The translations under genes and the position numbers were made by a program. A model generated the notes under the pieces. It made no database searches and had not been told where the DNA came from. It worked only from the letters and a program-made list of their open reading frames with translations. Positions 1-56,086 of a stretch of DNA of 56,086 nt are shown one piece after another (the first letter of the stretch is position 1; the number at the start of each line of letters is the position of its first letter). Origin of the DNA: a virus (taxonomy: Duplodnaviria; Caudoviricetes); the IMG/VR virus record IMGVR_UViG_3300020420_000003, positions 1-56,086 of that record, one strand, 5' to 3'.

Positions 1-77
1 CTGAAGATGCTTAACCAAAGAGGAGATTTAAAATGGATAAAGCGATTTTGATAGACCCATTCAATAAGGTTATTGAA
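1..77. repeat. Terminal direct repeat, copy 1 (assembly circularisation overlap)
   Basis: 1-77 is identical to 56010-56086 and the junction falls inside the cassette of ORF 33..446; 77 is a common assembler k-mer. Confidence 0.95.
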
Positions 78-446
78 GAGGTCAACTACGACTACGGCGG
101 AAGCTATACCCAAATCACTGAGTATATCGCAACGCCGGAAGCACCCCGCCCAATGTTCTGCACTGTCAACATTGACGACGAGAACACCATCTATCTAGAT
201 GACGAGGGTTTATACAGGGACACCCAAGCTTACTTTCAGTGGGAGGGATACCACCAACCGCTACAGGGACGCAGTCTGATACTTGGAATCGATTACGAAA
301 CAGGTGAATCAGTTCCGCCCACAATCACCATCGAAAAAGTGAAAGAAGCCGTATCTTTCCGAGGCGACAAGCTTAGAGTGATGCCGCAGTTTGAGGTGCG
401 CTCTTTTAGTGACGATGAATTTAATGAATTTTTGCAATCCCTCTAG
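33..446 (+). CDS. Early protein, DUF3846-like
   Basis: AGAGGAG RBS; AILIDP...IYLDDEGL...PLQG.SLILG.D..GES pattern recalls DUF3846; own promoter (55983) and terminator. Confidence 0.6.
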   Translation: MDKAILIDPFNKVIEEVNYDYGGSYTQITEYIATPEAPRPMFCTVNIDDENTIYLDDEGLYRDTQAYFQWEGYHQPLQGRSLILGIDYETGESVPPTITIEKVKEAVSFRGDKLRVMPQFEVRSFSDDEFNEFLQSL

Positions 447-456
447 GGTGAAGCGG

Positions 457-490
457 AACGGGGCGGGCTTCGGCTCGCCCCGTTTTTTTT
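457..490 (+). terminator. Intrinsic terminator with cUUCGg tetraloop
   Basis: ACGGGGCGGGC-TTCG-GCTCGCCCCGT followed by a T run. Confidence 0.95.
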
Positions 491-493
491 GTG

Positions 494-571
494 TCTGCTG
501 CCGGGGTCCGGAGCTATCCGGGCTGGCTGCCCGGACCAGACGCAAGGCGCAAGGCGGCCCGAGGCGCAGGG
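494..571 (+). repeat. GC-rich repeat island A (GCTGC/CCGG words plus tandem GRCGCAR heptamers)
   Basis: 4 CCGG, 2 GCTGC, then GACGCAA GGCGCAA...GGCGCAG directly before a promoter. Confidence 0.85.
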
Positions 572-600
572 TTGACATATCCCATGTTATGTGGGATAAT
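572..600 (+). promoter_or_regulatory. Sigma70-type early promoter with overlapping TATCCCA-N7-TGGGATA operator-like palindrome
   Basis: TTGACA(572)-17 nt-GATAAT(595), extended -10 TG; inverted repeat 578-598. Confidence 0.9.
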
Positions 601-629
601 ATAAGGGTTAACCAAAGAGGAGTTTAACA

Positions 630-1082
630 ATGACTGAGAAAACCAGAACGCTTTGTTTCCACGCTGACCCCGGGCACGGGTGGCTGGCTGTTCCTATCGA
701 TGAGATACGGGAAGCCAAGCTGTCAATCAGCGGTTACAGTTACATCAACCGAAAAGAAGGCTGTGCATATCTCGAAGAAGATTGCGATGCTATGGTCTTC
801 ATCAACCACCTAAAAAAGAACGACGTGCCGTTTACGATTAGTGAAACGCACAGAAACGACGACCATCCCATCCGGAGCTACGAATACTGGCCCGAGGAAT
901 GGAACCCGAAGTCTGAGTTTTCGGTATCTTTCACGTTAAAGCGTGACAACGAAATGCGCGAACATGATGAAAGTTTTTTTGATGTTCAGCATATAAGAAG
1001 CGAGATTCAAACGTGGTTAAGCGATTTGGATTACGTTGTTTCTGATATCACTATAAATAAAACTGCAAATGGCCGACGTTAA
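630..1082 (+). CDS. Conserved early hypothetical protein (DPGHGWL...YLEEDCD motifs)
   Basis: AGAGGAG RBS; motif pair I recognise from phage/plasmid early-expressed proteins. Confidence 0.75.
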   Translation: MTEKTRTLCFHADPGHGWLAVPIDEIREAKLSISGYSYINRKEGCAYLEEDCDAMVFINHLKKNDVPFTISETHRNDDHPIRSYEYWPEEWNPKSEFSVSFTLKRDNEMREHDESFFDVQHIRSEIQTWLSDLDYVVSDITINKTANGRR

Positions 1083-1398
1083 TTACCAGCAGTATGCAAA
1101 AGATATCGCGGAGGAGATTGTCTTCCGCGATATCGGACCTGATGACGAACCGGAAGACCGGGTGTACGACCTAGCTCATGAGTACGCCGACGGCAGCGAA
1201 CACGTCATCTACTATTACAAAGCGCACCAGTTTCTAGAGTGGCTGGACGCTAGGACAATTGAATATATCGAAGGTGAAATAGAAGCCGGGGGAAGTTTCG
1301 TTGGGTACAACGACCTTGCTTCGAGAATCGCATACTACGCACTGTCCGATATGATTTCTTCTGAAGCTCTAACCTTACTTCAAAACAGTGAATCTTGA
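1069..1398 (+). CDS. Ocr (T7 gp0.3)-like acidic DNA mimic, putative anti-restriction protein
   Basis: 109 aa, about 24 D/E vs 6 K/R; YDLAHEYADGSEHVIYY aligns by eye with Ocr LHDAIHMAADNAVPHYY; early location. Confidence 0.65.
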   Translation: MADVNYQQYAKDIAEEIVFRDIGPDDEPEDRVYDLAHEYADGSEHVIYYYKAHQFLEWLDARTIEYIEGEIEAGGSFVGYNDLASRIAYYALSDMISSEALTLLQNSES

Positions 1399-1403
1399 AC
1401 CGA

Positions 1404-1622
1404 GCCCGGTAGCCAATGACGGCTGCTGGGCCTCCGGACCCGGGGACGGCTGCTGGGGATCAGTCGCAAGGCGCAAGGCGCAGGGCTGCTGCCCGGTGTA
1501 CCGGGTATCCGGAGATCCCGGCTGCTGGATCAAGGCGCAAGGCGCAGGTCAGTCGCAAGGCGCAGGGCTGCCGGGGGACCGTGCTGCCCGGTCAAACATG
1601 AACAAGACGCAAGACGCAAGGT
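1404..1622 (+). repeat. GC-rich repeat island B
   Basis: 9 CCGG, 7 GCTGC (all same strand), 3 GATC, four tandem runs of G(G/T/A)CGCA(A/G). Confidence 0.9.
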
Positions 1623-1965
1623 CAGTCCCCTCCCAAAGTGCTGGAAACTTTAGCCCTTTTTCGTTAAGATTGACCGCATCTCCCCCGTCAAATAAAAATA
1701 GACAAGGCGGCTTGGCCCGTGAAACCAAGAAGAAGGAGACACCCCCAGCCCTAAAATACTGCATATTCCAAGCAATCTGCGAGGGGCGTATGGAAACAGT
1801 GTCACCTTTTGTACACTTTAACTCGCAAAATAGAACTCGCCCTAAATGCGCCATCAAACTGTCAGGGACACCACTACCAGCGCGATTCTCAATCCTTGTG
1901 AGGTGCGTCCCCTTGGGCACTGCGGTCTTCAATCTGAGCCACAGATTCCGTTCCGGTGTTGGCAT
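1549..1965 (-). CDS. PD-(D/E)xK nuclease, Holliday junction resolvase/VRR-NUC-like
   Basis: E..L..RIEN...SGVPD...FCELK...RPSQIAW motifs; start placed at MPTPE. Confidence 0.8.
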   Translation of the reverse strand: MPTPERNLWLRLKTAVPKGTHLTRIENRAGSGVPDSLMAHLGRVLFCELKCTKGDTVSIRPSQIAWNMQYFRAGGVSFFLVSRAKPPCLFLFDGGDAVNLNEKGLKFPALWEGTDLASCVLFMFDRAARSPGSPAPCD

Positions 1966-2446
1966 CAAGTATCTCCTCATACTCTGCTTCAATGAAGGCA
2001 GCGGGATGTTCATCACGAAGCTTGCCAAGTTGAGCAATGATTTCATCTCGGCTGAGTTGGTCGTACGAATGAACGTGTTGATTCTCTCGTCGATCAACAG
2101 TCAGTCCACCCAAACTGGCACGAATTTTTTCAGCGTTGATTGCGGCGGAGAACTGCCCTTCGGATTCAGCATTGTGCGACAGGTCGGACAGTCGTTTGAG
2201 TTGTCCTATCAACGTCACGCCATACTTGCGTTCGCGTTCTTGACGAAGCTCGGCAATATGTTGGGGGACAAGCGGGAAGTCTTTCCCGTTCAAAAGTTTG
2301 TGGGCATACTTGACTGCAACCTTTTGGCTGTACCCTGCCCGTCTCGCGCATTCAGCATTGCTGTACACACCATCAACAATCAGCTTGGCAAATTCTTTCT
2401 GGCGATTGGTCAGCAGACATGCTTTTTCTTCCGTTTCAGGTTCCAT
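1889..2446 (-). CDS. terS: Terminase small subunit
   Basis: LTNRQKEFA...NAECARRAGYS helix-turn-helix typical of TerS; GAGG RBS. Confidence 0.8.
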   Translation of the reverse strand: MEPETEEKACLLTNRQKEFAKLIVDGVYSNAECARRAGYSQKVAVKYAHKLLNGKDFPLVPQHIAELRQERERKYGVTLIGQLKRLSDLSHNAESEGQFSAAINAEKIRASLGGLTVDRRENQHVHSYDQLSRDEIIAQLGKLRDEHPAAFIEAEYEEILDANTGTESVAQIEDRSAQGDAPHKD

Positions 2447-2697
2447 ATTTCCTCGCATGTTTATAATGTTTCCAAGTTTCTGTCAGGCTCTTACGGAAGC
2501 CGTGCCATTTCATCGGGTAATGAACCCAGCCCTTTTTATCACCACGCCAAACAAGGCCAAAGCCCCACGAAGCGGTTGGTGTTTTGCTTTTCCAAAAACT
2601 TAAACGCGGATTCATTTTCACCCCCATATAGTGATTCTCCTGAGTTTATTATAACACATAATAAAGTCACAGATTTCGCGCCATCTATACAAGTATC

Positions 2698-2867
2698 CTG
2701 TTACACCTGTTACACTTTGCACACATCAAGTGTAACAGAAAAACTCTATACAGAACAACGCTATAGACTACGCTGTTACACTGTTACAGCGTTACACCTA
2801 TTTCACAGAATTTGTGGAAACAAAAATCTCACAGAAATAACCTATTGTAACTGTATCGGCGTAACAG
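2698..2867. repeat. Iteron-like array of CTGTTACAC/GTGTAACAG direct and inverted repeats
   Basis: Copies at 2698, 2707, 2773, 2781, 2789 (direct) and 2730, 2845, 2859 (inverted, some degenerate) in the non-coding gap between divergent transcription units. Confidence 0.8.
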
Positions 2868-2874
2868 ATTTCGT

Positions 2875-2928
2875 TTGACATTTCCAATCGATAAGTTATT
2901 CTGATGATATCCCATGATATATGGGCAT
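2875..2928 (+). promoter_or_regulatory. Sigma70-type promoter with downstream TATCCCA-N7-TGGG operator-like site
   Basis: TTGACA(2875)-16 nt-TATTCT; TATCCCATGATATATGGG at 2908-2925. Confidence 0.7.
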
Positions 2929-2945
2929 TATCAAAGAGGAACATT

Positions 2946-3119
2946 ATGAAAAGAATGGATACTATATCAGACGTGTTGTGTGACCTTTATGACCTCCGCA
3001 CTGCGGCGAGGTTGAGAGGTTTTGGAACATTGCCCAAAGACAATGAGGGCACGGAAACGACGATTATGGATTGCATCGAAAACTGCATTGAACAAGTGGA
3101 GGGTTTGACTGATGGATAA
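2946..3119 (+). CDS. Hypothetical protein
   Basis: AGAGGA RBS; first gene of a tightly packed operon. Confidence 0.7.
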   Translation: MKRMDTISDVLCDLYDLRTAARLRGFGTLPKDNEGTETTIMDCIENCIEQVEGLTDG

Positions 3120-3249
3120 GGAAAGCACCGAGATCCACGTTTCGGGAGTCGAGGCTGAAGCAACAGTCTCCCCGGCTGAAGCGATTGCGGACAAGGCTTT
3201 TGAAGCATGGGTCGAGGCCATGGAATTAGAGTTGAAGGAGGCATCATGA
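3112..3249 (+). CDS. Small acidic hypothetical protein (45 aa, not in ORF track)
   Basis: GGAGG RBS; MDKESTEIHV...ELKEAS; stop overlaps next start. Confidence 0.65.
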   Translation: MDKESTEIHVSGVEAEATVSPAEAIADKAFEAWVEAMELELKEAS

Positions 3250-3512
3250 TGGCAAAGAAACGATTACGAGTTATTGAACGAACCACGCTGATTAGCAGTT
3301 ATCTGATTGAAGTCGATGAGGACGCAAATTTGGATGAACTGTTCGATGGCAACGCATGGGAAGAACATGTGTTGAAACCAGTTTATGAAGCAGACCCCCA
3401 CGACACACACATCATAGAAGCATGGGACACGACCATGACAGTTGACGACAATGTTTGGGAACTTGGCAAACACGATATTGAGAAGGTATGGGATAGTGAG
3501 GGTGACTACTAA
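3246..3512 (+). CDS. Acidic hypothetical protein
   Basis: AAGGAGG RBS, ATGA overlap. Confidence 0.75.
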   Translation: MMAKKRLRVIERTTLISSYLIEVDEDANLDELFDGNAWEEHVLKPVYEADPHDTHIIEAWDTTMTVDDNVWELGKHDIEKVWDSEGDY

Positions 3513-3513
3513 A

Positions 3514-3681
3514 ATGGATGAAGATTGGTTCGTAACTGTTTTGGACAAACTCAACGACGTTCAAAACGAAGTGCATTTGCTGATGCAAGATGATTGTGAA
3601 GCGGTGCTTAACCCCGTTGTGGATTTATTGAACAAAGCAGAAGATGCAATATTGGAGATTGAAAAACATGGCAAAATATAA
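3514..3681 (+). CDS. Acidic hypothetical protein
   Basis: Operon packing; start MDEDWF. Confidence 0.65.
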   Translation: MDEDWFVTVLDKLNDVQNEVHLLMQDDCEAVLNPVVDLLNKAEDAILEIEKHGKI

Positions 3682-3898
3682 AGCAACCCCGGCGACAGTC
3701 AAAGCCGTGCTTGACAAACACTACCCGCTGGCTGCTGGGCAGCGCGAAGACGATTCGGTTGCAGTCGCAAGGCTCAAGTCGGGGGCCACAAACTTTACGC
3801 CAGCAGACGCAAGCTACTATTGCAAGCGGCTTGGTGTGAGGTGGCTTCTTGTTAACGGCAGATGGTACGATGATTCCTTCAATCCCCACACGCCATGA
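3668..3898 (+). CDS. Hypothetical protein
   Basis: GGAG RBS; overlaps both neighbours; contains copies of the island words. Confidence 0.65.
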   Translation: MAKYKATPATVKAVLDKHYPLAAGQREDDSVAVARLKSGATNFTPADASYYCKRLGVRWLLVNGRWYDDSFNPHTP

Positions 3899-4083
3899 AA
3901 ACGTATAAGTTCACAGTAGAAAAAGCGTTCTGGAAAGTTATCGAACTCGAGGTTCAGGCACGGAGCGCGGTTCAAGCTAGAGAAATCGTACGCCAACAGG
4001 CGCAAGACGATGTCGATTGGGATGAGGTAGAGGACATGTCTGAATGTCCCTATGCTGATGTACACGAGGAGTTGGTCGGGTGA
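3895..4083 (+). CDS. Small hypothetical protein (DpnD/PcfM-like pattern)
   Basis: MKTYKFTVE...ELEVQARSA..A pattern; ATGA overlap. Confidence 0.55.
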   Translation: MKTYKFTVEKAFWKVIELEVQARSAVQAREIVRQQAQDDVDWDEVEDMSECPYADVHEELVG

Positions 4084-4277
4084 AATATGTTTTCATAATT
4101 TTGTTTTTGCACACACCGAATAATTATTCTGTGTCCGAAGCAATACCAAACATGGAGCCGTTTGAATGTATGGCATACATGAACGCATTTAACATAAACC
4201 CGCTTCATGCTCGAGACGGAAAGTTCGGCGTTTGCATGGCAGTCTATCAAGGAGAACAAGATGCAATTCAACAATAA
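4080..4277 (+). CDS. Small protein with N-terminal hydrophobic segment
   Basis: GAGGAG RBS, GTGA overlap; MKYVFIILFL. Confidence 0.6.
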   Translation: MKYVFIILFLHTPNNYSVSEAIPNMEPFECMAYMNAFNINPLHARDGKFGVCMAVYQGEQDAIQQ

Positions 4278-4491
4278 CAAGCAACAAGGTTCGGGGGTCA
4301 CGATCCGAATGTCTGACAACGAGTACGAAGGGTTGTCGATTGTCGTGAATATGGCACGAGAACAGTTAAACCAGAATTTACTCGAAGGCATATTGTCACC
4401 AAACGATTGCAATCGAGGCACTTTTTTAACACTGAAGAAACTGGCTCACAATGGGCTGCCGTCGAAGGAAAGGATTTCAGAGGATGGATGA
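4261..4491 (+). CDS. Hypothetical protein
   Basis: AAGGAG RBS before MQFNN. Confidence 0.65.
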   Translation: MQFNNNKQQGSGVTIRMSDNEYEGLSIVVNMAREQLNQNLLEGILSPNDCNRGTFLTLKKLAHNGLPSKERISEDG

Positions 4492-4708
4492 TGACATGAA
4501 AGGCGTTCTATTCAAGAACGATAAGGGCGACAACGAAAAGCGTCCCGATATAAAAGGCGAACTCACAATAGAGGGCGTGACATATCAGCTTGCCGCATGG
4601 AAAAATGTGTCAGCCAATGGTAATGTATATTACAGGCTCAAGGCAGAAAAACCTGATGAGCAAATAGAAGAAGCCACGGATGGGTTATTCGGAGGTGCAG
4701 ATGGGTGA
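4484..4708 (+). CDS. DUF736-like small putative ssDNA-binding protein
   Basis: LFKNDK...KRPD.KG...G..Y.LAAWK...G..Y motif. Confidence 0.65.
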   Translation: MDDDMKGVLFKNDKGDNEKRPDIKGELTIEGVTYQLAAWKNVSANGNVYYRLKAEKPDEQIEEATDGLFGGADG

Positions 4709-5129
4709 CATAGTTGATTTCCCACCGAAGCAGGACAAACAAGAGATTCTTGATTTGGCTACGGCAGATTTGCTTTGCACTGTGCCGCTGGATGCAGCTT
4801 TGGTTCCTACAAGGAACAAGTCGCAAGTCTGTTGGCACGGTGTCGCTGCACTGTGGAATCGAGAAAAACTGGAGACAGCACCATACGAGGTGGAGATAAA
4901 ACTAATCGCCGCGTTTTTGTATCCTGTCCATGCCGAAGATATGGCTTCAAGTTTCGGGCCCCCAGTTGAACCAATGCCGGAGCCTGTCATGGGTTTGGTT
5001 GAGGATATGTTGTTGGAGGTAGAAGACCCAAGAACCATGTCCCAAGAACGAATTGAAAAGATTCAAGAGAAAGTCATGGAAGACTTATCTCGAAAGGAAA
5101 ACAATGACAACGAGCCGGAAATACACTGA
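4701..5129 (+). CDS. Hypothetical protein
   Basis: GGAGGT RBS before MGDIVDFP. Confidence 0.7.
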   Translation: MGDIVDFPPKQDKQEILDLATADLLCTVPLDAALVPTRNKSQVCWHGVAALWNREKLETAPYEVEIKLIAAFLYPVHAEDMASSFGPPVEPMPEPVMGLVEDMLLEVEDPRTMSQERIEKIQEKVMEDLSRKENNDNEPEIH

Positions 5130-5295
5130 CCTCGTATTTTTGCGTGACGGAGAACCTGCTGAGTTGTGTATCAGTCAAGAAGACAGATTTACAGTCATAG
5201 AGTTATCCGAAGCGCAGTTGTTCAACATAGTCTGCGATGGCGCAGAGATATTGCGTCGAGAGTTTTCAAGGAGAAGTAGAAATGGCAGAAAATAA
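5104..5295 (+). CDS. Hypothetical protein
   Basis: AAGGA RBS before MTTSRK. Confidence 0.65.
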   Translation: MTTSRKYTDLVFLRDGEPAELCISQEDRFTVIELSEAQLFNIVCDGAEILRREFSRRSRNGRK

Positions 5296-5524
5296 AGTAG
5301 TAATGGGTAGACCTCGTAAGTTCGATGTGACGGTTACGATGTCGTTTGATTTGGACAAGAAAATGTATGATGCTATCGAGGATAAAGCGTATGAAGCGAA
5401 CATGAGCAAGAGCGATTTGATTCGTAGATCTTTGATGGATTATCTTTTCAACCAAGGGGACAGGAGCCCGGTTGTTTGGGAAACGGATGACCGACGAGAT
5501 ATTTGGGAGAGCGACGATGAGTAA
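5282..5524 (+). CDS. Ribbon-helix-helix (CopG-like) transcription regulator
   Basis: GRPRK, then VTMSFDLD strand and YDAIEDKA..ANMSKSDLIRRSL helices. Confidence 0.8.
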   Translation: MAENKVVMGRPRKFDVTVTMSFDLDKKMYDAIEDKAYEANMSKSDLIRRSLMDYLFNQGDRSPVVWETDDRRDIWESDDE

Positions 5525-5645
5525 AGACCACGGCCTTACAAACCTTGTGGCTAATGTAAAGAACACGGAAATATACAGCAACAAAATGACCCGCAAGGTA
5601 ATCGCAGCGGCAGTTTTTTTGATTGTTCTGTTTGCAATAATATGA
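5517..5645 (+). CDS. Small single-TM membrane peptide (42 aa, not in ORF track)
   Basis: MSKDHG...RKVIAAAVFLIVLFAII; overlaps both neighbours. Confidence 0.6.
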   Translation: MSKDHGLTNLVANVKNTEIYSNKMTRKVIAAAVFLIVLFAII

Positions 5646-5872
5646 ACCGGGATGACAAAAGCTGGAGTCCTTGGACTGTCCGATTGGACAAGTCTTTCCC
5701 CAGCTTGAGCAAAAAGAAAAACAAACCCGAGTCAGATTGTGACGCGGTTACTTGTTCCGAGTGTCCCGGCGGACCTCGATGCTGCAATTATGTACGTCGA
5801 GACGAAGACCCATACCCAAGTCAATGGAGATGGATTAACGACGACGGTTATTGGAGCCGGATTCGCCGTTAG
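5642..5872 (+). CDS. Cys-rich hypothetical protein
   Basis: ATGA overlap; C-x4-C-x2-C-x5-CC. Confidence 0.5.
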   Translation: MNRDDKSWSPWTVRLDKSFPSLSKKKNKPESDCDAVTCSECPGGPRCCNYVRRDEDPYPSQWRWINDDGYWSRIRR

Positions 5873-6002
5873 CAGTTGTCGCCTGTCGAATAAGAAATGT
5901 TATTTGACGGGCGATGCTTCTTTCATTTTCTTCCGCAAGAGCTCTAACCTTTTCGTAGGCTTCCATCGGTAAGGCAATCGACTTCCATTTTGTCGTGTCC
6001 AT
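5835..6002 (-). CDS. Arc-like ribbon-helix-helix protein (55 aa, not in ORF track)
   Basis: AAGGA RBS; MDTTKWKSIALPMEAYEKVRALAEENERSIARQITFLI. Confidence 0.75.
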   Translation of the reverse strand: MDTTKWKSIALPMEAYEKVRALAEENERSIARQITFLIRQATTANGESGSNNRRR

Positions 6003-6018
6003 TTGCTAGTCCTTCTAT

Positions 6019-7467
6019 TCATTTAATTTTCAACCACTGACGCATCTCTTCGCCCAAAGCAGCACCCGCAAGTTTTATCTTGTCGCGTAAGGCTCTGACG
6101 ATGTGTTCGTCAACAGTACCTTCGGCAACCAAATCAATGTAGGTGACAGGGTGATTCTGACCAATGCGGTGACAGCGATCCTCTGATTGAACGCGAGTCT
6201 CAAGATTAAAATCATTCGAGTAATAGATCACGGTGTTGGCTGACACGAGGGTCAGACCATACCCGGCTGTTTGTGGATTGCCTACAAAGAACCGGGTTTC
6301 GTGATCCGAGTCACTAAAATTGCGAATCAATTCTTCTCGAGCATCTTCGTTCGTGTCTCCGTAATATGAACCGACAGAACCATAGCCGTATTTTTTGGCT
6401 AATGCTTCTTCGATCCGTTGTATGTCTTTTCGGAACCGCGCCCAGATAATTATCTTGCCGCTTGTTTCTTCGACAGTATCCATCAACGCATCCAGCCGAC
6501 GAGTCGGGATATCAACAAGTGTGCCCTCGTCGTCGATAGGCATATACCCACACAGGATTTGTTGCAGACGCAGAAGCTGTGTCATCGCTTCGGTTGCGAA
6601 TACGGCATCATCTTGCAGAATGACCATTGCGGTTCGGCGCATCGATTCGTACTGCCGTGCTTGCTCTGGATCGAGCGTCACGTTTCGTGTTGTATATGTC
6701 TTCGGCGGTAAGTCGAGGCAATCTTTTTTCAGAACGCGACTCGAGAATCCTTTGATGGTCAAAGATAGCTCGTCCATGTTTCGGTATCCAACAATGTGGT
6801 TGAACGAATGTGCCCCCATGTTCATACGCTTCATGATGGCGTACCGGGCTTGGAACGCATAGAAGTTGTCGTACCCCAACAAGTCAGGGTCAAGGAACCC
6901 GCACTGCGAAAACAAATCCATCGGGCTTTGTGTCACCGGAGATCCGGTAAGAATCCGACGATACCGACAAGACTGCGCCAACCGGGTCACAATCTTTGTG
7001 CGCTTCGCTTTGTGGTTTTTGATGGTGGTGCTTTCGTCCACCGCAAACATAGTCTCACCGTTTTTGTCCATGAACTCGTGGACATAACGAACGCATTTGT
7101 CGCTGACAAACGCTTCGACATTCACCACAAGAACACGCAGTCCATCGTGGTATCTCAACGCATCCATCAATTCTTGTTTCTGTGCTTTGTTCGGGCCTGA
7201 ACGCCACGTTGTAACACAAAGCGGTACACGCTCCGGCATGTGCGCTGGTATCTCTTTCAGCACCCAGTTCCGGTACACACCCTTCGGTGCTACAATAACA
7301 AGTGTCGTGATACGTCCGGCTTCAAACAAGTACGCAGCGTTATCGATCAACACCTTGGATTTGCCGCAACCCATTTCCATGAAGTAGGCATAGTTCGAGC
7401 GTTCAGCACTCTGCTCGAATGCGTCGCGCTGATGTTGGTATGGCTCAGTTCTGTATGCGTATTCCAT
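6019..7467 (-). CDS. SNF2-family (SF2) helicase
   Basis: MEMGCGKS Walker A, VDEST, LTGSP, GYGLTL, QSEDRCHRIGQ motifs. Confidence 0.95.
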   Translation of the reverse strand: MEYAYRTEPYQHQRDAFEQSAERSNYAYFMEMGCGKSKVLIDNAAYLFEAGRITTLVIVAPKGVYRNWVLKEIPAHMPERVPLCVTTWRSGPNKAQKQELMDALRYHDGLRVLVVNVEAFVSDKCVRYVHEFMDKNGETMFAVDESTTIKNHKAKRTKIVTRLAQSCRYRRILTGSPVTQSPMDLFSQCGFLDPDLLGYDNFYAFQARYAIMKRMNMGAHSFNHIVGYRNMDELSLTIKGFSSRVLKKDCLDLPPKTYTTRNVTLDPEQARQYESMRRTAMVILQDDAVFATEAMTQLLRLQQILCGYMPIDDEGTLVDIPTRRLDALMDTVEETSGKIIIWARFRKDIQRIEEALAKKYGYGSVGSYYGDTNEDAREELIRNFSDSDHETRFFVGNPQTAGYGLTLVSANTVIYYSNDFNLETRVQSEDRCHRIGQNHPVTYIDLVAEGTVDEHIVRALRDKIKLAGAALGEEMRQWLKIK

Positions 7468-7492
7468 GCGTATAATCCACGAAAAAAAGTAT

Positions 7493-7528
7493 TTGACATG
7501 GGATAACATATAGCATATACCTTGTCAA
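7493..7528. promoter_or_regulatory. Interdigitated divergent promoters (TTGACA-N24-TGTCAA) with TGGGATA half-site
   Basis: Plus: TTGACA(7493)-17-TATACC; minus: TTGACA(7528)-17-TATCCC. Confidence 0.7.
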
Positions 7529-7533
7529 GTCAG

Positions 7534-7662
7534 GCAGACAACGGGTGATGAGGCATCCGAAAGTTTGCGTCAATCCTGACATTGGGATTCCCTCCCTGAT
7601 GACGTAGACACCCTCACCCAAGCCGTCGGGCTATAAACGCAGAACGTAGAACGTAGAAGGAG
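7534..7662 (+). ncRNA. Putative structured 5' leader of the replication operon
   Basis: Competing helices (7534-7568 hairpin vs 7563-7572 pairing with 7600-7609), possible loop pairing to 7612-7616, then AACGYAG x3 before the RBS. Confidence 0.45.
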
Positions 7663-7670
7663 TGTCCAGA

Positions 7671-8228
7671 ATGAGTGGACTTTTTGATGAGATGGAAGCA
7701 GATGCCAATGCGTTTGCTGATATCAAAACTGAGGATGGCGGCAAGCTGTCCCAACTTATTCGAGCAGCGCAGCATCAAAAGCGGTTGATCGAAGAACACG
7801 AACAAGCCGCGAAAGATGCCAAGGCAGAGCTAAAGCAACTGACTCGTGAGCTTATACCTTCCGAAATGCAAGAGATGGGACTCGAACGAATCGACGTTGA
7901 CGGTAACTCCGTTACGTTGAATCAGTTTGTGTACGCATCGATTCCGGAAGCAAATAAAGCGGAGGCGTTCGCATTCCTCCGTGATATCGGTGAAGACGAC
8001 ATTATCAAGAACGAAGTCAAGGTTCAGTTTGGCAAAGGCCAAGACAACGAAGCTGGTGCGTTCATGGATGATTGTCAGAAAGCCGGACTCGACCCTGAAC
8101 AGAAAACAGCGATACACCCGATGACGTTGCAAGCAACGATTAAGGAATGGCTGAAGCAGGGTCGTGACGTAAACCTCGAATTGTTCGGGGCATACGTTGG
8201 AACAGAAGCGAAGATACGGAGAAAGTAG
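7671..8228 (+). CDS. Conserved replication-module protein (coiled N-terminus, IHPMTL motif)
   Basis: AAGGAG RBS; type of gene I recall directly upstream of phage SSB genes. Confidence 0.75.
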   Translation: MSGLFDEMEADANAFADIKTEDGGKLSQLIRAAQHQKRLIEEHEQAAKDAKAELKQLTRELIPSEMQEMGLERIDVDGNSVTLNQFVYASIPEANKAEAFAFLRDIGEDDIIKNEVKVQFGKGQDNEAGAFMDDCQKAGLDPEQKTAIHPMTLQATIKEWLKQGRDVNLELFGAYVGTEAKIRRK

Positions 8229-9035
8229 ATGAGTGAAAGTAAGGAAGTAGCTACAAAGGCAGAGACAGCCGTTGCTATCCCCAAGGAATTGTTGGGTAGC
8301 TTTGTCGAAGACTCAGGCGCAGGTACTGAGAACATAGGTGCAGATGACATGAAGATTCCGTTTTTACGGATCGCACAGCCTCTGTCCCCCGAGTTGAATA
8401 AGAAGCACGAGAACTTCATCGAAGGCACAGAAGCCGGGACAATATTCAACACGGTTACAAGACAACTCTTTGGGGAAGAAGTAAATGTCATCCCCTGTGG
8501 GTACATCAAGAAATATCTCGAGTTTATTCCTCGAGAAAAGGGCGGCGGGTTTCAAGGCGAACACGCCCCCAACAGTCAAGAGGTGTTGACTGCAATTCGT
8601 GACAAGCAGACAAACAAGGACATCATGACTAACGGTAATGAACTTGTTGTATCTGCACAGCACTATTGCAAGTTTCAAGATCCTGAGACGGGTGGCTGGC
8701 AGTCGGCAATCATCGACATGAAGTCAACAAATCTCAAGATCTCACGCCAATGGAACACCATGATCCAGATGCAAGAAGTGAAACACAAAGGCAAGTTGGT
8801 CAAACTGCCAAGCTTCGGTGTTATCTGGACACTTCGTTCCGAAGAAGCGTCCAATGAAAAAGGTAGATGGAATCAGTGGAAGGTAAGTGGTCGGCAGGGT
8901 TATGTCGAAGACACTGACCTGTACAAAGATTGCAGAGAACTGTCCTCGATGGTCAGTGAGGGCACAGTACAGGCTTCCGATGATCCGGATTTGGATGCCA
9001 ATACGAGTGATAGCGGGGAGGCTATCCCGTTTTAG
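8229..9035 (+). CDS. Single-stranded DNA-binding protein (putative)
   Basis: DMKIPFLRIAQPLSP motif; acidic tail ending in AIPF; replication context. Confidence 0.75.
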   Translation: MSESKEVATKAETAVAIPKELLGSFVEDSGAGTENIGADDMKIPFLRIAQPLSPELNKKHENFIEGTEAGTIFNTVTRQLFGEEVNVIPCGYIKKYLEFIPREKGGGFQGEHAPNSQEVLTAIRDKQTNKDIMTNGNELVVSAQHYCKFQDPETGGWQSAIIDMKSTNLKISRQWNTMIQMQEVKHKGKLVKLPSFGVIWTLRSEEASNEKGRWNQWKVSGRQGYVEDTDLYKDCRELSSMVSEGTVQASDDPDLDANTSDSGEAIPF

Positions 9036-9043
9036 GTAATCCC

Positions 9044-9083
9044 GGGGCAGGGTTTTACCTCTTTGACCCTGCCCCACTTTTTC
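9044..9083 (+). terminator. Intrinsic terminator/attenuator after SSB
   Basis: GGGGCAGGGTT...GACCCTGCCCC then ACTTTTTC. Confidence 0.8.
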
Positions 9084-9094
9084 TAGGATTTGTC

Positions 9095-10627
9095 ATGGAC
9101 AATATACAAAAGTTCATGGCGGCGTTCGCTGGATTCGAAACCGCGCATGGACAGACAACAATTAAAGGTACACGCAAGAACGGCAAGGAAGAAGCCGACT
9201 CTCGTGTTATTAGGACACCGTTAGATGAAACACATATTGAAAGACACTTCGCTGGTGAAATCGGCGCAGGGGCTATACCAATCAACTCTAAGAATCTTTG
9301 TTGTTTCGGTTGCATTGACGTGGATGTTTATCCTCTTGATCATGCTGCTCTCGTCCGCGCTTGTGCTGGCATCGATGTTCCTGCTGTGGTTTGTAGGTCT
9401 AAGTCTGGTGGAGCGCACGTCTATTTCTTTATCGAAGGATGGATTGCCGCATCGGATATGCGCGACAAGCTATCGGAGATTGCTGCGTCTCTTGGTTACG
9501 GTTCGGCGGAAATTTTTCCCAAGCAAGAAAAACTCCTGATTGATCGAGGCGACGTTGGTAACTTTATCAACCTGCCATACTTCGATGTAGACAGAACGCT
9601 TCGCCCCGCTTTCAACTCCAAGGGTAAAGAACTCACTCTCGAGCAGTTTCTAAAATATGTAGACAAGCAACGCATATCTCCTGCGAAGTTTATGGATCTT
9701 CAACTTGGGTCACAGACAGACTTCTTGCCGGAGTGTCCGCCATGTTTGGTCACGCTGACAACAAACGGTATCGGTGAAGGTGGTCGTAACGAAACGATGT
9801 TCAACGTTGGCGTTATGTATCAGAAGATGGACGAGGACAATTGGCCTGACCTGTTGGAGAAACATAACCAACAGTATTGCAAGCCACCACTTCCTGCGTC
9901 AGAGATTGTGCTGATACAAGACCAGCTTCGAAAGAAAGAATATCAATACGGATGTAAGAAGTCCCCGTTGAAAGATTACTGCAACAAGTCATTGTGCCTG
10001 TCTCGTAAGTACGGTGTCGGCAATGGTGCTGGGCGCAGTCTTGAAATCACTGGCATGAGTGTTGTGCTGTCGGAGCCACGAGTTTGGTTTGTTGACATCG
10101 CCGGAGAACGGCTCGAACTCAACAGCGAAGAAGTACAGATGCAACTGAAGTTTGGTCGCGCCTGTCTCGAGCAACTGTCGTGGTTGCCGCCGCGTGTAAA
10201 GGAAGATGATTGGAACACGATGATGAATGCAGCCTTACAGGATTGCATGAAGATCGAAGTGCCGCCGGAACTGACAAACAAAGGACAGTTTCACGAGCTT
10301 TGTGAAGCGTTTTGCACAGGCAGAGTACAAGCAATGAGTCCAGAAGAACTGGTGTTGAACAAGCCATACACAGAGGATGGCAGTGTCTTTTTCAAACTAG
10401 ATGCACTGATGGATTTTCTGAAGGGGCGTGGGTTCACACAATATACCCGGGGGCAGGTGCAGGAAAGATTGAAAGAACTAAACAACGGCGAGTCAACAAG
10501 CACCGTCAAGACATTTACCGACAAGACAAAGAAACGCAAAAGTATTCGCGTGTGGTCTGTGCCGGAGTTCTCGACAGATATCAGCATACCGTCAGTCAAC
10601 ATCCAAGGTGACGAGGTTCCGTTCTGA
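9095..10627 (+). CDS. AEP-family primase with PriCT-like domain
   Basis: IDVD, SKSGGAHVY, GNFINLPY; GEGGRNETMF...PPLPASEI. Confidence 0.85.
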   Translation: MDNIQKFMAAFAGFETAHGQTTIKGTRKNGKEEADSRVIRTPLDETHIERHFAGEIGAGAIPINSKNLCCFGCIDVDVYPLDHAALVRACAGIDVPAVVCRSKSGGAHVYFFIEGWIAASDMRDKLSEIAASLGYGSAEIFPKQEKLLIDRGDVGNFINLPYFDVDRTLRPAFNSKGKELTLEQFLKYVDKQRISPAKFMDLQLGSQTDFLPECPPCLVTLTTNGIGEGGRNETMFNVGVMYQKMDEDNWPDLLEKHNQQYCKPPLPASEIVLIQDQLRKKEYQYGCKKSPLKDYCNKSLCLSRKYGVGNGAGRSLEITGMSVVLSEPRVWFVDIAGERLELNSEEVQMQLKFGRACLEQLSWLPPRVKEDDWNTMMNAALQDCMKIEVPPELTNKGQFHELCEAFCTGRVQAMSPEELVLNKPYTEDGSVFFKLDALMDFLKGRGFTQYTRGQVQERLKELNNGESTSTVKTFTDKTKKRKSIRVWSVPEFSTDISIPSVNIQGDEVPF

Positions 10628-12150
10628 TGAGTACAACAGCATATTTGGGACCACCGGGCACTGGTAAGACGTACACATTAATCAACATTGTGAAGGATGC
10701 TTTGCAAAAAGGTGTGCCGCCAGAGCGAATCGGGTTCGTGTCCTTCAGCAAAAAAGCTACGGAAGAAGCAAGGACTCGGGCTGCTCGTGAATTAAATCTG
10801 GACTACAAGAAGATGGTTCATTTCAGGACACTGCACTCCATGGCGTTCCGACAACTAGACATGAAGATAGATCAGGTGCTCCGCAGTTCTGATTATCGTC
10901 GTCTCGAAATGGAACTTGGTCTGCCTTTTACATCCACTCAATCAATGAACATAAATGACGGAGAGTTCTTCCGTCTTGGTGGCAAGGGCGATATGTACCT
11001 GTCGATATACAACATGGCTCGTGTCAGGAAGATATCTGCCGAACAGCAATTTAACGAGTCGGCAAACTGGACACTGCAACATAATGAGATGCAACATGTC
11101 ATCCGTTCCTACAGAGAATATAAACAAGTCCTTGAAAAGATTGACTTTGTTGATATGATCGAGACGTTTATAGAGCAAGGGGAGGCTCCCGAGTTGGAAC
11201 TTCTGATCGTTGATGAGGCGCAAGATCTTGTTCCGTTACAGTGGGACATGGTTTCCAAACTCGAAAACAACTCCAAAAATGTTTATTACGCCGGAGACGA
11301 TGACCAAGCCATTTATGAATGGATGGGCGTGGACGCACGGCAGTTTGCTAGTCGGTGCAACCAATCAGATAATATGATTGTGTTGGATCAAAGTTTCCGA
11401 GTTCCAAGTTCCGTGCACCAAGAGGCAGACCGCATCATACGAAATGCCGCCGGACGTATCGACAAGGAATGGAACGCTCGAGAACAAGAAGGACATGTAT
11501 CGTATCACTACAAAATAGATGAACTGCCTTTGGAAGAAGGACAATGGATGATACTTGCCCGGACAAACTACATCGCTAACAGGATTGCTACCGACCTCAA
11601 GAACAACGGGTATTTGTTTTGGCGTAACGGCAATGGCTGGAGTATTGCGAATGCTACGCTCGAGGTGGTTCGTGGGTTCACCCGTCTTAGTCGAGGCGAA
11701 GAACTAGACCACGAGTACATATCTAAGATATGGCGTAAGATAAAAGTAGACCGCAAGACTCGAAACGCTGGCAACAAAATGTTGAAAGCCGCAGAAGCAG
11801 AAACGTTTGGCATAGAGTTCTTAGAGTCTCTGACTCAACAACATCTGCAAGAAAAGCACTGGTACGAGGTGTTGGAAGTAAGCGATCAGGAACGTGTGTA
11901 CATCACATCTGTTCTGGAGTCCGGCGAAGTGTTGGACGATGACAATCCCAGAATTGTTCTGTCTACGATACACAAAGCAAAGGGCGGTGAAGCAGACAAT
12001 GTTGCGCTTGTGCTGGAGTCAACCAAGGCTTGCTGCACTATGAGTGAGCCGGATGCCGAACGCAGAGTGTTCTATGTGGGAGCAACAAGAGCGAAGAATA
12101 ATCTATATATTATAGACAACCCGGAAGCTAGGTGGAGGTTCCAACTATGA
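10627..12150 (+). CDS. UvrD/Rep-like SF1 helicase
   Basis: GPPGTGKT, VDEAQD, GDDDQAIY, STIHKAKGGEAD, YVGATRA. Confidence 0.95.
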   Translation: MSTTAYLGPPGTGKTYTLINIVKDALQKGVPPERIGFVSFSKKATEEARTRAARELNLDYKKMVHFRTLHSMAFRQLDMKIDQVLRSSDYRRLEMELGLPFTSTQSMNINDGEFFRLGGKGDMYLSIYNMARVRKISAEQQFNESANWTLQHNEMQHVIRSYREYKQVLEKIDFVDMIETFIEQGEAPELELLIVDEAQDLVPLQWDMVSKLENNSKNVYYAGDDDQAIYEWMGVDARQFASRCNQSDNMIVLDQSFRVPSSVHQEADRIIRNAAGRIDKEWNAREQEGHVSYHYKIDELPLEEGQWMILARTNYIANRIATDLKNNGYLFWRNGNGWSIANATLEVVRGFTRLSRGEELDHEYISKIWRKIKVDRKTRNAGNKMLKAAEAETFGIEFLESLTQQHLQEKHWYEVLEVSDQERVYITSVLESGEVLDDDNPRIVLSTIHKAKGGEADNVALVLESTKACCTMSEPDAERRVFYVGATRAKNNLYIIDNPEARWRFQL

Positions 12151-14117
12151 AGGGCAAGCAATTATCGTTCGAAGAAAAAGATACGGATTGGGAACTTCAG
12201 GCAAAAGAAGTGCCGGAAGAAGACATTCGAGAGGTTGCGTCCATTGCGTTAGACCAAGATTGGACCCCGCCATCTTCATTTCCAGAGCACTACAGAGACG
12301 CAAATGTCATATCAATTGACCTTGAAACCCGTGATCCTAACCTAATGACACTTGGTCCCGGGTGGGCGCGGGATGATGGATACATCATCGGATATGCTGT
12401 GGCGTTCAACGATTTCTGTGGCTACTACCCCATACGTCATGAGGTGGGTGGCAACATGCCAGAGAAAGCAGTGACCGGATATATCAAAGACATGATGAAA
12501 TCAGATGTTCCGAAAGTCATGCACAACGCTCAGTATGATCTTGGGTGGTTGCGTTGGGCGGGCATTGAGGTTCAAGGTCCGGTGTACGATACGATGACTG
12601 CGGCGGCGATGTTGAATGAAAACAGACGCTGGTACAATCTTAATTCTTTGGCTGCTGACTATTTGCAGGAACGAAAAAACGAACGATTGCTCAGACTTGC
12701 TGCTGCTGACTACGGTGTAGATGCCAAGTCGGGCATGTGGCAACTACCTGCCAGATTCGTGGGGCAGTATGCAGAACAAGATGCTTCAGTCACCCGGCGA
12801 CTTTGGGAACGATTACAGCCTGATTTGATACGCGAGGAAGTGTCCAGCATTTTTGATTTAGAAACAGAGCTGACCCCCATGCTTTTGAATATGCGGTGGC
12901 GTGGTGTTCGTGTGGACGAGGCAGGTGCTGAGAATGCTCGAAAGCTCTTGGAGAAACGCGAAAAAGAAATACACAAATGGATAAAGGACGAGACGGGACT
13001 GACGGTGGAACCGTGGAATGCTACGTCCCTGTCGAAAGCGTTCGATAAGATGAAAGTTGCGTACCCACGCACGGAGAAAACAGATGCTCCATCTTTTACA
13101 AAACAGTTTCTTGCTTCGCACGAGCATCCGTTGGCTCAACAGATTGTACGGCTACGAGAACTCAACAAAGCAAACACTACATTCATTTCAAATATATTGA
13201 AGTTTACTCACAAAGGACGCATTCATGCGGAGTTTCATCCTCTTAGGTCTGACGACGGTGGCACTGTTACCGGGCGTTTTTCTTCTTCAAACCCAAACCT
13301 TCAGCAAATTCCAGCACGAGATCCTGAGATTAAGTCAATCATCCGTGGGTTGTTTCTGCCTGAAGAAGGTGAGAAGTGGGGTAGCTTCGACTACGCATCA
13401 CAAGAGCCACGTTGGTTAGCACATTACTGTGCTTCTATCAGCGGTGTGCATCGTCACCCATCCATCGATGATGTGGTTGAGCAGTATCAAAACGATGATG
13501 CAGACTTTCATCAAATGGTTGCGGACATGGCTGGTATCTCTCGCAAAGATGCCAAGACGGTGAACTTAGGTATCATGTACGGCATGGGCGTAAATAAGAT
13601 GGCGGGTGTGCTGGACACTACGGTTGAAGAGGCCAAGGAGCTTTTGAACGAATACCATGACAAAGTTCCATTTGTTCGAGGGCTGGCAAACATGGTGTCC
13701 AATCATGCGTCTGAGAACGGGCAAATTAGAACTATTCTAGGAAGGAAGTGCCGCTTCCCGCTTTGGGAGCCGAAGACATTTGGCATACACAAACCGCTTC
13801 CGTTAGAAGAGGCAGTGCGAGAACACGGCAGGACATCAATTAAACGTGCGTTTACTTACAAAGCGTTGAACAGATTGATCCAAGGTTCGAGTGCCGACCA
13901 GACAAAGAAAGCGATGATAGATTGCTATAAAGCAGGGTATTTGCCGATGTTGCAGGTGCACGATGAACTATGTTTCAGCATCGATGCTGACGAATTAGGA
14001 AACCCAAATGAAAATCAAATCACGGAGATTGCCCGTATCATGGAAGGATGTGTTGAAGCAAAAGTTCCTTTCAAAGTGGACTGCTCTATCGCAGACAACT
14101 GGGGGCAAGTGGATTAG
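12147..14117 (+). CDS. polA: Family A DNA polymerase with 3'-5' exonuclease (Leu762 type)
   Basis: IDLET, HNAQYD, TGRFSSSNPNLQQIP, DYASQEPR, KTVNLGIMYGMG, QVHDEL. Confidence 0.97.
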   Translation: MKGKQLSFEEKDTDWELQAKEVPEEDIREVASIALDQDWTPPSSFPEHYRDANVISIDLETRDPNLMTLGPGWARDDGYIIGYAVAFNDFCGYYPIRHEVGGNMPEKAVTGYIKDMMKSDVPKVMHNAQYDLGWLRWAGIEVQGPVYDTMTAAAMLNENRRWYNLNSLAADYLQERKNERLLRLAAADYGVDAKSGMWQLPARFVGQYAEQDASVTRRLWERLQPDLIREEVSSIFDLETELTPMLLNMRWRGVRVDEAGAENARKLLEKREKEIHKWIKDETGLTVEPWNATSLSKAFDKMKVAYPRTEKTDAPSFTKQFLASHEHPLAQQIVRLRELNKANTTFISNILKFTHKGRIHAEFHPLRSDDGGTVTGRFSSSNPNLQQIPARDPEIKSIIRGLFLPEEGEKWGSFDYASQEPRWLAHYCASISGVHRHPSIDDVVEQYQNDDADFHQMVADMAGISRKDAKTVNLGIMYGMGVNKMAGVLDTTVEEAKELLNEYHDKVPFVRGLANMVSNHASENGQIRTILGRKCRFPLWEPKTFGIHKPLPLEEAVREHGRTSIKRAFTYKALNRLIQGSSADQTKKAMIDCYKAGYLPMLQVHDELCFSIDADELGNPNENQITEIARIMEGCVEAKVPFKVDCSIADNWGQVD

Positions 14118-14234
14118 ATCCAAGTTTCAGTATCTGATGACAAAGCGTTGGTTTCGGATACTGCTGGGCTTGTATGTAATTCGTTGGGTTATACGAATTG
14201 GAATTATTTTTTACGGAATGTGGTGGTACTTCTC

Positions 14235-14471
14235 ATGATGAAACTTCCTGAACAATATGATGACTGTGTAATCGGCTATGGTTCCAAAGCGGGTGTAGAA
14301 GACTGTCTGATATATAACGTGGACTCTGTGCTTCAAGTTTTGACAGAGGACATGAGTTACGAAGAGGCATTTGAATACTTTGAATATAATATAGCTGGAG
14401 CCTATGTGGGCGAAACCACTCCCATCTTTCTGTGGCCTAAGACGATGAAGGAAATAGAAGATGAAATATGA
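14235..14471 (+). CDS. Conserved small phage protein (EEAxEYFEYNIxGAYVG motif)
   Basis: Recognisable recurrent phage hypothetical motif. Confidence 0.75.
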   Translation: MMKLPEQYDDCVIGYGSKAGVEDCLIYNVDSVLQVLTEDMSYEEAFEYFEYNIAGAYVGETTPIFLWPKTMKEIEDEI

Positions 14472-14982
14472 AATCATCGACGATGCTTTTACAAGAGCAG
14501 ACATACTTGCCTTCAGTGACTTTACTAGACGTAGCTTGTTCAAGATAGGTTGGGCTGATGGGGACCATGTTTCCGACGTAATAGGTCAGCGCAGAATGTT
14601 GTACAGTCATTATTCCGACGAAGATCTTGAGAACATGGAGTTTTTTAAAAGAATGAAATCTCCTCGTTTGGAAGAGTTAATCGCAAGAAGAACTCCAGTT
14701 CGACCTTTGGTTAATCTGGTAGAGCCATCAAACGTGATGTGTAATCACTCACACTTGAAAGAAGATAGCCTGATATATTATATAAATCCAAGATGGTCGC
14801 CAGAATATGCAGGGGAAACTTTGATTTACGAAGATGCTTCAGAAGAAACGTGTCGTGCAGTATCCTTTGTACCCGGCAGAGTTCTTTGGTTAAGCAAAGA
14901 AGTTCAACATAGCATCCGACCTCCTAGCCATGCTTGTCCCACCTACCGTTTTACTTTTGCGTGTTTTTTCGAATGCAAGTAA
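14461..14982 (+). CDS. 2OG-Fe(II) oxygenase-like protein (HxH variant)
   Basis: NHSH...LIYYINPRW...GET...PGRVL...HSIRPP...RFT. Confidence 0.8.
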   Translation: MKYEIIDDAFTRADILAFSDFTRRSLFKIGWADGDHVSDVIGQRRMLYSHYSDEDLENMEFFKRMKSPRLEELIARRTPVRPLVNLVEPSNVMCNHSHLKEDSLIYYINPRWSPEYAGETLIYEDASEETCRAVSFVPGRVLWLSKEVQHSIRPPSHACPTYRFTFACFFECK

Positions 14983-15467
14983 TAGATGGATTCCTACCAA
15001 CCCGTTTTACAGATGTGCTCGATCCCTTCAATGGATACGAGCATTGGAATGGTGACGAGATTACTAATCTCAAACACGAGATAATTGATTATTGTCGGGG
15101 GTATTTTAACTGGAGAAACGTGGAAACTTATGAGTATTGGTTCAACACCAACACCCCAACTCAAAGCTATAACAACTGGCATCAAGATAAGATTGAGTTG
15201 CGAGACTATAAGCTGCTCGCAAACTGGAGTTGTATTTTATACCCGAACAGCCATTCGTTATGGGGCGGCTTTTTAGAGATAGAGACAGCCGATGAAACAA
15301 GAACTGAGGTCGAACGTATCGCTCCTCGTTTCAACAGGTGTGTGTTGCTAGATACTGGTGTGACTCATCGTGTGTCACGAGTTTGGGAAGGCGACAGACA
15401 TTCGTTTGTTATCAACGGATTTGATGAGCCAAATGTTTCTTCTGCGAGGGCTGAGTATGATAGATAA
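14973..15467 (+). CDS. 2OG-Fe(II) oxygenase (prolyl-4-hydroxylase-like)
   Basis: WHQD...ILY...GGFL...PRFNR...HRV...R. Confidence 0.85.
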   Translation: MQVIDGFLPTRFTDVLDPFNGYEHWNGDEITNLKHEIIDYCRGYFNWRNVETYEYWFNTNTPTQSYNNWHQDKIELRDYKLLANWSCILYPNSHSLWGGFLEIETADETRTEVERIAPRFNRCVLLDTGVTHRVSRVWEGDRHSFVINGFDEPNVSSARAEYDR

Positions 15468-15648
15468 AGTTGCGTGGATAAAAGGCAGAGCTGATTTTTT
15501 GCGTGAAGCAATAAAAGAAAAATGGGGAACCGATGAACTACTCATCGATGTAAAGAAGCGACGGAGTGCCGAGGAGGAGGATGCACCCCGCCGCAGCTCC
15601 GCGCAGAGCAACTCGAAGCATCTAGATAAAATTAATAAGACCAAATAG
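15457..15648 (+). CDS. Hypothetical protein
   Basis: Last gene of the plus-strand operon; converges on endolysin. Confidence 0.5.
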   Translation: MIDKVAWIKGRADFLREAIKEKWGTDELLIDVKKRRSAEEEDAPRRSSAQSNSKHLDKINKTK

Positions 15649-16024
15649 TTGGTCGATTACCGCCTTCCAATGTGTCTAGATGTAAAAACCGGGACCCAAG
15701 ACTCCCCTTCTGGGCAACACCGATTCCTGTAAACAGTCCGCTTTGTACAGCCAGCGTCAATAGTTCTAACGCATCTGCTCCGTATATTGCTATGTCAGCA
15801 GCTTTGCCCGACTCGTGAGCTCCGGGCCCATTTGGTTTGCGAGCTTCGATGGGATGTTCTGCACTTCTGTACCCGCTGCTAATCACCATGCCTTTACCAT
15901 ACATGGTGCGAAGTTGTTGAAGACATTTAACGAAGTCTTCGTCCATGCCGTCAGTTCCAGTGTGCTGACAACGAAATTCTGATGCAGAAAAATTAGGAAA
16001 CTGGTTCCAATCAAAATTAGCCAT
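15632..16024 (-). CDS. Peptidase M15A endolysin
   Basis: FSASEFRC...ISSGYRS...H.SGKAADI...FLHLD. Confidence 0.9.
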   Translation of the reverse strand: MANFDWNQFPNFSASEFRCQHTGTDGMDEDFVKCLQQLRTMYGKGMVISSGYRSAEHPIEARKPNGPGAHESGKAADIAIYGADALELLTLAVQSGLFTGIGVAQKGSLGSRFLHLDTLEGGNRPTIWSY

Positions 16025-16217
16025 AATATAAACTCTTTGTATTCTTTCGTATCCTGCGCGGGCATCTATCTTCGTAGTAAATCTGATGACGTTTGAAGCT
16101 TTTGTCTTCGCATTTGTATGTACATCTTCGCACCAAGACGCTGGATCTCCCGTCCATATAAGCGTGTGTTACGCCTTGCATAGAAAGACTGCATAAAATT
16201 ACTGCTACCTCAACCAC
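16017..16217 (-). CDS. Small Cys-containing hypothetical protein
   Basis: Overlaps both neighbours; 4 Cys. Confidence 0.55.
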   Translation of the reverse strand: MVEVAVILCSLSMQGVTHAYMDGRSSVLVRRCTYKCEDKSFKRHQIYYEDRCPRRIRKNTKSLYYG

Positions 16218-19200
16218 TGCGTGTCCTTTGCGCTAATTCTAAATTACGTTGTATCTCTACAGGATTATCTCCTAAAAGACCCGGATTAATTGCTGACTGT
16301 CCTTGCACAGAAGGCGTAACTACCGGGGTAATCGGTGCTACAGGCGGCCTGACAGCCGCAGTTGTCGGCGGTGTTGGGATGCTACTAACGGGTTCTCTAG
16401 GTTCTCTTTCACGCACTGCTGGGAACGGTTGTTCGAGACTAAGTCCTTTTAATTTACTTCGTCCAAAACGGTTTAATTCAGATCTTAATCTTTTTAAATC
16501 TCGTGCTGGGATCAAACGGCCCTCTCCTTCGCGTTCTGATTTTCTTGCTTCTTGTACAATATTGTTGCCGATAGTTAATGGTTGAAACTCCCCTTTGAGA
16601 ATTTGACTCACATCTTTTGCACCAATACCTCGACCCTTTGCTTTCTTCCGTATTTGTGTATTACTTAAACCCAACGCTTTAGCTGCTTCGAAATCTATAA
16701 ACATTTCTTGCTGCAACCGAAATAGATCTTGGTTTGCGTCAGTATACGCAGACATAATGCTGTCAAACGTTGCATCATTTCTACCAAACGCTCTACGAAT
16801 TTCTGAAGCAGGACCACTGTTTCTAAACTTAGCGTATGCGGAAGAACCAAACTCGATCTGTGTTTTAGCATCAAGTTCCAAGCTTCGAGCACCAAGTGTG
16901 TTAGCCATAACCTCTTCGTAAATGTTAAAGTCTTGCCCGTAACCACCGGGAATGTCATCAGCAGCTCTTGTTATCCTGCCGGGTACTAGACCCTGACCCG
17001 GTTTAATCGTTACAAAATTATCTACAATTGATGGATTCATCGCGCCCAAAATGTGTTGCATACTTTTTACAAACTTCTCACCCGGGTTATCTGACGGCTC
17101 ATATATTTTTGCTCCTGTGCGGCGAATACCACCACGCCCGAAACCTGCTACACTTACAACGTCAGCAATACGTTCAGACAGCAAAGCTTCCTCGACAAAT
17201 GGTTGAGCCAACTTGCCCATGAAAGTGAAACCTGCATCAGCTAATTTTTGTAGTTCATTTTTGCCGAGTCTTTCTCCTTTAGAATATGCTTCCAAAGCTG
17301 CTTTAGCAGGAGCGACGGCAGAGTCATAAGGTGCGTAGTAACTAATTGGCATGTATTGCATTTTGCCGTCGTCTGGTTTTGTCAACGGAACCATAACCTG
17401 ACCTTCGTAGAAGTATGGCTTGAGAACATCCAGTGCTTCTCTTTCTTCTCCGGTAAGTCCCAGTGCGGCAGAAGCACCAGCAGCAATTGCGGGGCTGACT
17501 CCAGCAGCCGTTGTGACATAACCCGCTAGACGTTTTGCACCAATCGCATTGATTTCACGTTCAAGACGTTTTGCTGCTTGCTCTCCCATTTTTTCAATCA
17601 TGTTATCTGTGGCTCGAAAAGATATTTCTGCTGAACCCTGACGGACAATATTGAAACTGTTACGGATGATCTCTGCGCTAAATCCAACAAAGTTACCAGC
17701 TAACGGGAACCTAGCTGCCATTTTCGCAATCGCTGGTATGCGACTGTAAACAGGCATCACATCTTTAACGATGTCTGCTGTCCACACATCAAAGAACTTA
17801 TCGCCCTGTGCATTTGTTTGACGCTTGGCAACTCCTTGTGCAATCAGATCTGGAGCAATTGCATCCCAATCAGAAGCTTTAATTGTTGCTTGCCCTGTTT
17901 CATCAAGAACCGAGTTCCGAAGTGCGGCAGCATATCGTCCACGTTCTGAAATGAAAGAGTTCATCTTCCACAGATTGTCTGCAAAAGCATAGCTGGTTTG
18001 TAGCCCACGGATAGGTGCGCCCAGTGTTTTGGCTGTTGCTTCTGCACCCGGTATTTTTTTGGCAGCTTCGGTCATTTTTTCACCGTAGCTAATGACACGC
18101 TTTCCGTTTCTTTCTGCTTCTCTCAACGTGCCACGAAGTGTGTCTTGCATTTCTCTTAGAAGCACACTGTCTTCCAACAAACCGTTTCGCATAGCCAAAT
18201 CAAAAAAATCTTCAAAATCTTTTTCTCTCATGTTTGCCATTTTGCCTGAAGCAACCGAAATCGAATCGAAGATATCTCCTGCTCGAGGCATGTGCCCATT
18301 AGCGGTGGCAAAGAAAACACCGGACGCATAATTTCTTACTTGTGCCATGGTGCTGAATACTGTTTTGGCTATTTGAGAAGCACCCTTTGCCTGAATACCT
18401 AAAGCCCACATTTCACCCAAAGCTGTTCGAGCAATCGGACGAGTTGTTAGTGCATCGAATAATTCTTTACGAACATGATGACCAGCAAGACTTCCGAACT
18501 GACCACCGAATACTGTGTTTTGTGTGGTAGGAACTTCTACATAGGCAGGGTCTATAGTTTTAAACGTATCGGGTGCTCCTGTTTTTATTTCTGCCATGTC
18601 CTCGTTTTTTAATATCAACGGCAGTCTTCCTTCGCCAATGTCAGACAAGGTTCCTGTAATGTTGGGGTTTTCTAAAAGATCATTGTAAAGTTTGTTAGAC
18701 CCAGCGATTCCAGCCATATCTGTCATTGTTTGCATATATCTAGATACGGCTCCGTCTCTTCCAGTTTTTACTTCACCCATCAACTCACGAAGCATCGGTG
18801 ATGCTTCTATGATCGCACTACGGCTTTTCAACAAGTCTTCTGATACTTTGAACAACGGCACAGCTTCACCAAAAATACGTTGACCTCCTCTCATTTCGTT
18901 TGTTGATTTTTCTGCTTGCTTTGAAATACTTTCGGAAGCGTCTGCGCTTAAATCATCAAGTCGTGGTCGAGCCGTAATGCCAACACGGTCTTTGACTATG
19001 TTGTCGAGTACATATTGTTCAGCGTAAGTTCTCAGCTTGCCTTCACGATCAAGTTTTTGAAATTCAGGATCCCTCATGCCCTTCATGGCTTCTTCGACTT
19101 CGTCAACAGCCGTTTTAAATTTATCTGTCTGTTGTATGTTTTTAAGATTTTTACGATCAATCCCGCCTGTATACATTCGACGCAGATATCCTTTTTCTCT

Positions 19201-20568
19201 TTGCTCAAAAGCTTTACGAAGACCGTCGTATATTTGTTTTGCGCTGCGGATTTCTTGACCGTCGCGGATCTCGGGTTGAATAAGACCGTTTTTGTAAGCC
19301 GTTGAAAGCTGGTCATAGATTGTTGCTGAAAGAGAGTTTCGTGCTGTTCCAAGTCTTTCTGCGGCTTTTTGAACCTCTGGTTTATACGCACTCAAAGCAT
19401 CTAGATCTCCATCAAGATACTTAATTAAATCATCGTACCCTGCTTGGTATGCTTCTTTTCCTTTCCCGTATAAAGGTAGACGGCTGATAGTGCCACGAAG
19501 TTCTTTGTCGTAATTTGATAATTGTTTTGCTGCAATTTTTGTGACACCACTAACCTGAGATCCGGTGTCTAAAATCTGCTCACTTAATTCTTTTTCCAAC
19601 AAACCAGCAGTTGTAAAATATTTTCTAAAGTTGGTCGGGTTTACAACCGGAACTTTGTCCGCCTGTTCAGCAAGAATGTCAAAACCTTTGCCGATTACAC
19701 CTGTAACTGGTGCAATAGCTGGACTTGCAGCACCGACTGCCATGCCTACTCCACCAACTGTGGCTCCAATAACAGGTAGTGCTAAATCTACTCCAATCCC
19801 GATGCCCAAACTTTCACCTGCGATACGCAATTTGTTTCGCATACGGCGAGCAACTTCTTCCCGTCCTGTGAACCCCATGTCTTCTTCTGTTCTTAATGAT
19901 TCGGGGAGTGCATCAAAATGATCCGCCATGGTAGACACGCCATCTGGTGCAATCATAAAATCTGCTGTGGCTGTCGCTCCTGTAGTCGTAAGACCACGTT
20001 TAAGATCATACAGGCGGCGTGTGACGGGACCAGATCCTTCTCCAGCGAGCAACGCTTTTCCTGCTCGGGTGTTACCAAACGCTTGTGCTGATCTACCAAA
20101 CGCCGTCCCTGCTGTGCCCAGAGCCTGTGCGCCACGAGCCGCTTTCGAAGCAGTATTCATCCAGCCAATTACGGGGATTGCACTTGTAGCAAATATGCCA
20201 AGAAGTTCTGCCATTTCGCCAACTTGTGTTTCCGGGTTTACACCCAGACGATCACGAGCTAGTTCAGCAAAATAATCTACATACTCCAACGCATCGTCAT
20301 CTGCGAGGTAGTCGTATAGGCCAACACCTAATGTAGCGAGTCCTTCAGGAACCCCTATCACAACTCCAGATACAAGTCCTTTGAACGCATCACCCAAAAC
20401 ACTAACGTCATCTGTTGTGGCTTTTACAGGATCATATTCTCTGCGCCGAGGTGTTTCGATTACGCCTTCTTCGCGGCGACGAGGAACAGTTTCTTGAACT
20501 TCAAACAGTTCGCGTTGCGCTTGTTGTTCTAGTTCTTGAAGAAATTCTTCATACTCTTCGGGGGTCAT
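16210..20568 (-). CDS. Large internal virion/DNA ejection protein (putative)
   Basis: 1452 aa, helical, hydrophobic Gly/Ala segment; last of the ejection-gene block. Confidence 0.7.
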   Translation of the reverse strand: MTPEEYEEFLQELEQQAQRELFEVQETVPRRREEGVIETPRRREYDPVKATTDDVSVLGDAFKGLVSGVVIGVPEGLATLGVGLYDYLADDDALEYVDYFAELARDRLGVNPETQVGEMAELLGIFATSAIPVIGWMNTASKAARGAQALGTAGTAFGRSAQAFGNTRAGKALLAGEGSGPVTRRLYDLKRGLTTTGATATADFMIAPDGVSTMADHFDALPESLRTEEDMGFTGREEVARRMRNKLRIAGESLGIGIGVDLALPVIGATVGGVGMAVGAASPAIAPVTGVIGKGFDILAEQADKVPVVNPTNFRKYFTTAGLLEKELSEQILDTGSQVSGVTKIAAKQLSNYDKELRGTISRLPLYGKGKEAYQAGYDDLIKYLDGDLDALSAYKPEVQKAAERLGTARNSLSATIYDQLSTAYKNGLIQPEIRDGQEIRSAKQIYDGLRKAFEQREKGYLRRMYTGGIDRKNLKNIQQTDKFKTAVDEVEEAMKGMRDPEFQKLDREGKLRTYAEQYVLDNIVKDRVGITARPRLDDLSADASESISKQAEKSTNEMRGGQRIFGEAVPLFKVSEDLLKSRSAIIEASPMLRELMGEVKTGRDGAVSRYMQTMTDMAGIAGSNKLYNDLLENPNITGTLSDIGEGRLPLILKNEDMAEIKTGAPDTFKTIDPAYVEVPTTQNTVFGGQFGSLAGHHVRKELFDALTTRPIARTALGEMWALGIQAKGASQIAKTVFSTMAQVRNYASGVFFATANGHMPRAGDIFDSISVASGKMANMREKDFEDFFDLAMRNGLLEDSVLLREMQDTLRGTLREAERNGKRVISYGEKMTEAAKKIPGAEATAKTLGAPIRGLQTSYAFADNLWKMNSFISERGRYAAALRNSVLDETGQATIKASDWDAIAPDLIAQGVAKRQTNAQGDKFFDVWTADIVKDVMPVYSRIPAIAKMAARFPLAGNFVGFSAEIIRNSFNIVRQGSAEISFRATDNMIEKMGEQAAKRLEREINAIGAKRLAGYVTTAAGVSPAIAAGASAALGLTGEEREALDVLKPYFYEGQVMVPLTKPDDGKMQYMPISYYAPYDSAVAPAKAALEAYSKGERLGKNELQKLADAGFTFMGKLAQPFVEEALLSERIADVVSVAGFGRGGIRRTGAKIYEPSDNPGEKFVKSMQHILGAMNPSIVDNFVTIKPGQGLVPGRITRAADDIPGGYGQDFNIYEEVMANTLGARSLELDAKTQIEFGSSAYAKFRNSGPASEIRRAFGRNDATFDSIMSAYTDANQDLFRLQQEMFIDFEAAKALGLSNTQIRKKAKGRGIGAKDVSQILKGEFQPLTIGNNIVQEARKSEREGEGRLIPARDLKRLRSELNRFGRSKLKGLSLEQPFPAVREREPREPVSSIPTPPTTAAVRPPVAPITPVVTPSVQGQSAINPGLLGDNPVEIQRNLELAQRTRSG

Positions 20569-20569
20569 T

Positions 20570-22054
20570 CTAGCCTCCCGTTGTAGTATCTTCTTGAGCT
20601 GTCAGTATGCTATCAACAGATTTGTTGGGGGGGCGTCTATTTCGAGATATACGAGTTCGTCTTTGATTTGGAACTTTTGCGTATAGTTCACGAAGCCTTT
20701 TTTCAATTGTTCTCTTATGTCTCTCTATATTTTTTTCAATTGCAGCAACATCCAACTTTCTTGTCCCGTCTAACGTAGCTTGTAAGTTCTCTTCAGCTTT
20801 TTTAAGAGCCTGTGTTGCTCGTCTTAAAGAGGGATCCTCTTGTATTCTAGCTTGTTCCGCATTAGTTAGCTGAAGATCCGCAGCGATTTCAGCTAACTCT
20901 GGTGCACTAGATAATTCTGATAAATTAGGATTAAGTGCGTCCGGGTCTTCAGGCCCGCCGTATCTAGGATCGGTTGCGGGCGGGTCTTTGGAATCATCTT
21001 TAGGATCATCGATGCTCGGGGCTTTTTCTACCGAAGCAGGTTCCGGATTCTGTACTTCGAACAAAAGTGTGCCTGATACAGGATCATGGAAGTAAGTTGT
21101 ATTAGTATTGGGATCATTAACAATGAAAGCACCATCAGCATCCGTAATTCTATCTAGATTTGCACCCTTTAGCTGTTTCCCTGCTTCTGCTAGTATCCTA
21201 TCAACGCCGCTTTTAGTGACTCGTTTTGCACCTGCATAGGCTCTTAGCCCTCCTATCACGGCTGTTTCATACTGATCCGGATCAGCAGAACCAGCTCGAT
21301 TTAAAATCACTTCATATTTTTGTAAGTAAGGTGTAGCGGGATCCTTCAATCTGGCGAGTTCTCTTGTTTCAGTATCTGTTCCTTGAACGAAAAATGTGTC
21401 GTATCTGGCTTTCTGTTCGGGTCCGAGAGAAGCTTGATACGCCTCGGGAGTAGGGTATATTGTTCCGTCAGAACCCATAATCTGACCTTGAGAAGTAATC
21501 GCTCCTCCTGTCCCCGTAACCGCTTCTTTTAATGCGCTGGGCATTCCTGACAAACGAAGAGTAGCTGCTCTGTAATCCTTAGTTGCTTTAGCATCTTCTA
21601 GTGCACGAGCCATTTCAGCTTCTTTAAGAGTCATTGCAAATTCTGTTTGTCTATTTTTGCCCACCTCATCAAGCGTGGTCGTCAGAGCTTGTGCGACGTT
21701 CGTTGTAGTAGAACCGCTTTGACCAGCAGCAATACGAGCACCAAGTTTCATCAAATCAATACCTGATTGTTCACGAGCTCGGGCAGGATCCGAGATTCCA
21801 GACATACGCTCGTACATCCCTGAGAACCCGGGTCTGGCAGTTAGTTTGTCATCAACCATTTCATAGCCAGCAGGTGTTATGCCTAACAGCGAAGCCAAGC
21901 CACCAGTATTAAATTTTTGAACAGGCTGACGAGGCATTATGTTTGGGGCCACGGACTGTACTTGATCCGCCAACTCATTAGACGAAGCCAAGATTCCGAT
22001 AGCTTGCCTAGCAAGTCCGGGTTTACGAAACAGCTTGCGGTTCGCGCCTTTCAT
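20570..22054 (-). CDS. Internal virion/ejection protein (putative)
   Basis: Position in block; FNTGGL motif. Confidence 0.6.
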   Translation of the reverse strand: MKGANRKLFRKPGLARQAIGILASSNELADQVQSVAPNIMPRQPVQKFNTGGLASLLGITPAGYEMVDDKLTARPGFSGMYERMSGISDPARAREQSGIDLMKLGARIAAGQSGSTTTNVAQALTTTLDEVGKNRQTEFAMTLKEAEMARALEDAKATKDYRAATLRLSGMPSALKEAVTGTGGAITSQGQIMGSDGTIYPTPEAYQASLGPEQKARYDTFFVQGTDTETRELARLKDPATPYLQKYEVILNRAGSADPDQYETAVIGGLRAYAGAKRVTKSGVDRILAEAGKQLKGANLDRITDADGAFIVNDPNTNTTYFHDPVSGTLLFEVQNPEPASVEKAPSIDDPKDDSKDPPATDPRYGGPEDPDALNPNLSELSSAPELAEIAADLQLTNAEQARIQEDPSLRRATQALKKAEENLQATLDGTRKLDVAAIEKNIERHKRTIEKRLRELYAKVPNQRRTRISRNRRPPNKSVDSILTAQEDTTTGG

Positions 22055-23031
22055 TATCCGCCTCCCCCTGCGTATGAAAATGGATTACCGTAGGTACGAC
22101 CAGCACCAATGAGCGCGATTCCGGTTCCGAGGAATTGTGAGCTTTTGTCTGCTCCGGTTGATGGTGTCATCTGCGTTGTCATCGTAGTTGGAGTTGTTGG
22201 TTGACCAGCAAACACATCAGCACCAAACGCAAGTTTCTGAACAGGTGCATTTAGTCTAGCTAGTGCTGTAGTTCTGTCAGCATCCAAAAGAGACTGATCG
22301 TAATTCATTTGATCCATACCAAGTTGTCGCAACGTGGATACATCTTGAAGACCCAGTGTTTGTGCTCGTTCTGCCATATCCGCCGACATAACACCTGCTT
22401 GACCCATTTGCGTACCTGTTTGACCAAGTAAACTTGCAATGCCAAGCTGACGATCTTTCTCGTCCTGAAACGCTTTCATAGCCATATCAGAAGCCGTTGT
22501 GAAACCGTCATACTTCATTTTCCCGATCATTTCCATCCGGTCACGCTCGTAATCACGAGCTGCCATTTGCTGCTGCAATGCAGCACGAGAACCACCGAAA
22601 GCTCCTTGCTGCGCGGCTTGAGCACGAAGTTGCTGTTCGCTCATCAACTGTTGTTCGCGTATTCTTTCAAGCGCAGGATCAAGAACCAAAGCTTCATACG
22701 GATTCATAAACTGGCTGATACCGGAAGGATCAAACCGTCCTCCGGCTTGCTTTGCCATATCTGCTTGCTGTTTAGCGTAGTCTGCCGCTAATGCCGTGTA
22801 CTCATCTGCCTGATCTAAATATGGCTGATATGCGCCGATACCAGCTTGGGCTAACTCATCTGCCTGTGTAAGAAGTTCGGGACGTTCAGCAATATAGTCA
22901 CGCTCCTCGAGAACTTCGATTGGCGCATTCATATAAGCTTCGGTAGAGTCTAGTAACTTTCTTTGAAAATCCTGCTGGTACTCAGGAAGTTCTACCGTTT
23001 GAATCGTTTTGGTAACATCCATCTTTGCCAT
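22054..23031 (-). CDS. DNA transfer/ejection protein (Gln/Ala-rich)
   Basis: FMNPY...GAFGGSR motifs typical of podophage pilot/ejection proteins. Confidence 0.7.
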   Translation of the reverse strand: MAKMDVTKTIQTVELPEYQQDFQRKLLDSTEAYMNAPIEVLEERDYIAERPELLTQADELAQAGIGAYQPYLDQADEYTALAADYAKQQADMAKQAGGRFDPSGISQFMNPYEALVLDPALERIREQQLMSEQQLRAQAAQQGAFGGSRAALQQQMAARDYERDRMEMIGKMKYDGFTTASDMAMKAFQDEKDRQLGIASLLGQTGTQMGQAGVMSADMAERAQTLGLQDVSTLRQLGMDQMNYDQSLLDADRTTALARLNAPVQKLAFGADVFAGQPTTPTTMTTQMTPSTGADKSSQFLGTGIALIGAGRTYGNPFSYAGGGG

Positions 23032-24434
23032 TATGCCATTCTCTCAAGCTTATTCATCATTTTGTACATTTCGGCAGCACCTTTTTTACGACTACCATCG
23101 CCCATGCCTCGAACAGCTTTTGCCGTCATTACAAACTCACCGTCAGAAAGCATAGCCGGGATACTGTCAGAGGTCCCAGTTCCGGGACCCGAGATTGCAC
23201 CACCTGCTGCTGCGAACATACGTCTTTGCTGCAATCGTTCTTGGGGTGTTCTTACTTGAACTCGCCCAAATCGTCCTGTTTCAGGATCGTAACCCAATCC
23301 AGTAAAGACCCCGCCTTCTGGTTCATACGGCTCGTAGTCTACCAAGTTTTGACCACCACCCTCTTCTCCACCACCTAACAAACCCGCACCTACCATCGTA
23401 AGCCCAGCAAGGTTAACAAGATCTGTTGGGTTTTTTGGTACGAGAGCATCAGGCACTTTCGAAAGGAAACTTGTCTCCCCCGCAACATTAGCTGCATTAA
23501 TAGGGGTTGGGGTTGAGGGTCCGCCACCAATGCCTAAGTTCTTCGCAATGTTACTTGGTTTCAGGTAGCTGAATGCACCCTGTTTGTCTGCAACAGTTTT
23601 AGCAAATGTTGTGGGATCGTAACCGGGAGATCTATATGTAAGAGTGGTTTGCGGTGAACCAACGATTCCATCTCCTATCAATCGTGAACCAGTTGCAACA
23701 TCTCCTGTAACTGGCTGAATGTTTATCAAGCCATCTTTACCAACTGTAACAAACGGATCGGTGGCAGCGACTCCTGACTGTGCTGCGGTTACTGGGCCTG
23801 AACCGGGTGCTTGGAATCCGGGAGTTGTGCCCGCGCCAAATTGATCTGCCATAAAGGGTTTGCCTTTGGCAACGTTACCCGCACCCTTAAACAAACCAAC
23901 AGTCAGACCTGATAAAGCACCCATCTTCAGAGAGTCTTTGAAGCTTCTACCTTGTATAAGACCACCAAGACCAGAACCAAGAGCCGCTGTCCCCGCTGCA
24001 CCTAAACTGCCGATGAATCCACCGATACCACCCGCAACACCACCCATGCCAGCCAACGCTGTGCCGATACCCGGCAGCACGATTGGCAGAATGACCGGAG
24101 CAAGTTTCTTAAATACTTTTTTAACCTTCTTAAAAAGCTTGGATAAAAAACCAAACTCTTGCATACCCGTTTGCGGATTACGGGCAACGAGATCTCCACC
24201 GACCACAAACTCCTGTGGGTCTAGTCCCTCCCGACGGATTACATCAAAAACCTGTTCCCGAACCTCTGGGTAGTATTTCATAATTGGGGCAGGGACAATG
24301 ACCTCGCCCTCTGCAACGTGAGCAATTTGATCGTCGTCAAACTGGCCCATGTTAGCCAGCTTGTCCGCCATGTCCTGTCGGTTTCCTAGAGAAGCTACCC
24401 CGCCTTGAGGGGTAAGAGATTGCTGCTGCATCAT
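23031..24434 (-). CDS. Ejection protein with amphipathic membrane-active helix
   Basis: AHVAEGEVIVP...NPQTGMQEFGFLSKLFKKVKKVFKK, Gly-rich hydrophobic region, C-terminal GPGTGTSDSIPAMLSDGEFV. Confidence 0.7.
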   Translation of the reverse strand: MMQQQSLTPQGGVASLGNRQDMADKLANMGQFDDDQIAHVAEGEVIVPAPIMKYYPEVREQVFDVIRREGLDPQEFVVGGDLVARNPQTGMQEFGFLSKLFKKVKKVFKKLAPVILPIVLPGIGTALAGMGGVAGGIGGFIGSLGAAGTAALGSGLGGLIQGRSFKDSLKMGALSGLTVGLFKGAGNVAKGKPFMADQFGAGTTPGFQAPGSGPVTAAQSGVAATDPFVTVGKDGLINIQPVTGDVATGSRLIGDGIVGSPQTTLTYRSPGYDPTTFAKTVADKQGAFSYLKPSNIAKNLGIGGGPSTPTPINAANVAGETSFLSKVPDALVPKNPTDLVNLAGLTMVGAGLLGGGEEGGGQNLVDYEPYEPEGGVFTGLGYDPETGRFGRVQVRTPQERLQQRRMFAAAGGAISGPGTGTSDSIPAMLSDGEFVMTAKAVRGMGDGSRKKGAAEMYKMMNKLERMA

Positions 24435-24661
24435 GTCACTACCTTTAGAGTTGTACCGTCTCTATAAACAGTACCGACTTCAAGTCCTGTTGCGCTAGTT
24501 GGCAAAGCTGTTAATACGGCAGTGGACGCACGAAGCTGTCCCTCTGTGTTGACTTGGTCTATGAGAAGCGTCAACGCCCTCGCCAAGTCTGAAACATACG
24601 CTGCACTGTAGACCTCGGGAGCAGTGGACAAAATAGGCGGAACTAATTCTCTTTGTGGCAT
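24431..24661 (-). CDS. Small tail-associated protein
   Basis: LPTSATGL..G.VYRDG..LK fibre-tip-like motif. Confidence 0.55.
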   Translation of the reverse strand: MPQRELVPPILSTAPEVYSAAYVSDLARALTLLIDQVNTEGQLRASTAVLTALPTSATGLEVGTVYRDGTTLKVVT

Positions 24662-26793
24662 TATCTCTTCCCATCCGGTCTTACTTCAACTCTTGGTATA
24701 CCTAGTCTCCATTGTGCACCTGTTCCAGTGTTTTCCACTTTAACAGAAAAAGCTCTTCCGCGAAGCCTTAAAAACAATTCAGAAGTGTATTTTTCAACAG
24801 TATCAGACGCTTCCTTGATTACAGTGCCGTCTATATTCTCCAAGTTAGATTGTCCCGGTTTGTCGTAACCCCCCAAAGTAAATTTTACAGTGGGTGTCGG
24901 GCTGCTTGATCCGTCGAAGGTGATGTCAGGGATAATTCGACGAATTAACTGAAATTGTTCTCCTGTCTCTAAACTCAGGGGACTGCTTTCAATATATGCT
25001 GTCAACGCTGTGGCTGGATCAGTTGACCCATCATCGTTGCCTAACTCATGATTATACAAGAAACTGTCTGTGCCCGCAGCGATTGGGAACGCTCGAACTT
25101 CAGCGTCCAACCATGCTGTTCTACCCAACACCCCGTAATACCAAGCCTGTTCTTGATAGTTGAAGATGACATACTTATCGACTTCTAAAGAGTTTTTAGA
25201 CGGATAGAACCAAAATATTTCTGAGAACTGTGAGTTTAAACCCGCAGTAATTAGTTCTCGTTGATCGTTGTTAAGATCATCAAAAACGTAATTTCGAACG
25301 GTGCAGGGTATCTGCTGTGTTCTACCATCGTATGTATAGAACTGATTCTCACCCATCCAAAACACTGTATCGTTCACAGCAACCACAGAATTAGGTCCGA
25401 TGATACTGATGCCTGAAGCAATTTGAATCAGACCAAATGTATTCGGCGCACCAATAAATTGCATGGAGTGCAAGCTCACATCTGTCCAGACCAGAATCTC
25501 ACGTTTGGTTTCTATAGCAGACACAAACTTAGAACCAGAGCCGATAATCAAGTCGCCCGCATCAGTTCCCGTCGTAGTAATGTTCCAATCAACAACACTT
25601 TCTGCTTTAGAAAAACGAATCAAGAGTGGGTCTTGTTCTGTCAGACCCTGTGCATTAGTAGCAAAAGCAATACAATGTCGGCTCCTGTCCGACACCATAA
25701 TTTGTCTAGCCATCAACGGGACTTGGTCTGCTCCGCCTTCGCCTGTTAAAGGCCCTGCTCTACCTGCGGTGGTATCTACGCTTTTGTCCCAGTAAAAAAT
25801 CGCACCGTCTCTTGGACAGGCAAGCAAATCTTCACCGAAATTATCTAGTGACCAGATCCGAGCTTCAGTGCCCGATGTCGTAGAAATAGCTGACGCATCA
25901 CCCCACCCAGTGATTGCTGCTGCGCCACGAACAGCCACACCACTGTCATGTTGAATACCTGTGCCAGCCGTAGGTGTACTGCCGTCTGCGCCACGACCAA
26001 TAGTCGTTAGAGTATTACTGGTTTTGCCTTGGTATGTAATGACTTCTTTGCCATCAACAACAATTGATCCGGAAGATGGAAAAGCACTGGCATCTGTAAG
26101 AGTTATACTATCTGAAGATCCACCATTACCATTAGTATCGGCACTAAGAGCACCGTTCAATGTTGTTGCCGGATCCGCAGAAGTCGTGCCGCCCCACAAA
26201 CCAGCACCCCAACCAGTTCCCGACACAATCGTATCTAGACCCGTGTTGATTTGATATGCTGCTGACGGTGTACCACCGCCTGTTGTGGTGGCGTTTGCAG
26301 TGGTCGCTACAGTAATTGTATACGAACCGCCATCAACAACAGTGATCTGATGTTCTTTGTTCAAATCAGTGTCGGGTATTCCAGCGAAGGAGGTTGCGCC
26401 TGTAAATGTAACAAAATCATTTGTTACAGCCCCATGGCTGGCATCCGTTACAGTTATGGTTGTGCTTCCGCTGGTTGAAGCAAGAGCTCCTGAACTTAAT
26501 GATTGAGTTCTGCGGATCGGGGTGATGTCAAAAAACTGTGTGCCTTCTTCGATGTACAGCTTGAGGTGAGTTCCGACAGCTAGGTAGTTTGATTGATCTA
26601 ACGCAATCCAGTTATGGAGTTTTCGTGCAATCCCCAGATAAGAAGACGAAGAAAACTTCTGCCAACCACCAATCTTCTCCGGCACACCGAAACGAAAACG
26701 AATATAGTTGCCGTCATACCAGCCTCCCTCGTTCATGTAACGAGTGGTTTCTCGATTGATGCCGGGTCTGAACTGTAACTTTTGTAACGCCAT
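24661..26793 (-). CDS. Tail nozzle/packaged DNA stabilisation protein (P22 gp10-like)
   Basis: FRPGINRE...PEKIGGW N-terminus, beta-rich, EVRPDGKR C-terminus. Confidence 0.75.
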   Translation of the reverse strand: MALQKLQFRPGINRETTRYMNEGGWYDGNYIRFRFGVPEKIGGWQKFSSSSYLGIARKLHNWIALDQSNYLAVGTHLKLYIEEGTQFFDITPIRRTQSLSSGALASTSGSTTITVTDASHGAVTNDFVTFTGATSFAGIPDTDLNKEHQITVVDGGSYTITVATTANATTTGGGTPSAAYQINTGLDTIVSGTGWGAGLWGGTTSADPATTLNGALSADTNGNGGSSDSITLTDASAFPSSGSIVVDGKEVITYQGKTSNTLTTIGRGADGSTPTAGTGIQHDSGVAVRGAAAITGWGDASAISTTSGTEARIWSLDNFGEDLLACPRDGAIFYWDKSVDTTAGRAGPLTGEGGADQVPLMARQIMVSDRSRHCIAFATNAQGLTEQDPLLIRFSKAESVVDWNITTTGTDAGDLIIGSGSKFVSAIETKREILVWTDVSLHSMQFIGAPNTFGLIQIASGISIIGPNSVVAVNDTVFWMGENQFYTYDGRTQQIPCTVRNYVFDDLNNDQRELITAGLNSQFSEIFWFYPSKNSLEVDKYVIFNYQEQAWYYGVLGRTAWLDAEVRAFPIAAGTDSFLYNHELGNDDGSTDPATALTAYIESSPLSLETGEQFQLIRRIIPDITFDGSSSPTPTVKFTLGGYDKPGQSNLENIDGTVIKEASDTVEKYTSELFLRLRGRAFSVKVENTGTGAQWRLGIPRVEVRPDGKR

Positions 26794-26798
26794 TTAAC

Positions 26799-26990
26799 CT
26801 ACCCGTTTATCTTTTTTGTTATCCACAAAACCGCTGCATAAACTGCTAATCCATAGATTGTGGCTATACCAATATCCAAGAGATGCTCTCTCATATGGTA
26901 GATAAACTCTATGCCCGCTTCAATGTCACTAGAACCACCACCTAGTGTGATGTTTTTTGTTCCGTGAAATTCTTCTATCGTCTGTTCCAT
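26799..26990 (-). CDS. Small membrane protein
   Basis: C-terminal TM segment. Confidence 0.6.
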   Translation of the reverse strand: MEQTIEEFHGTKNITLGGGSSDIEAGIEFIYHMREHLLDIGIATIYGLAVYAAVLWITKKING

Positions 26991-26994
26991 AACA

Positions 26995-27732
26995 TTAAAA
27001 TTTTATAAGTGCTCTGAGTTTTGTTGATTGATATAGCTTATCGCTACTGCCAACCGTGTTCCCTACAACATTAAAATTGCTGTTAACTACGGCTAGACTA
27101 CTATCATCTACGGCAAAATTGTCGTTGTGATTATGCGCTGCTCCGTTACCAACAGAACTGGTGTCACCTAAAGTAGCAGCCGTGCTGGTTCCAAGTATTG
27201 AGTATTTAAAATCCGTTGGACTTTGTCCGACTCCGCTTCCTTTTGCGGCTTGCTGGTTTGCGGTAAGGTATGTTTGTGTACCTGATTGAGAAGTTGCTAC
27301 TACATCGGCAAACATCTTGTGTTCATGCGAGGGAAGCTCGTTAGTTGCTAGGGGGTGGCCTTGCACTGAACCACTAAAATTAACGCCTCCTGATAGGCTA
27401 ATGTTTCCTGACTTACCAACGAAGTTGCTGAGATCTAAAGTCGAGTTACCCGCTGTGCCACCAACAGTATTAGTAGCTGACCCGTCTGATCCTGTTCCAT
27501 CAAACAACAACTGACGACCATCTAAACTAGGCACATTAAATGTGCTAGATCCATTACCTACCCCATAAGATGTTCCTATAAGAGCAAACAAATCTGCATA
27601 AGTTGTGCGGCTCACAGCTTGTCCGCCGCAAACCAAAAAACCATTTGGTATTGAGTTGTGGGACCACGGAATTATCAGACCTGTGGGAACAGACGGGGCA
27701 TAGGCTGCTTTGTATGAGTTATAACTAGCCAT
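26995..27732 (-). CDS. Tail fibre protein with tail-collar domain
   Basis: PTGLIIPW...PNGFLVCGGQAVSRTTYADLFALIGTSYG..GSSTFNVP. Confidence 0.9.
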   Translation of the reverse strand: MASYNSYKAAYAPSVPTGLIIPWSHNSIPNGFLVCGGQAVSRTTYADLFALIGTSYGVGNGSSTFNVPSLDGRQLLFDGTGSDGSATNTVGGTAGNSTLDLSNFVGKSGNISLSGGVNFSGSVQGHPLATNELPSHEHKMFADVVATSQSGTQTYLTANQQAAKGSGVGQSPTDFKYSILGTSTAATLGDTSSVGNGAAHNHNDNFAVDDSSLAVVNSNFNVVGNTVGSSDKLYQSTKLRALIKF

Positions 27733-28027
27733 TGTGCTCGTCCTCCCACTCAATCATTTCTTTTAGAATAGCGACAAATTTTTCGTAACTAGGATTTTCG
27801 TCAGCGTTACCTGTAAAGTTTGTGCCATCTAAATTTATTTCGTCACCAACTTCGGTGGTGTCGTCATAGGATATTGTGTGCAAGTTTTTGCTGAATGTTT
27901 CAAAACAAGTGTCATAACGAGACATAAGATTTTTATCCATGTACGAGGGGAAAAGCTCTTCCGTCATCCAATAGGACTTTTCGTCGTTACCTAATAACCT
28001 GCTCTGTGAGTTAACGTAACACTTCAT
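27725..28027 (-). CDS. Putative tail fibre chaperone/hypothetical
   Basis: Small acidic ORF between two collar-domain fibres. Confidence 0.5.
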   Translation of the reverse strand: MKCYVNSQSRLLGNDEKSYWMTEELFPSYMDKNLMSRYDTCFETFSKNLHTISYDDTTEVGDEINLDGTNFTGNADENPSYEKFVAILKEMIEWEDEHNG

Positions 28028-28848
28028 AGCTGTTGGGCTTTTATAAGATAACGACACACACCATAAGGGCTAAGTGTGCTTGTAGCACTGGTTGTCGCGT
28101 TTAAGTTTGTCTGATTAAACGACACGTTTCCTGTGACATTTGTATTGTGCTTGTGGGACCCATTGCCGCTACCGCCAGAAGCTACAGAACCAGTTACCTG
28201 AAGAAAACCGATATTCTGCGAGGGATTGTTCGTGTTCTGAGAAGTAGAGTTTAAATTTTGAGAAGTCGAAGCACTTTCAATGCCGTCAGCAAAAGCCCTG
28301 ACAGAATTGTTAGGTCCGTCATTAGATATCTGATTGCTTAACCCACCGATACCAAAAGCTTTACCGCGTTGAGGACCAGACGAAATATCAGTCCCTGTGT
28401 AAATACCGCCGGAAACCGCGTTTTGTGACCAGTTATGGTTGTGAGCTCCCACATCAACGTTTGCGTTAGCCATAGTTATAGATAGATTTGAGCCAGCAAG
28501 AGAGACGTTAGCTGATGGAAAACTTACACTTGAACTAACATTAGTAGCTCCTGAAGACTCTCCGAAGTTAAATGTTTTAGTTGTTGTGCCGTCGTTGGAT
28601 GTGCCTTCTCCAAATACGGTTCGTCCAATCAGATTGGGCAGTTTAAAGTTGTGACTCTCTGTAGAACCATACGTTACTCCTATAACAGCGAATAGTTCAG
28701 GATAGGCTGAACGCAACTTGGTTGAGCCGTCACAAAGTAAAAAGCCATCTAAGACACTTGATTTTGTCCAAGGTATAATTGTTCCGACATCATAAAACCC
28801 ACCACTTGCTTGTGCCGCAGCAGATTTGTGAGAGAAGTAGTTTGCCAT
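28024..28848 (-). CDS. Tail fibre protein with tail-collar domain
   Basis: VGTIIPW...GFLLCDGS...YPELFAVIGVTYG...FKLPNL. Confidence 0.9.
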   Translation of the reverse strand: MANYFSHKSAAAQASGGFYDVGTIIPWTKSSVLDGFLLCDGSTKLRSAYPELFAVIGVTYGSTESHNFKLPNLIGRTVFGEGTSNDGTTTKTFNFGESSGATNVSSSVSFPSANVSLAGSNLSITMANANVDVGAHNHNWSQNAVSGGIYTGTDISSGPQRGKAFGIGGLSNQISNDGPNNSVRAFADGIESASTSQNLNSTSQNTNNPSQNIGFLQVTGSVASGGSGNGSHKHNTNVTGNVSFNQTNLNATTSATSTLSPYGVCRYLIKAQQL

Positions 28849-28851
28849 CTA

Positions 28852-29580
28852 CTACACCTCCAATAAACGCCAGCCAAAGGTTGTATCTACATATATCAAA
28901 CCAAACGCTGCATTAGGAGTGTTCACAACCAAGTCTTCGCTGGCTCCCATTATCTTGTGACCGTTCCGAGCAACCGTCACAGCGTTTGTATTTGCAGAAC
29001 CCAGATCGACAATACGAAGAGCAGCACCCAATGCAGCAGTTGTCGGCAGAGTCATTGTTATTGCGCTCCCAGCAGTATTAACAAAATACCCTCTGCCAGC
29101 AACCATGGTTGTGGCAGAAGTAATGATTGGTTGCCACTCGAAGCCAGAGACAGATGAAATAATCATGTCTACGACGTTGGCGTTGGTTCCGCCTCCGTCA
29201 CAGTAAATAAATCTAAACTGCCCTGCCGGGACAGTGACTTTTGTTCCAGATCCACTTGTACTGCCTTGGTTAATTACTACTTCGTGGTCACAAGCATTTT
29301 GAATAACGTAAGGTTTTATAGTGGAGTCTGTTCCAATCGTGACCGTGACAGAACTAGACGCGGACAGCGAAGAAGTAAATTTAAGGATGAAGTGACCCGC
29401 ACCAGAAGTTGATCCATCTGATACGGATAATGTTACGTCTCCGGTAAGAACTTGACTAAATACCCCGGCTATAGAGTCGTCTAAAATATCAAAGTTTGTA
29501 TTGGTGGTATTACCCCAAACACCGGATTGTTCTCCTGTATCGATTTTTTCGATACCTAAATTGCTGTATGAAGAAGGCAT
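28852..29580 (-). CDS. Tail fibre/proximal fibre protein
   Basis: TGEQSGVWGNTTNTNF N-terminus; GYFVNT...TLP...GW C-terminal domain. Confidence 0.75.
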   Translation of the reverse strand: MPSSYSNLGIEKIDTGEQSGVWGNTTNTNFDILDDSIAGVFSQVLTGDVTLSVSDGSTSGAGHFILKFTSSLSASSSVTVTIGTDSTIKPYVIQNACDHEVVINQGSTSGSGTKVTVPAGQFRFIYCDGGGTNANVVDMIISSVSGFEWQPIITSATTMVAGRGYFVNTAGSAITMTLPTTAALGAALRIVDLGSANTNAVTVARNGHKIMGASEDLVVNTPNAAFGLIYVDTTFGWRLLEV

Positions 29581-30137
29581 TAGATTACGTCCGTCCAAGT
29601 GTTAGAGGAACCACTCACATCAGTCCATGTGTTCGAGGTTCCCGTGTTAATATCCGTATATGTTACGTCAACTCCTGTGTCTATATCCCCCCAAATAAGC
29701 ACAGTTCCAACAGCACTTGTTGCTGAGACTCCTGTTACCGAGATCGGTATGGTTATCAGTCCAATTGCTCCAGATGCTGAAACACCCGTTAACGTAACGC
29801 TTATAAATATGGCAGCTTGGGCTGTTCCCAGTGCTGTGGAACCTGTAACTCCTGTTAAATTAACGGTTACTCCGGTTCCTTCTGAAACAGTAACACTGTT
29901 AATTGCGGAAGACAATTGTGGAGACGTAACATTTACCGGAGCACTTGCTTGAACAGTCACCGTGCCGAGAGTGATTGCAATAGGTTCGCTAGTAACAGGA
30001 TGTTCTGATTCTCCGGCAACGGCGACATTTCTGATATCGCCAGTTGCACTAACCCCTGTCACCGAGACAGTAACATTGGGGCTAATCCCTAATCCTGAGT
30101 AAGTAGCTTCCGAATATGCACGATTACCATAAGCCAT
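29580..30137 (-). CDS. Virion structural protein (TGVSA repeats)
   Basis: Repeated V/LTGVSATxxxG units. Confidence 0.7.
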   Translation of the reverse strand: MAYGNRAYSEATYSGLGISPNVTVSVTGVSATGDIRNVAVAGESEHPVTSEPIAITLGTVTVQASAPVNVTSPQLSSAINSVTVSEGTGVTVNLTGVTGSTALGTAQAAIFISVTLTGVSASGAIGLITIPISVTGVSATSAVGTVLIWGDIDTGVDVTYTDINTGTSNTWTDVSGSSNTWTDVI

Positions 30138-30162
30138 AGCCGTTTTTACCACACATTTTCAA

Positions 30163-30735
30163 TTATGACCACGTTGGACCCGCACACCATACGACCAATG
30201 ATTTTCTTGTGCCTCGAGTAATAGGCGTGACTTGATGTAATGTGGTAGATGGAAATACTACAATTGAGCCTTTTGGTAAAAAATCCTCAAAACTAATATC
30301 TTTGTCATGTTGGAGTTTACCTGAAGGAACAGCAAATTGTAGTTCTCCTCCCTCATATTCCCATGGATGAGATAGCTGTATGGACATCGAAAGTTTTCGT
30401 TGTGTTCCTTGTTCTGAAAGTTTGTCCGTATCAGCGTGATATCCATAAAAACTGTCTTTTTCATAGACAGTATATTGAGGACACCGCACCTCACTTATTT
30501 GAATATTCCACACATTTCCCGCTTCGATATATGTACGACACAACGCCTCGAACCAAAGTTTATTTATGCTCGGGTCTACAAACGAAACGTCGGTTACGCG
30601 GACGGATGGCATCACGTCGCCGCCCTCTACCGTGGCAGCTTCTAAGTCTTTCTGTTCGCAAAGTTTAACAAGTTCATCACAAATAGTTTCTGGAAGTTCC
30701 TCCCTCCAGATCCAACAAAGCGGATCAAAGTTCAT
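30163..30735 (-). CDS. PKHD-type 2OG-Fe(II) hydroxylase
   Basis: YHAD...RKLSMSIQLS...YEGGEL...VFPS..LHQVTPITRGTRKSLV. Confidence 0.92.
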   Translation of the reverse strand: MNFDPLCWIWREELPETICDELVKLCEQKDLEAATVEGGDVMPSVRVTDVSFVDPSINKLWFEALCRTYIEAGNVWNIQISEVRCPQYTVYEKDSFYGYHADTDKLSEQGTQRKLSMSIQLSHPWEYEGGELQFAVPSGKLQHDKDISFEDFLPKGSIVVFPSTTLHQVTPITRGTRKSLVVWCAGPTWS

Positions 30736-31500
30736 TTATCTTTCCTCTGAAAACAAAATATATCTAGGCTTATACAGTACAGGGGAGGATATAGAGAGTT
30801 CTGCTCGTATGTCGTCGATGTTCTTGTCCAGTAATTTTTCCCAATGAATCAAGTCCCAGTTGTTCACGGACGCACAACGGCTAGGTGTTTCTCGAAGTAA
30901 TATTTTGCAAGCCAAAACAAAAAATTTCCACCGACCACCAAAAACACCGTCAAAAAAACGAGTCAAAAGTCCCGGGTATATAAAGCACCATTTCCAATAT
31001 GGAGAAGATCCGCCACATGACAAAGCAGCAATCACATTAGCTTCGCTGAACAAGTCTCTATCGAATCCCATAACCACATGCACCATGTCGTGAACGTCTA
31101 AGTTACGACGCAGAAACAAAGCGTATTCATCGGTGTATTTATCTGTCGGCATGTTAGAAGACAGTGTTTTAAAATAATCTTCTTTGCCCTCGTTTAAATC
31201 ATAATAAAGTCTGCCCAAGCTGTTTTTGGGTAACGATTTAAGTTTCTTAGTGTTTGCTAACAGGACAGGCAATGAGTGGTTTTTGTGCAAAGCAAAGTTA
31301 GAAAAATTTGCCGCTTTCAAACGCATAAAATTTCGAACAGGATAATCTCCGTTCAAGTGTTCTAATAAAGCAAGCGCATGTTTTACCCGTCCTGCTTCAT
31401 TCTTGCGTCGAGCAGAAATACGAAACTTAACAAACGAAACAACAGCTTTGAAAAGCTCTACTCTTGGTGTACGCGAACTATTTTTGTAAACTCTGGGCAT
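30736..31500 (-). CDS. Coq4-family protein
   Basis: LPKNSLGRLY...HDMVHVVMGFDRDLFSE = HDxxH-x11-E Coq4 metal motif; WEKLLDKNIDDIRAEL tail. Confidence 0.75.
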   Translation of the reverse strand: MPRVYKNSSRTPRVELFKAVVSFVKFRISARRKNEAGRVKHALALLEHLNGDYPVRNFMRLKAANFSNFALHKNHSLPVLLANTKKLKSLPKNSLGRLYYDLNEGKEDYFKTLSSNMPTDKYTDEYALFLRRNLDVHDMVHVVMGFDRDLFSEANVIAALSCGGSSPYWKWCFIYPGLLTRFFDGVFGGRWKFFVLACKILLRETPSRCASVNNWDLIHWEKLLDKNIDDIRAELSISSPVLYKPRYILFSEER

Positions 31501-32156
31501 GATATCACTGTGGGTTTTGTGCACTTATATCCCTTGAAACGTTCTAGAGTTTTGCTTTCATTTTGCACCACGGATCCGAACACAAAATAAGTTTTTGAAC
31601 CTACGGGTTGTAAGGTAACGGTGCTTTCGGGTTGTGCGTCTATATAGGTTGAATGCCATTTATTTGTTTCTGGAGCTGTTCTTAAAACACACATATAAGA
31701 AGAGCCTTTATGTAAAGTTATCGAGGCATCTGTGTTCAACGTATACTCAGGTCTTATAGGGGCAAAATCAGTTACAGAGCCATTTACTTTAGCAAATTGT
31801 TTGATATATCCGTTTGCGCTGATGTTCATTTCAATGGTGTTTTCAGCTTCTGGAAACTGGCTATCTATGTAATGAGAGAAGTTTCTAGCATGTTCTAGCG
31901 ATATATTGTCTTCTTCTGTCCATGACCAATTCATCTCAATACTGCCTGATGTCAGTATGTGAGCTCCGTAAGATGTCATCATATGTGGGTTAGTTGGATG
32001 AGGAGTTCCCGCGTTGTGCGGCAGTAAGGGCAGTTCGTCTTTTTTACGCAGCCAATACATTTCTTTTGGTGCAGACGTTATGCCCGATATTAAAAACTCG
32101 TGTTCAATATTCTGGGATGTATCAAACTCAAAATTGTTTTCTCCCTTCCAAGGCAT
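31458..32156 (-). CDS. Hypothetical protein (beta-rich)
   Basis: Coupled to neighbours; no clear motif. Confidence 0.7.
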   Translation of the reverse strand: MPWKGENNFEFDTSQNIEHEFLISGITSAPKEMYWLRKKDELPLLPHNAGTPHPTNPHMMTSYGAHILTSGSIEMNWSWTEEDNISLEHARNFSHYIDSQFPEAENTIEMNISANGYIKQFAKVNGSVTDFAPIRPEYTLNTDASITLHKGSSYMCVLRTAPETNKWHSTYIDAQPESTVTLQPVGSKTYFVFGSVVQNESKTLERFKGYKCTKPTVISCPEFTKIVRVHQE

Positions 32157-32440
32157 TACAGCCCCTCTGCTTCTTCAGGGTTTTCTGCTATATCCACGAG
32201 CTCTTCGTTTGCTGTGAAAGTGCCGCCGATTAGATCCGCACCATTAGACGGCGGAACAGCGTCCACTTCAGCTTTTTTGTTAAGTATATAATTAGATATG
32301 CTTGCTTTTGATAGCTCTAAATTAACCGAATTATCTGTATTGATGACAGCCGGAGCCTGAACCACATATTCTTTTTCTTTGTATGTAAAGACAGCAGTGT
32401 ACACAGGGTTGTCAAAATCCAAAACTCTGTATGTAGTCAT
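32156..32440 (-). CDS. Small acidic hypothetical protein
   Basis: GGAG RBS; overlaps upstream stop. Confidence 0.65.
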   Translation of the reverse strand: MTTYRVLDFDNPVYTAVFTYKEKEYVVQAPAVINTDNSVNLELSKASISNYILNKKAEVDAVPPSNGADLIGGTFTANEELVDIAENPEEAEGL

Positions 32441-33138
32441 TTCTTCTCCCACTGTGTATCTCGATAGTGACTAGGATTCGCTTGGTGGTTCTTAGTGTTT
32501 CGATTTCGTTCAACAATCTCTTTTGGCTTGTATGCCCGAATCTCAGCTTTTTTGCTGAAACCGCGTTTAAAAGGTATCGCTTGTACGATTGGTGTTCCTT
32601 GAGGAATTATATAGGAGCCGTCTTCTTTTGTCACGAAAGATGGAAAATTGACACAAGCTATATGCCTGTCTGTTTCCACAATACCGGACATGGGTGTGAA
32701 GAACTCTTGCTCTCTGTTCAAAAGCGGCGTGAACAAAGTTGACCAACCCGGTGGCGTTTTCATGTGCCAGTAATTTATAAATTTAAGAGGAGGTTTTGGT
32801 AAACTAGGATGTCCTTTAATTTGTTCAGAACTGTGAGGTTCAACAACAGAATACTCCGCAGAAGTGGTCCATGAAACTCCGCTACCATTGTCCTCTACAA
32901 CAATTTTTATTTCGGCAGCAGTTCTAAGAATCCAACCCGTAACCATTGCATCTAATACAGGGGGACATCTTTTTATGGTTCTTTCGAGCCAAGGGACACC
33001 GTTTTTTGTATCCCTGTAATAAGATTCAAGTCTTTTGTACCAATCCGGTATATGTGTTCTTGAAGGAACTGGTTCTGGAATAATTCCATAAAGTTCCGGG
33101 TCTGTCCGAAACAGAACTTCCGGTTTTTTGAAAAACAC
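32437..33138 (-). CDS. DUF6065-like (dUTPase-fold-like) protein
   Basis: IPDWYK...TIKRCPPVLDA...KTPPGWSTLF...GIVETD...GTPIVQAIPFKR. Confidence 0.7.
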   Translation of the reverse strand: MFFKKPEVLFRTDPELYGIIPEPVPSRTHIPDWYKRLESYYRDTKNGVPWLERTIKRCPPVLDAMVTGWILRTAAEIKIVVEDNGSGVSWTTSAEYSVVEPHSSEQIKGHPSLPKPPLKFINYWHMKTPPGWSTLFTPLLNREQEFFTPMSGIVETDRHIACVNFPSFVTKEDGSYIIPQGTPIVQAIPFKRGFSKKAEIRAYKPKEIVERNRNTKNHQANPSHYRDTQWEKK

Positions 33139-33141
33139 TTT

Positions 33142-34590
33142 TTATTGCCTCCCCCATGTGACAACTGCTTGCCCGTTCGAAGGAACGGTTACAGTTATCG
33201 CCTCCTGCGGTGTTGTTAACCTTAAATTTGTGTTTGTGGTAGACCCAGAATTACCCGGTGATCCTGCTCCTCCAGAATTACCCGGATTACCTGACCCACC
33301 ACTGTTTGCGTTTCCGGCATTACCTGCATTGCCATTAGCTCCTGCGTTACCTGCATTTCCGCCAGTTGCTCCTGAACCATTGTTGCCGTGATTTCCAAAG
33401 TTTCCAAGACTTCCAGAATTACCGCTGGAGCCACTACCACCAGCGTTGCCGCGCCCACCACGGCCACCACTACCACCAACAGCGTTGGACGCATTAGGAT
33501 TGCCACCAGTACCACCATTACCTTTTTGAAAATTGAGATTACCGTCAGGACTACCTATGTTTCCATTCGCGCCATTAGCATTTTGACCACCTACGTTCCC
33601 ACCAGCGTTACCGCCGCCGCCCAAATTACCGCGAGCACCCCCGGAACCACCATTACCATTGCTACCCGGATTACCTGCATTGCCCGGATTACCCGCATTA
33701 CCAGCATTGCCACCGTTTCCTCTTGCGCCGTTATTTCCAGCGTTTCCGGGATTACCGTCATTTGCTGTACCCGCAGATCCACCAGTACCACCAGTGCCCG
33801 CAGATCCACCAGCCCCACCAGTGCCTCCGGCTCCGCTTACTAGATTACCAAATGTAGTGGCTGCGCCGTCATTACCGGGAGTGCCCGCATTACCATCAGA
33901 ACCCGCAGATCCTGAGTTGCCATTAGTCCCGGAGCCTCCTGCTCCCCCATTATTTGCACCAGTTCCATTATTACCCGGATTACCAGCGGCTCCAGCACCA
34001 CCCGGATTACCTGATCCCCCGCTACCAGCACCACTACCACCTGCCCCAGTGTTTCCGGCATTACCGTTAATTCCAGCACTGCCAGAGTTTGCGGAATTAG
34101 AGAGTACTATCGTGTTCCCTGCAACCCCGCCGTTTCCTCCTGCACCTCCGGGTCCGGGGGATGCGTTACCCGGATTACCCGGATTACCCGGCAAGTTTGA
34201 TTTTAGGTCAGAACTTATTGTAGTTCCATGCCCACCGCCGCCACCGCCGCCACCGCGTCCGACGTTTCCAGAGTTGCCAGAAGCTCCAGCATTTCCAGCA
34301 GCACCACGATTACCACGGTTCCCTCTCGCACCATTATTGCCTGAGTTTCCGGGATTACCGCTGTTACCAGCAGTACCAGCATTACCAGCAGCACCAGCAC
34401 TGCCGGGATTACCATCGTTTCCACTGGTCCCATCATTGCCCGCCCCACCAGATAAACCCGGTGATCCAGTGCACTGAACATTTACAATGTGAATACCCGG
34501 AGGCAAATCAAATGTGCCAGACGAGTTAAATGTCTCCGAAGATCCCGGATATAGTGGATCGTATCGTGTGACAGTCCCGACAGAAGGCAT
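33142..34590 (-). CDS. Gly-X-Y repeat (collagen/polyglycine-II-like) fibre or adhesin
   Basis: Long GNA/GNP/GNS/GSA triplet runs; ETFNSSGTF.LPPG N-terminus. Confidence 0.85.
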   Translation of the reverse strand: MPSVGTVTRYDPLYPGSSETFNSSGTFDLPPGIHIVNVQCTGSPGLSGGAGNDGTSGNDGNPGSAGAAGNAGTAGNSGNPGNSGNNGARGNRGNRGAAGNAGASGNSGNVGRGGGGGGGGHGTTISSDLKSNLPGNPGNPGNASPGPGGAGGNGGVAGNTIVLSNSANSGSAGINGNAGNTGAGGSGAGSGGSGNPGGAGAAGNPGNNGTGANNGGAGGSGTNGNSGSAGSDGNAGTPGNDGAATTFGNLVSGAGGTGGAGGSAGTGGTGGSAGTANDGNPGNAGNNGARGNGGNAGNAGNPGNAGNPGSNGNGGSGGARGNLGGGGNAGGNVGGQNANGANGNIGSPDGNLNFQKGNGGTGGNPNASNAVGGSGGRGGRGNAGGSGSSGNSGSLGNFGNHGNNGSGATGGNAGNAGANGNAGNAGNANSGGSGNPGNSGGAGSPGNSGSTTNTNLRLTTPQEAITVTVPSNGQAVVTWGRQ

Positions 34591-34907
34591 TAGCTTACCT
34601 TTTCAGCAAGCTCTATGAAGTTACTTGGTAATCCGCTGGGAGAAGTTGCAAACATGGTTTTTGAATATCTTTCAGGAGTGCCGTCATCCTCGCCTTCCCA
34701 CAAAAGCTTTTCGAAAGTTAAAACAGGGGCATTTCTAAAATCAGGCTCATTCTCAAACCACGTTGAAATAGCAGCTAAGTCATCCGAAGGATCCGTATAG
34801 TCCAGCGTTACAAAAGAAATGTTATTAGTTGCTAGGTGTAGTTTCATGGCGTTGGTATCGGCACAACCAACTTTCCCATGCAAATAAATTGTATCATACC
34901 TAACCAT
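34590..34907 (-). CDS. Glutaredoxin-like protein (CxxT)
   Basis: LHGKVGCADT..MK..L...NISF...APVL resembles Grx fold with cis-Pro motif. Confidence 0.5.
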   Translation of the reverse strand: MVRYDTIYLHGKVGCADTNAMKLHLATNNISFVTLDYTDPSDDLAAISTWFENEPDFRNAPVLTFEKLLWEGEDDGTPERYSKTMFATSPSGLPSNFIELAEKVS

Positions 34908-34908
34908 C

Positions 34909-35604
34909 TTAAACCTCGTAGAACGATAAACTTATATAAATATTCGTATCGCCTTTCACCAAAAGAGCTGTGTAAATTGTGTGCTTGTTTGCTGCGGTAT
35001 TGACCGCTGGCTGAGAAGCTGAGTTGTTGTAAACTTCAGTAAAGCCACTCGGTGCGTCTAAAGCGAAAGTATGACTTCCTGATGAATCCTGTTCAACAAT
35101 AACTGTTACAGCACGAACAGTTCCAGAAGCCATATCAGTGGTGTTAGGAAGTACAAGTGTCGTGTTGCCTGTAAGTTTTAACTTAATGGTATTTACTGTG
35201 TTAGCGACTGTGATCGAACCAGAAGCAGAAGTGTTTTCAGTAAACGCTTCGTCAAAATCCTCTAGTACAAAACCGTTTAATTTACCGTCAGTGTCAGTGA
35301 CTACATTTCGTTCAGCAGCATTGGAGCAGAAAACAGTTTTTGTTCCCGCCCCAAAGTTTACGGCGTTGCCGGAGTTCGAACTTTCTAAAATTGTGGCACG
35401 GGTAAGTGTTGTTCCAGACGCTGTGTATACACCAATGCCGACTTCAAAATTTATGTCATCTGTAATGCAGTAATATGTAGTGCTTCCATCACCTACAACA
35501 GAAAATGCCTGAAACCCTGTTTCGGCTCCTGCGAGTGTTATTGTGCCTGTACCAGTTGTAGTGGTGGTTTCTTTTACACGATCTTTTAAAACAGGGATCG
35601 CCAC
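34909..35604 (-). CDS. Tail fibre/virion structural protein
   Basis: [13 protein letters not shown]...EVGIG.Y...TLTR N-terminal module. Confidence 0.75.
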
Positions 35605-35613
35605 ATTGACCCC

Positions 35614-36051
35614 CTATGCGATTCGAATAATCGCGTTACTAGCATCCGCTGTCGGAAAAACGATTGTAAAATCACCATTGGTAGATGTCTTGTCACCACC
35701 AAAAGATAAAACTGCAACGGATGGATCACCTGATACAGTGTCGTTAAAAATTAACGCACCGCTTGCTGTAATCGTTGAAGACGAAAACGTCAAATCATTG
35801 AAATCACCAATAGCGGTTGTGCCTGATGCAACTGGAGTTACAGAAGTAAGAGCCGCGCCTTTTGCAGTATAGCCTGTACCAGAAATTTCACCGTCTGTCT
35901 GATAGCCAGTGGTAGCAGCACCCAAAGCTGGGCTTGGGGAACCTGCGTACAACGCTAGATTAAACGTGTTGCCACTACTTGCGGTAAAATTATGCACACC
36001 CTTGAGGATTTCAACCTTGAACGACGTACACATTGCTTGTGTAATACTCAT
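35614..36051 (-). CDS. Virion structural (tail) protein
   Basis: AMCTSFK.E.L...GYTA.G...FGGDKTST.G.FTI.FP motif. Confidence 0.75.
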   Translation of the reverse strand: MSITQAMCTSFKVEILKGVHNFTASSGNTFNLALYAGSPSPALGAATTGYQTDGEISGTGYTAKGAALTSVTPVASGTTAIGDFNDLTFSSSTITASGALIFNDTVSGDPSVAVLSFGGDKTSTNGDFTIVFPTADASNAIIRIA

Positions 36052-36344
36052 TATAGTCTCCTGATAAACTCCGCTACTTCAGGATATCCTGCGTCACGGA
36101 TAATATTATATACCGTTGTTCTGTCGCTGTTAACCACTTCTTTCATATAGAAAATTAACAACGGACGTATTGCTTCTTTAAAAGCCACTGCTTGATCTCG
36201 TATTTCAGGGGGTGCGTTGTCTGAAACAGCAATAATTCTTTGTAAGCACCTGTCTGCTACTTCTTCCACTGTCCAACCACGGTTTTGTGTTGTTCCAACA
36301 CTTACAATCGGTTCTTTCGGTAAATTTAATCCTACTTCAAACAT
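36051..36344 (-). CDS. Conserved hypothetical protein
   Basis: Coupled in late operon; APPEIRDQA.AF motif. Confidence 0.7.
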   Translation of the reverse strand: MFEVGLNLPKEPIVSVGTTQNRGWTVEEVADRCLQRIIAVSDNAPPEIRDQAVAFKEAIRPLLIFYMKEVVNSDRTTVYNIIRDAGYPEVAEFIRRL

Positions 36345-36991
36345 TATGTTTTCGGCCTCGTTAGTAACCCTTCTCTATACGCATCACCTGTTTGTTTGGC
36401 TTCGCCTAAATCTTTTAGTCGAGAAAGAGCTTGCATAAACTTTTGGTCGTAGTTCTGAAGAATATCAGCTTCACCCTTCATAAAGGTGTACGCTTCGATT
36501 AATGACCCATACAACATGGCGAACGGTGCGTTCGAACTTAACCAAGTCGTGCCAGAATCTGCTCCAGCAGTCAAACTAGCGGGACGATAAAAATAGTGCA
36601 GTTCTACTTGATACGCCGCATCTGGGGTTGGAGCGACGATGAAGTCTGAGGAACTAAATGCAGCATAGTATCGAGGAGTGCCCGTAGTGCTAGAGTTTGG
36701 TGTAAAATCCTCTAGATAGTTTACGTCCTTGCTGTCTAAAAAAACCTTCGATCCAGAATTGGTTATCGACATAGAATACGATGCTAAGTAATCCCCCGGC
36801 ATGGCGACAAAACGTTGCCCAATAGTCATGTTCGTAGTTACGTTTCTACGAAAAAACTCAAGCTGTACGGACTCGTGTATGCGCTGTTCGGCGTTCTTGA
36901 TGAACAATGACAGGTTGTTTACAAAAGTTGTTTCAGAATTTTCTGTGTAATCCTGAATTGCTGTTTTAAGTTCTGCAAATGTAAAGCTCAT
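36344..36991 (-). CDS. Head-tail adaptor-like protein
   Basis: LKTAIQDYTE...GTPRYYA...PTPD.Y...TWL...LYG.L.EA. Confidence 0.75.
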   Translation of the reverse strand: MSFTFAELKTAIQDYTENSETTFVNNLSLFIKNAEQRIHESVQLEFFRRNVTTNMTIGQRFVAMPGDYLASYSMSITNSGSKVFLDSKDVNYLEDFTPNSSTTGTPRYYAAFSSSDFIVAPTPDAAYQVELHYFYRPASLTAGADSGTTWLSSNAPFAMLYGSLIEAYTFMKGEADILQNYDQKFMQALSRLKDLGEAKQTGDAYREGLLTRPKT

Positions 36992-37278
36992 GACGTTGTC
37001 ACCGTTACTTTCCCAACCGCCCCGGTAGCCTCAAGATTCAAACCGCCCACTGGTTTGAAGCCAAAATATGTATCTACATGAGAATCTGGACGAGGGTTTC
37101 GTATCGCTTGTGGATCTGTCACATGTCGAGGCGGCGTTAGTTGCGGATGTTTTTCTTCGTATTCATCAGGACCAACAACCAGACCATTCCACTCTTTACG
37201 CATAGATCGCAGTCGGTATCGTCTACCAGATCTGTCTGATATACCATACGCTTTCGATCCTGACGCATATCCGGGCAT
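36988..37278 (-). CDS. Conserved hypothetical virion-associated protein
   Basis: ISDRSG.RY...EWNG..V...KHPQ...RP motif. Confidence 0.7.
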   Translation of the reverse strand: MPGYASGSKAYGISDRSGRRYRLRSMRKEWNGLVVGPDEYEEKHPQLTPPRHVTDPQAIRNPRPDSHVDTYFGFKPVGGLNLEATGAVGKVTVTTS

Positions 37279-37946
37279 TAATTAACTCTCAAATAACGTA
37301 AACTCGGAGTCAGAGTTACAGGGACACGATCCTGATCTTCGTCAGAAGCACGTTGGAACTCTTCTTCATAAATTGTCTTCAACATTTGCACACGATCTGG
37401 TGCTTTCTTAACTGCTATGTAGTACGCCAGCCCAGCAGCCATGCACGGCAAAAACCGAAAAGGCGCATCAACATCATTGACGGAAGCATCCGCGTCCTGA
37501 ATACGGTTGATAAATGTAAAGTCAATTATGTCTGTGCTATTTTCTGGCACAGGCCAAACTTCAAACTGAGGTTGAATTTGTTTATCGAAGTAATAAGACG
37601 ACGGCCTACCTTGTGTTGCTTTATCAGGAATAGCCATGTACTCCGCCCTCGACAGACGAGTCATTTGAATTGCGGTGTTATTTCGAAATAGGTTTACCTC
37701 TAGTACATCGACAACAGAAGCACTTTGAGTATAGACTGCTGTTCCTTGTGTGAGTGGTTGATTACCTACAGTCACAGTCCAGTGATTAATTCCTCTGTTT
37801 GCCCAATCTGCAAAAAGAAGATTTAAAGAGCGACGGGCTGTTTTTGCGTCGTATCCCGTTCTAACGATCATACCGCACCGTTCGTATGCTTCTTCAATAA
37901 GCTCCGATACATCAAGAGTAAAATCTCTAGAACCTGAAGTAGCCAT
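37278..37946 (-). CDS. Head-to-tail adaptor (P22 gp4-like)
   Basis: IEEAYERCG...ARRSLN...GRP...VWPVP...GLAYY. Confidence 0.75.
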   Translation of the reverse strand: MATSGSRDFTLDVSELIEEAYERCGMIVRTGYDAKTARRSLNLLFADWANRGINHWTVTVGNQPLTQGTAVYTQSASVVDVLEVNLFRNNTAIQMTRLSRAEYMAIPDKATQGRPSSYYFDKQIQPQFEVWPVPENSTDIIDFTFINRIQDADASVNDVDAPFRFLPCMAAGLAYYIAVKKAPDRVQMLKTIYEEEFQRASDEDQDRVPVTLTPSLRYLRVN

Positions 37947-38623
37947 CAATCTTCCTCGTTATAAATGTTATCAAATACTCGATTCACATCCAGTGTGTAG
38001 TCCAAATCACTTTTTGAATAATGTATGTGTGCAGACGGTTTGAAGTCGGGCGCACCTTGCCCTGTCTCGAACCATGCTGGATGAGTTACTCTAACACGAT
38101 TATTTGGCAATGCCACTATATTTCCGGTCCACTCACCAGCGTCAAGTAGATGTAAAACATGACTTTGTTTGTGTTGTGCTGGATCATCCGCAATTTCGTT
38201 TTCTGTGTAATCAACAGTAAACAAGTATTTAGCGGGGTACATTTCGCCATCTATTTTTGCTAACCAAGGGCATGGCGTAGCTCTATCTAAAACGTAAACA
38301 GCGTGATTATGTGAAGAACAATCCCATGGCTGTGCGTCATGTGTAGCCATAGGTTGAGGCCATTCCTCAAAGGGCTCGTCTGCAACAAGAGCTGTTATAG
38401 GCATTCTGGCCCACATCGCTCCCCCGTAGACGTTGTCCTCCTCAGAACCCTCGGGGTTTATGCCTGTAAATATAACCTGAAAACTAAGAGATCTGCATGG
38501 CATCGTGGTAACAGCCACCGCCATAGCGTGAAGAAACTCCCCATGATAGTTTTCATGGTTGTGCGTATATTCACGGCGCACCCAACACTTAAAGTGTGGG
38601 ATGTTGCTTTGAAGATACGGCAT
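37946..38623 (-). CDS. Conserved hypothetical protein
   Basis: QPWDC.S...YLFTVD...HKQSH...LPNNR motifs. Confidence 0.75.
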   Translation of the reverse strand: MPYLQSNIPHFKCWVRREYTHNHENYHGEFLHAMAVAVTTMPCRSLSFQVIFTGINPEGSEEDNVYGGAMWARMPITALVADEPFEEWPQPMATHDAQPWDCSSHNHAVYVLDRATPCPWLAKIDGEMYPAKYLFTVDYTENEIADDPAQHKQSHVLHLLDAGEWTGNIVALPNNRVRVTHPAWFETGQGAPDFKPSAHIHYSKSDLDYTLDVNRVFDNIYNEED

Positions 38624-38814
38624 TAGGCTTTAACGAGCTTGTAACCTTTTTTCTTGGCTGCTGCTCTAAGTTGAGCAACTGACATAGCAGGTTTCTTCTT
38701 CACTGCTCCGCCCTTACGATACCCCTTGGACTTGACCATTCCGCCCTTACGGTATCCTTTGGACTTCATCATTCCGCCCTTCTTCATGCCTTTGCTTTTC
38801 ATGCGTCTCATCAT
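38623..38814 (-). CDS. Small Lys/Gly-rich basic protein with KGG repeats
   Basis: MKSKG(M/Y)(K/R)KGG x3, encoded by a 33-bp tandem repeat (38708, 38741, 38774). Confidence 0.8.
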   Translation of the reverse strand: MMRRMKSKGMKKGGMMKSKGYRKGGMVKSKGYRKGGAVKKKPAMSVAQLRAAAKKKGYKLVKA

Positions 38815-39095
38815 CGTTTCTTTCTCCTTCGTAACGACTGTACTCTTCTAGGCTTGCCCGCTGGTTGACCCAGCCGTTTCTTTTGACTTACTCTGCTGCG
38901 CTTTTCAGCGGCAGTCATTTCTTTGGTAGTTTTGGGGGTTTTAGACGAAACCCTTTTCGAGGGGCGACAATATGGAGTACCCCGTTTTTCACCCTTGCGA
39001 CGCCCACATTTCTTCCCGGTGCGAACATCTTTCCAATCCTCTTTGAACCATCTTTTGAGGGCAAGACCCTTCTTAGTTTTTCTGACACTAGGCAT
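38811..39095 (-). CDS. Small basic protein (LKRWFKEDW...CRP motif)
   Basis: Very K/R-rich; coupled. Confidence 0.75.
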   Translation of the reverse strand: MPSVRKTKKGLALKRWFKEDWKDVRTGKKCGRRKGEKRGTPYCRPSKRVSSKTPKTTKEMTAAEKRSRVSQKKRLGQPAGKPRRVQSLRRRKKR

Positions 39096-39096
39096 C

Positions 39097-39306
39097 TCAA
39101 TAAATCTTTGTTGTACGATATTTATACTTTTGACCGTTGGAAAACTTCTTCTTAGTTACTAAGCCGCCTTTAGCTTTTTTCTGTGCCTTGTTGCCCCAGT
39201 TTTTTGCACCAACTTTTCTGCATTTTGCAATGGCCCCTGAAGCATACGCGCTCGGGAATACTTTGTACCGCGCCTTAACCTTATGATAACAAGCATCTTT
39301 CGACAT
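39097..39306 (-). CDS. Small basic protein (FPSAYASG motif)
   Basis: K-rich; AKGGLV motif. Confidence 0.75.
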   Translation of the reverse strand: MSKDACYHKVKARYKVFPSAYASGAIAKCRKVGAKNWGNKAQKKAKGGLVTKKKFSNGQKYKYRTTKIY

Positions 39307-39307
39307 G

Positions 39308-39406
39308 CTATACCTTCCTTACTCTGCGTTTACGTTTCACGGCTCGTCTCTTTTTTTGAGGCGGTTTAGTGATTTGTCTAGGAATACTTGACCTAGATAT
39401 CGTCAT
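39308..39406 (-). CDS. 32-aa basic peptide (not in ORF track)
   Basis: MTISRSSIPRQITKPPQKKRRAVKRKRRVRKV; fills the gap exactly; GAGG RBS. Confidence 0.65.
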   Translation of the reverse strand: MTISRSSIPRQITKPPQKKRRAVKRKRRVRKV

Positions 39407-39609
39407 CAAAACAACCTCTCAACAAATGGCAGTAACGCAGTTGCTATAATAATACCCACCAGATATTTAAAGTTAGCTGTGATTTTTGTATCCAGCTTAT
39501 CCATGGTTTTTTTACCATCGTCTAAACGGCGTTGTATCTCTTCATATCTAATAGAGCATTCCGCTTCGTGCTTTTCAAGTCGGGCAAGGAGTTCATCTGT
39601 TTTAGCCAT
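39406..39609 (-). CDS. XhlA-like coiled-coil plus TM protein
   Basis: HEAECSIRY..I..RL plus C-terminal TM. Confidence 0.6.
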   Translation of the reverse strand: MAKTDELLARLEKHEAECSIRYEEIQRRLDDGKKTMDKLDTKITANFKYLVGIIIATALLPFVERLF

Positions 39610-39893
39610 CAGCACTTCCACCGTCTTCTTGCTTGACGCAATCTACTATTAGGGTTCTTCGCGGCTTTGGGAAACTTCTTCATTTGACCAGCAGAACGAG
39701 CGCAGAAAGACTTTCTACGTTTCGCTGCCGCGCTACCCTTTTTTACTTTACCTGTTACAGCAGTCTTCAACTTACTACCGGGATTCATCCGACGATATGC
39801 CGCCACGCCTTTCTTCGTCATTCCCGCCCCACTTTTAGTAGAACGGAAATTACGCTTATTGCGTTTCGGCATTTTTGTCGCCGTTCTCGCCAT
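39609..39893 (-). CDS. Small basic protein (RRKSFCAR...RRWKC)
   Basis: Very K/R-rich conserved motif. Confidence 0.75.
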   Translation of the reverse strand: MARTATKMPKRNKRNFRSTKSGAGMTKKGVAAYRRMNPGSKLKTAVTGKVKKGSAAAKRRKSFCARSAGQMKKFPKAAKNPNSRLRQARRRWKC

Positions 39894-39901
39894 AGCAGTT
39901 T

Positions 39902-40183
39902 CTAGACAGTAAAGAATACGACAGACGTAATATCGTCTACCGTATGCACATTGATATCTGTCTCGAACAAGATCCCCTGTGCAGGAACAGAAATGGTATC
40001 TGTTTCCCCTGTTTGAAGATCAACGTGTAGCTTTGTTTCACCAGAGTCTGAGCCGTCTGTCAGCTTCAACTCGGGTGTTCCAGAGCCACTAGTAGTAACG
40101 AGAACTTGCATCAGGCGACAACGTCCAATAGACGCTGCCCCTGTTGCTGTAACGCGAGTGGTTTTTACATCAGAACCAGACAT
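39902..40183 (-). CDS. Virion structural protein
   Basis: AGGAG RBS; beta-rich; position after capsid genes. Confidence 0.65.
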   Translation of the reverse strand: MSGSDVKTTRVTATGAASIGRCRLMQVLVTTSGSGTPELKLTDGSDSGETKLHVDLQTGETDTISVPAQGILFETDINVHTVDDITSVVFFTV

Positions 40184-40197
40184 TACAGTCTCCTATC

Positions 40198-40662
40198 TTA
40201 CGAATCAGCGAAAGGAGTAGAAACAGATCCTGAACCAACTAAAACACCTTGAACCAGATACTCAGCCGTAGCGAGTGCAGTAGCCTCAACATACGATCCT
40301 GCATCGCCACCAGTGGTGCTGCCGTTCATTGAGATAACGTCATTAGAAGCACCCGGAGCAAAAGCTTTTGTTGTGGTTCCTGCTACAGAAACTGAACCAA
40401 CAAATTTATCTGTTCCGTCTGTTTTGATGTCCAAATCACTTGCATCCGTACCAACAAAAAATGTGTACTTTGCACCGATAGTGGCATCAGTAATAGTTGG
40501 AAGAGTAACCGCACCGTCCGCGTCATTGATTTCAATGATGCGTCCTACATGATCTGCATAAGTCAGAGTGGTTTCAATAGTAATGTTTACAACAGCGTTT
40601 GATCCGACTGCTGTGAATCCGCGTTCTGAACGAACCGGACCTGAAAAAGTAGTTTGTCCCAT
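40198..40662 (-). CDS. Minor capsid/decoration-type protein
   Basis: MGQTTFSGPVRS N-terminus; TPFADS end. Confidence 0.65.
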   Translation of the reverse strand: MGQTTFSGPVRSERGFTAVGSNAVVNITIETTLTYADHVGRIIEINDADGAVTLPTITDATIGAKYTFFVGTDASDLDIKTDGTDKFVGSVSVAGTTTKAFAPGASNDVISMNGSTTGGDAGSYVEATALATAEYLVQGVLVGSGSVSTPFADS

Positions 40663-40667
40663 TTTAA

Positions 40668-40712
40668 TCTCCTGTCAGGGCTACGTCGATCACCCCATGT
40701 GATCGTCAGGAA
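40668..40712 (-). ncRNA. Putative cis-regulatory RNA enclosing the RBS
   Basis: CCTG-A-CGATCAC-ATGGG-GTGATCG-...-CAGGAG; CCTG can pair with CAGG of the SD. Confidence 0.45.
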
Positions 40713-40736
40713 TACTCAATCTTATCTGAGTTTTTT

Positions 40737-40772
40737 ACAAAAAGAAAGGGCGGGAATAGTCCCGCCCTCTCC
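40737..40772 (-). terminator. Intrinsic terminator after major capsid gene
   Basis: AGGGCGGGA-CTAT-TCCCGCCCT then TTCTTTT. Confidence 0.9.
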
Positions 40773-40793
40773 AAAAATGTATTCACAAGTTAC

Positions 40794-41702
40794 TTACGCA
40801 CCCGGTGAACCAAACACAGAGCGTGGGTCACTGAAGCCGAAGCTGTAACGCTCACGGGCTTTGTAACGCATGTTACCTGTGTCAAAATCTGGCTCCATGT
40901 TAGTGGACATTGCCAGACGCTCGAAGTGTTTCAAACCGTTCGGAGCATCGGTTTTGATAAAGAACGCATCCGTATCGGTCAGGTAGTCATTGACCACATA
41001 ACCTTCAGGCAACAAGCCCATGCTACGGATAGCATTCGTATCGTTATCGGCAGTACCGACGCGGAGGTTAGAAACCATCAAACGTTCAGCAACAAACTGA
41101 AGCTGGCGTGGGATAATCAGTTTCTGACCTTTAAGCGCAATGATAAGACCACGTTCGTCAGTGAACCCTGCAATGCTGATTAGAGCGTCTTCCAAGGAAG
41201 TTTCGTTCAAGTCAGCGGAAGTGCTTGGTTCGTTAGAAAACGTGCCGCCGTTGGTTAGAGGGTGGTCAGTTGCACACAACTCTTTGCCGTCGCCGCCTTT
41301 GAAAGACGAGTTGAAAGCATTGTTAAGAATTGAAGCAGCTTTGACCTGCTTAGTGTGAGCCATAGCACGGGCCAGCGCACGAGTGTAGCGCGAAGAAAGA
41401 CGATCATAGAGATTGTCTTCTACAGCTTCTTCCGTGATGGAGAAGCCAAGAGCTACTGTTTCGTGGTTATAGCGCGAAGTATATGCCTCTTGAGCATCGT
41501 CAAATGAGATGCTGCCACCTTCAGATTTGGTGGGAGCAGCTCCGAAGCCGGAGAGCATCACTTCTTCTTCGAACGCACGATCCGATGTCTCGGTGTCGAA
41601 GATTTCCGCGTGTTGGTTTTCGTAGCGGGAGTATTCCATTCCGAACAGAGCGTTCAGACCGGGCTCCAGCTCTTTTGCTAATTGAGAGCGAGAAATAGCC
41701 AT
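40794..41702 (-). CDS. Major capsid protein
   Basis: MAISRSQLAKELEPGLNALFG...ITEEAVEDNLY...KARERYSFG...GSPGA; strong RBS; downstream terminator. Confidence 0.9.
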   Translation of the reverse strand: MAISRSQLAKELEPGLNALFGMEYSRYENQHAEIFDTETSDRAFEEEVMLSGFGAAPTKSEGGSISFDDAQEAYTSRYNHETVALGFSITEEAVEDNLYDRLSSRYTRALARAMAHTKQVKAASILNNAFNSSFKGGDGKELCATDHPLTNGGTFSNEPSTSADLNETSLEDALISIAGFTDERGLIIALKGQKLIIPRQLQFVAERLMVSNLRVGTADNDTNAIRSMGLLPEGYVVNDYLTDTDAFFIKTDAPNGLKHFERLAMSTNMEPDFDTGNMRYKARERYSFGFSDPRSVFGSPGA

Positions 41703-41716
41703 ATCTAACTAACTCC

Positions 41717-42352
41717 TTATACGCCAGTAGTAGACGGAGTACCAGCAGCAATACCACCATTCGGTGAGTTGAAGCTGTTATTCAGTCTAACGATTAGTGG
41801 AATACCCGCTGCACTGAAGTCTGAGTTTTCTACATCATCCAAAATGCCCATAATCCGAAGATGATGAGCAGCAGTGGCTGCAATAGTAGAAACTCCAAGC
41901 TTCGCTGAAGACAGGCCAGTGGAAGTTGAACCAGAAGCACCCGCTGCAAAATCCGCATTTGCGAAAGTAGCAGCACGGGCAGTTGATTCATCTGTCAAAC
42001 TTGCATCTGAAGCGATGATAAAAGTTTGCATTGGATTGTCATAGACAAATGCTTTGACAGGTTGGGAGGTATCTGCTCCAGAACCGGGATAAAAGTTTGA
42101 AAAAACCGTTTCGCCAGTTGTGGAAGAGACATACTCACAGCCACCAAAAACTCCAAGAAGACCTACAGTGCCGCCAGCCGCGTCGCCTACAATGTCAATA
42201 AAGCCTGTAGACAACGGAATAACTGGAGAGCCCTGAAAGATCGCGTTCGAGTTGTTGGAAGCAATACGATATTCAGTCATACCTGTGCTATTGGGAGCAG
42301 TGCCCACAATACCGATAGGTTTTAGACCGAATGCTACATTGGTATTAGCCAT
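41717..42352 (-). CDS. Capsid decoration/minor capsid protein
   Basis: MAN.NVAFGLKP N-terminus; directly upstream of MCP. Confidence 0.7.
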   Translation of the reverse strand: MANTNVAFGLKPIGIVGTAPNSTGMTEYRIASNNSNAIFQGSPVIPLSTGFIDIVGDAAGGTVGLLGVFGGCEYVSSTTGETVFSNFYPGSGADTSQPVKAFVYDNPMQTFIIASDASLTDESTARAATFANADFAAGASGSTSTGLSSAKLGVSTIAATAAHHLRIMGILDDVENSDFSAAGIPLIVRLNNSFNSPNGGIAAGTPSTTGV

Positions 42353-42375
42353 TGTATTTACTCCAATCTAGGGAG

Positions 42376-42834
42376 CTACTCTTTTTCGCCCCCGAAGGTT
42401 ACACGAGATTGCCTATCAGCAGTGATAGGCATTGAAGGATGTTGTTCCTTCATCAGGTTTTCATCGACAGCTTTCATCTGATGGCGGGTCTGGTCCCGAA
42501 AATACTCAGTTCGTTCATCAACCGTCTCGAGAGGCATACGGCAGAGAAGTAATCCACCGTTGCCAATCACACCTTGGTATTTGCCATCCTCAATGACAGG
42601 AGCCTCAAAGTCAGGATACTCATCAGCCCGGACAGGTTCCCAACCCTCACGCAATCTTGCGTGTAGATTGGTTTTATCGTCCTCGCCTCTAACGGCGGTC
42701 CGAACCCAGCGGTGTACAAAACCTTCAGGTGCGGGTGGAGCTTCAAGCATACTGGGCGGGGCCCAAGGTTTCCGTCGCGCAGTTTTTTCGCGTGTTTGCG
42801 TCTCACGAGGGGTACGTTTTTTAGACTCAGTCAT
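42376..42834 (-). CDS. Conserved head-module protein
   Basis: WAPPS.L...HRWVR...EGWEPV...GGLLL. Confidence 0.75.
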   Translation of the reverse strand: MTESKKRTPRETQTREKTARRKPWAPPSMLEAPPAPEGFVHRWVRTAVRGEDDKTNLHARLREGWEPVRADEYPDFEAPVIEDGKYQGVIGNGGLLLCRMPLETVDERTEYFRDQTRHQMKAVDENLMKEQHPSMPITADRQSRVTFGGEKE

Positions 42835-42837
42835 ATC

Positions 42838-43767
42838 TTACTCCTTCACATACTTTGCGTATTCTTCAAGCGGAACGCCAAGTTTCTTAGCGATAGCTAC
42901 CTGTGAATCGGTAAGCTTGACTGTTCTGCGCCCCTTTTTTGTCGAACGGGAAGAAGATGAATCAGCAGAGGCGACTCTGGCTCTTGGCTTCTCTTTCGGT
43001 GCATCAAACTTGTTAGGGAAATCTGCACGAATCCGTTTGTTCAATTCACTATAGTAGTCATCCGAAGTTGGGTCAAACCCTTCTTCCTCGACAAGCCGTC
43101 TGTGGATGCCAAATGCTGCATACGTCATTGACTCGTCTTCACCGAACCAACTATTTTGATCCGCCCAATCTTGAGCTTTTGGATCCGGTTGGCGCGGTGC
43201 TTGTTGCGGAGTTGCTTGTTGTGTTTGGACAGGCTGTTCGTTTGTTTCGGCGTTGTTACGTTCTACTTCAACTTTCGCCTCTTCATAGCGAGCCTGTTCC
43301 AAAGCCAGTTTGCTTATACGCTGTTGTGCTTCAAAAAGAGCATCCGGATCACCCTCATCGTGAGCTTGTTTGTAAGCAGCTTTTGCCGCCTCCATCTCAC
43401 GCTCTACACGAGTACCGAACTCCCCTACATAATCACCTTCACGTTCTTTCAGCTTGGCTTCTAGTTCAGAGTTTCGTTTCTGTACGTTTTCAGCGTATTC
43501 AACTGCTGCTTGACGCTGACGCTCTTCTTCACGGTATTTTGCCGTAAGTTTACGAATACGCCGTTGAACACCTTCGGAATAACTTTCTAATTCATCACCG
43601 TCAGAATCTGCTGTTTCAGATTCTGTCTCCTCCAGTTCTGGTTCGTCTGGTTCCTGTAACGCAACACGCGGTTCTTCTTTTTCTTGTTCCTGCTGTTCAG
43701 GCTCTTTGTCCTGAACCTGCTCCTCGTCTTCTACTTCAATGATGGTTTCTTCTGTTTCACTTTGCAT
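42838..43767 (-). CDS. Scaffolding protein
   Basis: Acidic coiled coil; A..WA..N.WFG; C-terminal AKKLGV.LEEYAK. Confidence 0.8.
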   Translation of the reverse strand: MQSETEETIIEVEDEEQVQDKEPEQQEQEKEEPRVALQEPDEPELEETESETADSDGDELESYSEGVQRRIRKLTAKYREEERQRQAAVEYAENVQKRNSELEAKLKEREGDYVGEFGTRVEREMEAAKAAYKQAHDEGDPDALFEAQQRISKLALEQARYEEAKVEVERNNAETNEQPVQTQQATPQQAPRQPDPKAQDWADQNSWFGEDESMTYAAFGIHRRLVEEEGFDPTSDDYYSELNKRIRADFPNKFDAPKEKPRARVASADSSSSRSTKKGRRTVKLTDSQVAIAKKLGVPLEEYAKYVKE

Positions 43768-43782
43768 GGCTATCTCCCATGG

Positions 43783-44205
43783 TTAAAAAATAATGTCTTC
43801 TGGATCGACAATCGTAGCAATGACTTCGTCGTCATTGATTATCCTTACCTCGCCACCTTCCAACTTAAATCTGGATCCGGCGTATCTGCCGATACATACC
43901 CAATCCCCTTCTTTACACCACGGCTCACAATCCTCCCCAAATTTGTCAGGATCTTTGTACGCCAAGGGTCCAACCTTAACAACAAAAGCAACAACCGTCG
44001 CAACCGATTCACGATCACGAGTTTCGTCGGGCATATACACGCCACCAACCGTTTTTTCGCGGCCTTTGTACGGCATAACGAGAACACGCCAACCAGTAGG
44101 TTGGGGAACTCTTTCTTTTGCGGGTTTAATTTCGGCTTGTTTTTTTGCTTTTTGTTGAGCGACTACATAGTCAGGTACTAACAGTTTCTTCTGCATCTTC
44201 GTCAT
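43783..44205 (-). CDS. groES: GroES-like co-chaperonin
   Basis: PTGWRVLV...KTVGGVYMP...VVKVGP...KEGD.V...YAG...IINDDEVIA. Confidence 0.9.
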   Translation of the reverse strand: MTKMQKKLLVPDYVVAQQKAKKQAEIKPAKERVPQPTGWRVLVMPYKGREKTVGGVYMPDETRDRESVATVVAFVVKVGPLAYKDPDKFGEDCEPWCKEGDWVCIGRYAGSRFKLEGGEVRIINDDEVIATIVDPEDIIF

Positions 44206-44383
44206 AACCTTTGAGCAAGGACTGTAACTCCTCAATAGCAAACGAAAGTCCTTGTATTTCGCCTACAATTGCGCGGTATTGCTCCAAATCCTTAACATTA
44301 CCGCTAGTAATCGCAATCGACAGATCGTCAGTCCGTTTGTCGAGATTACGTTTGTATCTTGTCAGCAGTTCAAGTGATATCAC
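44171..44383 (-). CDS. Conserved small hypothetical protein
   Basis: G..KD.EQY..IVGEIQGL motif. Confidence 0.75.
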   Translation of the reverse strand: MISLELLTRYKRNLDKRTDDLSIAITSGNVKDLEQYRAIVGEIQGLSFAIEELQSLLKGYDEDAEETVST

Positions 44384-44587
44384 TTATAGAATGCCTACAA
44401 ATTTTGTGCCGCGTGGTTTTCCGTCAACAACATCCACGTTACCTGCACCCTGTATTTCGCCACGGTGAGGACAGCTTGCCGCCATGCCACCTTCTTTAAA
44501 TCCCATACGCTCGACAACCTCGGGACGTTCTTTGGCGAGCTTCTGCAAACCTTTATTAGGCAAATCTTTAATGGGTGTTTTGAGCAT
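44384..44587 (-). CDS. Small protein with FKEGG motif
   Basis: AAGGAG RBS; NKGL.KL...P.V..RMGFKEGG; GTKFVG. Confidence 0.7.
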   Translation of the reverse strand: MLKTPIKDLPNKGLQKLAKERPEVVERMGFKEGGMAASCPHRGEIQGAGNVDVVDGKPRGTKFVGIL

Positions 44588-44607
44588 ATCAATCTCCTTA
44601 AAACTTA

Positions 44608-44641
44608 CTGCATACTAATGATATTCGTGCAAAATAGTCAA
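44608..44641 (-). promoter_or_regulatory. Putative late promoter for head genes
   Basis: TTGACT-18-TAGTAT containing TTTGCACGAATATCATT, similar to the terL upstream motif. Confidence 0.5.
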
Positions 44642-44760
44642 CAAATCCCCGCACAGATATACATCCACTCAAACGTTGATTGATGCAGGTCGTAAATAAT
44701 TACTAAAACCCCTATAAGAAAAAGCCCAAGCGCGGCTCCTATCAAACGCGGCAAGAGCAT
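44638..44760 (-). CDS. Small TM peptide (40 aa, not in ORF track)
   Basis: GAGGT RBS; MLLPRLIGAALGLFLIGVLVIIY. Confidence 0.55.
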   Translation of the reverse strand: MLLPRLIGAALGLFLIGVLVIIYDLHQSTFEWMYICAGIC

Positions 44761-44761
44761 T

Positions 44762-45223
44762 TTACTTACCTCGAGCTTTATCTATGGCTCGTGAGCCAAA
44801 CCAGAAACTAATTATCGCGGCGAATATAGCTTTGGTGTCTTCGTCCCACAGGACGTTCAACGATTCTGCCACACTCATTCCGGTGTTTAGTGCTTCACGC
44901 AACAACGTAATCTCTATTGCCAAGAACAAACCAAAGAAACAATAGGTGATTACCGGGCGGACAGATTTTTGTAGTGCCGATATAAATCCTGTGCCTTGGT
45001 TGATGCTGATATCGTGATGAATTAAACGCTCATGTTCTTTGTCAGACGCTTGTGCTTCAAAAGCTTTTAGCTCGAAATCGTAACCGTCTTTGCGTAGTTC
45101 TGCTGCGAACTTCATTTTTTCAAGTTCGAACTTTTGATCGCCTTTTTGTTTGAAATGGTCAGCGATTGCGGGGGCGGTGCTGCTGGCAAAACCAATTAGA
45201 GAACCAATTACACTAAGCATCAT
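44762..45223 (-). CDS. Holin (3TM/GTA-holin-like)
   Basis: SVRPVITY...IISFWFGSR motifs. Confidence 0.8.
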   Translation of the reverse strand: MMLSVIGSLIGFASSTAPAIADHFKQKGDQKFELEKMKFAAELRKDGYDFELKAFEAQASDKEHERLIHHDISINQGTGFISALQKSVRPVITYCFFGLFLAIEITLLREALNTGMSVAESLNVLWDEDTKAIFAAIISFWFGSRAIDKARGK

Positions 45224-45552
45224 TTCCTACTCATGTAAGCCGTAACACCCATGTACGCACCAACAACCCCAGCTTGAGCGATGTAGAAAAGACCAAGGAG
45301 GTCAGCGAGAGCATCAACACGAGTGGTAGGAACCACAGGTAAAAAAAGGACTGTTGTAAAAACAAGCATACTTGCCATAGAAACCCAAGCCATATACTGC
45401 TGTGCGTTTGCTTTTTCTTCGCGTAACTCAAGCTCGATCATCTCCTTTTCACGAGCAATCTCGTCATCGGTAACAGTGCCGTCACCGTCCAGATCAAACG
45501 CTTCGTATCTACTGCCAGCCTGTAGTTTCTTGTTGTGCTCTCGTTCAGTCAT
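45220..45552 (-). CDS. Two-TM membrane protein with EF-hand-like loop
   Basis: DLDGDGTVTDDE; two hydrophobic helices; VGAYMG. Confidence 0.7.
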   Translation of the reverse strand: MTEREHNKKLQAGSRYEAFDLDGDGTVTDDEIAREKEMIELELREEKANAQQYMAWVSMASMLVFTTVLFLPVVPTTRVDALADLLGLFYIAQAGVVGAYMGVTAYMSRK

Positions 45553-45703
45553 CAACAACTCGTAACTCTGCTGGTTTGTTATCGGTCATTGTCCGTATTC
45601 TTTGTTCCATTTCTTTCATAGAAATACCTTTCTTATGCCACTCGTGCATTTTCTTTTTAATTCTATGGTATTTACCCCAGCGACCAGCCCAGATAGATGT
45701 CAT
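45545..45703 (-). CDS. Small hypothetical protein (52 aa, not in ORF track)
   Basis: ATGA overlap; GGAG RBS. Confidence 0.55.
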   Translation of the reverse strand: MTSIWAGRWGKYHRIKKKMHEWHKKGISMKEMEQRIRTMTDNKPAELRVVDD

Positions 45704-45834
45704 GCTTTTCTCCCGCGTTTGGTAGAACGCACAACTTTCTTAATTGTTTTCGCCTGACGAGCGTGTGTCTTGGATGCCTTGTTCAAATCTTTAATAACCT
45801 TGTTCAAGGTGCGTTTGGCTTTTCCGTTTTTCAT
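45700..45834 (-). CDS. Small basic protein (44 aa, not in ORF track)
   Basis: MKNGKAKRTLNKVIKDLNKASKTHARQAK; ATGA overlap with portal stop. Confidence 0.6.
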   Translation of the reverse strand: MKNGKAKRTLNKVIKDLNKASKTHARQAKTIKKVVRSTKRGRKA

Positions 45835-48314
45835 TTTTTGCCCATCTCTCTCATGACAGCAATGTCCTCTTGAGTTTCGATACGCTCTCTATTCACCGCT
45901 GCGCGGTCTTCCGCAATGTCTCTTGTAGTCTGTAAACGTTCTTGTGCCTGTTGTGCTTGTTGCGCGATTTTTGTCTGATCGAGCATAGCGTCAACTTGAT
46001 CTTTCTGTGATTTGCGTTGTTGATCTGCGGCAGCAATCTGTACTTCAGCCTGACGGATGCCCACTAGCGGATCTTGTGGGTCTTCAGGCATCAGAGCCGG
46101 GGCAAGGTCTACAGTTATCTCAGCTACTTTTGCAGAAATCATCGCCTGTATTTGTTCTTCGCCCATTTGTGGCGGTTGTATCATTTCAGGCGGCATACCA
46201 GCAGCTACTTGTTGTTGTACAAATTCTTGCATCTGTTGTTGCAACATCATCTGTACTTCTTCGGTAGCTTTCAACGATATACGTTCTTGGATATTGCCTA
46301 GTGTAAACGAAAACACCAGTGGGTTGTTTTTGATCAACGGCATTGCCATGAACTGTGTATGAGCTGCGATGTGAGCGTCGTGGTTTTGACCCGGGAACGC
46401 TTGAATAGGTTCGCCTTTCAGAAGTGCCGCGTGTTCTGCCGCAGGATCCATGGGTTGCGCCTGTGGTTCGGGTTTCAGTATCGCGTCGATGTTCTTGACT
46501 TCTAGAGCCTCGTACATCCGGCGATATGCCTCCCGAAGGTTGTGGACTTCAGGATTGCTTTGTGCAAGCTGAAGCTGCGTCTGGGCCAAGGACATGCGCT
46601 GTGCCATGGAAAAGATATTTGGATCGCTGATTGGGAGTACATCAATCCGGCTATCAAAATCCTGCGGCAGAATGTCGGCGGGTACACTTTGTGCGTATGG
46701 GTATGCGTCTATTGTGTCTGATATAATTTCAGCAAGTAAACGAAACTCTTTCTTCTGAGCGTAGTGCATCCGTTTGTGGATTGCACTCATCACCCGTGAG
46801 CCACGTTCCAACAACGCAACAGTCGTGCCTACAGGCATTTGTTGATTTACGTCTTGTATATTGGCATCAGCAATCGCAGCATAGCGACGACCTGCTTCCA
46901 CTAATACGCCAAGAAGTTGTGCCAACGTGTTCGACGGTTCTTTGTATGGAAGCGGTAAGAATGCACCGCGTACGTCTCCACCGGGTGCATCGATGTCACG
47001 AAACTCGCCGGGTTGTATAGGTTCGTCATCGTTTTTGATTCTAGTGCCACGAGATTTAAACCCAGCAGGTAGGTTCGACAGAGTACCCGCATCAATCAAC
47101 TGACGCAGTATAGATGTCGCTGCACGAGACAGACCACCAATCATGTGGACTAGACCGAAACCGTAGAAACCAAGACCCGGCAAGAACTTGTAATGCACAA
47201 AATACTGCATGGCCTTACGCAGCGGATCTTCTTCATCCCAGTTACGGACGATGGATAAGACTTCGCCGCTGTTTTTGTCTATCGAAATAATGTACGGCAG
47301 CTTCAGTCCTGTTTGTTCGCCTTGAATATCTGTGTCTTCAAAACCTTCGAGATCAAGATAAGTATGGCACTCATAAATCGTATACATGTCATCATCGCCA
47401 GTGGGACGAATGCCTTGTATCTCGTTTATCTTTTCTTTTACTTCGCCATCCTCACCGTCGTAATTACGCGATATATCAACGTCACGATAAACTGTAGCCA
47501 TCTGCATTTTGATAATGTCGTTTTCTGACATCTCTGTAACGTGGGTCACACGTTCAGCGGTCTGAAGGTCAGAAGCAGAATAGTTTACAACCAAGTCTTC
47601 CGCCGGAATAAACTTCGATATGGCTCGTTGACGAGACGGATCGAAATAAACTTTTTTAAATGTCGAACCAGACAGCGGCAGATAGAAAAGCATCTGATCC
47701 ATGTCAGGATCGTATTCTTCCATTATCTCTGTCACATAATAGTTCATGAAGTTTTTGACACGATTAGCTTGTGCCAAAGTTTCAGGAGACTCCATGCCAA
47801 CAACAGCAGTCCGAATCGGGCCACCCGCAGGTAGCATTTCTTTGTATGCCTGTGCTTGGAATTGTGTAACGGACTCAGAGATCAACGGATGTGTTACACC
47901 GCTTGCGCCAGCAAACGGCTCGTCACGCTCTTCGTAGTTGATACCTAACAGGTTCAACCCCTTGGCAAGCGCATCTTCCCACTCACCTCGAGAGTCTATG
48001 TCTTCTTCGATTTTTGACAGAATATCAGAGGATATTTCACCAAGAACAGAGTCGCTCAATATCTCAGCTAGGTTCGCCGTGTGGCTGTACTCTTCTGCGA
48101 GGACTTCTTCCCCTTCTTGAGTTGGATCAATGAGTTCGGCACTACCGTCCTCATTCATCTGAACAACCATTTCTTGCAGTGTTTCGTCTACAATACCCGG
48201 AGCTTGACCTTCTATTTCAACGAGAATGTCTTCTTCTGACGGGACAGCAGGTCCACCCGCACCCATAGCTGGGTCAACCATACCGCCTATATTTCTATCA
48301 CCTGTTTGGGACAT
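45831..48314 (-). CDS. Portal protein
   Basis: ANLAE...HPLISES..QFQA...GSTFKKVY...LRQLIDAGTLSNLP...PVGTT; Gln-rich barrel C-terminus. Confidence 0.9.
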   Translation of the reverse strand: MSQTGDRNIGGMVDPAMGAGGPAVPSEEDILVEIEGQAPGIVDETLQEMVVQMNEDGSAELIDPTQEGEEVLAEEYSHTANLAEILSDSVLGEISSDILSKIEEDIDSRGEWEDALAKGLNLLGINYEERDEPFAGASGVTHPLISESVTQFQAQAYKEMLPAGGPIRTAVVGMESPETLAQANRVKNFMNYYVTEIMEEYDPDMDQMLFYLPLSGSTFKKVYFDPSRQRAISKFIPAEDLVVNYSASDLQTAERVTHVTEMSENDIIKMQMATVYRDVDISRNYDGEDGEVKEKINEIQGIRPTGDDDMYTIYECHTYLDLEGFEDTDIQGEQTGLKLPYIISIDKNSGEVLSIVRNWDEEDPLRKAMQYFVHYKFLPGLGFYGFGLVHMIGGLSRAATSILRQLIDAGTLSNLPAGFKSRGTRIKNDDEPIQPGEFRDIDAPGGDVRGAFLPLPYKEPSNTLAQLLGVLVEAGRRYAAIADANIQDVNQQMPVGTTVALLERGSRVMSAIHKRMHYAQKKEFRLLAEIISDTIDAYPYAQSVPADILPQDFDSRIDVLPISDPNIFSMAQRMSLAQTQLQLAQSNPEVHNLREAYRRMYEALEVKNIDAILKPEPQAQPMDPAAEHAALLKGEPIQAFPGQNHDAHIAAHTQFMAMPLIKNNPLVFSFTLGNIQERISLKATEEVQMMLQQQMQEFVQQQVAAGMPPEMIQPPQMGEEQIQAMISAKVAEITVDLAPALMPEDPQDPLVGIRQAEVQIAAADQQRKSQKDQVDAMLDQTKIAQQAQQAQERLQTTRDIAEDRAAVNRERIETQEDIAVMREMGKK

Positions 48315-48320
48315 ATTTCC

Positions 48321-51300
48321 TTATAACACCACACTAGCCATTGCGCCAATCCCTTTATGGAGGTTGACTTCTCCACCTTTTGCGTAGCGAACGTAGGTTT
48401 CGCCGTCGAGATTATTCTTTTTGTAGATACGCATCGCGTCTTCACGCAAAATTTCTGCAAGTTCTTTAGGGTTAAATTGTTTTATATACTCATCAACAGA
48501 AGCAAAATTTTTATCGACAGCTTCTTTTGTGTACTTCTCTAATAAGGTGTTGTTTGCTTCAGCAAATGCCACGGCAAACTTGCGTCTAACGTCGTCCTTA
48601 ATCTCTAGAACAACGTCCTTGTTTTGATCGTTTTTAGATAAATTGCCGTTTTCTCTTGTTGCGGTGTTTTTTAAATCTTTTCTTACTTCAACAAAATCTG
48701 GGTTGTCTTCAATAAATTGTTTAATTGCATCATCTCGACCAGAATCTTGATACGCAAAACCTCCGGGATCACTTAGGGTTTTGCCCCGTGTCTGCATTGT
48801 TTTGTTGGCACTAGGTATTGTAATAAATTTCGGTACACCAAATGAAGGGTTGTCTGGACTCATTAAATCATCTGCTGACAGTTTTACTGATTGAGGAGTC
48901 ATGTGTTGCATCAAATACCCATCAAACTGATTTGCCAAATCACCCTGAACTACTTGCCTAATAGAGTCTTTCACAGATTCATACGGCAAGTCGTATATAG
49001 CGTTGTAGCTTCTATCAAGCTGATTCACCAATTCTTCTGAAAACTCAGGGTCTGCTGCCTCTGTCCTTTTTATAAGTTCGTTTTCCGAGTTTAGAAGTTT
49101 ACTTTGTTCTGCTTGTATTTCTGCAAGCGTTCGTTGTTCGTTAGGTAATTTTCCGTTAGCCTGAAAAGCTTCAGAAATCTTATCAGAATCTGTACCCAAC
49201 AACTGACGAAGTCTAAACTGTAATCTCTCGAATAGCTCACGTTGTCGTTCGAGTTCTTTCTGGTCCGCAAATGCGAAGGATCGGTTTTTGTCGGACGAGC
49301 TGCCTAATACCACTTGCCCACTACGATACGTTCTTACCTCAAAATCTGACGCAGGAATATCTAAAGTTCTTTCTGCTACCTGTGCTACTCCACGCAATGT
49401 GCTAAAATCTGCGTCTAAAAAAAGCGACAAGGTGTGGTCCTTGCCTCTTTCTAAATCGTAGAGTAGATCGAAGGATGGCATCCCCCCACCATCTGCTCGG
49501 TCTAAACCAGCAACCTCTGTGCCTCTATCAAGACCCTTTTCTAAATAAGCAAGAAACTCACTTGCTTTTGATAGTTTAAGACTGCTACCAACATTACTTC
49601 CACCATTTTCTAAATCTCTTATTTCTTCTCGAAGCCGACCTAGATCTCGGAGGTTTTCTTTATTGGCTTTAGCAAAATTTCTATCCACTTTAGACATGCT
49701 GGAAGCATAAGAAAAAAAGTCTCTAACTTTTTCGTTCAGCATCGTTGCTCGTTTATCCATGTGGGTTTTCTTAATATTGTCTAGATTTCTACGGCTGCTC
49801 CGAAGATTTTCTATTTCTTCGGCAACAGGACCATATTTCTCCGCCGTTTCAACAAACTGTCGGTCAACAATATTTTTGCTATAAAATCCTGTACTGCCTT
49901 CTAAAGTTTCAAGCTCGCTTGCAGCATTTGCATATTCCATTCCCGCTTCCGTCAAAGCATCGGTAAACCCGTTTTCAAAAGCCGCGTTCTTAAAACGATT
50001 TGTTTTTGTTGATTCGGTGTCGCCTATAATTCTGGAAATGGATTCTATTACATCTCGAGCAACTGCATCGTTTGGATTCTGCTCGTATTTCTTCCCATAC
50101 TCTGCGAGCCGTTCTCCAAATGTTGTGTACCCACCAAAATTTCCCTTGTCTCGTAAAGCTGCAAAAGATCCATTAATGTTAGATTCAAAAGCCTCTTGAC
50201 CTTCTTTGCTCTGTACATACTTGGCTATAAATTCTGGGTTGGACGGATCATATTCCGGCTTCTTAAAGAAAGTATGGAAGTTTTTCTCCCAAAACTTACG
50301 AGCGTCTACTTGATTGGTATAAGGATTGGTAGGAACACCCTGTCCCGGTTTACCCAGATCGTCGATAAAAGTATCCATCGCCAACATATCGGCAATTTTT
50401 TGCCCATCAGCTTGACCCTCAGTTGAGTAATACCTAAAGATAGTAGAAAAATTTTTTACAAAAGGATCATCACTATTAATGGCGGTCTTAATATTCCCCC
50501 CGCCAAATCGTTCAATAGCCGCGTCTCCAATTTCTGTGGCTTTGTTTTGGTTATCCACCAGTTTTGTTTTTAATCGAGATTTTTCTTTCAACACTCTTTG
50601 TGGATTTGCTTCTGATTTAAGTTTGCTCTGTTTGCTCATCCCATCGATTTGGAACTCATCAAAGCCTACGGTTAAGTGACCGTTATCAGAAGCAACGGAA
50701 GAGTTTTGCATTGTGTAAAGACCGCCGCGACTGTGGGCTATAATTTGAGTGTCTCTTTGATTAACACCATCAAACACACCCCTCGATTCAATTTCACCCG
50801 CCATGTCGGTGTAGTGACCATGACTTGTTGAAGCTCGCGTTTGTTCACCAAACTTTGTTTTTGTCTTTATATTTTTGTTATGAACGTGCAAATTAGCAAA
50901 TCGATGAAGAGGTAAACTGATCCCCGACTCTCCGTCAGCACCGAAAGACGGTGCAAAGGTGGGTGTTAAAGTAAAATCGCCATCATAGTTGTCTGCGTCC
51001 TTCGCAAAGTCTTCAGCATCTGTATATTTTAATTCCTGTAGATTTGCGTATTCTGGTTGTGAGTAACGAATTACAGCTCGTTTCGGACCGTATTCAGTCA
51101 ACCGTTGGACAAATTGATCGTATGTAATTGTTGCACCCTTGCCGTCTGCACCAATAAAGTTCGGGTCATCTAAACCACCCATCTCTTTAATTAGTGACCG
51201 AATGCCAGTACGATCTTCAGCTCCAGCCGATAGCTCTAATCTGTTAAGCAAAGCATCACCGGAAATATTCTGACCGGGCTTCTTCATCTTTACGACAGCA

Positions 51301-52388
51301 CGAGTTGCCGCATTGTTGTATCGAGTTAGATTCGGGGCTTGTTGGTAGGGAGAATTTGCGTTTTTATCTCCACCGTCAAAACCAAAAGAATCACTAACTT
51401 CTTCCGTCTCGCCTGAAAGGGTTGTTCCTCGGCCTTTTGTCACAGTTCCGACTTGATGGTCTGTACCCTCTGATGCAGCCGCAGCAATTTGTCGTGGAGT
51501 TTGCTCCGGTGTTTTTTCTTTCTTCTTCTTGTCTTTCTTTGGATAAAGCTCGTTCTTCTCTGCTATCAGTTTTTGCTGTAACGCTTTGTCGTTCCGGGCA
51601 GCACCAATAGCGGCGTTATATTGCGCCTCCGACATCGGTTTTACCGTCTTCGGTCTGTAAATTAGATATTTGTTAAGATCTGGTAGGGAATCATACGGCG
51701 TGTCATCCGTTGGTTCAAAACGGGTTTTGAAGCCAAGAGATTTGTAGAAGGACACTAGTGCTTCGTCATCCATGCCCCCTGTAATGTCATCTAATTGTTG
51801 TGGAAAGAGCGTTAAGTTTTTGCCTTGTTCTTCAGCTTGCTCAATTAAATCCTGCATTATGCCTTTGCCGTAACCCTTACGGAACTCGGTTGCAGTCAAC
51901 TCGTTTACCAAAAGCGTGTTCTCATCACCAAACGGATCAGCATCAAGCCTCACCGATGAGTCACCAAATTTTTCGTATTTAATAACATCGTTTACAATTC
52001 TTGCGCCTTTCAATCCTCGCGCAAAAAGACCGACAAGCGGTATAGCTCCAAGAGTCGTGAGCCCCGCACCGAGATAATCGCCTTCTTTAGCCTGTTCCAG
52101 AACAGAAGGTAAAAACTCGCCTTCGTTAAATGGATCAGGGTAATACCCAAACGCTTCGGCAATACCACCCGCATCTGTAAACAAACCAGCAAGTTTCGTG
52201 GTGCGTTCAGGATCTTCCGTTAGAAATCGAGCAAAGTTACCCACTCCTTGAGCCAAGGCTCCGGGTGCTTCTGAAAGATCTTCTTTAAATTGTTCGATGC
52301 CTTGCGCCCGCATCTGCTCCAGTTCTTCTGGAGACATTGCTGCAATCCGTCGTCTGGATTCTAAACGTCTACGGGCTGCTGTCATCAA
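48321..52388 (-). CDS. Large multidomain (polyvalent-type) protein with GNAT domain
   Basis: LGAIPLVG TG-like motif; FRKGYGKGIM...LVSFYKSLGF GNAT; C-terminal YAKGGEV. Confidence 0.7.
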   Translation of the reverse strand: MMTAARRRLESRRRIAAMSPEELEQMRAQGIEQFKEDLSEAPGALAQGVGNFARFLTEDPERTTKLAGLFTDAGGIAEAFGYYPDPFNEGEFLPSVLEQAKEGDYLGAGLTTLGAIPLVGLFARGLKGARIVNDVIKYEKFGDSSVRLDADPFGDENTLLVNELTATEFRKGYGKGIMQDLIEQAEEQGKNLTLFPQQLDDITGGMDDEALVSFYKSLGFKTRFEPTDDTPYDSLPDLNKYLIYRPKTVKPMSEAQYNAAIGAARNDKALQQKLIAEKNELYPKKDKKKKEKTPEQTPRQIAAAASEGTDHQVGTVTKGRGTTLSGETEEVSDSFGFDGGDKNANSPYQQAPNLTRYNNAATRAVVKMKKPGQNISGDALLNRLELSAGAEDRTGIRSLIKEMGGLDDPNFIGADGKGATITYDQFVQRLTEYGPKRAVIRYSQPEYANLQELKYTDAEDFAKDADNYDGDFTLTPTFAPSFGADGESGISLPLHRFANLHVHNKNIKTKTKFGEQTRASTSHGHYTDMAGEIESRGVFDGVNQRDTQIIAHSRGGLYTMQNSSVASDNGHLTVGFDEFQIDGMSKQSKLKSEANPQRVLKEKSRLKTKLVDNQNKATEIGDAAIERFGGGNIKTAINSDDPFVKNFSTIFRYYSTEGQADGQKIADMLAMDTFIDDLGKPGQGVPTNPYTNQVDARKFWEKNFHTFFKKPEYDPSNPEFIAKYVQSKEGQEAFESNINGSFAALRDKGNFGGYTTFGERLAEYGKKYEQNPNDAVARDVIESISRIIGDTESTKTNRFKNAAFENGFTDALTEAGMEYANAASELETLEGSTGFYSKNIVDRQFVETAEKYGPVAEEIENLRSSRRNLDNIKKTHMDKRATMLNEKVRDFFSYASSMSKVDRNFAKANKENLRDLGRLREEIRDLENGGSNVGSSLKLSKASEFLAYLEKGLDRGTEVAGLDRADGGGMPSFDLLYDLERGKDHTLSLFLDADFSTLRGVAQVAERTLDIPASDFEVRTYRSGQVVLGSSSDKNRSFAFADQKELERQRELFERLQFRLRQLLGTDSDKISEAFQANGKLPNEQRTLAEIQAEQSKLLNSENELIKRTEAADPEFSEELVNQLDRSYNAIYDLPYESVKDSIRQVVQGDLANQFDGYLMQHMTPQSVKLSADDLMSPDNPSFGVPKFITIPSANKTMQTRGKTLSDPGGFAYQDSGRDDAIKQFIEDNPDFVEVRKDLKNTATRENGNLSKNDQNKDVVLEIKDDVRRKFAVAFAEANNTLLEKYTKEAVDKNFASVDEYIKQFNPKELAEILREDAMRIYKKNNLDGETYVRYAKGGEVNLHKGIGAMASVVL

Positions 52389-52861
52389 AGTATCTCGTTA
52401 TATTTAAGAGTAACCAAAACAATTATGGTTAGTATCGCTACGCCAAAAACTATGCCCGCAATCAACTGTATAGTCTGAAACAGTTCTTTTTGTTTCCTCA
52501 GTTTTTCTTGTCTGGCCCGTCTTGCTGCTTCTTTTTCATCAGCAATACGCTTTGCACGTTCCCTGATGATAGTCTGCCATGTGCCATATCCAAAGCGATT
52601 ATTTACTAAGATCGCCATTTCGTCGAGTTGTTCCTGCGCCAATTTTGCGTCGATAACATCGTTTGCCGCGCTCTTATATTGCCCAATGGTGTTACCCTCA
52701 GAAAAACGTTTCTGATTAATTTGTTTTTGACCCGCAAAAAGTCCATCAATTGCCCCCGCTATCTGGCCTATGTCTTGTGCCGTAGAAATATTACTTTTAA
52801 TAAATTCCACGCTTTTTTGTACGAGGGCCATGCCAGCCAGCCCCGTGGAAAGTGGATCCAT
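52385..52861 (-). CDS. Conserved membrane-anchored coiled-coil protein
   Basis: MDPLS N-terminus, RFG.G.W, C-terminal TM. Confidence 0.7.
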   Translation of the reverse strand: MDPLSTGLAGMALVQKSVEFIKSNISTAQDIGQIAGAIDGLFAGQKQINQKRFSEGNTIGQYKSAANDVIDAKLAQEQLDEMAILVNNRFGYGTWQTIIRERAKRIADEKEAARRARQEKLRKQKELFQTIQLIAGIVFGVAILTIIVLVTLKYNEIL

Positions 52862-52873
52862 AAAGATGCTCCA

Positions 52874-54352
52874 TCAATAATACTCCCGTCTTCTGTACGG
52901 GACGTATACTTCGGGTTCATCCTCCTCGAGCGTTACAAGGTTCCCTTCTCTGAACCTTATCAACGCCATAGTCATACTATCACAAAAATCGTCGTGGTCG
53001 CCATTGGGAAATGACGCACATTCTTCGATAACTTCTTCTGCAAAACTTTTGTTGGGGGCCCACACTCTACCTGCCTCAAAGATAGGAGCCACCATGTGCA
53101 TACGAGTGGTCTTATCTATGCCGCCACCACGTTTTCGTCTACCCGGAGAATATGTAACCACCGGAATATTTATACGCATTAACTCATCCGCCAACGGCAA
53201 ACCAGATGCCTTACCCTCAATTAGAACCATGTCCGGTTCCCAATAGTCGTATTCCTCTAACGCTACTTCTTTGAGTTCTGGAAAATTGTATCGATCTTTC
53301 TTGGCATCCAACAGAATTAAATGTTCAGTGCCGTCCTCATGGGGATCGAACACGCCCCACGTTGTAATCGCTGTATAGTCAGCACTCTCTTTTTTAGAAA
53401 ACGCAGTATCGTATGACTGTAAGATATACTCGAGACGGGGAACATTTTCTTCTTCCCACGGCTGCCACCAATCTCTTTTTATCATGGCAACTTCTTCGGA
53501 CGTAGGATTTTGCTGCCACTGTGCGTTCCATTTGCTTGGAGACAGAGATGCTTTTACAGATAAAAGCTCGTCTTTCTCCCAAAATTCAGGCCACAATGGG
53601 TTCCCGGACGGCATAATTGCTGGAAATTCAACCACCTCCCACTGGTCAGACAAGGTATCTTTACCCTGATCCGCCAGTAACCTCCCCGTTAAATCCTTCT
53701 TTGACCACCGTGTCTGCACAATAATAATCGATCCCCCGGGCTGTAATCGCTGGCGGGGACCCGACGTATACCACTCATACGTCATGTCATACGCAGTAGA
53801 AGATAAAGCGTCCTGTTCCGAGTGCGGGTCATCAATAATCAGCAAATCTGCACCGCGACCTGTCATCGCCGCGCCAACACCAGCAGCAAAGTACTCGCCT
53901 TTTACGCTTGTTTCCCAACGTCCAGCAGCCTGACTGTCTTGTTTCAGATCCGTTTCGGGAAAAATTTCGGTGTAAACAGGATCGGCAATGAGGTCACGCA
54001 CTTTTCTACCAAAGCGGGTGGCTAGTTCCGTGTTCATTGTTGCCTGAATAATTTTGAGTCTAGGGTTTCTTCCAAGAAACCATGCGGGCATGAGATACGA
54101 AGCAAGCTCAGACTTAGAGTGACGAGGCGGCATGTTTATAATAAGCCGCTTCAGCTTTCCCTGTGCAACACGTTCTAATTTTTCTGCGATGATACGGTGG
54201 TGACGACCTTCAATAAAGTTGTCATACACATGATGAGCAAAACTCATAAAGTTGTTTTTGGCTTTGTCGCGGCGTTCAAGGTTCCTTAAAGTGTCCTCCA
54301 ACGCCAGTTTTTGTCGTAACACCTCGTCCGGTACAGCAGCATATTTGTCCAT
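52874..54352 (-). CDS. terL: Terminase large subunit
   Basis: NMPPRHSKS, GRGADLLIIDDP, QTRW, SYDTA, FPNGDHDDFCDS. Confidence 0.97.
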   Translation of the reverse strand: MDKYAAVPDEVLRQKLALEDTLRNLERRDKAKNNFMSFAHHVYDNFIEGRHHRIIAEKLERVAQGKLKRLIINMPPRHSKSELASYLMPAWFLGRNPRLKIIQATMNTELATRFGRKVRDLIADPVYTEIFPETDLKQDSQAAGRWETSVKGEYFAAGVGAAMTGRGADLLIIDDPHSEQDALSSTAYDMTYEWYTSGPRQRLQPGGSIIIVQTRWSKKDLTGRLLADQGKDTLSDQWEVVEFPAIMPSGNPLWPEFWEKDELLSVKASLSPSKWNAQWQQNPTSEEVAMIKRDWWQPWEEENVPRLEYILQSYDTAFSKKESADYTAITTWGVFDPHEDGTEHLILLDAKKDRYNFPELKEVALEEYDYWEPDMVLIEGKASGLPLADELMRINIPVVTYSPGRRKRGGGIDKTTRMHMVAPIFEAGRVWAPNKSFAEEVIEECASFPNGDHDDFCDSMTMALIRFREGNLVTLEEDEPEVYVPYRRREYY

Positions 54353-54359
54353 GGGCCGA

Positions 54360-54388
54360 ATGATATTATGTGCAAATGAATTTATCAA
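54360..54388 (-). promoter_or_regulatory. Promoter for terL, likely leaderless transcript
   Basis: TTGATA-17-TATCAT, then 7 nt to ATG (54352); no SD. Confidence 0.55.
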
Positions 54389-54566
54389 CCCAACATAGTA
54401 CTAACGTACTCGCTTCGCTCGTACTCTTTTTAGGGGGGACCCCTCGCCCAGAAGCAAGACGCAAAACGCTCGAGGCTACAAGTAACCCCGAGCGCGGGCG
54501 CGAAACGATTTGCATGAGTGTCGCGCCATGGACGGGCAGACTAGAGAACTGCCCGCCCGATTCTTG

Positions 54567-54812
54567 TTAGAAGGTTGTCGGCTTGTTCTTATTTTCCATG
54601 CAGAACAAACGTAACGTCCCGTCGTGCATCCGACGTTGATGGAGTTTCACTCCACGGATGCGACCCGCCGCAATGACAGTGTTTGATTTATAGACGTTCT
54701 CGTCTAGCACAAAGCTATCGCTTACATCCATATTAACCAGCGTGTCATATTGTGCGCGGCGCGCTGACTTGCCGGAACGTGGCATTGCCACACCTTTTTC
54801 GATTACAAACAT
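54567..54812 (-). CDS. Small putative DNA-binding early protein
   Basis: AGAGGAG RBS; IEKGV.MP...MDVSDSF...G.LR motif. Confidence 0.7.
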   Translation of the reverse strand: MFVIEKGVAMPRSGKSARRAQYDTLVNMDVSDSFVLDENVYKSNTVIAAGRIRGVKLHQRRMHDGTLRLFCMENKNKPTTF

Positions 54813-54901
54813 ATTTGATACTCCTCTAGTTTGTATTGGGGAAGCTGTTTCAATTGTCTCGACTATTTCCCCAAGATAGTCGGGAGGTGGTAGAACGCGG
54901 C

Positions 54902-55153
54902 TCACGCCGCGTCCTCAACTTTTACGCTTTTCTGGAAATATCCTTTGCGGGTGCATTCGGATATCCATCCCCATGTCAGCGTTACTCGCACATCGCCATC
55001 GGTGAGAGTGTCGGCCTCACCATCAGCAGGATTGGCGAACCATTCAGGTGCTTGCTCGAACAAGTATTGCTTGCACTCGCGTTCCTCTGTTTGAAGAATT
55101 TTGATTTGCGCCCGTAGCTCTTCGAGCCGTTGTGCTGTTTCTTGTATAGACAT
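54902..55153 (-). CDS. Early hypothetical protein
   Basis: AGAGGA RBS; downstream of promoter at 55224. Confidence 0.7.
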   Translation of the reverse strand: MSIQETAQRLEELRAQIKILQTEERECKQYLFEQAPEWFANPADGEADTLTDGDVRVTLTWGWISECTRKGYFQKSVKVEDAA

Positions 55154-55195
55154 TTTGTCTTCCTCTAGTAACCATGGCGTGATTGCCATGTGACT

Positions 55196-55297
55196 AATAT
55201 GGTCTTTCCTAATGGATAAGTCAATACCCAATGGGTAAAAAAAATAATTTTTTTTCGTGTCGGAAGTGTTGACATATCCATTGGAATAGTATCTAAT
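55196..55297. promoter_or_regulatory. Divergent early promoter pair with central palindromes
   Basis: Minus: TTGACT(55224)-17-CATATT; plus: TTGACA(55269)-TATCCATTGGAATAGT; between them TACCCAATGGGTA and an A/T tract. Confidence 0.8.
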
Positions 55298-55334
55298 CGA
55301 GATGTTTCATCCATTAACTAGAGAGGATATAGAT

Positions 55335-55796
55335 ATGGGAATGGACGTATACGGGTTGAACCCGAACTTAAAAAGCAAGCGGCCTGACATTGATTGGTCT
55401 GTCGCAACGAAAGAGGAGCAGAAAGAATATTTCGATACGCTCGACCAATGGCATTCTGACAATCGTGGCGCATACTTTCGCAACAACGTCTGGTGGTGGC
55501 ATCCGCTTTGGACGTATGTTTGTCATGTATGTGATGACATGCTGTCGGAAGAAACCAAAAATCTGGGTCACTCGAACGACGGGCATCAGATAGACAACGG
55601 AACAGCCGCCGACATTGCTGACCGACTCTTGCATGAAATAGAAACAGGCAAGACTGAAGCATACGCAACAGCGTATGAAGCGGAGCGCAGTCAGTTAGAT
55701 GATAAGGATTTTGACAAAAATTATCCTTTCAGCACAGACAACGTGAAAGAGTTTGAAATCTTTTGCCGCTTGTCTGGTGGCTTCGAGATTTGCTGA
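55335..55796 (+). CDS. Conserved early protein (MGMD...YFRNNVWWWHPLW...SGGFEIC)
   Basis: GAGG RBS; recurrent phage motif. Confidence 0.8.
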   Translation: MGMDVYGLNPNLKSKRPDIDWSVATKEEQKEYFDTLDQWHSDNRGAYFRNNVWWWHPLWTYVCHVCDDMLSEETKNLGHSNDGHQIDNGTAADIADRLLHEIETGKTEAYATAYEAERSQLDDKDFDKNYPFSTDNVKEFEIFCRLSGGFEIC

Positions 55797-55856
55797 TGGC
55801 GGCATACAGGAATTGAGTGAGGGTTTTTGATTGTTTTCCCTCACTCGCACCCGGGG

Positions 55857-55890
55857 AATGGGCGAGCCTGATCAGCTCGCCCATTTTTTT
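55857..55890 (+). terminator. Intrinsic terminator
   Basis: AATGGGCGAGC-CTGATCA-GCTCGCCCATT then T run. Confidence 0.9.
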
Positions 55891-55975
55891 ACCGGGCTGC
55901 CCGGGCGGATCTGCTGGGACCGCTGCCCGGGGATCAGGCGCAAGGCGCAGGGCGGGACTAGGCGCAAGGCGCAAG
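55891..55975 (+). repeat. GC-rich repeat island C
   Basis: CCGG/GCTGC/GATC words then GGCGCAA GGCGCAG and GGCGCAA GGCGCAA before a promoter. Confidence 0.85.
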
Positions 55976-55982
55976 AAAGTGT

Positions 55983-56011
55983 TTGACATATCCATTGGAA
56001 TAGTGTCTACT
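55983..56011 (+). promoter_or_regulatory. Early promoter, near-duplicate of the one at 55269
   Basis: TTGACATATCCATTGGAATAGT identical at 55269 and 55983. Confidence 0.8.
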
Positions 56012-56086
56012 GAAGATGCTTAACCAAAGAGGAGATTTAAAATGGATAAAGCGATTTTGATAGACCCATTCAATAAGGTTATTGAA
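56010..56086. repeat. Terminal direct repeat, copy 2
   Basis: Identical to 1-77. Confidence 0.95.

Follow-up and report, generated by a model that had tools for sequence, protein, structure and literature searches.

Strand-polarised tandem heptads mark early cassette boundaries in a marine podophage family and may serve as operator or insulator arrays

Introduction

What do short repeat islands of fixed polarity do among the first genes of a marine phage, in a region where the genes themselves are hypervariable? The question was raised by a complete marine podophage genome of 56,086 nucleotides (a circular assembly with a 77-bp overlap), the whole of which is called the window here. Its DNA was present in marine runs from 10 studies, a TerL scan gave at least 598 confirmed relatives, and the HTVC023P-type pelagiphages are its distant kin. 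The family is very common in marine viromes, and its hypervariable early genes probably serve host takeover and anti-defence. Tandem heptad arrays within the islands proved to be the one conserved landmark of this early region. They make it easy to delimit the cassettes and promoters of thousands of uncultured genomes, and they point to a putative regulator, for which HTVC027P on Pelagibacter HTCC1062 is a cultivable system.

Heptad repeats and their promoters go unmentioned in the HTVC023P-type literature (PMC9599517; a 2019 preprint), a full-text literature search for heptamer repeats and early promoters returned no relevant match, and bases 1-6000 had zero megablast matches among 50,697 phage records. 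Heptad conservation was measured in 80 TerL-relative loci. An exact 15-mer scan of IMG/VR was unspecific, returning mostly GC-rich unrelated contigs, and was excluded from all counts.

Islands A and B0 lie between terminators and promoters of early genes

The original prediction placed three islands at 55891-55975, 494-571 and 1404-1622 (islands A, B0 and B), and both the sequence and the GC content (75%, 76% and 68%, against 46% for the genome) bear this out. The islands had been described as not being copies of each other; they are instead diverged copies of one module, a GC-rich word block followed by tandem heptads. The early region is laid out as follows.

55302-55796, plus strand: first early cassette gene; product acidic, pI 4.6
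55858-55890, plus strand: intrinsic terminator ending gene 55302-55796; GC hairpin then T run, 18-bp-class fold, kept in the relative L001
55891-55975, plus strand: island A; GC-rich word block 55891-55936, then heptad pairs 55937-55950 and 55961-55974
55983-56011, plus strand: putative promoter of gene 33-446; -35 TTGACA at 55983-55988, site identical in L001
33-446, 630-1082 and 1069-1398, plus strand: further cassette genes, all with acidic products
455-493, plus strand: intrinsic terminator after gene 33-446; 14-pair stem and T run
494-571, plus strand: island B0; GC word block, then heptads 539-552 and 563-569
572-600, plus strand: sigma-70-type promoter; TTGACA, 17 nt, TG-n-GATAAT, 11/12 matches
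1404-1622, plus strand: island B; three consecutive modules of word block and heptads
1549-1980, minus strand: unannotated Hjc-like Holliday-junction resolvase, from translation, AF2, Foldseek and phrog_2165
1889-2458, minus strand: TerS-like helix-turn-helix protein; Pfam Terminase_2 E 3.7e-6, phrog_51 3.9e-12

The word block of island A holds GCTGCCCGG at 55896 and 55922 and two GATC, and 8 nt separate the last heptad from the -35 box of the promoter-like site at 55983. This site was left unscored by both promoter scans because its -10 departs from consensus; a near-identical copy of it, at 55269-55297, has no island. The promoter at 572-600 starts 2 nt past the last B0 heptad and drives genes 630-1082 and 1069-1398. 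Island B carries heptads at 1463-1483, 1534-1547, 1552-1565 and 1606-1619. The early TTGACATATCC-type promoter is absent behind it, and the sole promoter-like match beyond it (1670-1699, 9/12) falls within the resolvase coding region. The islands had also been called intergenic, which holds except for 1549-1622, the 3' coding end of the minus-strand resolvase ORF. TRF reported period-7 arrays at 541-556, 1465-1486, 1531-1568, 1603-1620 and 55936-55975, and by TRF and our own scans the contiguous, non-palindromic 7-bp arrays are 2-3 units long in the window and as many as 7 units long in relatives.

Two structural candidates were rejected. Pieces of island B folded at z values of -0.94 to +0.92 relative to shuffles, the values of -2.5 to -3.6 at islands A and B0 come from the terminator hairpins alone, and an Rfam search of the islands found nothing, which argues against structured RNA. 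A G-quadruplex would have too few G runs, since 172 of the 254 arrays found among relatives have only 2 units.

Two side observations concern the scans. A simple terminator scan did not list the terminator at 55858-55890, and TRF gave one further period-7 array, at 7636-7658, which is unrelated.

Island words are enriched and polarised, and the earlier functional readings are disfavoured

Enrichment was measured in the 382 island bases against 2000 dinucleotide shuffles of the islands themselves. The words that had been predicted to exceed background were all in excess: no shuffle (0/2000) reached the counts of the heptad DDCGCAR (16 against 1.04 expected), GCTGC (11 against 2.0), CCGG (16 against 4.7) or CCSGG (16 against 3.1), and 1/2000 and 2/2000 reached those of GATC (5 against 0.8) and GGWCC (5 against 0.9). 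Recounting island B again gave 9 CCGG, 7 GCTGC and 3 GATC. A strand-resolved count confirmed that island heptads and GCTGC lie exclusively on the plus strand, GCAGC being at 0, and GCTGCCCGG occurred 5 times in the islands and elsewhere in the genome 0 times on the plus and once on the minus strand. Part of the CCGG and GCGC excess accompanies avoidance of GGCC (2 against 6.7 expected) and CGCG (0 against 4.7) within the islands; GGCC is scarce genome-wide (observed/expected 0.38). The stray heptamers that had been counted as signal are at chance level, with 59 plus-strand and 75 minus-strand DDCGCAR matches outside the islands and thus no polarity there.

Strict polarity, and word blocks made of short palindromes of the restriction-target kind, had suggested Chi-like attenuators, KOPS-like guides, ejection signals or decoy pads for restriction-modification enzymes. 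In L001, CCWGG is indeed concentrated in the islands (11 in 620 bp, against 2 in 5.9 kb outside). Chi and KOPS sites are octamers that occur singly, scattered over whole chromosomes with a skewed distribution. The window heptads resemble them in being short, G-rich, orientation-dependent words, but they are tandem, confined to about 2 kb and without genome-wide skew. The Chi-like octamer GCTGCTGG occurs 5 times on the plus and 10 times on the minus strand genome-wide, whereas the unit that is conserved is a tandem 7-bp one with a single free position, abutting -35 boxes at fixed distances. CGCAGG is found 11 times on the plus and 13 times on the minus strand of the whole genome; 5 of the plus copies are in the islands and the rest are unpolarised. 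CGCAGGG, which lies within the KOPS-like word, has 4 copies in the islands; the rest of the genome has one on each strand. The decoy proposal meets the difficulty that palindromes purged from the genome are missing from the islands as well: CCWGG, CTGCAG, CAGCTG, CCGCGG, TGCGCA and ATGCAT have zero copies each in both. Most of the words enriched in the islands are not avoided elsewhere (observed/expected 1.01 for CCGG and 0.98 for GCTGC), and in sister strains the heptads persist next to word blocks that have been scrambled. We regard this group of readings as extremely improbable. The neighbouring protein that had been termed Ocr-like is acidic (pI 4.05), but it matches no family.

The heptad is conserved at six of seven positions

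Tandem NNCGCAR arrays were found in 62 of the 80 TerL-relative loci; of these arrays, 254 run opposite to TerL and 1 is on its strand, and all fall in the hypervariable interval from the TerS/resolvase genes to TerL. In four relatives that are 97-100% complete, all 26 CGCAGGNCGCAG matches are on one strand per genome, within a span of about 0.6-1.5 kb that lies upstream of TerL; another, fifth genome had none. HTVC023P and 023Pt_psg01 have no such heptad arrays.

When arrays were detected blind to their sequence, heptad position 2 was free and positions 1 and 3-7 were fixed at 84-98%. Mismatches between adjacent units, from the first to the seventh position, numbered 31, 89, 13, 7, 6, 7 and 11 over 189 unit pairs. 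Island A is non-coding, and there the heptads of the window and L001 differ at position 2 only, while the GC block is unalignable. The tandem heptad G-N-C-G-C-A-R is the only conserved part of the islands, and the GC word block is best read as a fast-evolving spacer, constrained by composition and by the restriction-site avoidance of the genome and not by exact sequence.

The surroundings of the arrays are also shared. A crude intrinsic terminator lies within 140 nt upstream of 154 of the 254 arrays, and a plus-strand gene start comes after 84 of 131 islands. At equal score in E. coli-type scoring, a good promoter-like site was found downstream of 26/131 islands and 14/655 random positions, and the gaps from array to -35 box in the 131-island set cluster at 1, 8-10 and 14 nt.

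Relatives have equivalent islands at the same position, and the words change by lineage: the window clade uses GNCGCAR, HTVC027P uses CAAGCNN and DSL-LC04 has units of the GGCCCGT/GTGGGCC type. The general claim of the original prediction, a conserved strand-polarised cis-acting feature of the early region only, therefore stands, with anatomy, polarity, conservation, per-position constraint and lineage-specific words all observed directly.

Island B overlaps the folded tail of a predicted resolvase

The AF2 model of the protein encoded at 1549-1980 has a mean pLDDT of 89, with tail blocks at 96-97. Its top Foldseek matches are Hjc and ST1444 (E 1e-5, 140 columns), and a profile search gave Hjc 4tkd (E 0.007). 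Two invariant stretches, P39-D40 and E53-L54-K55, probably represent the PD...ELK form of the PD-(D/E)XK motif, as expected of an Hjc-type enzyme, a protein of about 120-145 residues. The folded C-terminal tail, which includes a helix at residues 121-134, is encoded on the strand opposite island B, between 1549 and about 1684, and the heptads at 1606-1619 and 1552-1565 lie within the tail coding sequence. The ORF was found in 32/80 relative loci, and in 33/33 sequences (the window and 32 relatives) it passes 41-62 codons beyond the core, through the arrays. In HTVC027P as in the window clade, the resolvase tail is overlapped by the terminal array, although the words differ. With a conserved cis element on one strand and a folded resolvase C-terminus encoded by the other, this DNA is under a dual constraint that is unusual.

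Because island B and its homologues overlap a real coding region, their conservation is confounded by protein constraint. In a population about 90-95% identical, island B was no less conserved than the neighbouring gene, with 17 differences over 327 nt in the island and 28-37 over about 325 nt in the gene. The sole variant in the island B heptad zone was minor, from the low-depth X3 contig, which omits 3 nt at 1549 and 1 nt at 1553. The diverged X6 population has 1-2-nt changes in the B0 block and 1-nt deletions in the T run preceding it. A conserved GTCAAATAAAAATA motif behind island B was rejected as a cis element because it encodes, on the opposite strand, the LFLFDG stretch that ends the resolvase core.

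This overlap bears on whether the arrays have any present function. The promoter-side heptads could be relic duplications of the resolvase 3' end carried with inserted cassettes, in which case constraint, exerted by way of the protein, would act only on the copies in the resolvase tail. That the tail is genuinely folded and array-encoded, in all 33 sequences and in HTVC027P, agrees with such an origin. The coding signature of the tail is weak, however (synonymous to non-synonymous changes 1.3:1, against 2.9:1 in the core), the same six positions are fixed in non-coding arrays, and arrays reach up to 7 copies. In DSL-LC04, furthermore, the arrays are 4 kb away from the resolvase, and the tail of that enzyme lacks repeats. 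We therefore consider it very unlikely that the arrays lack a function.

The TerS-like gene is convergent with the early cassettes, and among the early-region proteins queried by tblastn it alone was widely conserved, in 56 loci. Arrays lie between terS and terL in all three lineages (window, HTVC027P and DSL-LC04), the largest island directly follows the TerS-resolvase operon, and polarity would suit a directional translocase. The arrays might accordingly be packaging or concatemer signals, either a pac region recognised by the small terminase or arrays flanking a T7-like terminal repeat. Dunn and Studier are said to have described, in 1983, irregularly spaced short-repeat arrays beside the terminal repeats of T7. 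The likeness is of same-orientation, heptamer-type words that cluster in the non-coding DNA preceding a podovirus's early promoters for host RNA polymerase; however, the T7 arrays flank a defined terminal repeat, while the window repeats form strictly contiguous rows and return at every cassette boundary. Of the 80 relative contigs, at least 9 break no more than 400 bp upstream of TerL, which microdiversity would explain equally well, and no molecule ends were seen in the assembled contigs over the region. A pac site is normally single, whereas at least three islands are scattered across about 1.8 kb, every one of them associated with a terminator-promoter junction, and differences between heptad variants are not matched by covariation in the TerS recognition helix. 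A packaging role seems distinctly unlikely to us.

Cassettes are replaced around the arrays

None of the four cassette genes has a firm family match, 33-446 having a sub-threshold DUF3846 match. By tblastn, three of the four are confined to the closest relatives and 33-446 is present in 8 loci. In the relative L004, with 91% TerL identity, almost the whole interval has been replaced, with homology breakpoints at 54437 and 1676; TerL, the resolvase/TerS block and a 44-bp patch of heptad plus promoter are all that the two genomes share.

Such turnover suggests recombination modules, in which arrays together with the repeated promoter and terminator would be homology patches for gain, loss and swap of accessory cassettes. 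The arrays would be derived from, and homogenised against, the adjacent resolvase 3' end, and selection would favour direct orientation, since inverted copies would flip the DNA between them; the resolvase would be a candidate for acting on them. The interval is hyperplastic: of the early-region proteins queried by tblastn only the TerS-like one is widespread (56 loci), the resolvase being present in 32/80 loci, and L004 keeps the 44-bp patch amid replaced DNA. The overlap of terminal array and resolvase tail in two lineages would fit words copied from the 3' end of each lineage's own resolvase gene, and island B resembles three empty, promoterless modules. There is also a precedent in T4-type phages, the PeSL (promoter-early stem-loop) cassettes of RB49 and phi1, repeated modules of a strong sigma-70-like promoter and a terminator hairpin in a hyperplastic stretch of non-essential early genes (PMC2839356). 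By analogy with PeSL, repeated promoter and terminator units that punctuate hypervariable early genes subject to cassette replacement, recombination may take place at the window arrays. The order differs, the PeSL promoter preceding the stem-loop and the window terminator preceding the promoter, and PeSL, from an unrelated myovirus lineage, are not known to have a heptad array or GC block.

Neutral recombination scars, on the other hand, should decay as the GC block does, while six of the seven heptad positions are kept in non-coding DNA. In one strain compared between 2014 and 2024, heptad copy number was unchanged over about 1.6 kb of contigs, and the assembled contigs held no evidence of mini-circles or recombination junctions. 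We consider recombination unlikely as the explanation of the arrays, although it is compatible with an operator function and the two are not mutually exclusive. A more far-reaching version, very improbable in our estimate, is an integron-like cassette system in a lytic phage, with arrays that are recombination sites and also gate cassette firing. The Hjc-like resolvase or a partner would capture, excise and reorder units of array, promoter, gene and terminator, the cassettes would encode host-takeover or anti-defence proteins, and the word of each lineage would be matched to its own enzyme.

The arrays as putative operators or insulators

The reading we favour, if tentatively and at somewhat less than even chances, is that the arrays are sequence-specific operator or insulator docking sites for a putative, probably phage-encoded reader. 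A DNA-binding protein would dock on tandem GNCGCAR in 2-7 contiguous direct copies. The arrays would mark the boundaries of early accessory cassettes, after the intrinsic terminator of each cassette and directly before the next host-type promoter, in roughly 7-bp phase with its -35 box, and the terminal cluster would sit at the meeting point of early transcription and the convergent late TerS-resolvase operon. Binding of the reader may set the timing of cassette promoters, producing a delayed-early class, and may shield these promoters against read-through.

HTVC027P has the same layout with another heptad. CAAGCNN units are fused to TTGACA boxes before gp34 and gp33, a promoterless triple array comes after these array-promoters, and 16 of the 17 genome-wide CAAGCNN matches are on one strand within 1.2 kb. 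In a published RNA-seq study (PMC12753301), exactly gp33 and gp34 form a class of their own; it peaks at 6-9 hpi, after the divergent early gene gp35. Raw counts given there for the third triplicate are about 100-150 for gp33/gp34 against about 13,000-17,000 for gp35, and in the fourth triplicate gp33/gp34 climb to 5,200-25,000 (PMC12753301).

A close likeness among known readers is Omega (ParB-pSM), a ribbon-helix-helix (RHH) protein acting on heptad operators and parS. Plasmid pSM19035 has contiguous 7-bp repeats at promoter regions with one RHH dimer per heptad, and Omega requires at least 2 adjacent repeats for tight binding (PMC9499535). Contiguous non-palindromic heptads and several arrays per replicon are common to both systems, and a 7-bp unit is too short for one helix-turn-helix monomer per repeat. 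A location in promoter regions is shared in part: Omega-type promoter abutment was seen at islands A and B0 (8 and 2 nt) and at HTVC027P gp33/gp34, but not at island B and its homologues. The Omega sites consist of 7-10 heptads in mixed orientation with the reader encoded alongside; in contrast, the window family has 2-7 heptads (mostly 2-3), in direct orientation only (254 to 1), with a GC block ahead, a terminator upstream and one cluster overlapping a coding region.

No reader was found among three candidates. The RHH_1 protein at 5282-5524 (Pfam RHH_1, 25.7 bits) was rejected as a family-wide reader because it is absent in relatives, with no tblastn match in the loci compared and 0/5 relatives scoring above the cut-off. 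The ORF at 5835-6002 (minus strand) appears RHH-like by reading of its sequence, with family support from a weak RHH_1 match (13.7 bits) of its G003 homologue; it is conserved, yet it does not covary with the heptad word, and the promoter beside its homologues in relatives carries lineage-specific inverted repeats and not heptads. TerS was rejected as the reader of heptad position 7, as L007 has CGCAA and L010 CGCAG with a recognition helix of the same type.

Several observations count against the operator reading. Island B and its homologues have no early-type promoter behind them, and protein constraint clouds the meaning of their conservation. Good E. coli-type promoters were scored downstream of just the 26 of 131 islands given above, and HTVC023P and 023Pt_psg01 do without arrays. 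Promoters with consensus -35 and -10 boxes should need no activator, and the delay in HTVC027P could therefore have another cause.

A minor point concerns annotation. If our reading of the resolvase is right, 'gp32' in the HTVC027P record was called on the wrong strand.

Word composition and anatomy of the islands

The three islands (A, 55891-55975; B0, 494-571; B, 1404-1622) have a GC content of 68-76%, and each carries a GC-rich word block ahead of tandem 7-bp units of the form GNCGCAR (heptads). Relative to 2000 dinucleotide-shuffled versions of the same island sequences, the heptad (16 observed versus 1.0 in shuffles), GCTGC (11 versus 2.0), CCGG (16 versus 4.7), CCSGG (16 versus 3.1), GATC (5 versus 0.8) and GGWCC (5 versus 0.9) were all in excess, as the original prediction had it, and its word counts for island B were correct against the sequence. 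Some of the excess of CCGG, and of GCGC, is accompanied by avoidance of GGCC and CGCG inside the islands. Every island heptad and every GCTGC lay on the plus strand, with GCAGC absent, bearing out the proposed polarity. The claimed confinement to the early region also stood, in that TRF detected no further array of the heptad elsewhere in the window genome.

The islands had been described as not being copies of each other. This was wrong, as they shared one module order (two GCTGC-C/T-N-GG boxes followed by GATCA and finally the heptads) and contained GCTGCCCGG five times, versus no plus-strand and one minus-strand copy in the rest of the genome; the three islands are diverged copies of one module. 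Single heptamers outside the islands, listed as strays in the original prediction, occurred at chance level and without polarity (59 plus versus 75 minus). GCTGCTGG, the octamer behind the suggestion of Chi-like signals, was found 5 times on the plus versus 10 times on the minus strand genome-wide, and neither the Chi nor the KOPS reading was supported.

Islands A and B0 were each flanked by an intrinsic terminator on one side and a promoter-like site with the -35 box TTGACATATCC on the other, the last heptad lying 8 nt (A) or 2 nt (B0) from that box:
55858-55890, intrinsic terminator before island A
55983, promoter-like site after island A, a near copy of the island-less site at 55269
455-493, intrinsic terminator before island B0
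572-600, promoter-like site after island B0, with 11 of the 12 sigma-70 consensus positions matched and a TG extension

The site at 55269 heads the early region, and upstream of it is an A/T-rich stretch with no heptads. The four proteins of the early cassettes (55302-55796, 33-446, 630-1082 and 1069-1398) are all acidic (pI 4.05-5.1), and none had a firm family match, 33-446 giving a sub-threshold match to DUF3846 (E 6e-4).

Heptad arrays in relatives of the window

Identical 77 bases at both window ends indicated a circular assembly of ~56,009 bp with 46% GC; the IMG/VR class of the record is direct terminal repeats, with a completeness of 100%. The window encodes an SU10-type portal with adaptors, a capsid protein, a family A DNA polymerase, an AEP primase, and both UvrD-type and SNF2 helicases, but no tRNA. 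An Rfam Mu-gpT-DE RNA (RF03012) was matched at 40660-40711 (minus), directly downstream of the major capsid gene, with 51.1 bits versus a gathering score of 49. Relatives were compared by TerL:
52874-54388, minus strand, TerL

No nucleotide match to bases 1-6000 of the window was found among 50,697 phage records. The nearest named records by TerL identity were the metagenome-assembled phage DSL-LC04 (61%) and the Pelagibacter phages HTVC027P (60%) and HTVC023P (54%). IMG/VR held at least 598 TerL relatives, the best 80 of which were analysed.

Tandem NNCGCAR arrays were present in 62 of these 80 loci, 254 of them opposite the TerL strand versus one on it, and in many of the 18 loci lacking arrays the sequence available upstream of TerL is short. 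The arrays had 2-7 copies, mainly 2-3. In four genomes that were 97-100% complete, all 26 matches to CGCAGGNCGCAG fell on one strand per genome, in a stretch upstream of TerL that spans ~0.6-1.5 kb, and another, fifth genome had none. Period-7 runs collected independently of sequence yielded the motif G(84%)-N-C(95%)-G(97%)-C(98%)-A(98%)-G/A(84%/14%), with 89 of 164 mismatches between adjacent units at position 2. For 154 of the 254 arrays, a crude terminator was located in the preceding 140 nt. Downstream, a promoter-like site followed 26 of 131 islands versus 14 of 655 random positions, about ten times more often, with gaps to the -35 box clustering near 1, 8-10 and 14 nt, and a plus-strand gene start followed 84 of the 131.

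Between the window and L001, a relative with 98% TerL identity, the terminator, heptads and promoter were ~90-100% identical, heptad differences were confined to position 2, and the GC word block was unalignable. The GC word block is thus not conserved; in more distant clades its place is taken by blocks of the GCGGCGGCG type or by 'tatatagag' spacers rich in A/T. The heptads were stable, not hypermutable, over the sampled time scale, because contigs from two 2024 seawater runs matching the window at 45-797, 229-1104, 1084-1584 and 1094-1971 differed by 0-1 substitutions plus a single-base gap within a T run, and a ~90-95% identical population had 17 differences in 327 nt of island B versus 28-37 in ~325 nt of the adjacent gene. 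The contigs showed no molecule ends.

Lineage-specific words and a possible mechanism

The expectation that the word changes with lineage was confirmed. HTVC027P (36% GC) shares the layout with CAAGCNN as its heptad, 16 of the 17 genome-wide matches lying on one strand within 1.2 kb. Its arrays are fused to the TTGACA boxes that precede gp34 and gp33, and a promoterless triple array comes after them; the 396 bp upstream of gp34 have 50% GC versus 36% overall and contain seven GATC. In DSL-LC04 the heptads are of the GGCCCGT/GTGGGCC type and sit immediately upstream of TerL, in a block that is rich in CCWGG and has 71% GC. No such arrays were found in HTVC023P and 023Pt_psg01. Taken together, the original observation was real: the islands represent a family-wide, strictly polar heptad element with lineage-specific words that borders the hypervariable early cassettes, much broader in scope than was visible from the window sequence alone. 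No published description of it was found in the literature searched, including papers on HTVC023P-type phages.

In the accessible part of a transcriptome of HTVC027P infection (PMC12753301), the genes that follow the array-promoters, gp33 and gp34 and no others, formed a separate 'extra cluster 2', peaking at 6-9 hpi. Raw counts there for gp34 and gp33 were ~100-160 in the third triplicate, versus ~13,000-17,000 for the divergent early gene gp35, and reached 5,200-25,000 in the fourth. As far as that portion of the source goes, the delay is notable, since both promoters have consensus -35 and -10 boxes and lie 0.5 kb from gp35.

The best-supported mechanism, which we propose tentatively and at somewhat short of an even chance, is that a sequence-specific protein would dock on the heptads and thereby gate or insulate the cassette promoters. 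The variation of the word by lineage points to a putative reader protein that co-evolves with the word and is probably phage-encoded. Two other, less probable readings take the arrays as recombination modules or as packaging signals. From the portions of the sources consulted, the closest mechanistic precedent for docking is the omega heptads of pSM19035 (PMC9499535), and the closest architectural one is the PeSL cassettes (PMC2839356).

Candidates for the reader protein

Among early-region tblastn queries, only the TerS-like protein was family-wide (56 loci), the resolvase ORF described below being found in 32 of 80 loci. The recognition helix of TerS did not track whether heptad position 7 is A or G, and TerS was rejected as the reader of that position. 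The RHH_1 protein at 5282-5524 (plus) was absent from relatives. A further candidate was RHH-like by inspection of its sequence:
5835-6002, minus strand, 55-residue RHH-like ORF

Relatives retain this ORF downstream of the SNF2 helicase, but its strand residues did not follow the heptad word, and its locus in relatives had lineage-specific inverted repeats at the next promoter and no heptads. No reader was found among these three. The SNF2-RHH module is inverted in the window relative to three relatives (G001-G003).

Avoidance of restriction-related words

The islands had also been proposed as decoys for host restriction enzymes. A Markov model predicted ~61 CCWGG in the window genome, which had none; CTGCAG, CAGCTG, CCGCGG, TGCGCA and ATGCAT had no copies either, and GGCC occurred at 0.38 of expectation. 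CCWGG counts in four relatives were 0 (G002), 0 (G003), 1 (G004) and 43 (G001); the signature of restriction avoidance is strong and varies from one relative to another. This avoidance extended to the islands, whose enriched words were mostly not avoided elsewhere; this argues against a decoy role in the window genome. Running against that argument, L001 had 11 CCWGG in 620 bp of islands versus 2 in 5.9 kb outside, so that in that strain the islands escape avoidance. These CCWGG-bearing islands lie within L001:791-2590, where the window has CCSGG at corresponding places. We tentatively read CCNGG as the word that recurs, its central base being held at S in the lineage of the window.

A resolvase gene overlapping island B

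The islands had been described as intergenic. Island B is not wholly so and overlaps an unannotated ORF:
1549-1980, minus strand, PD-(D/E)XK protein (Hjc-like resolvase), overlapping the 3' end of the TerS-like gene

A seemingly conserved motif that follows island B was rejected as a cis element, the sequence proving to be coding. The ORF matched phrog_2165, and a profile search gave Hjc at E 0.007. Its AF2 model (mean pLDDT 89) matched the Hjc and ST1444 Holliday-junction resolvases in Foldseek over 140 columns (E 1e-5). The coding sequence of the last ~45 residues is the complement of island B; in the model this tail is confidently folded (pLDDT 96-97 in blocks of residues 91-130), and helix 121-134 covers the heptads at 1606-1619. 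In all 33 sequences (the window and the 32 relatives with the ORF), it extended 41-62 codons past the conserved core, through the terminal arrays. One heptad cluster is double-coded with the resolvase C-terminus. Third-position excess was 1.3-fold in the tail versus 2.2-fold in the core, and the synonymous to non-synonymous ratio 1.3:1 versus 2.9:1, a weak coding signature consistent with double constraint.

HTVC027P likewise has an unannotated resolvase ORF (record 16171-16587; L202:7683-8099, plus) with a tail encoded opposite the CAAGCNN arrays of that phage; its GenBank record calls 'gp32' on the opposite strand across the repeats rather than this ORF. The resolvase is present with a non-repetitive tail in DSL-LC04, HTVC023P and 023Pt_psg01.

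Other short repeats in the window

A different period-7 array at 7636-7658 (AACGCAG, then two AACGTAG units) abuts the Shine-Dalgarno of a DUF7307 (Pam3 gp33-like) gene in the gap to the divergent SNF2 helicase gene; relatives lacked it at the corresponding place. On the plus strand at 54450-54469, in the gap upstream of TerL, is a degenerate period-7 run (AGAAGCA, AGACGCA, AAACGC), near a homology breakpoint with the relative L004 at 54437. TGTTACA-type words are repeated at 2690-2800 (TRF period 9 at 2697-2715 and period 8 at 2769-2797), in a divergent control region between the operon of a 63-residue ORF, TerS and the resolvase and the next plus-strand promoter, at 2875, and are a candidate operator.
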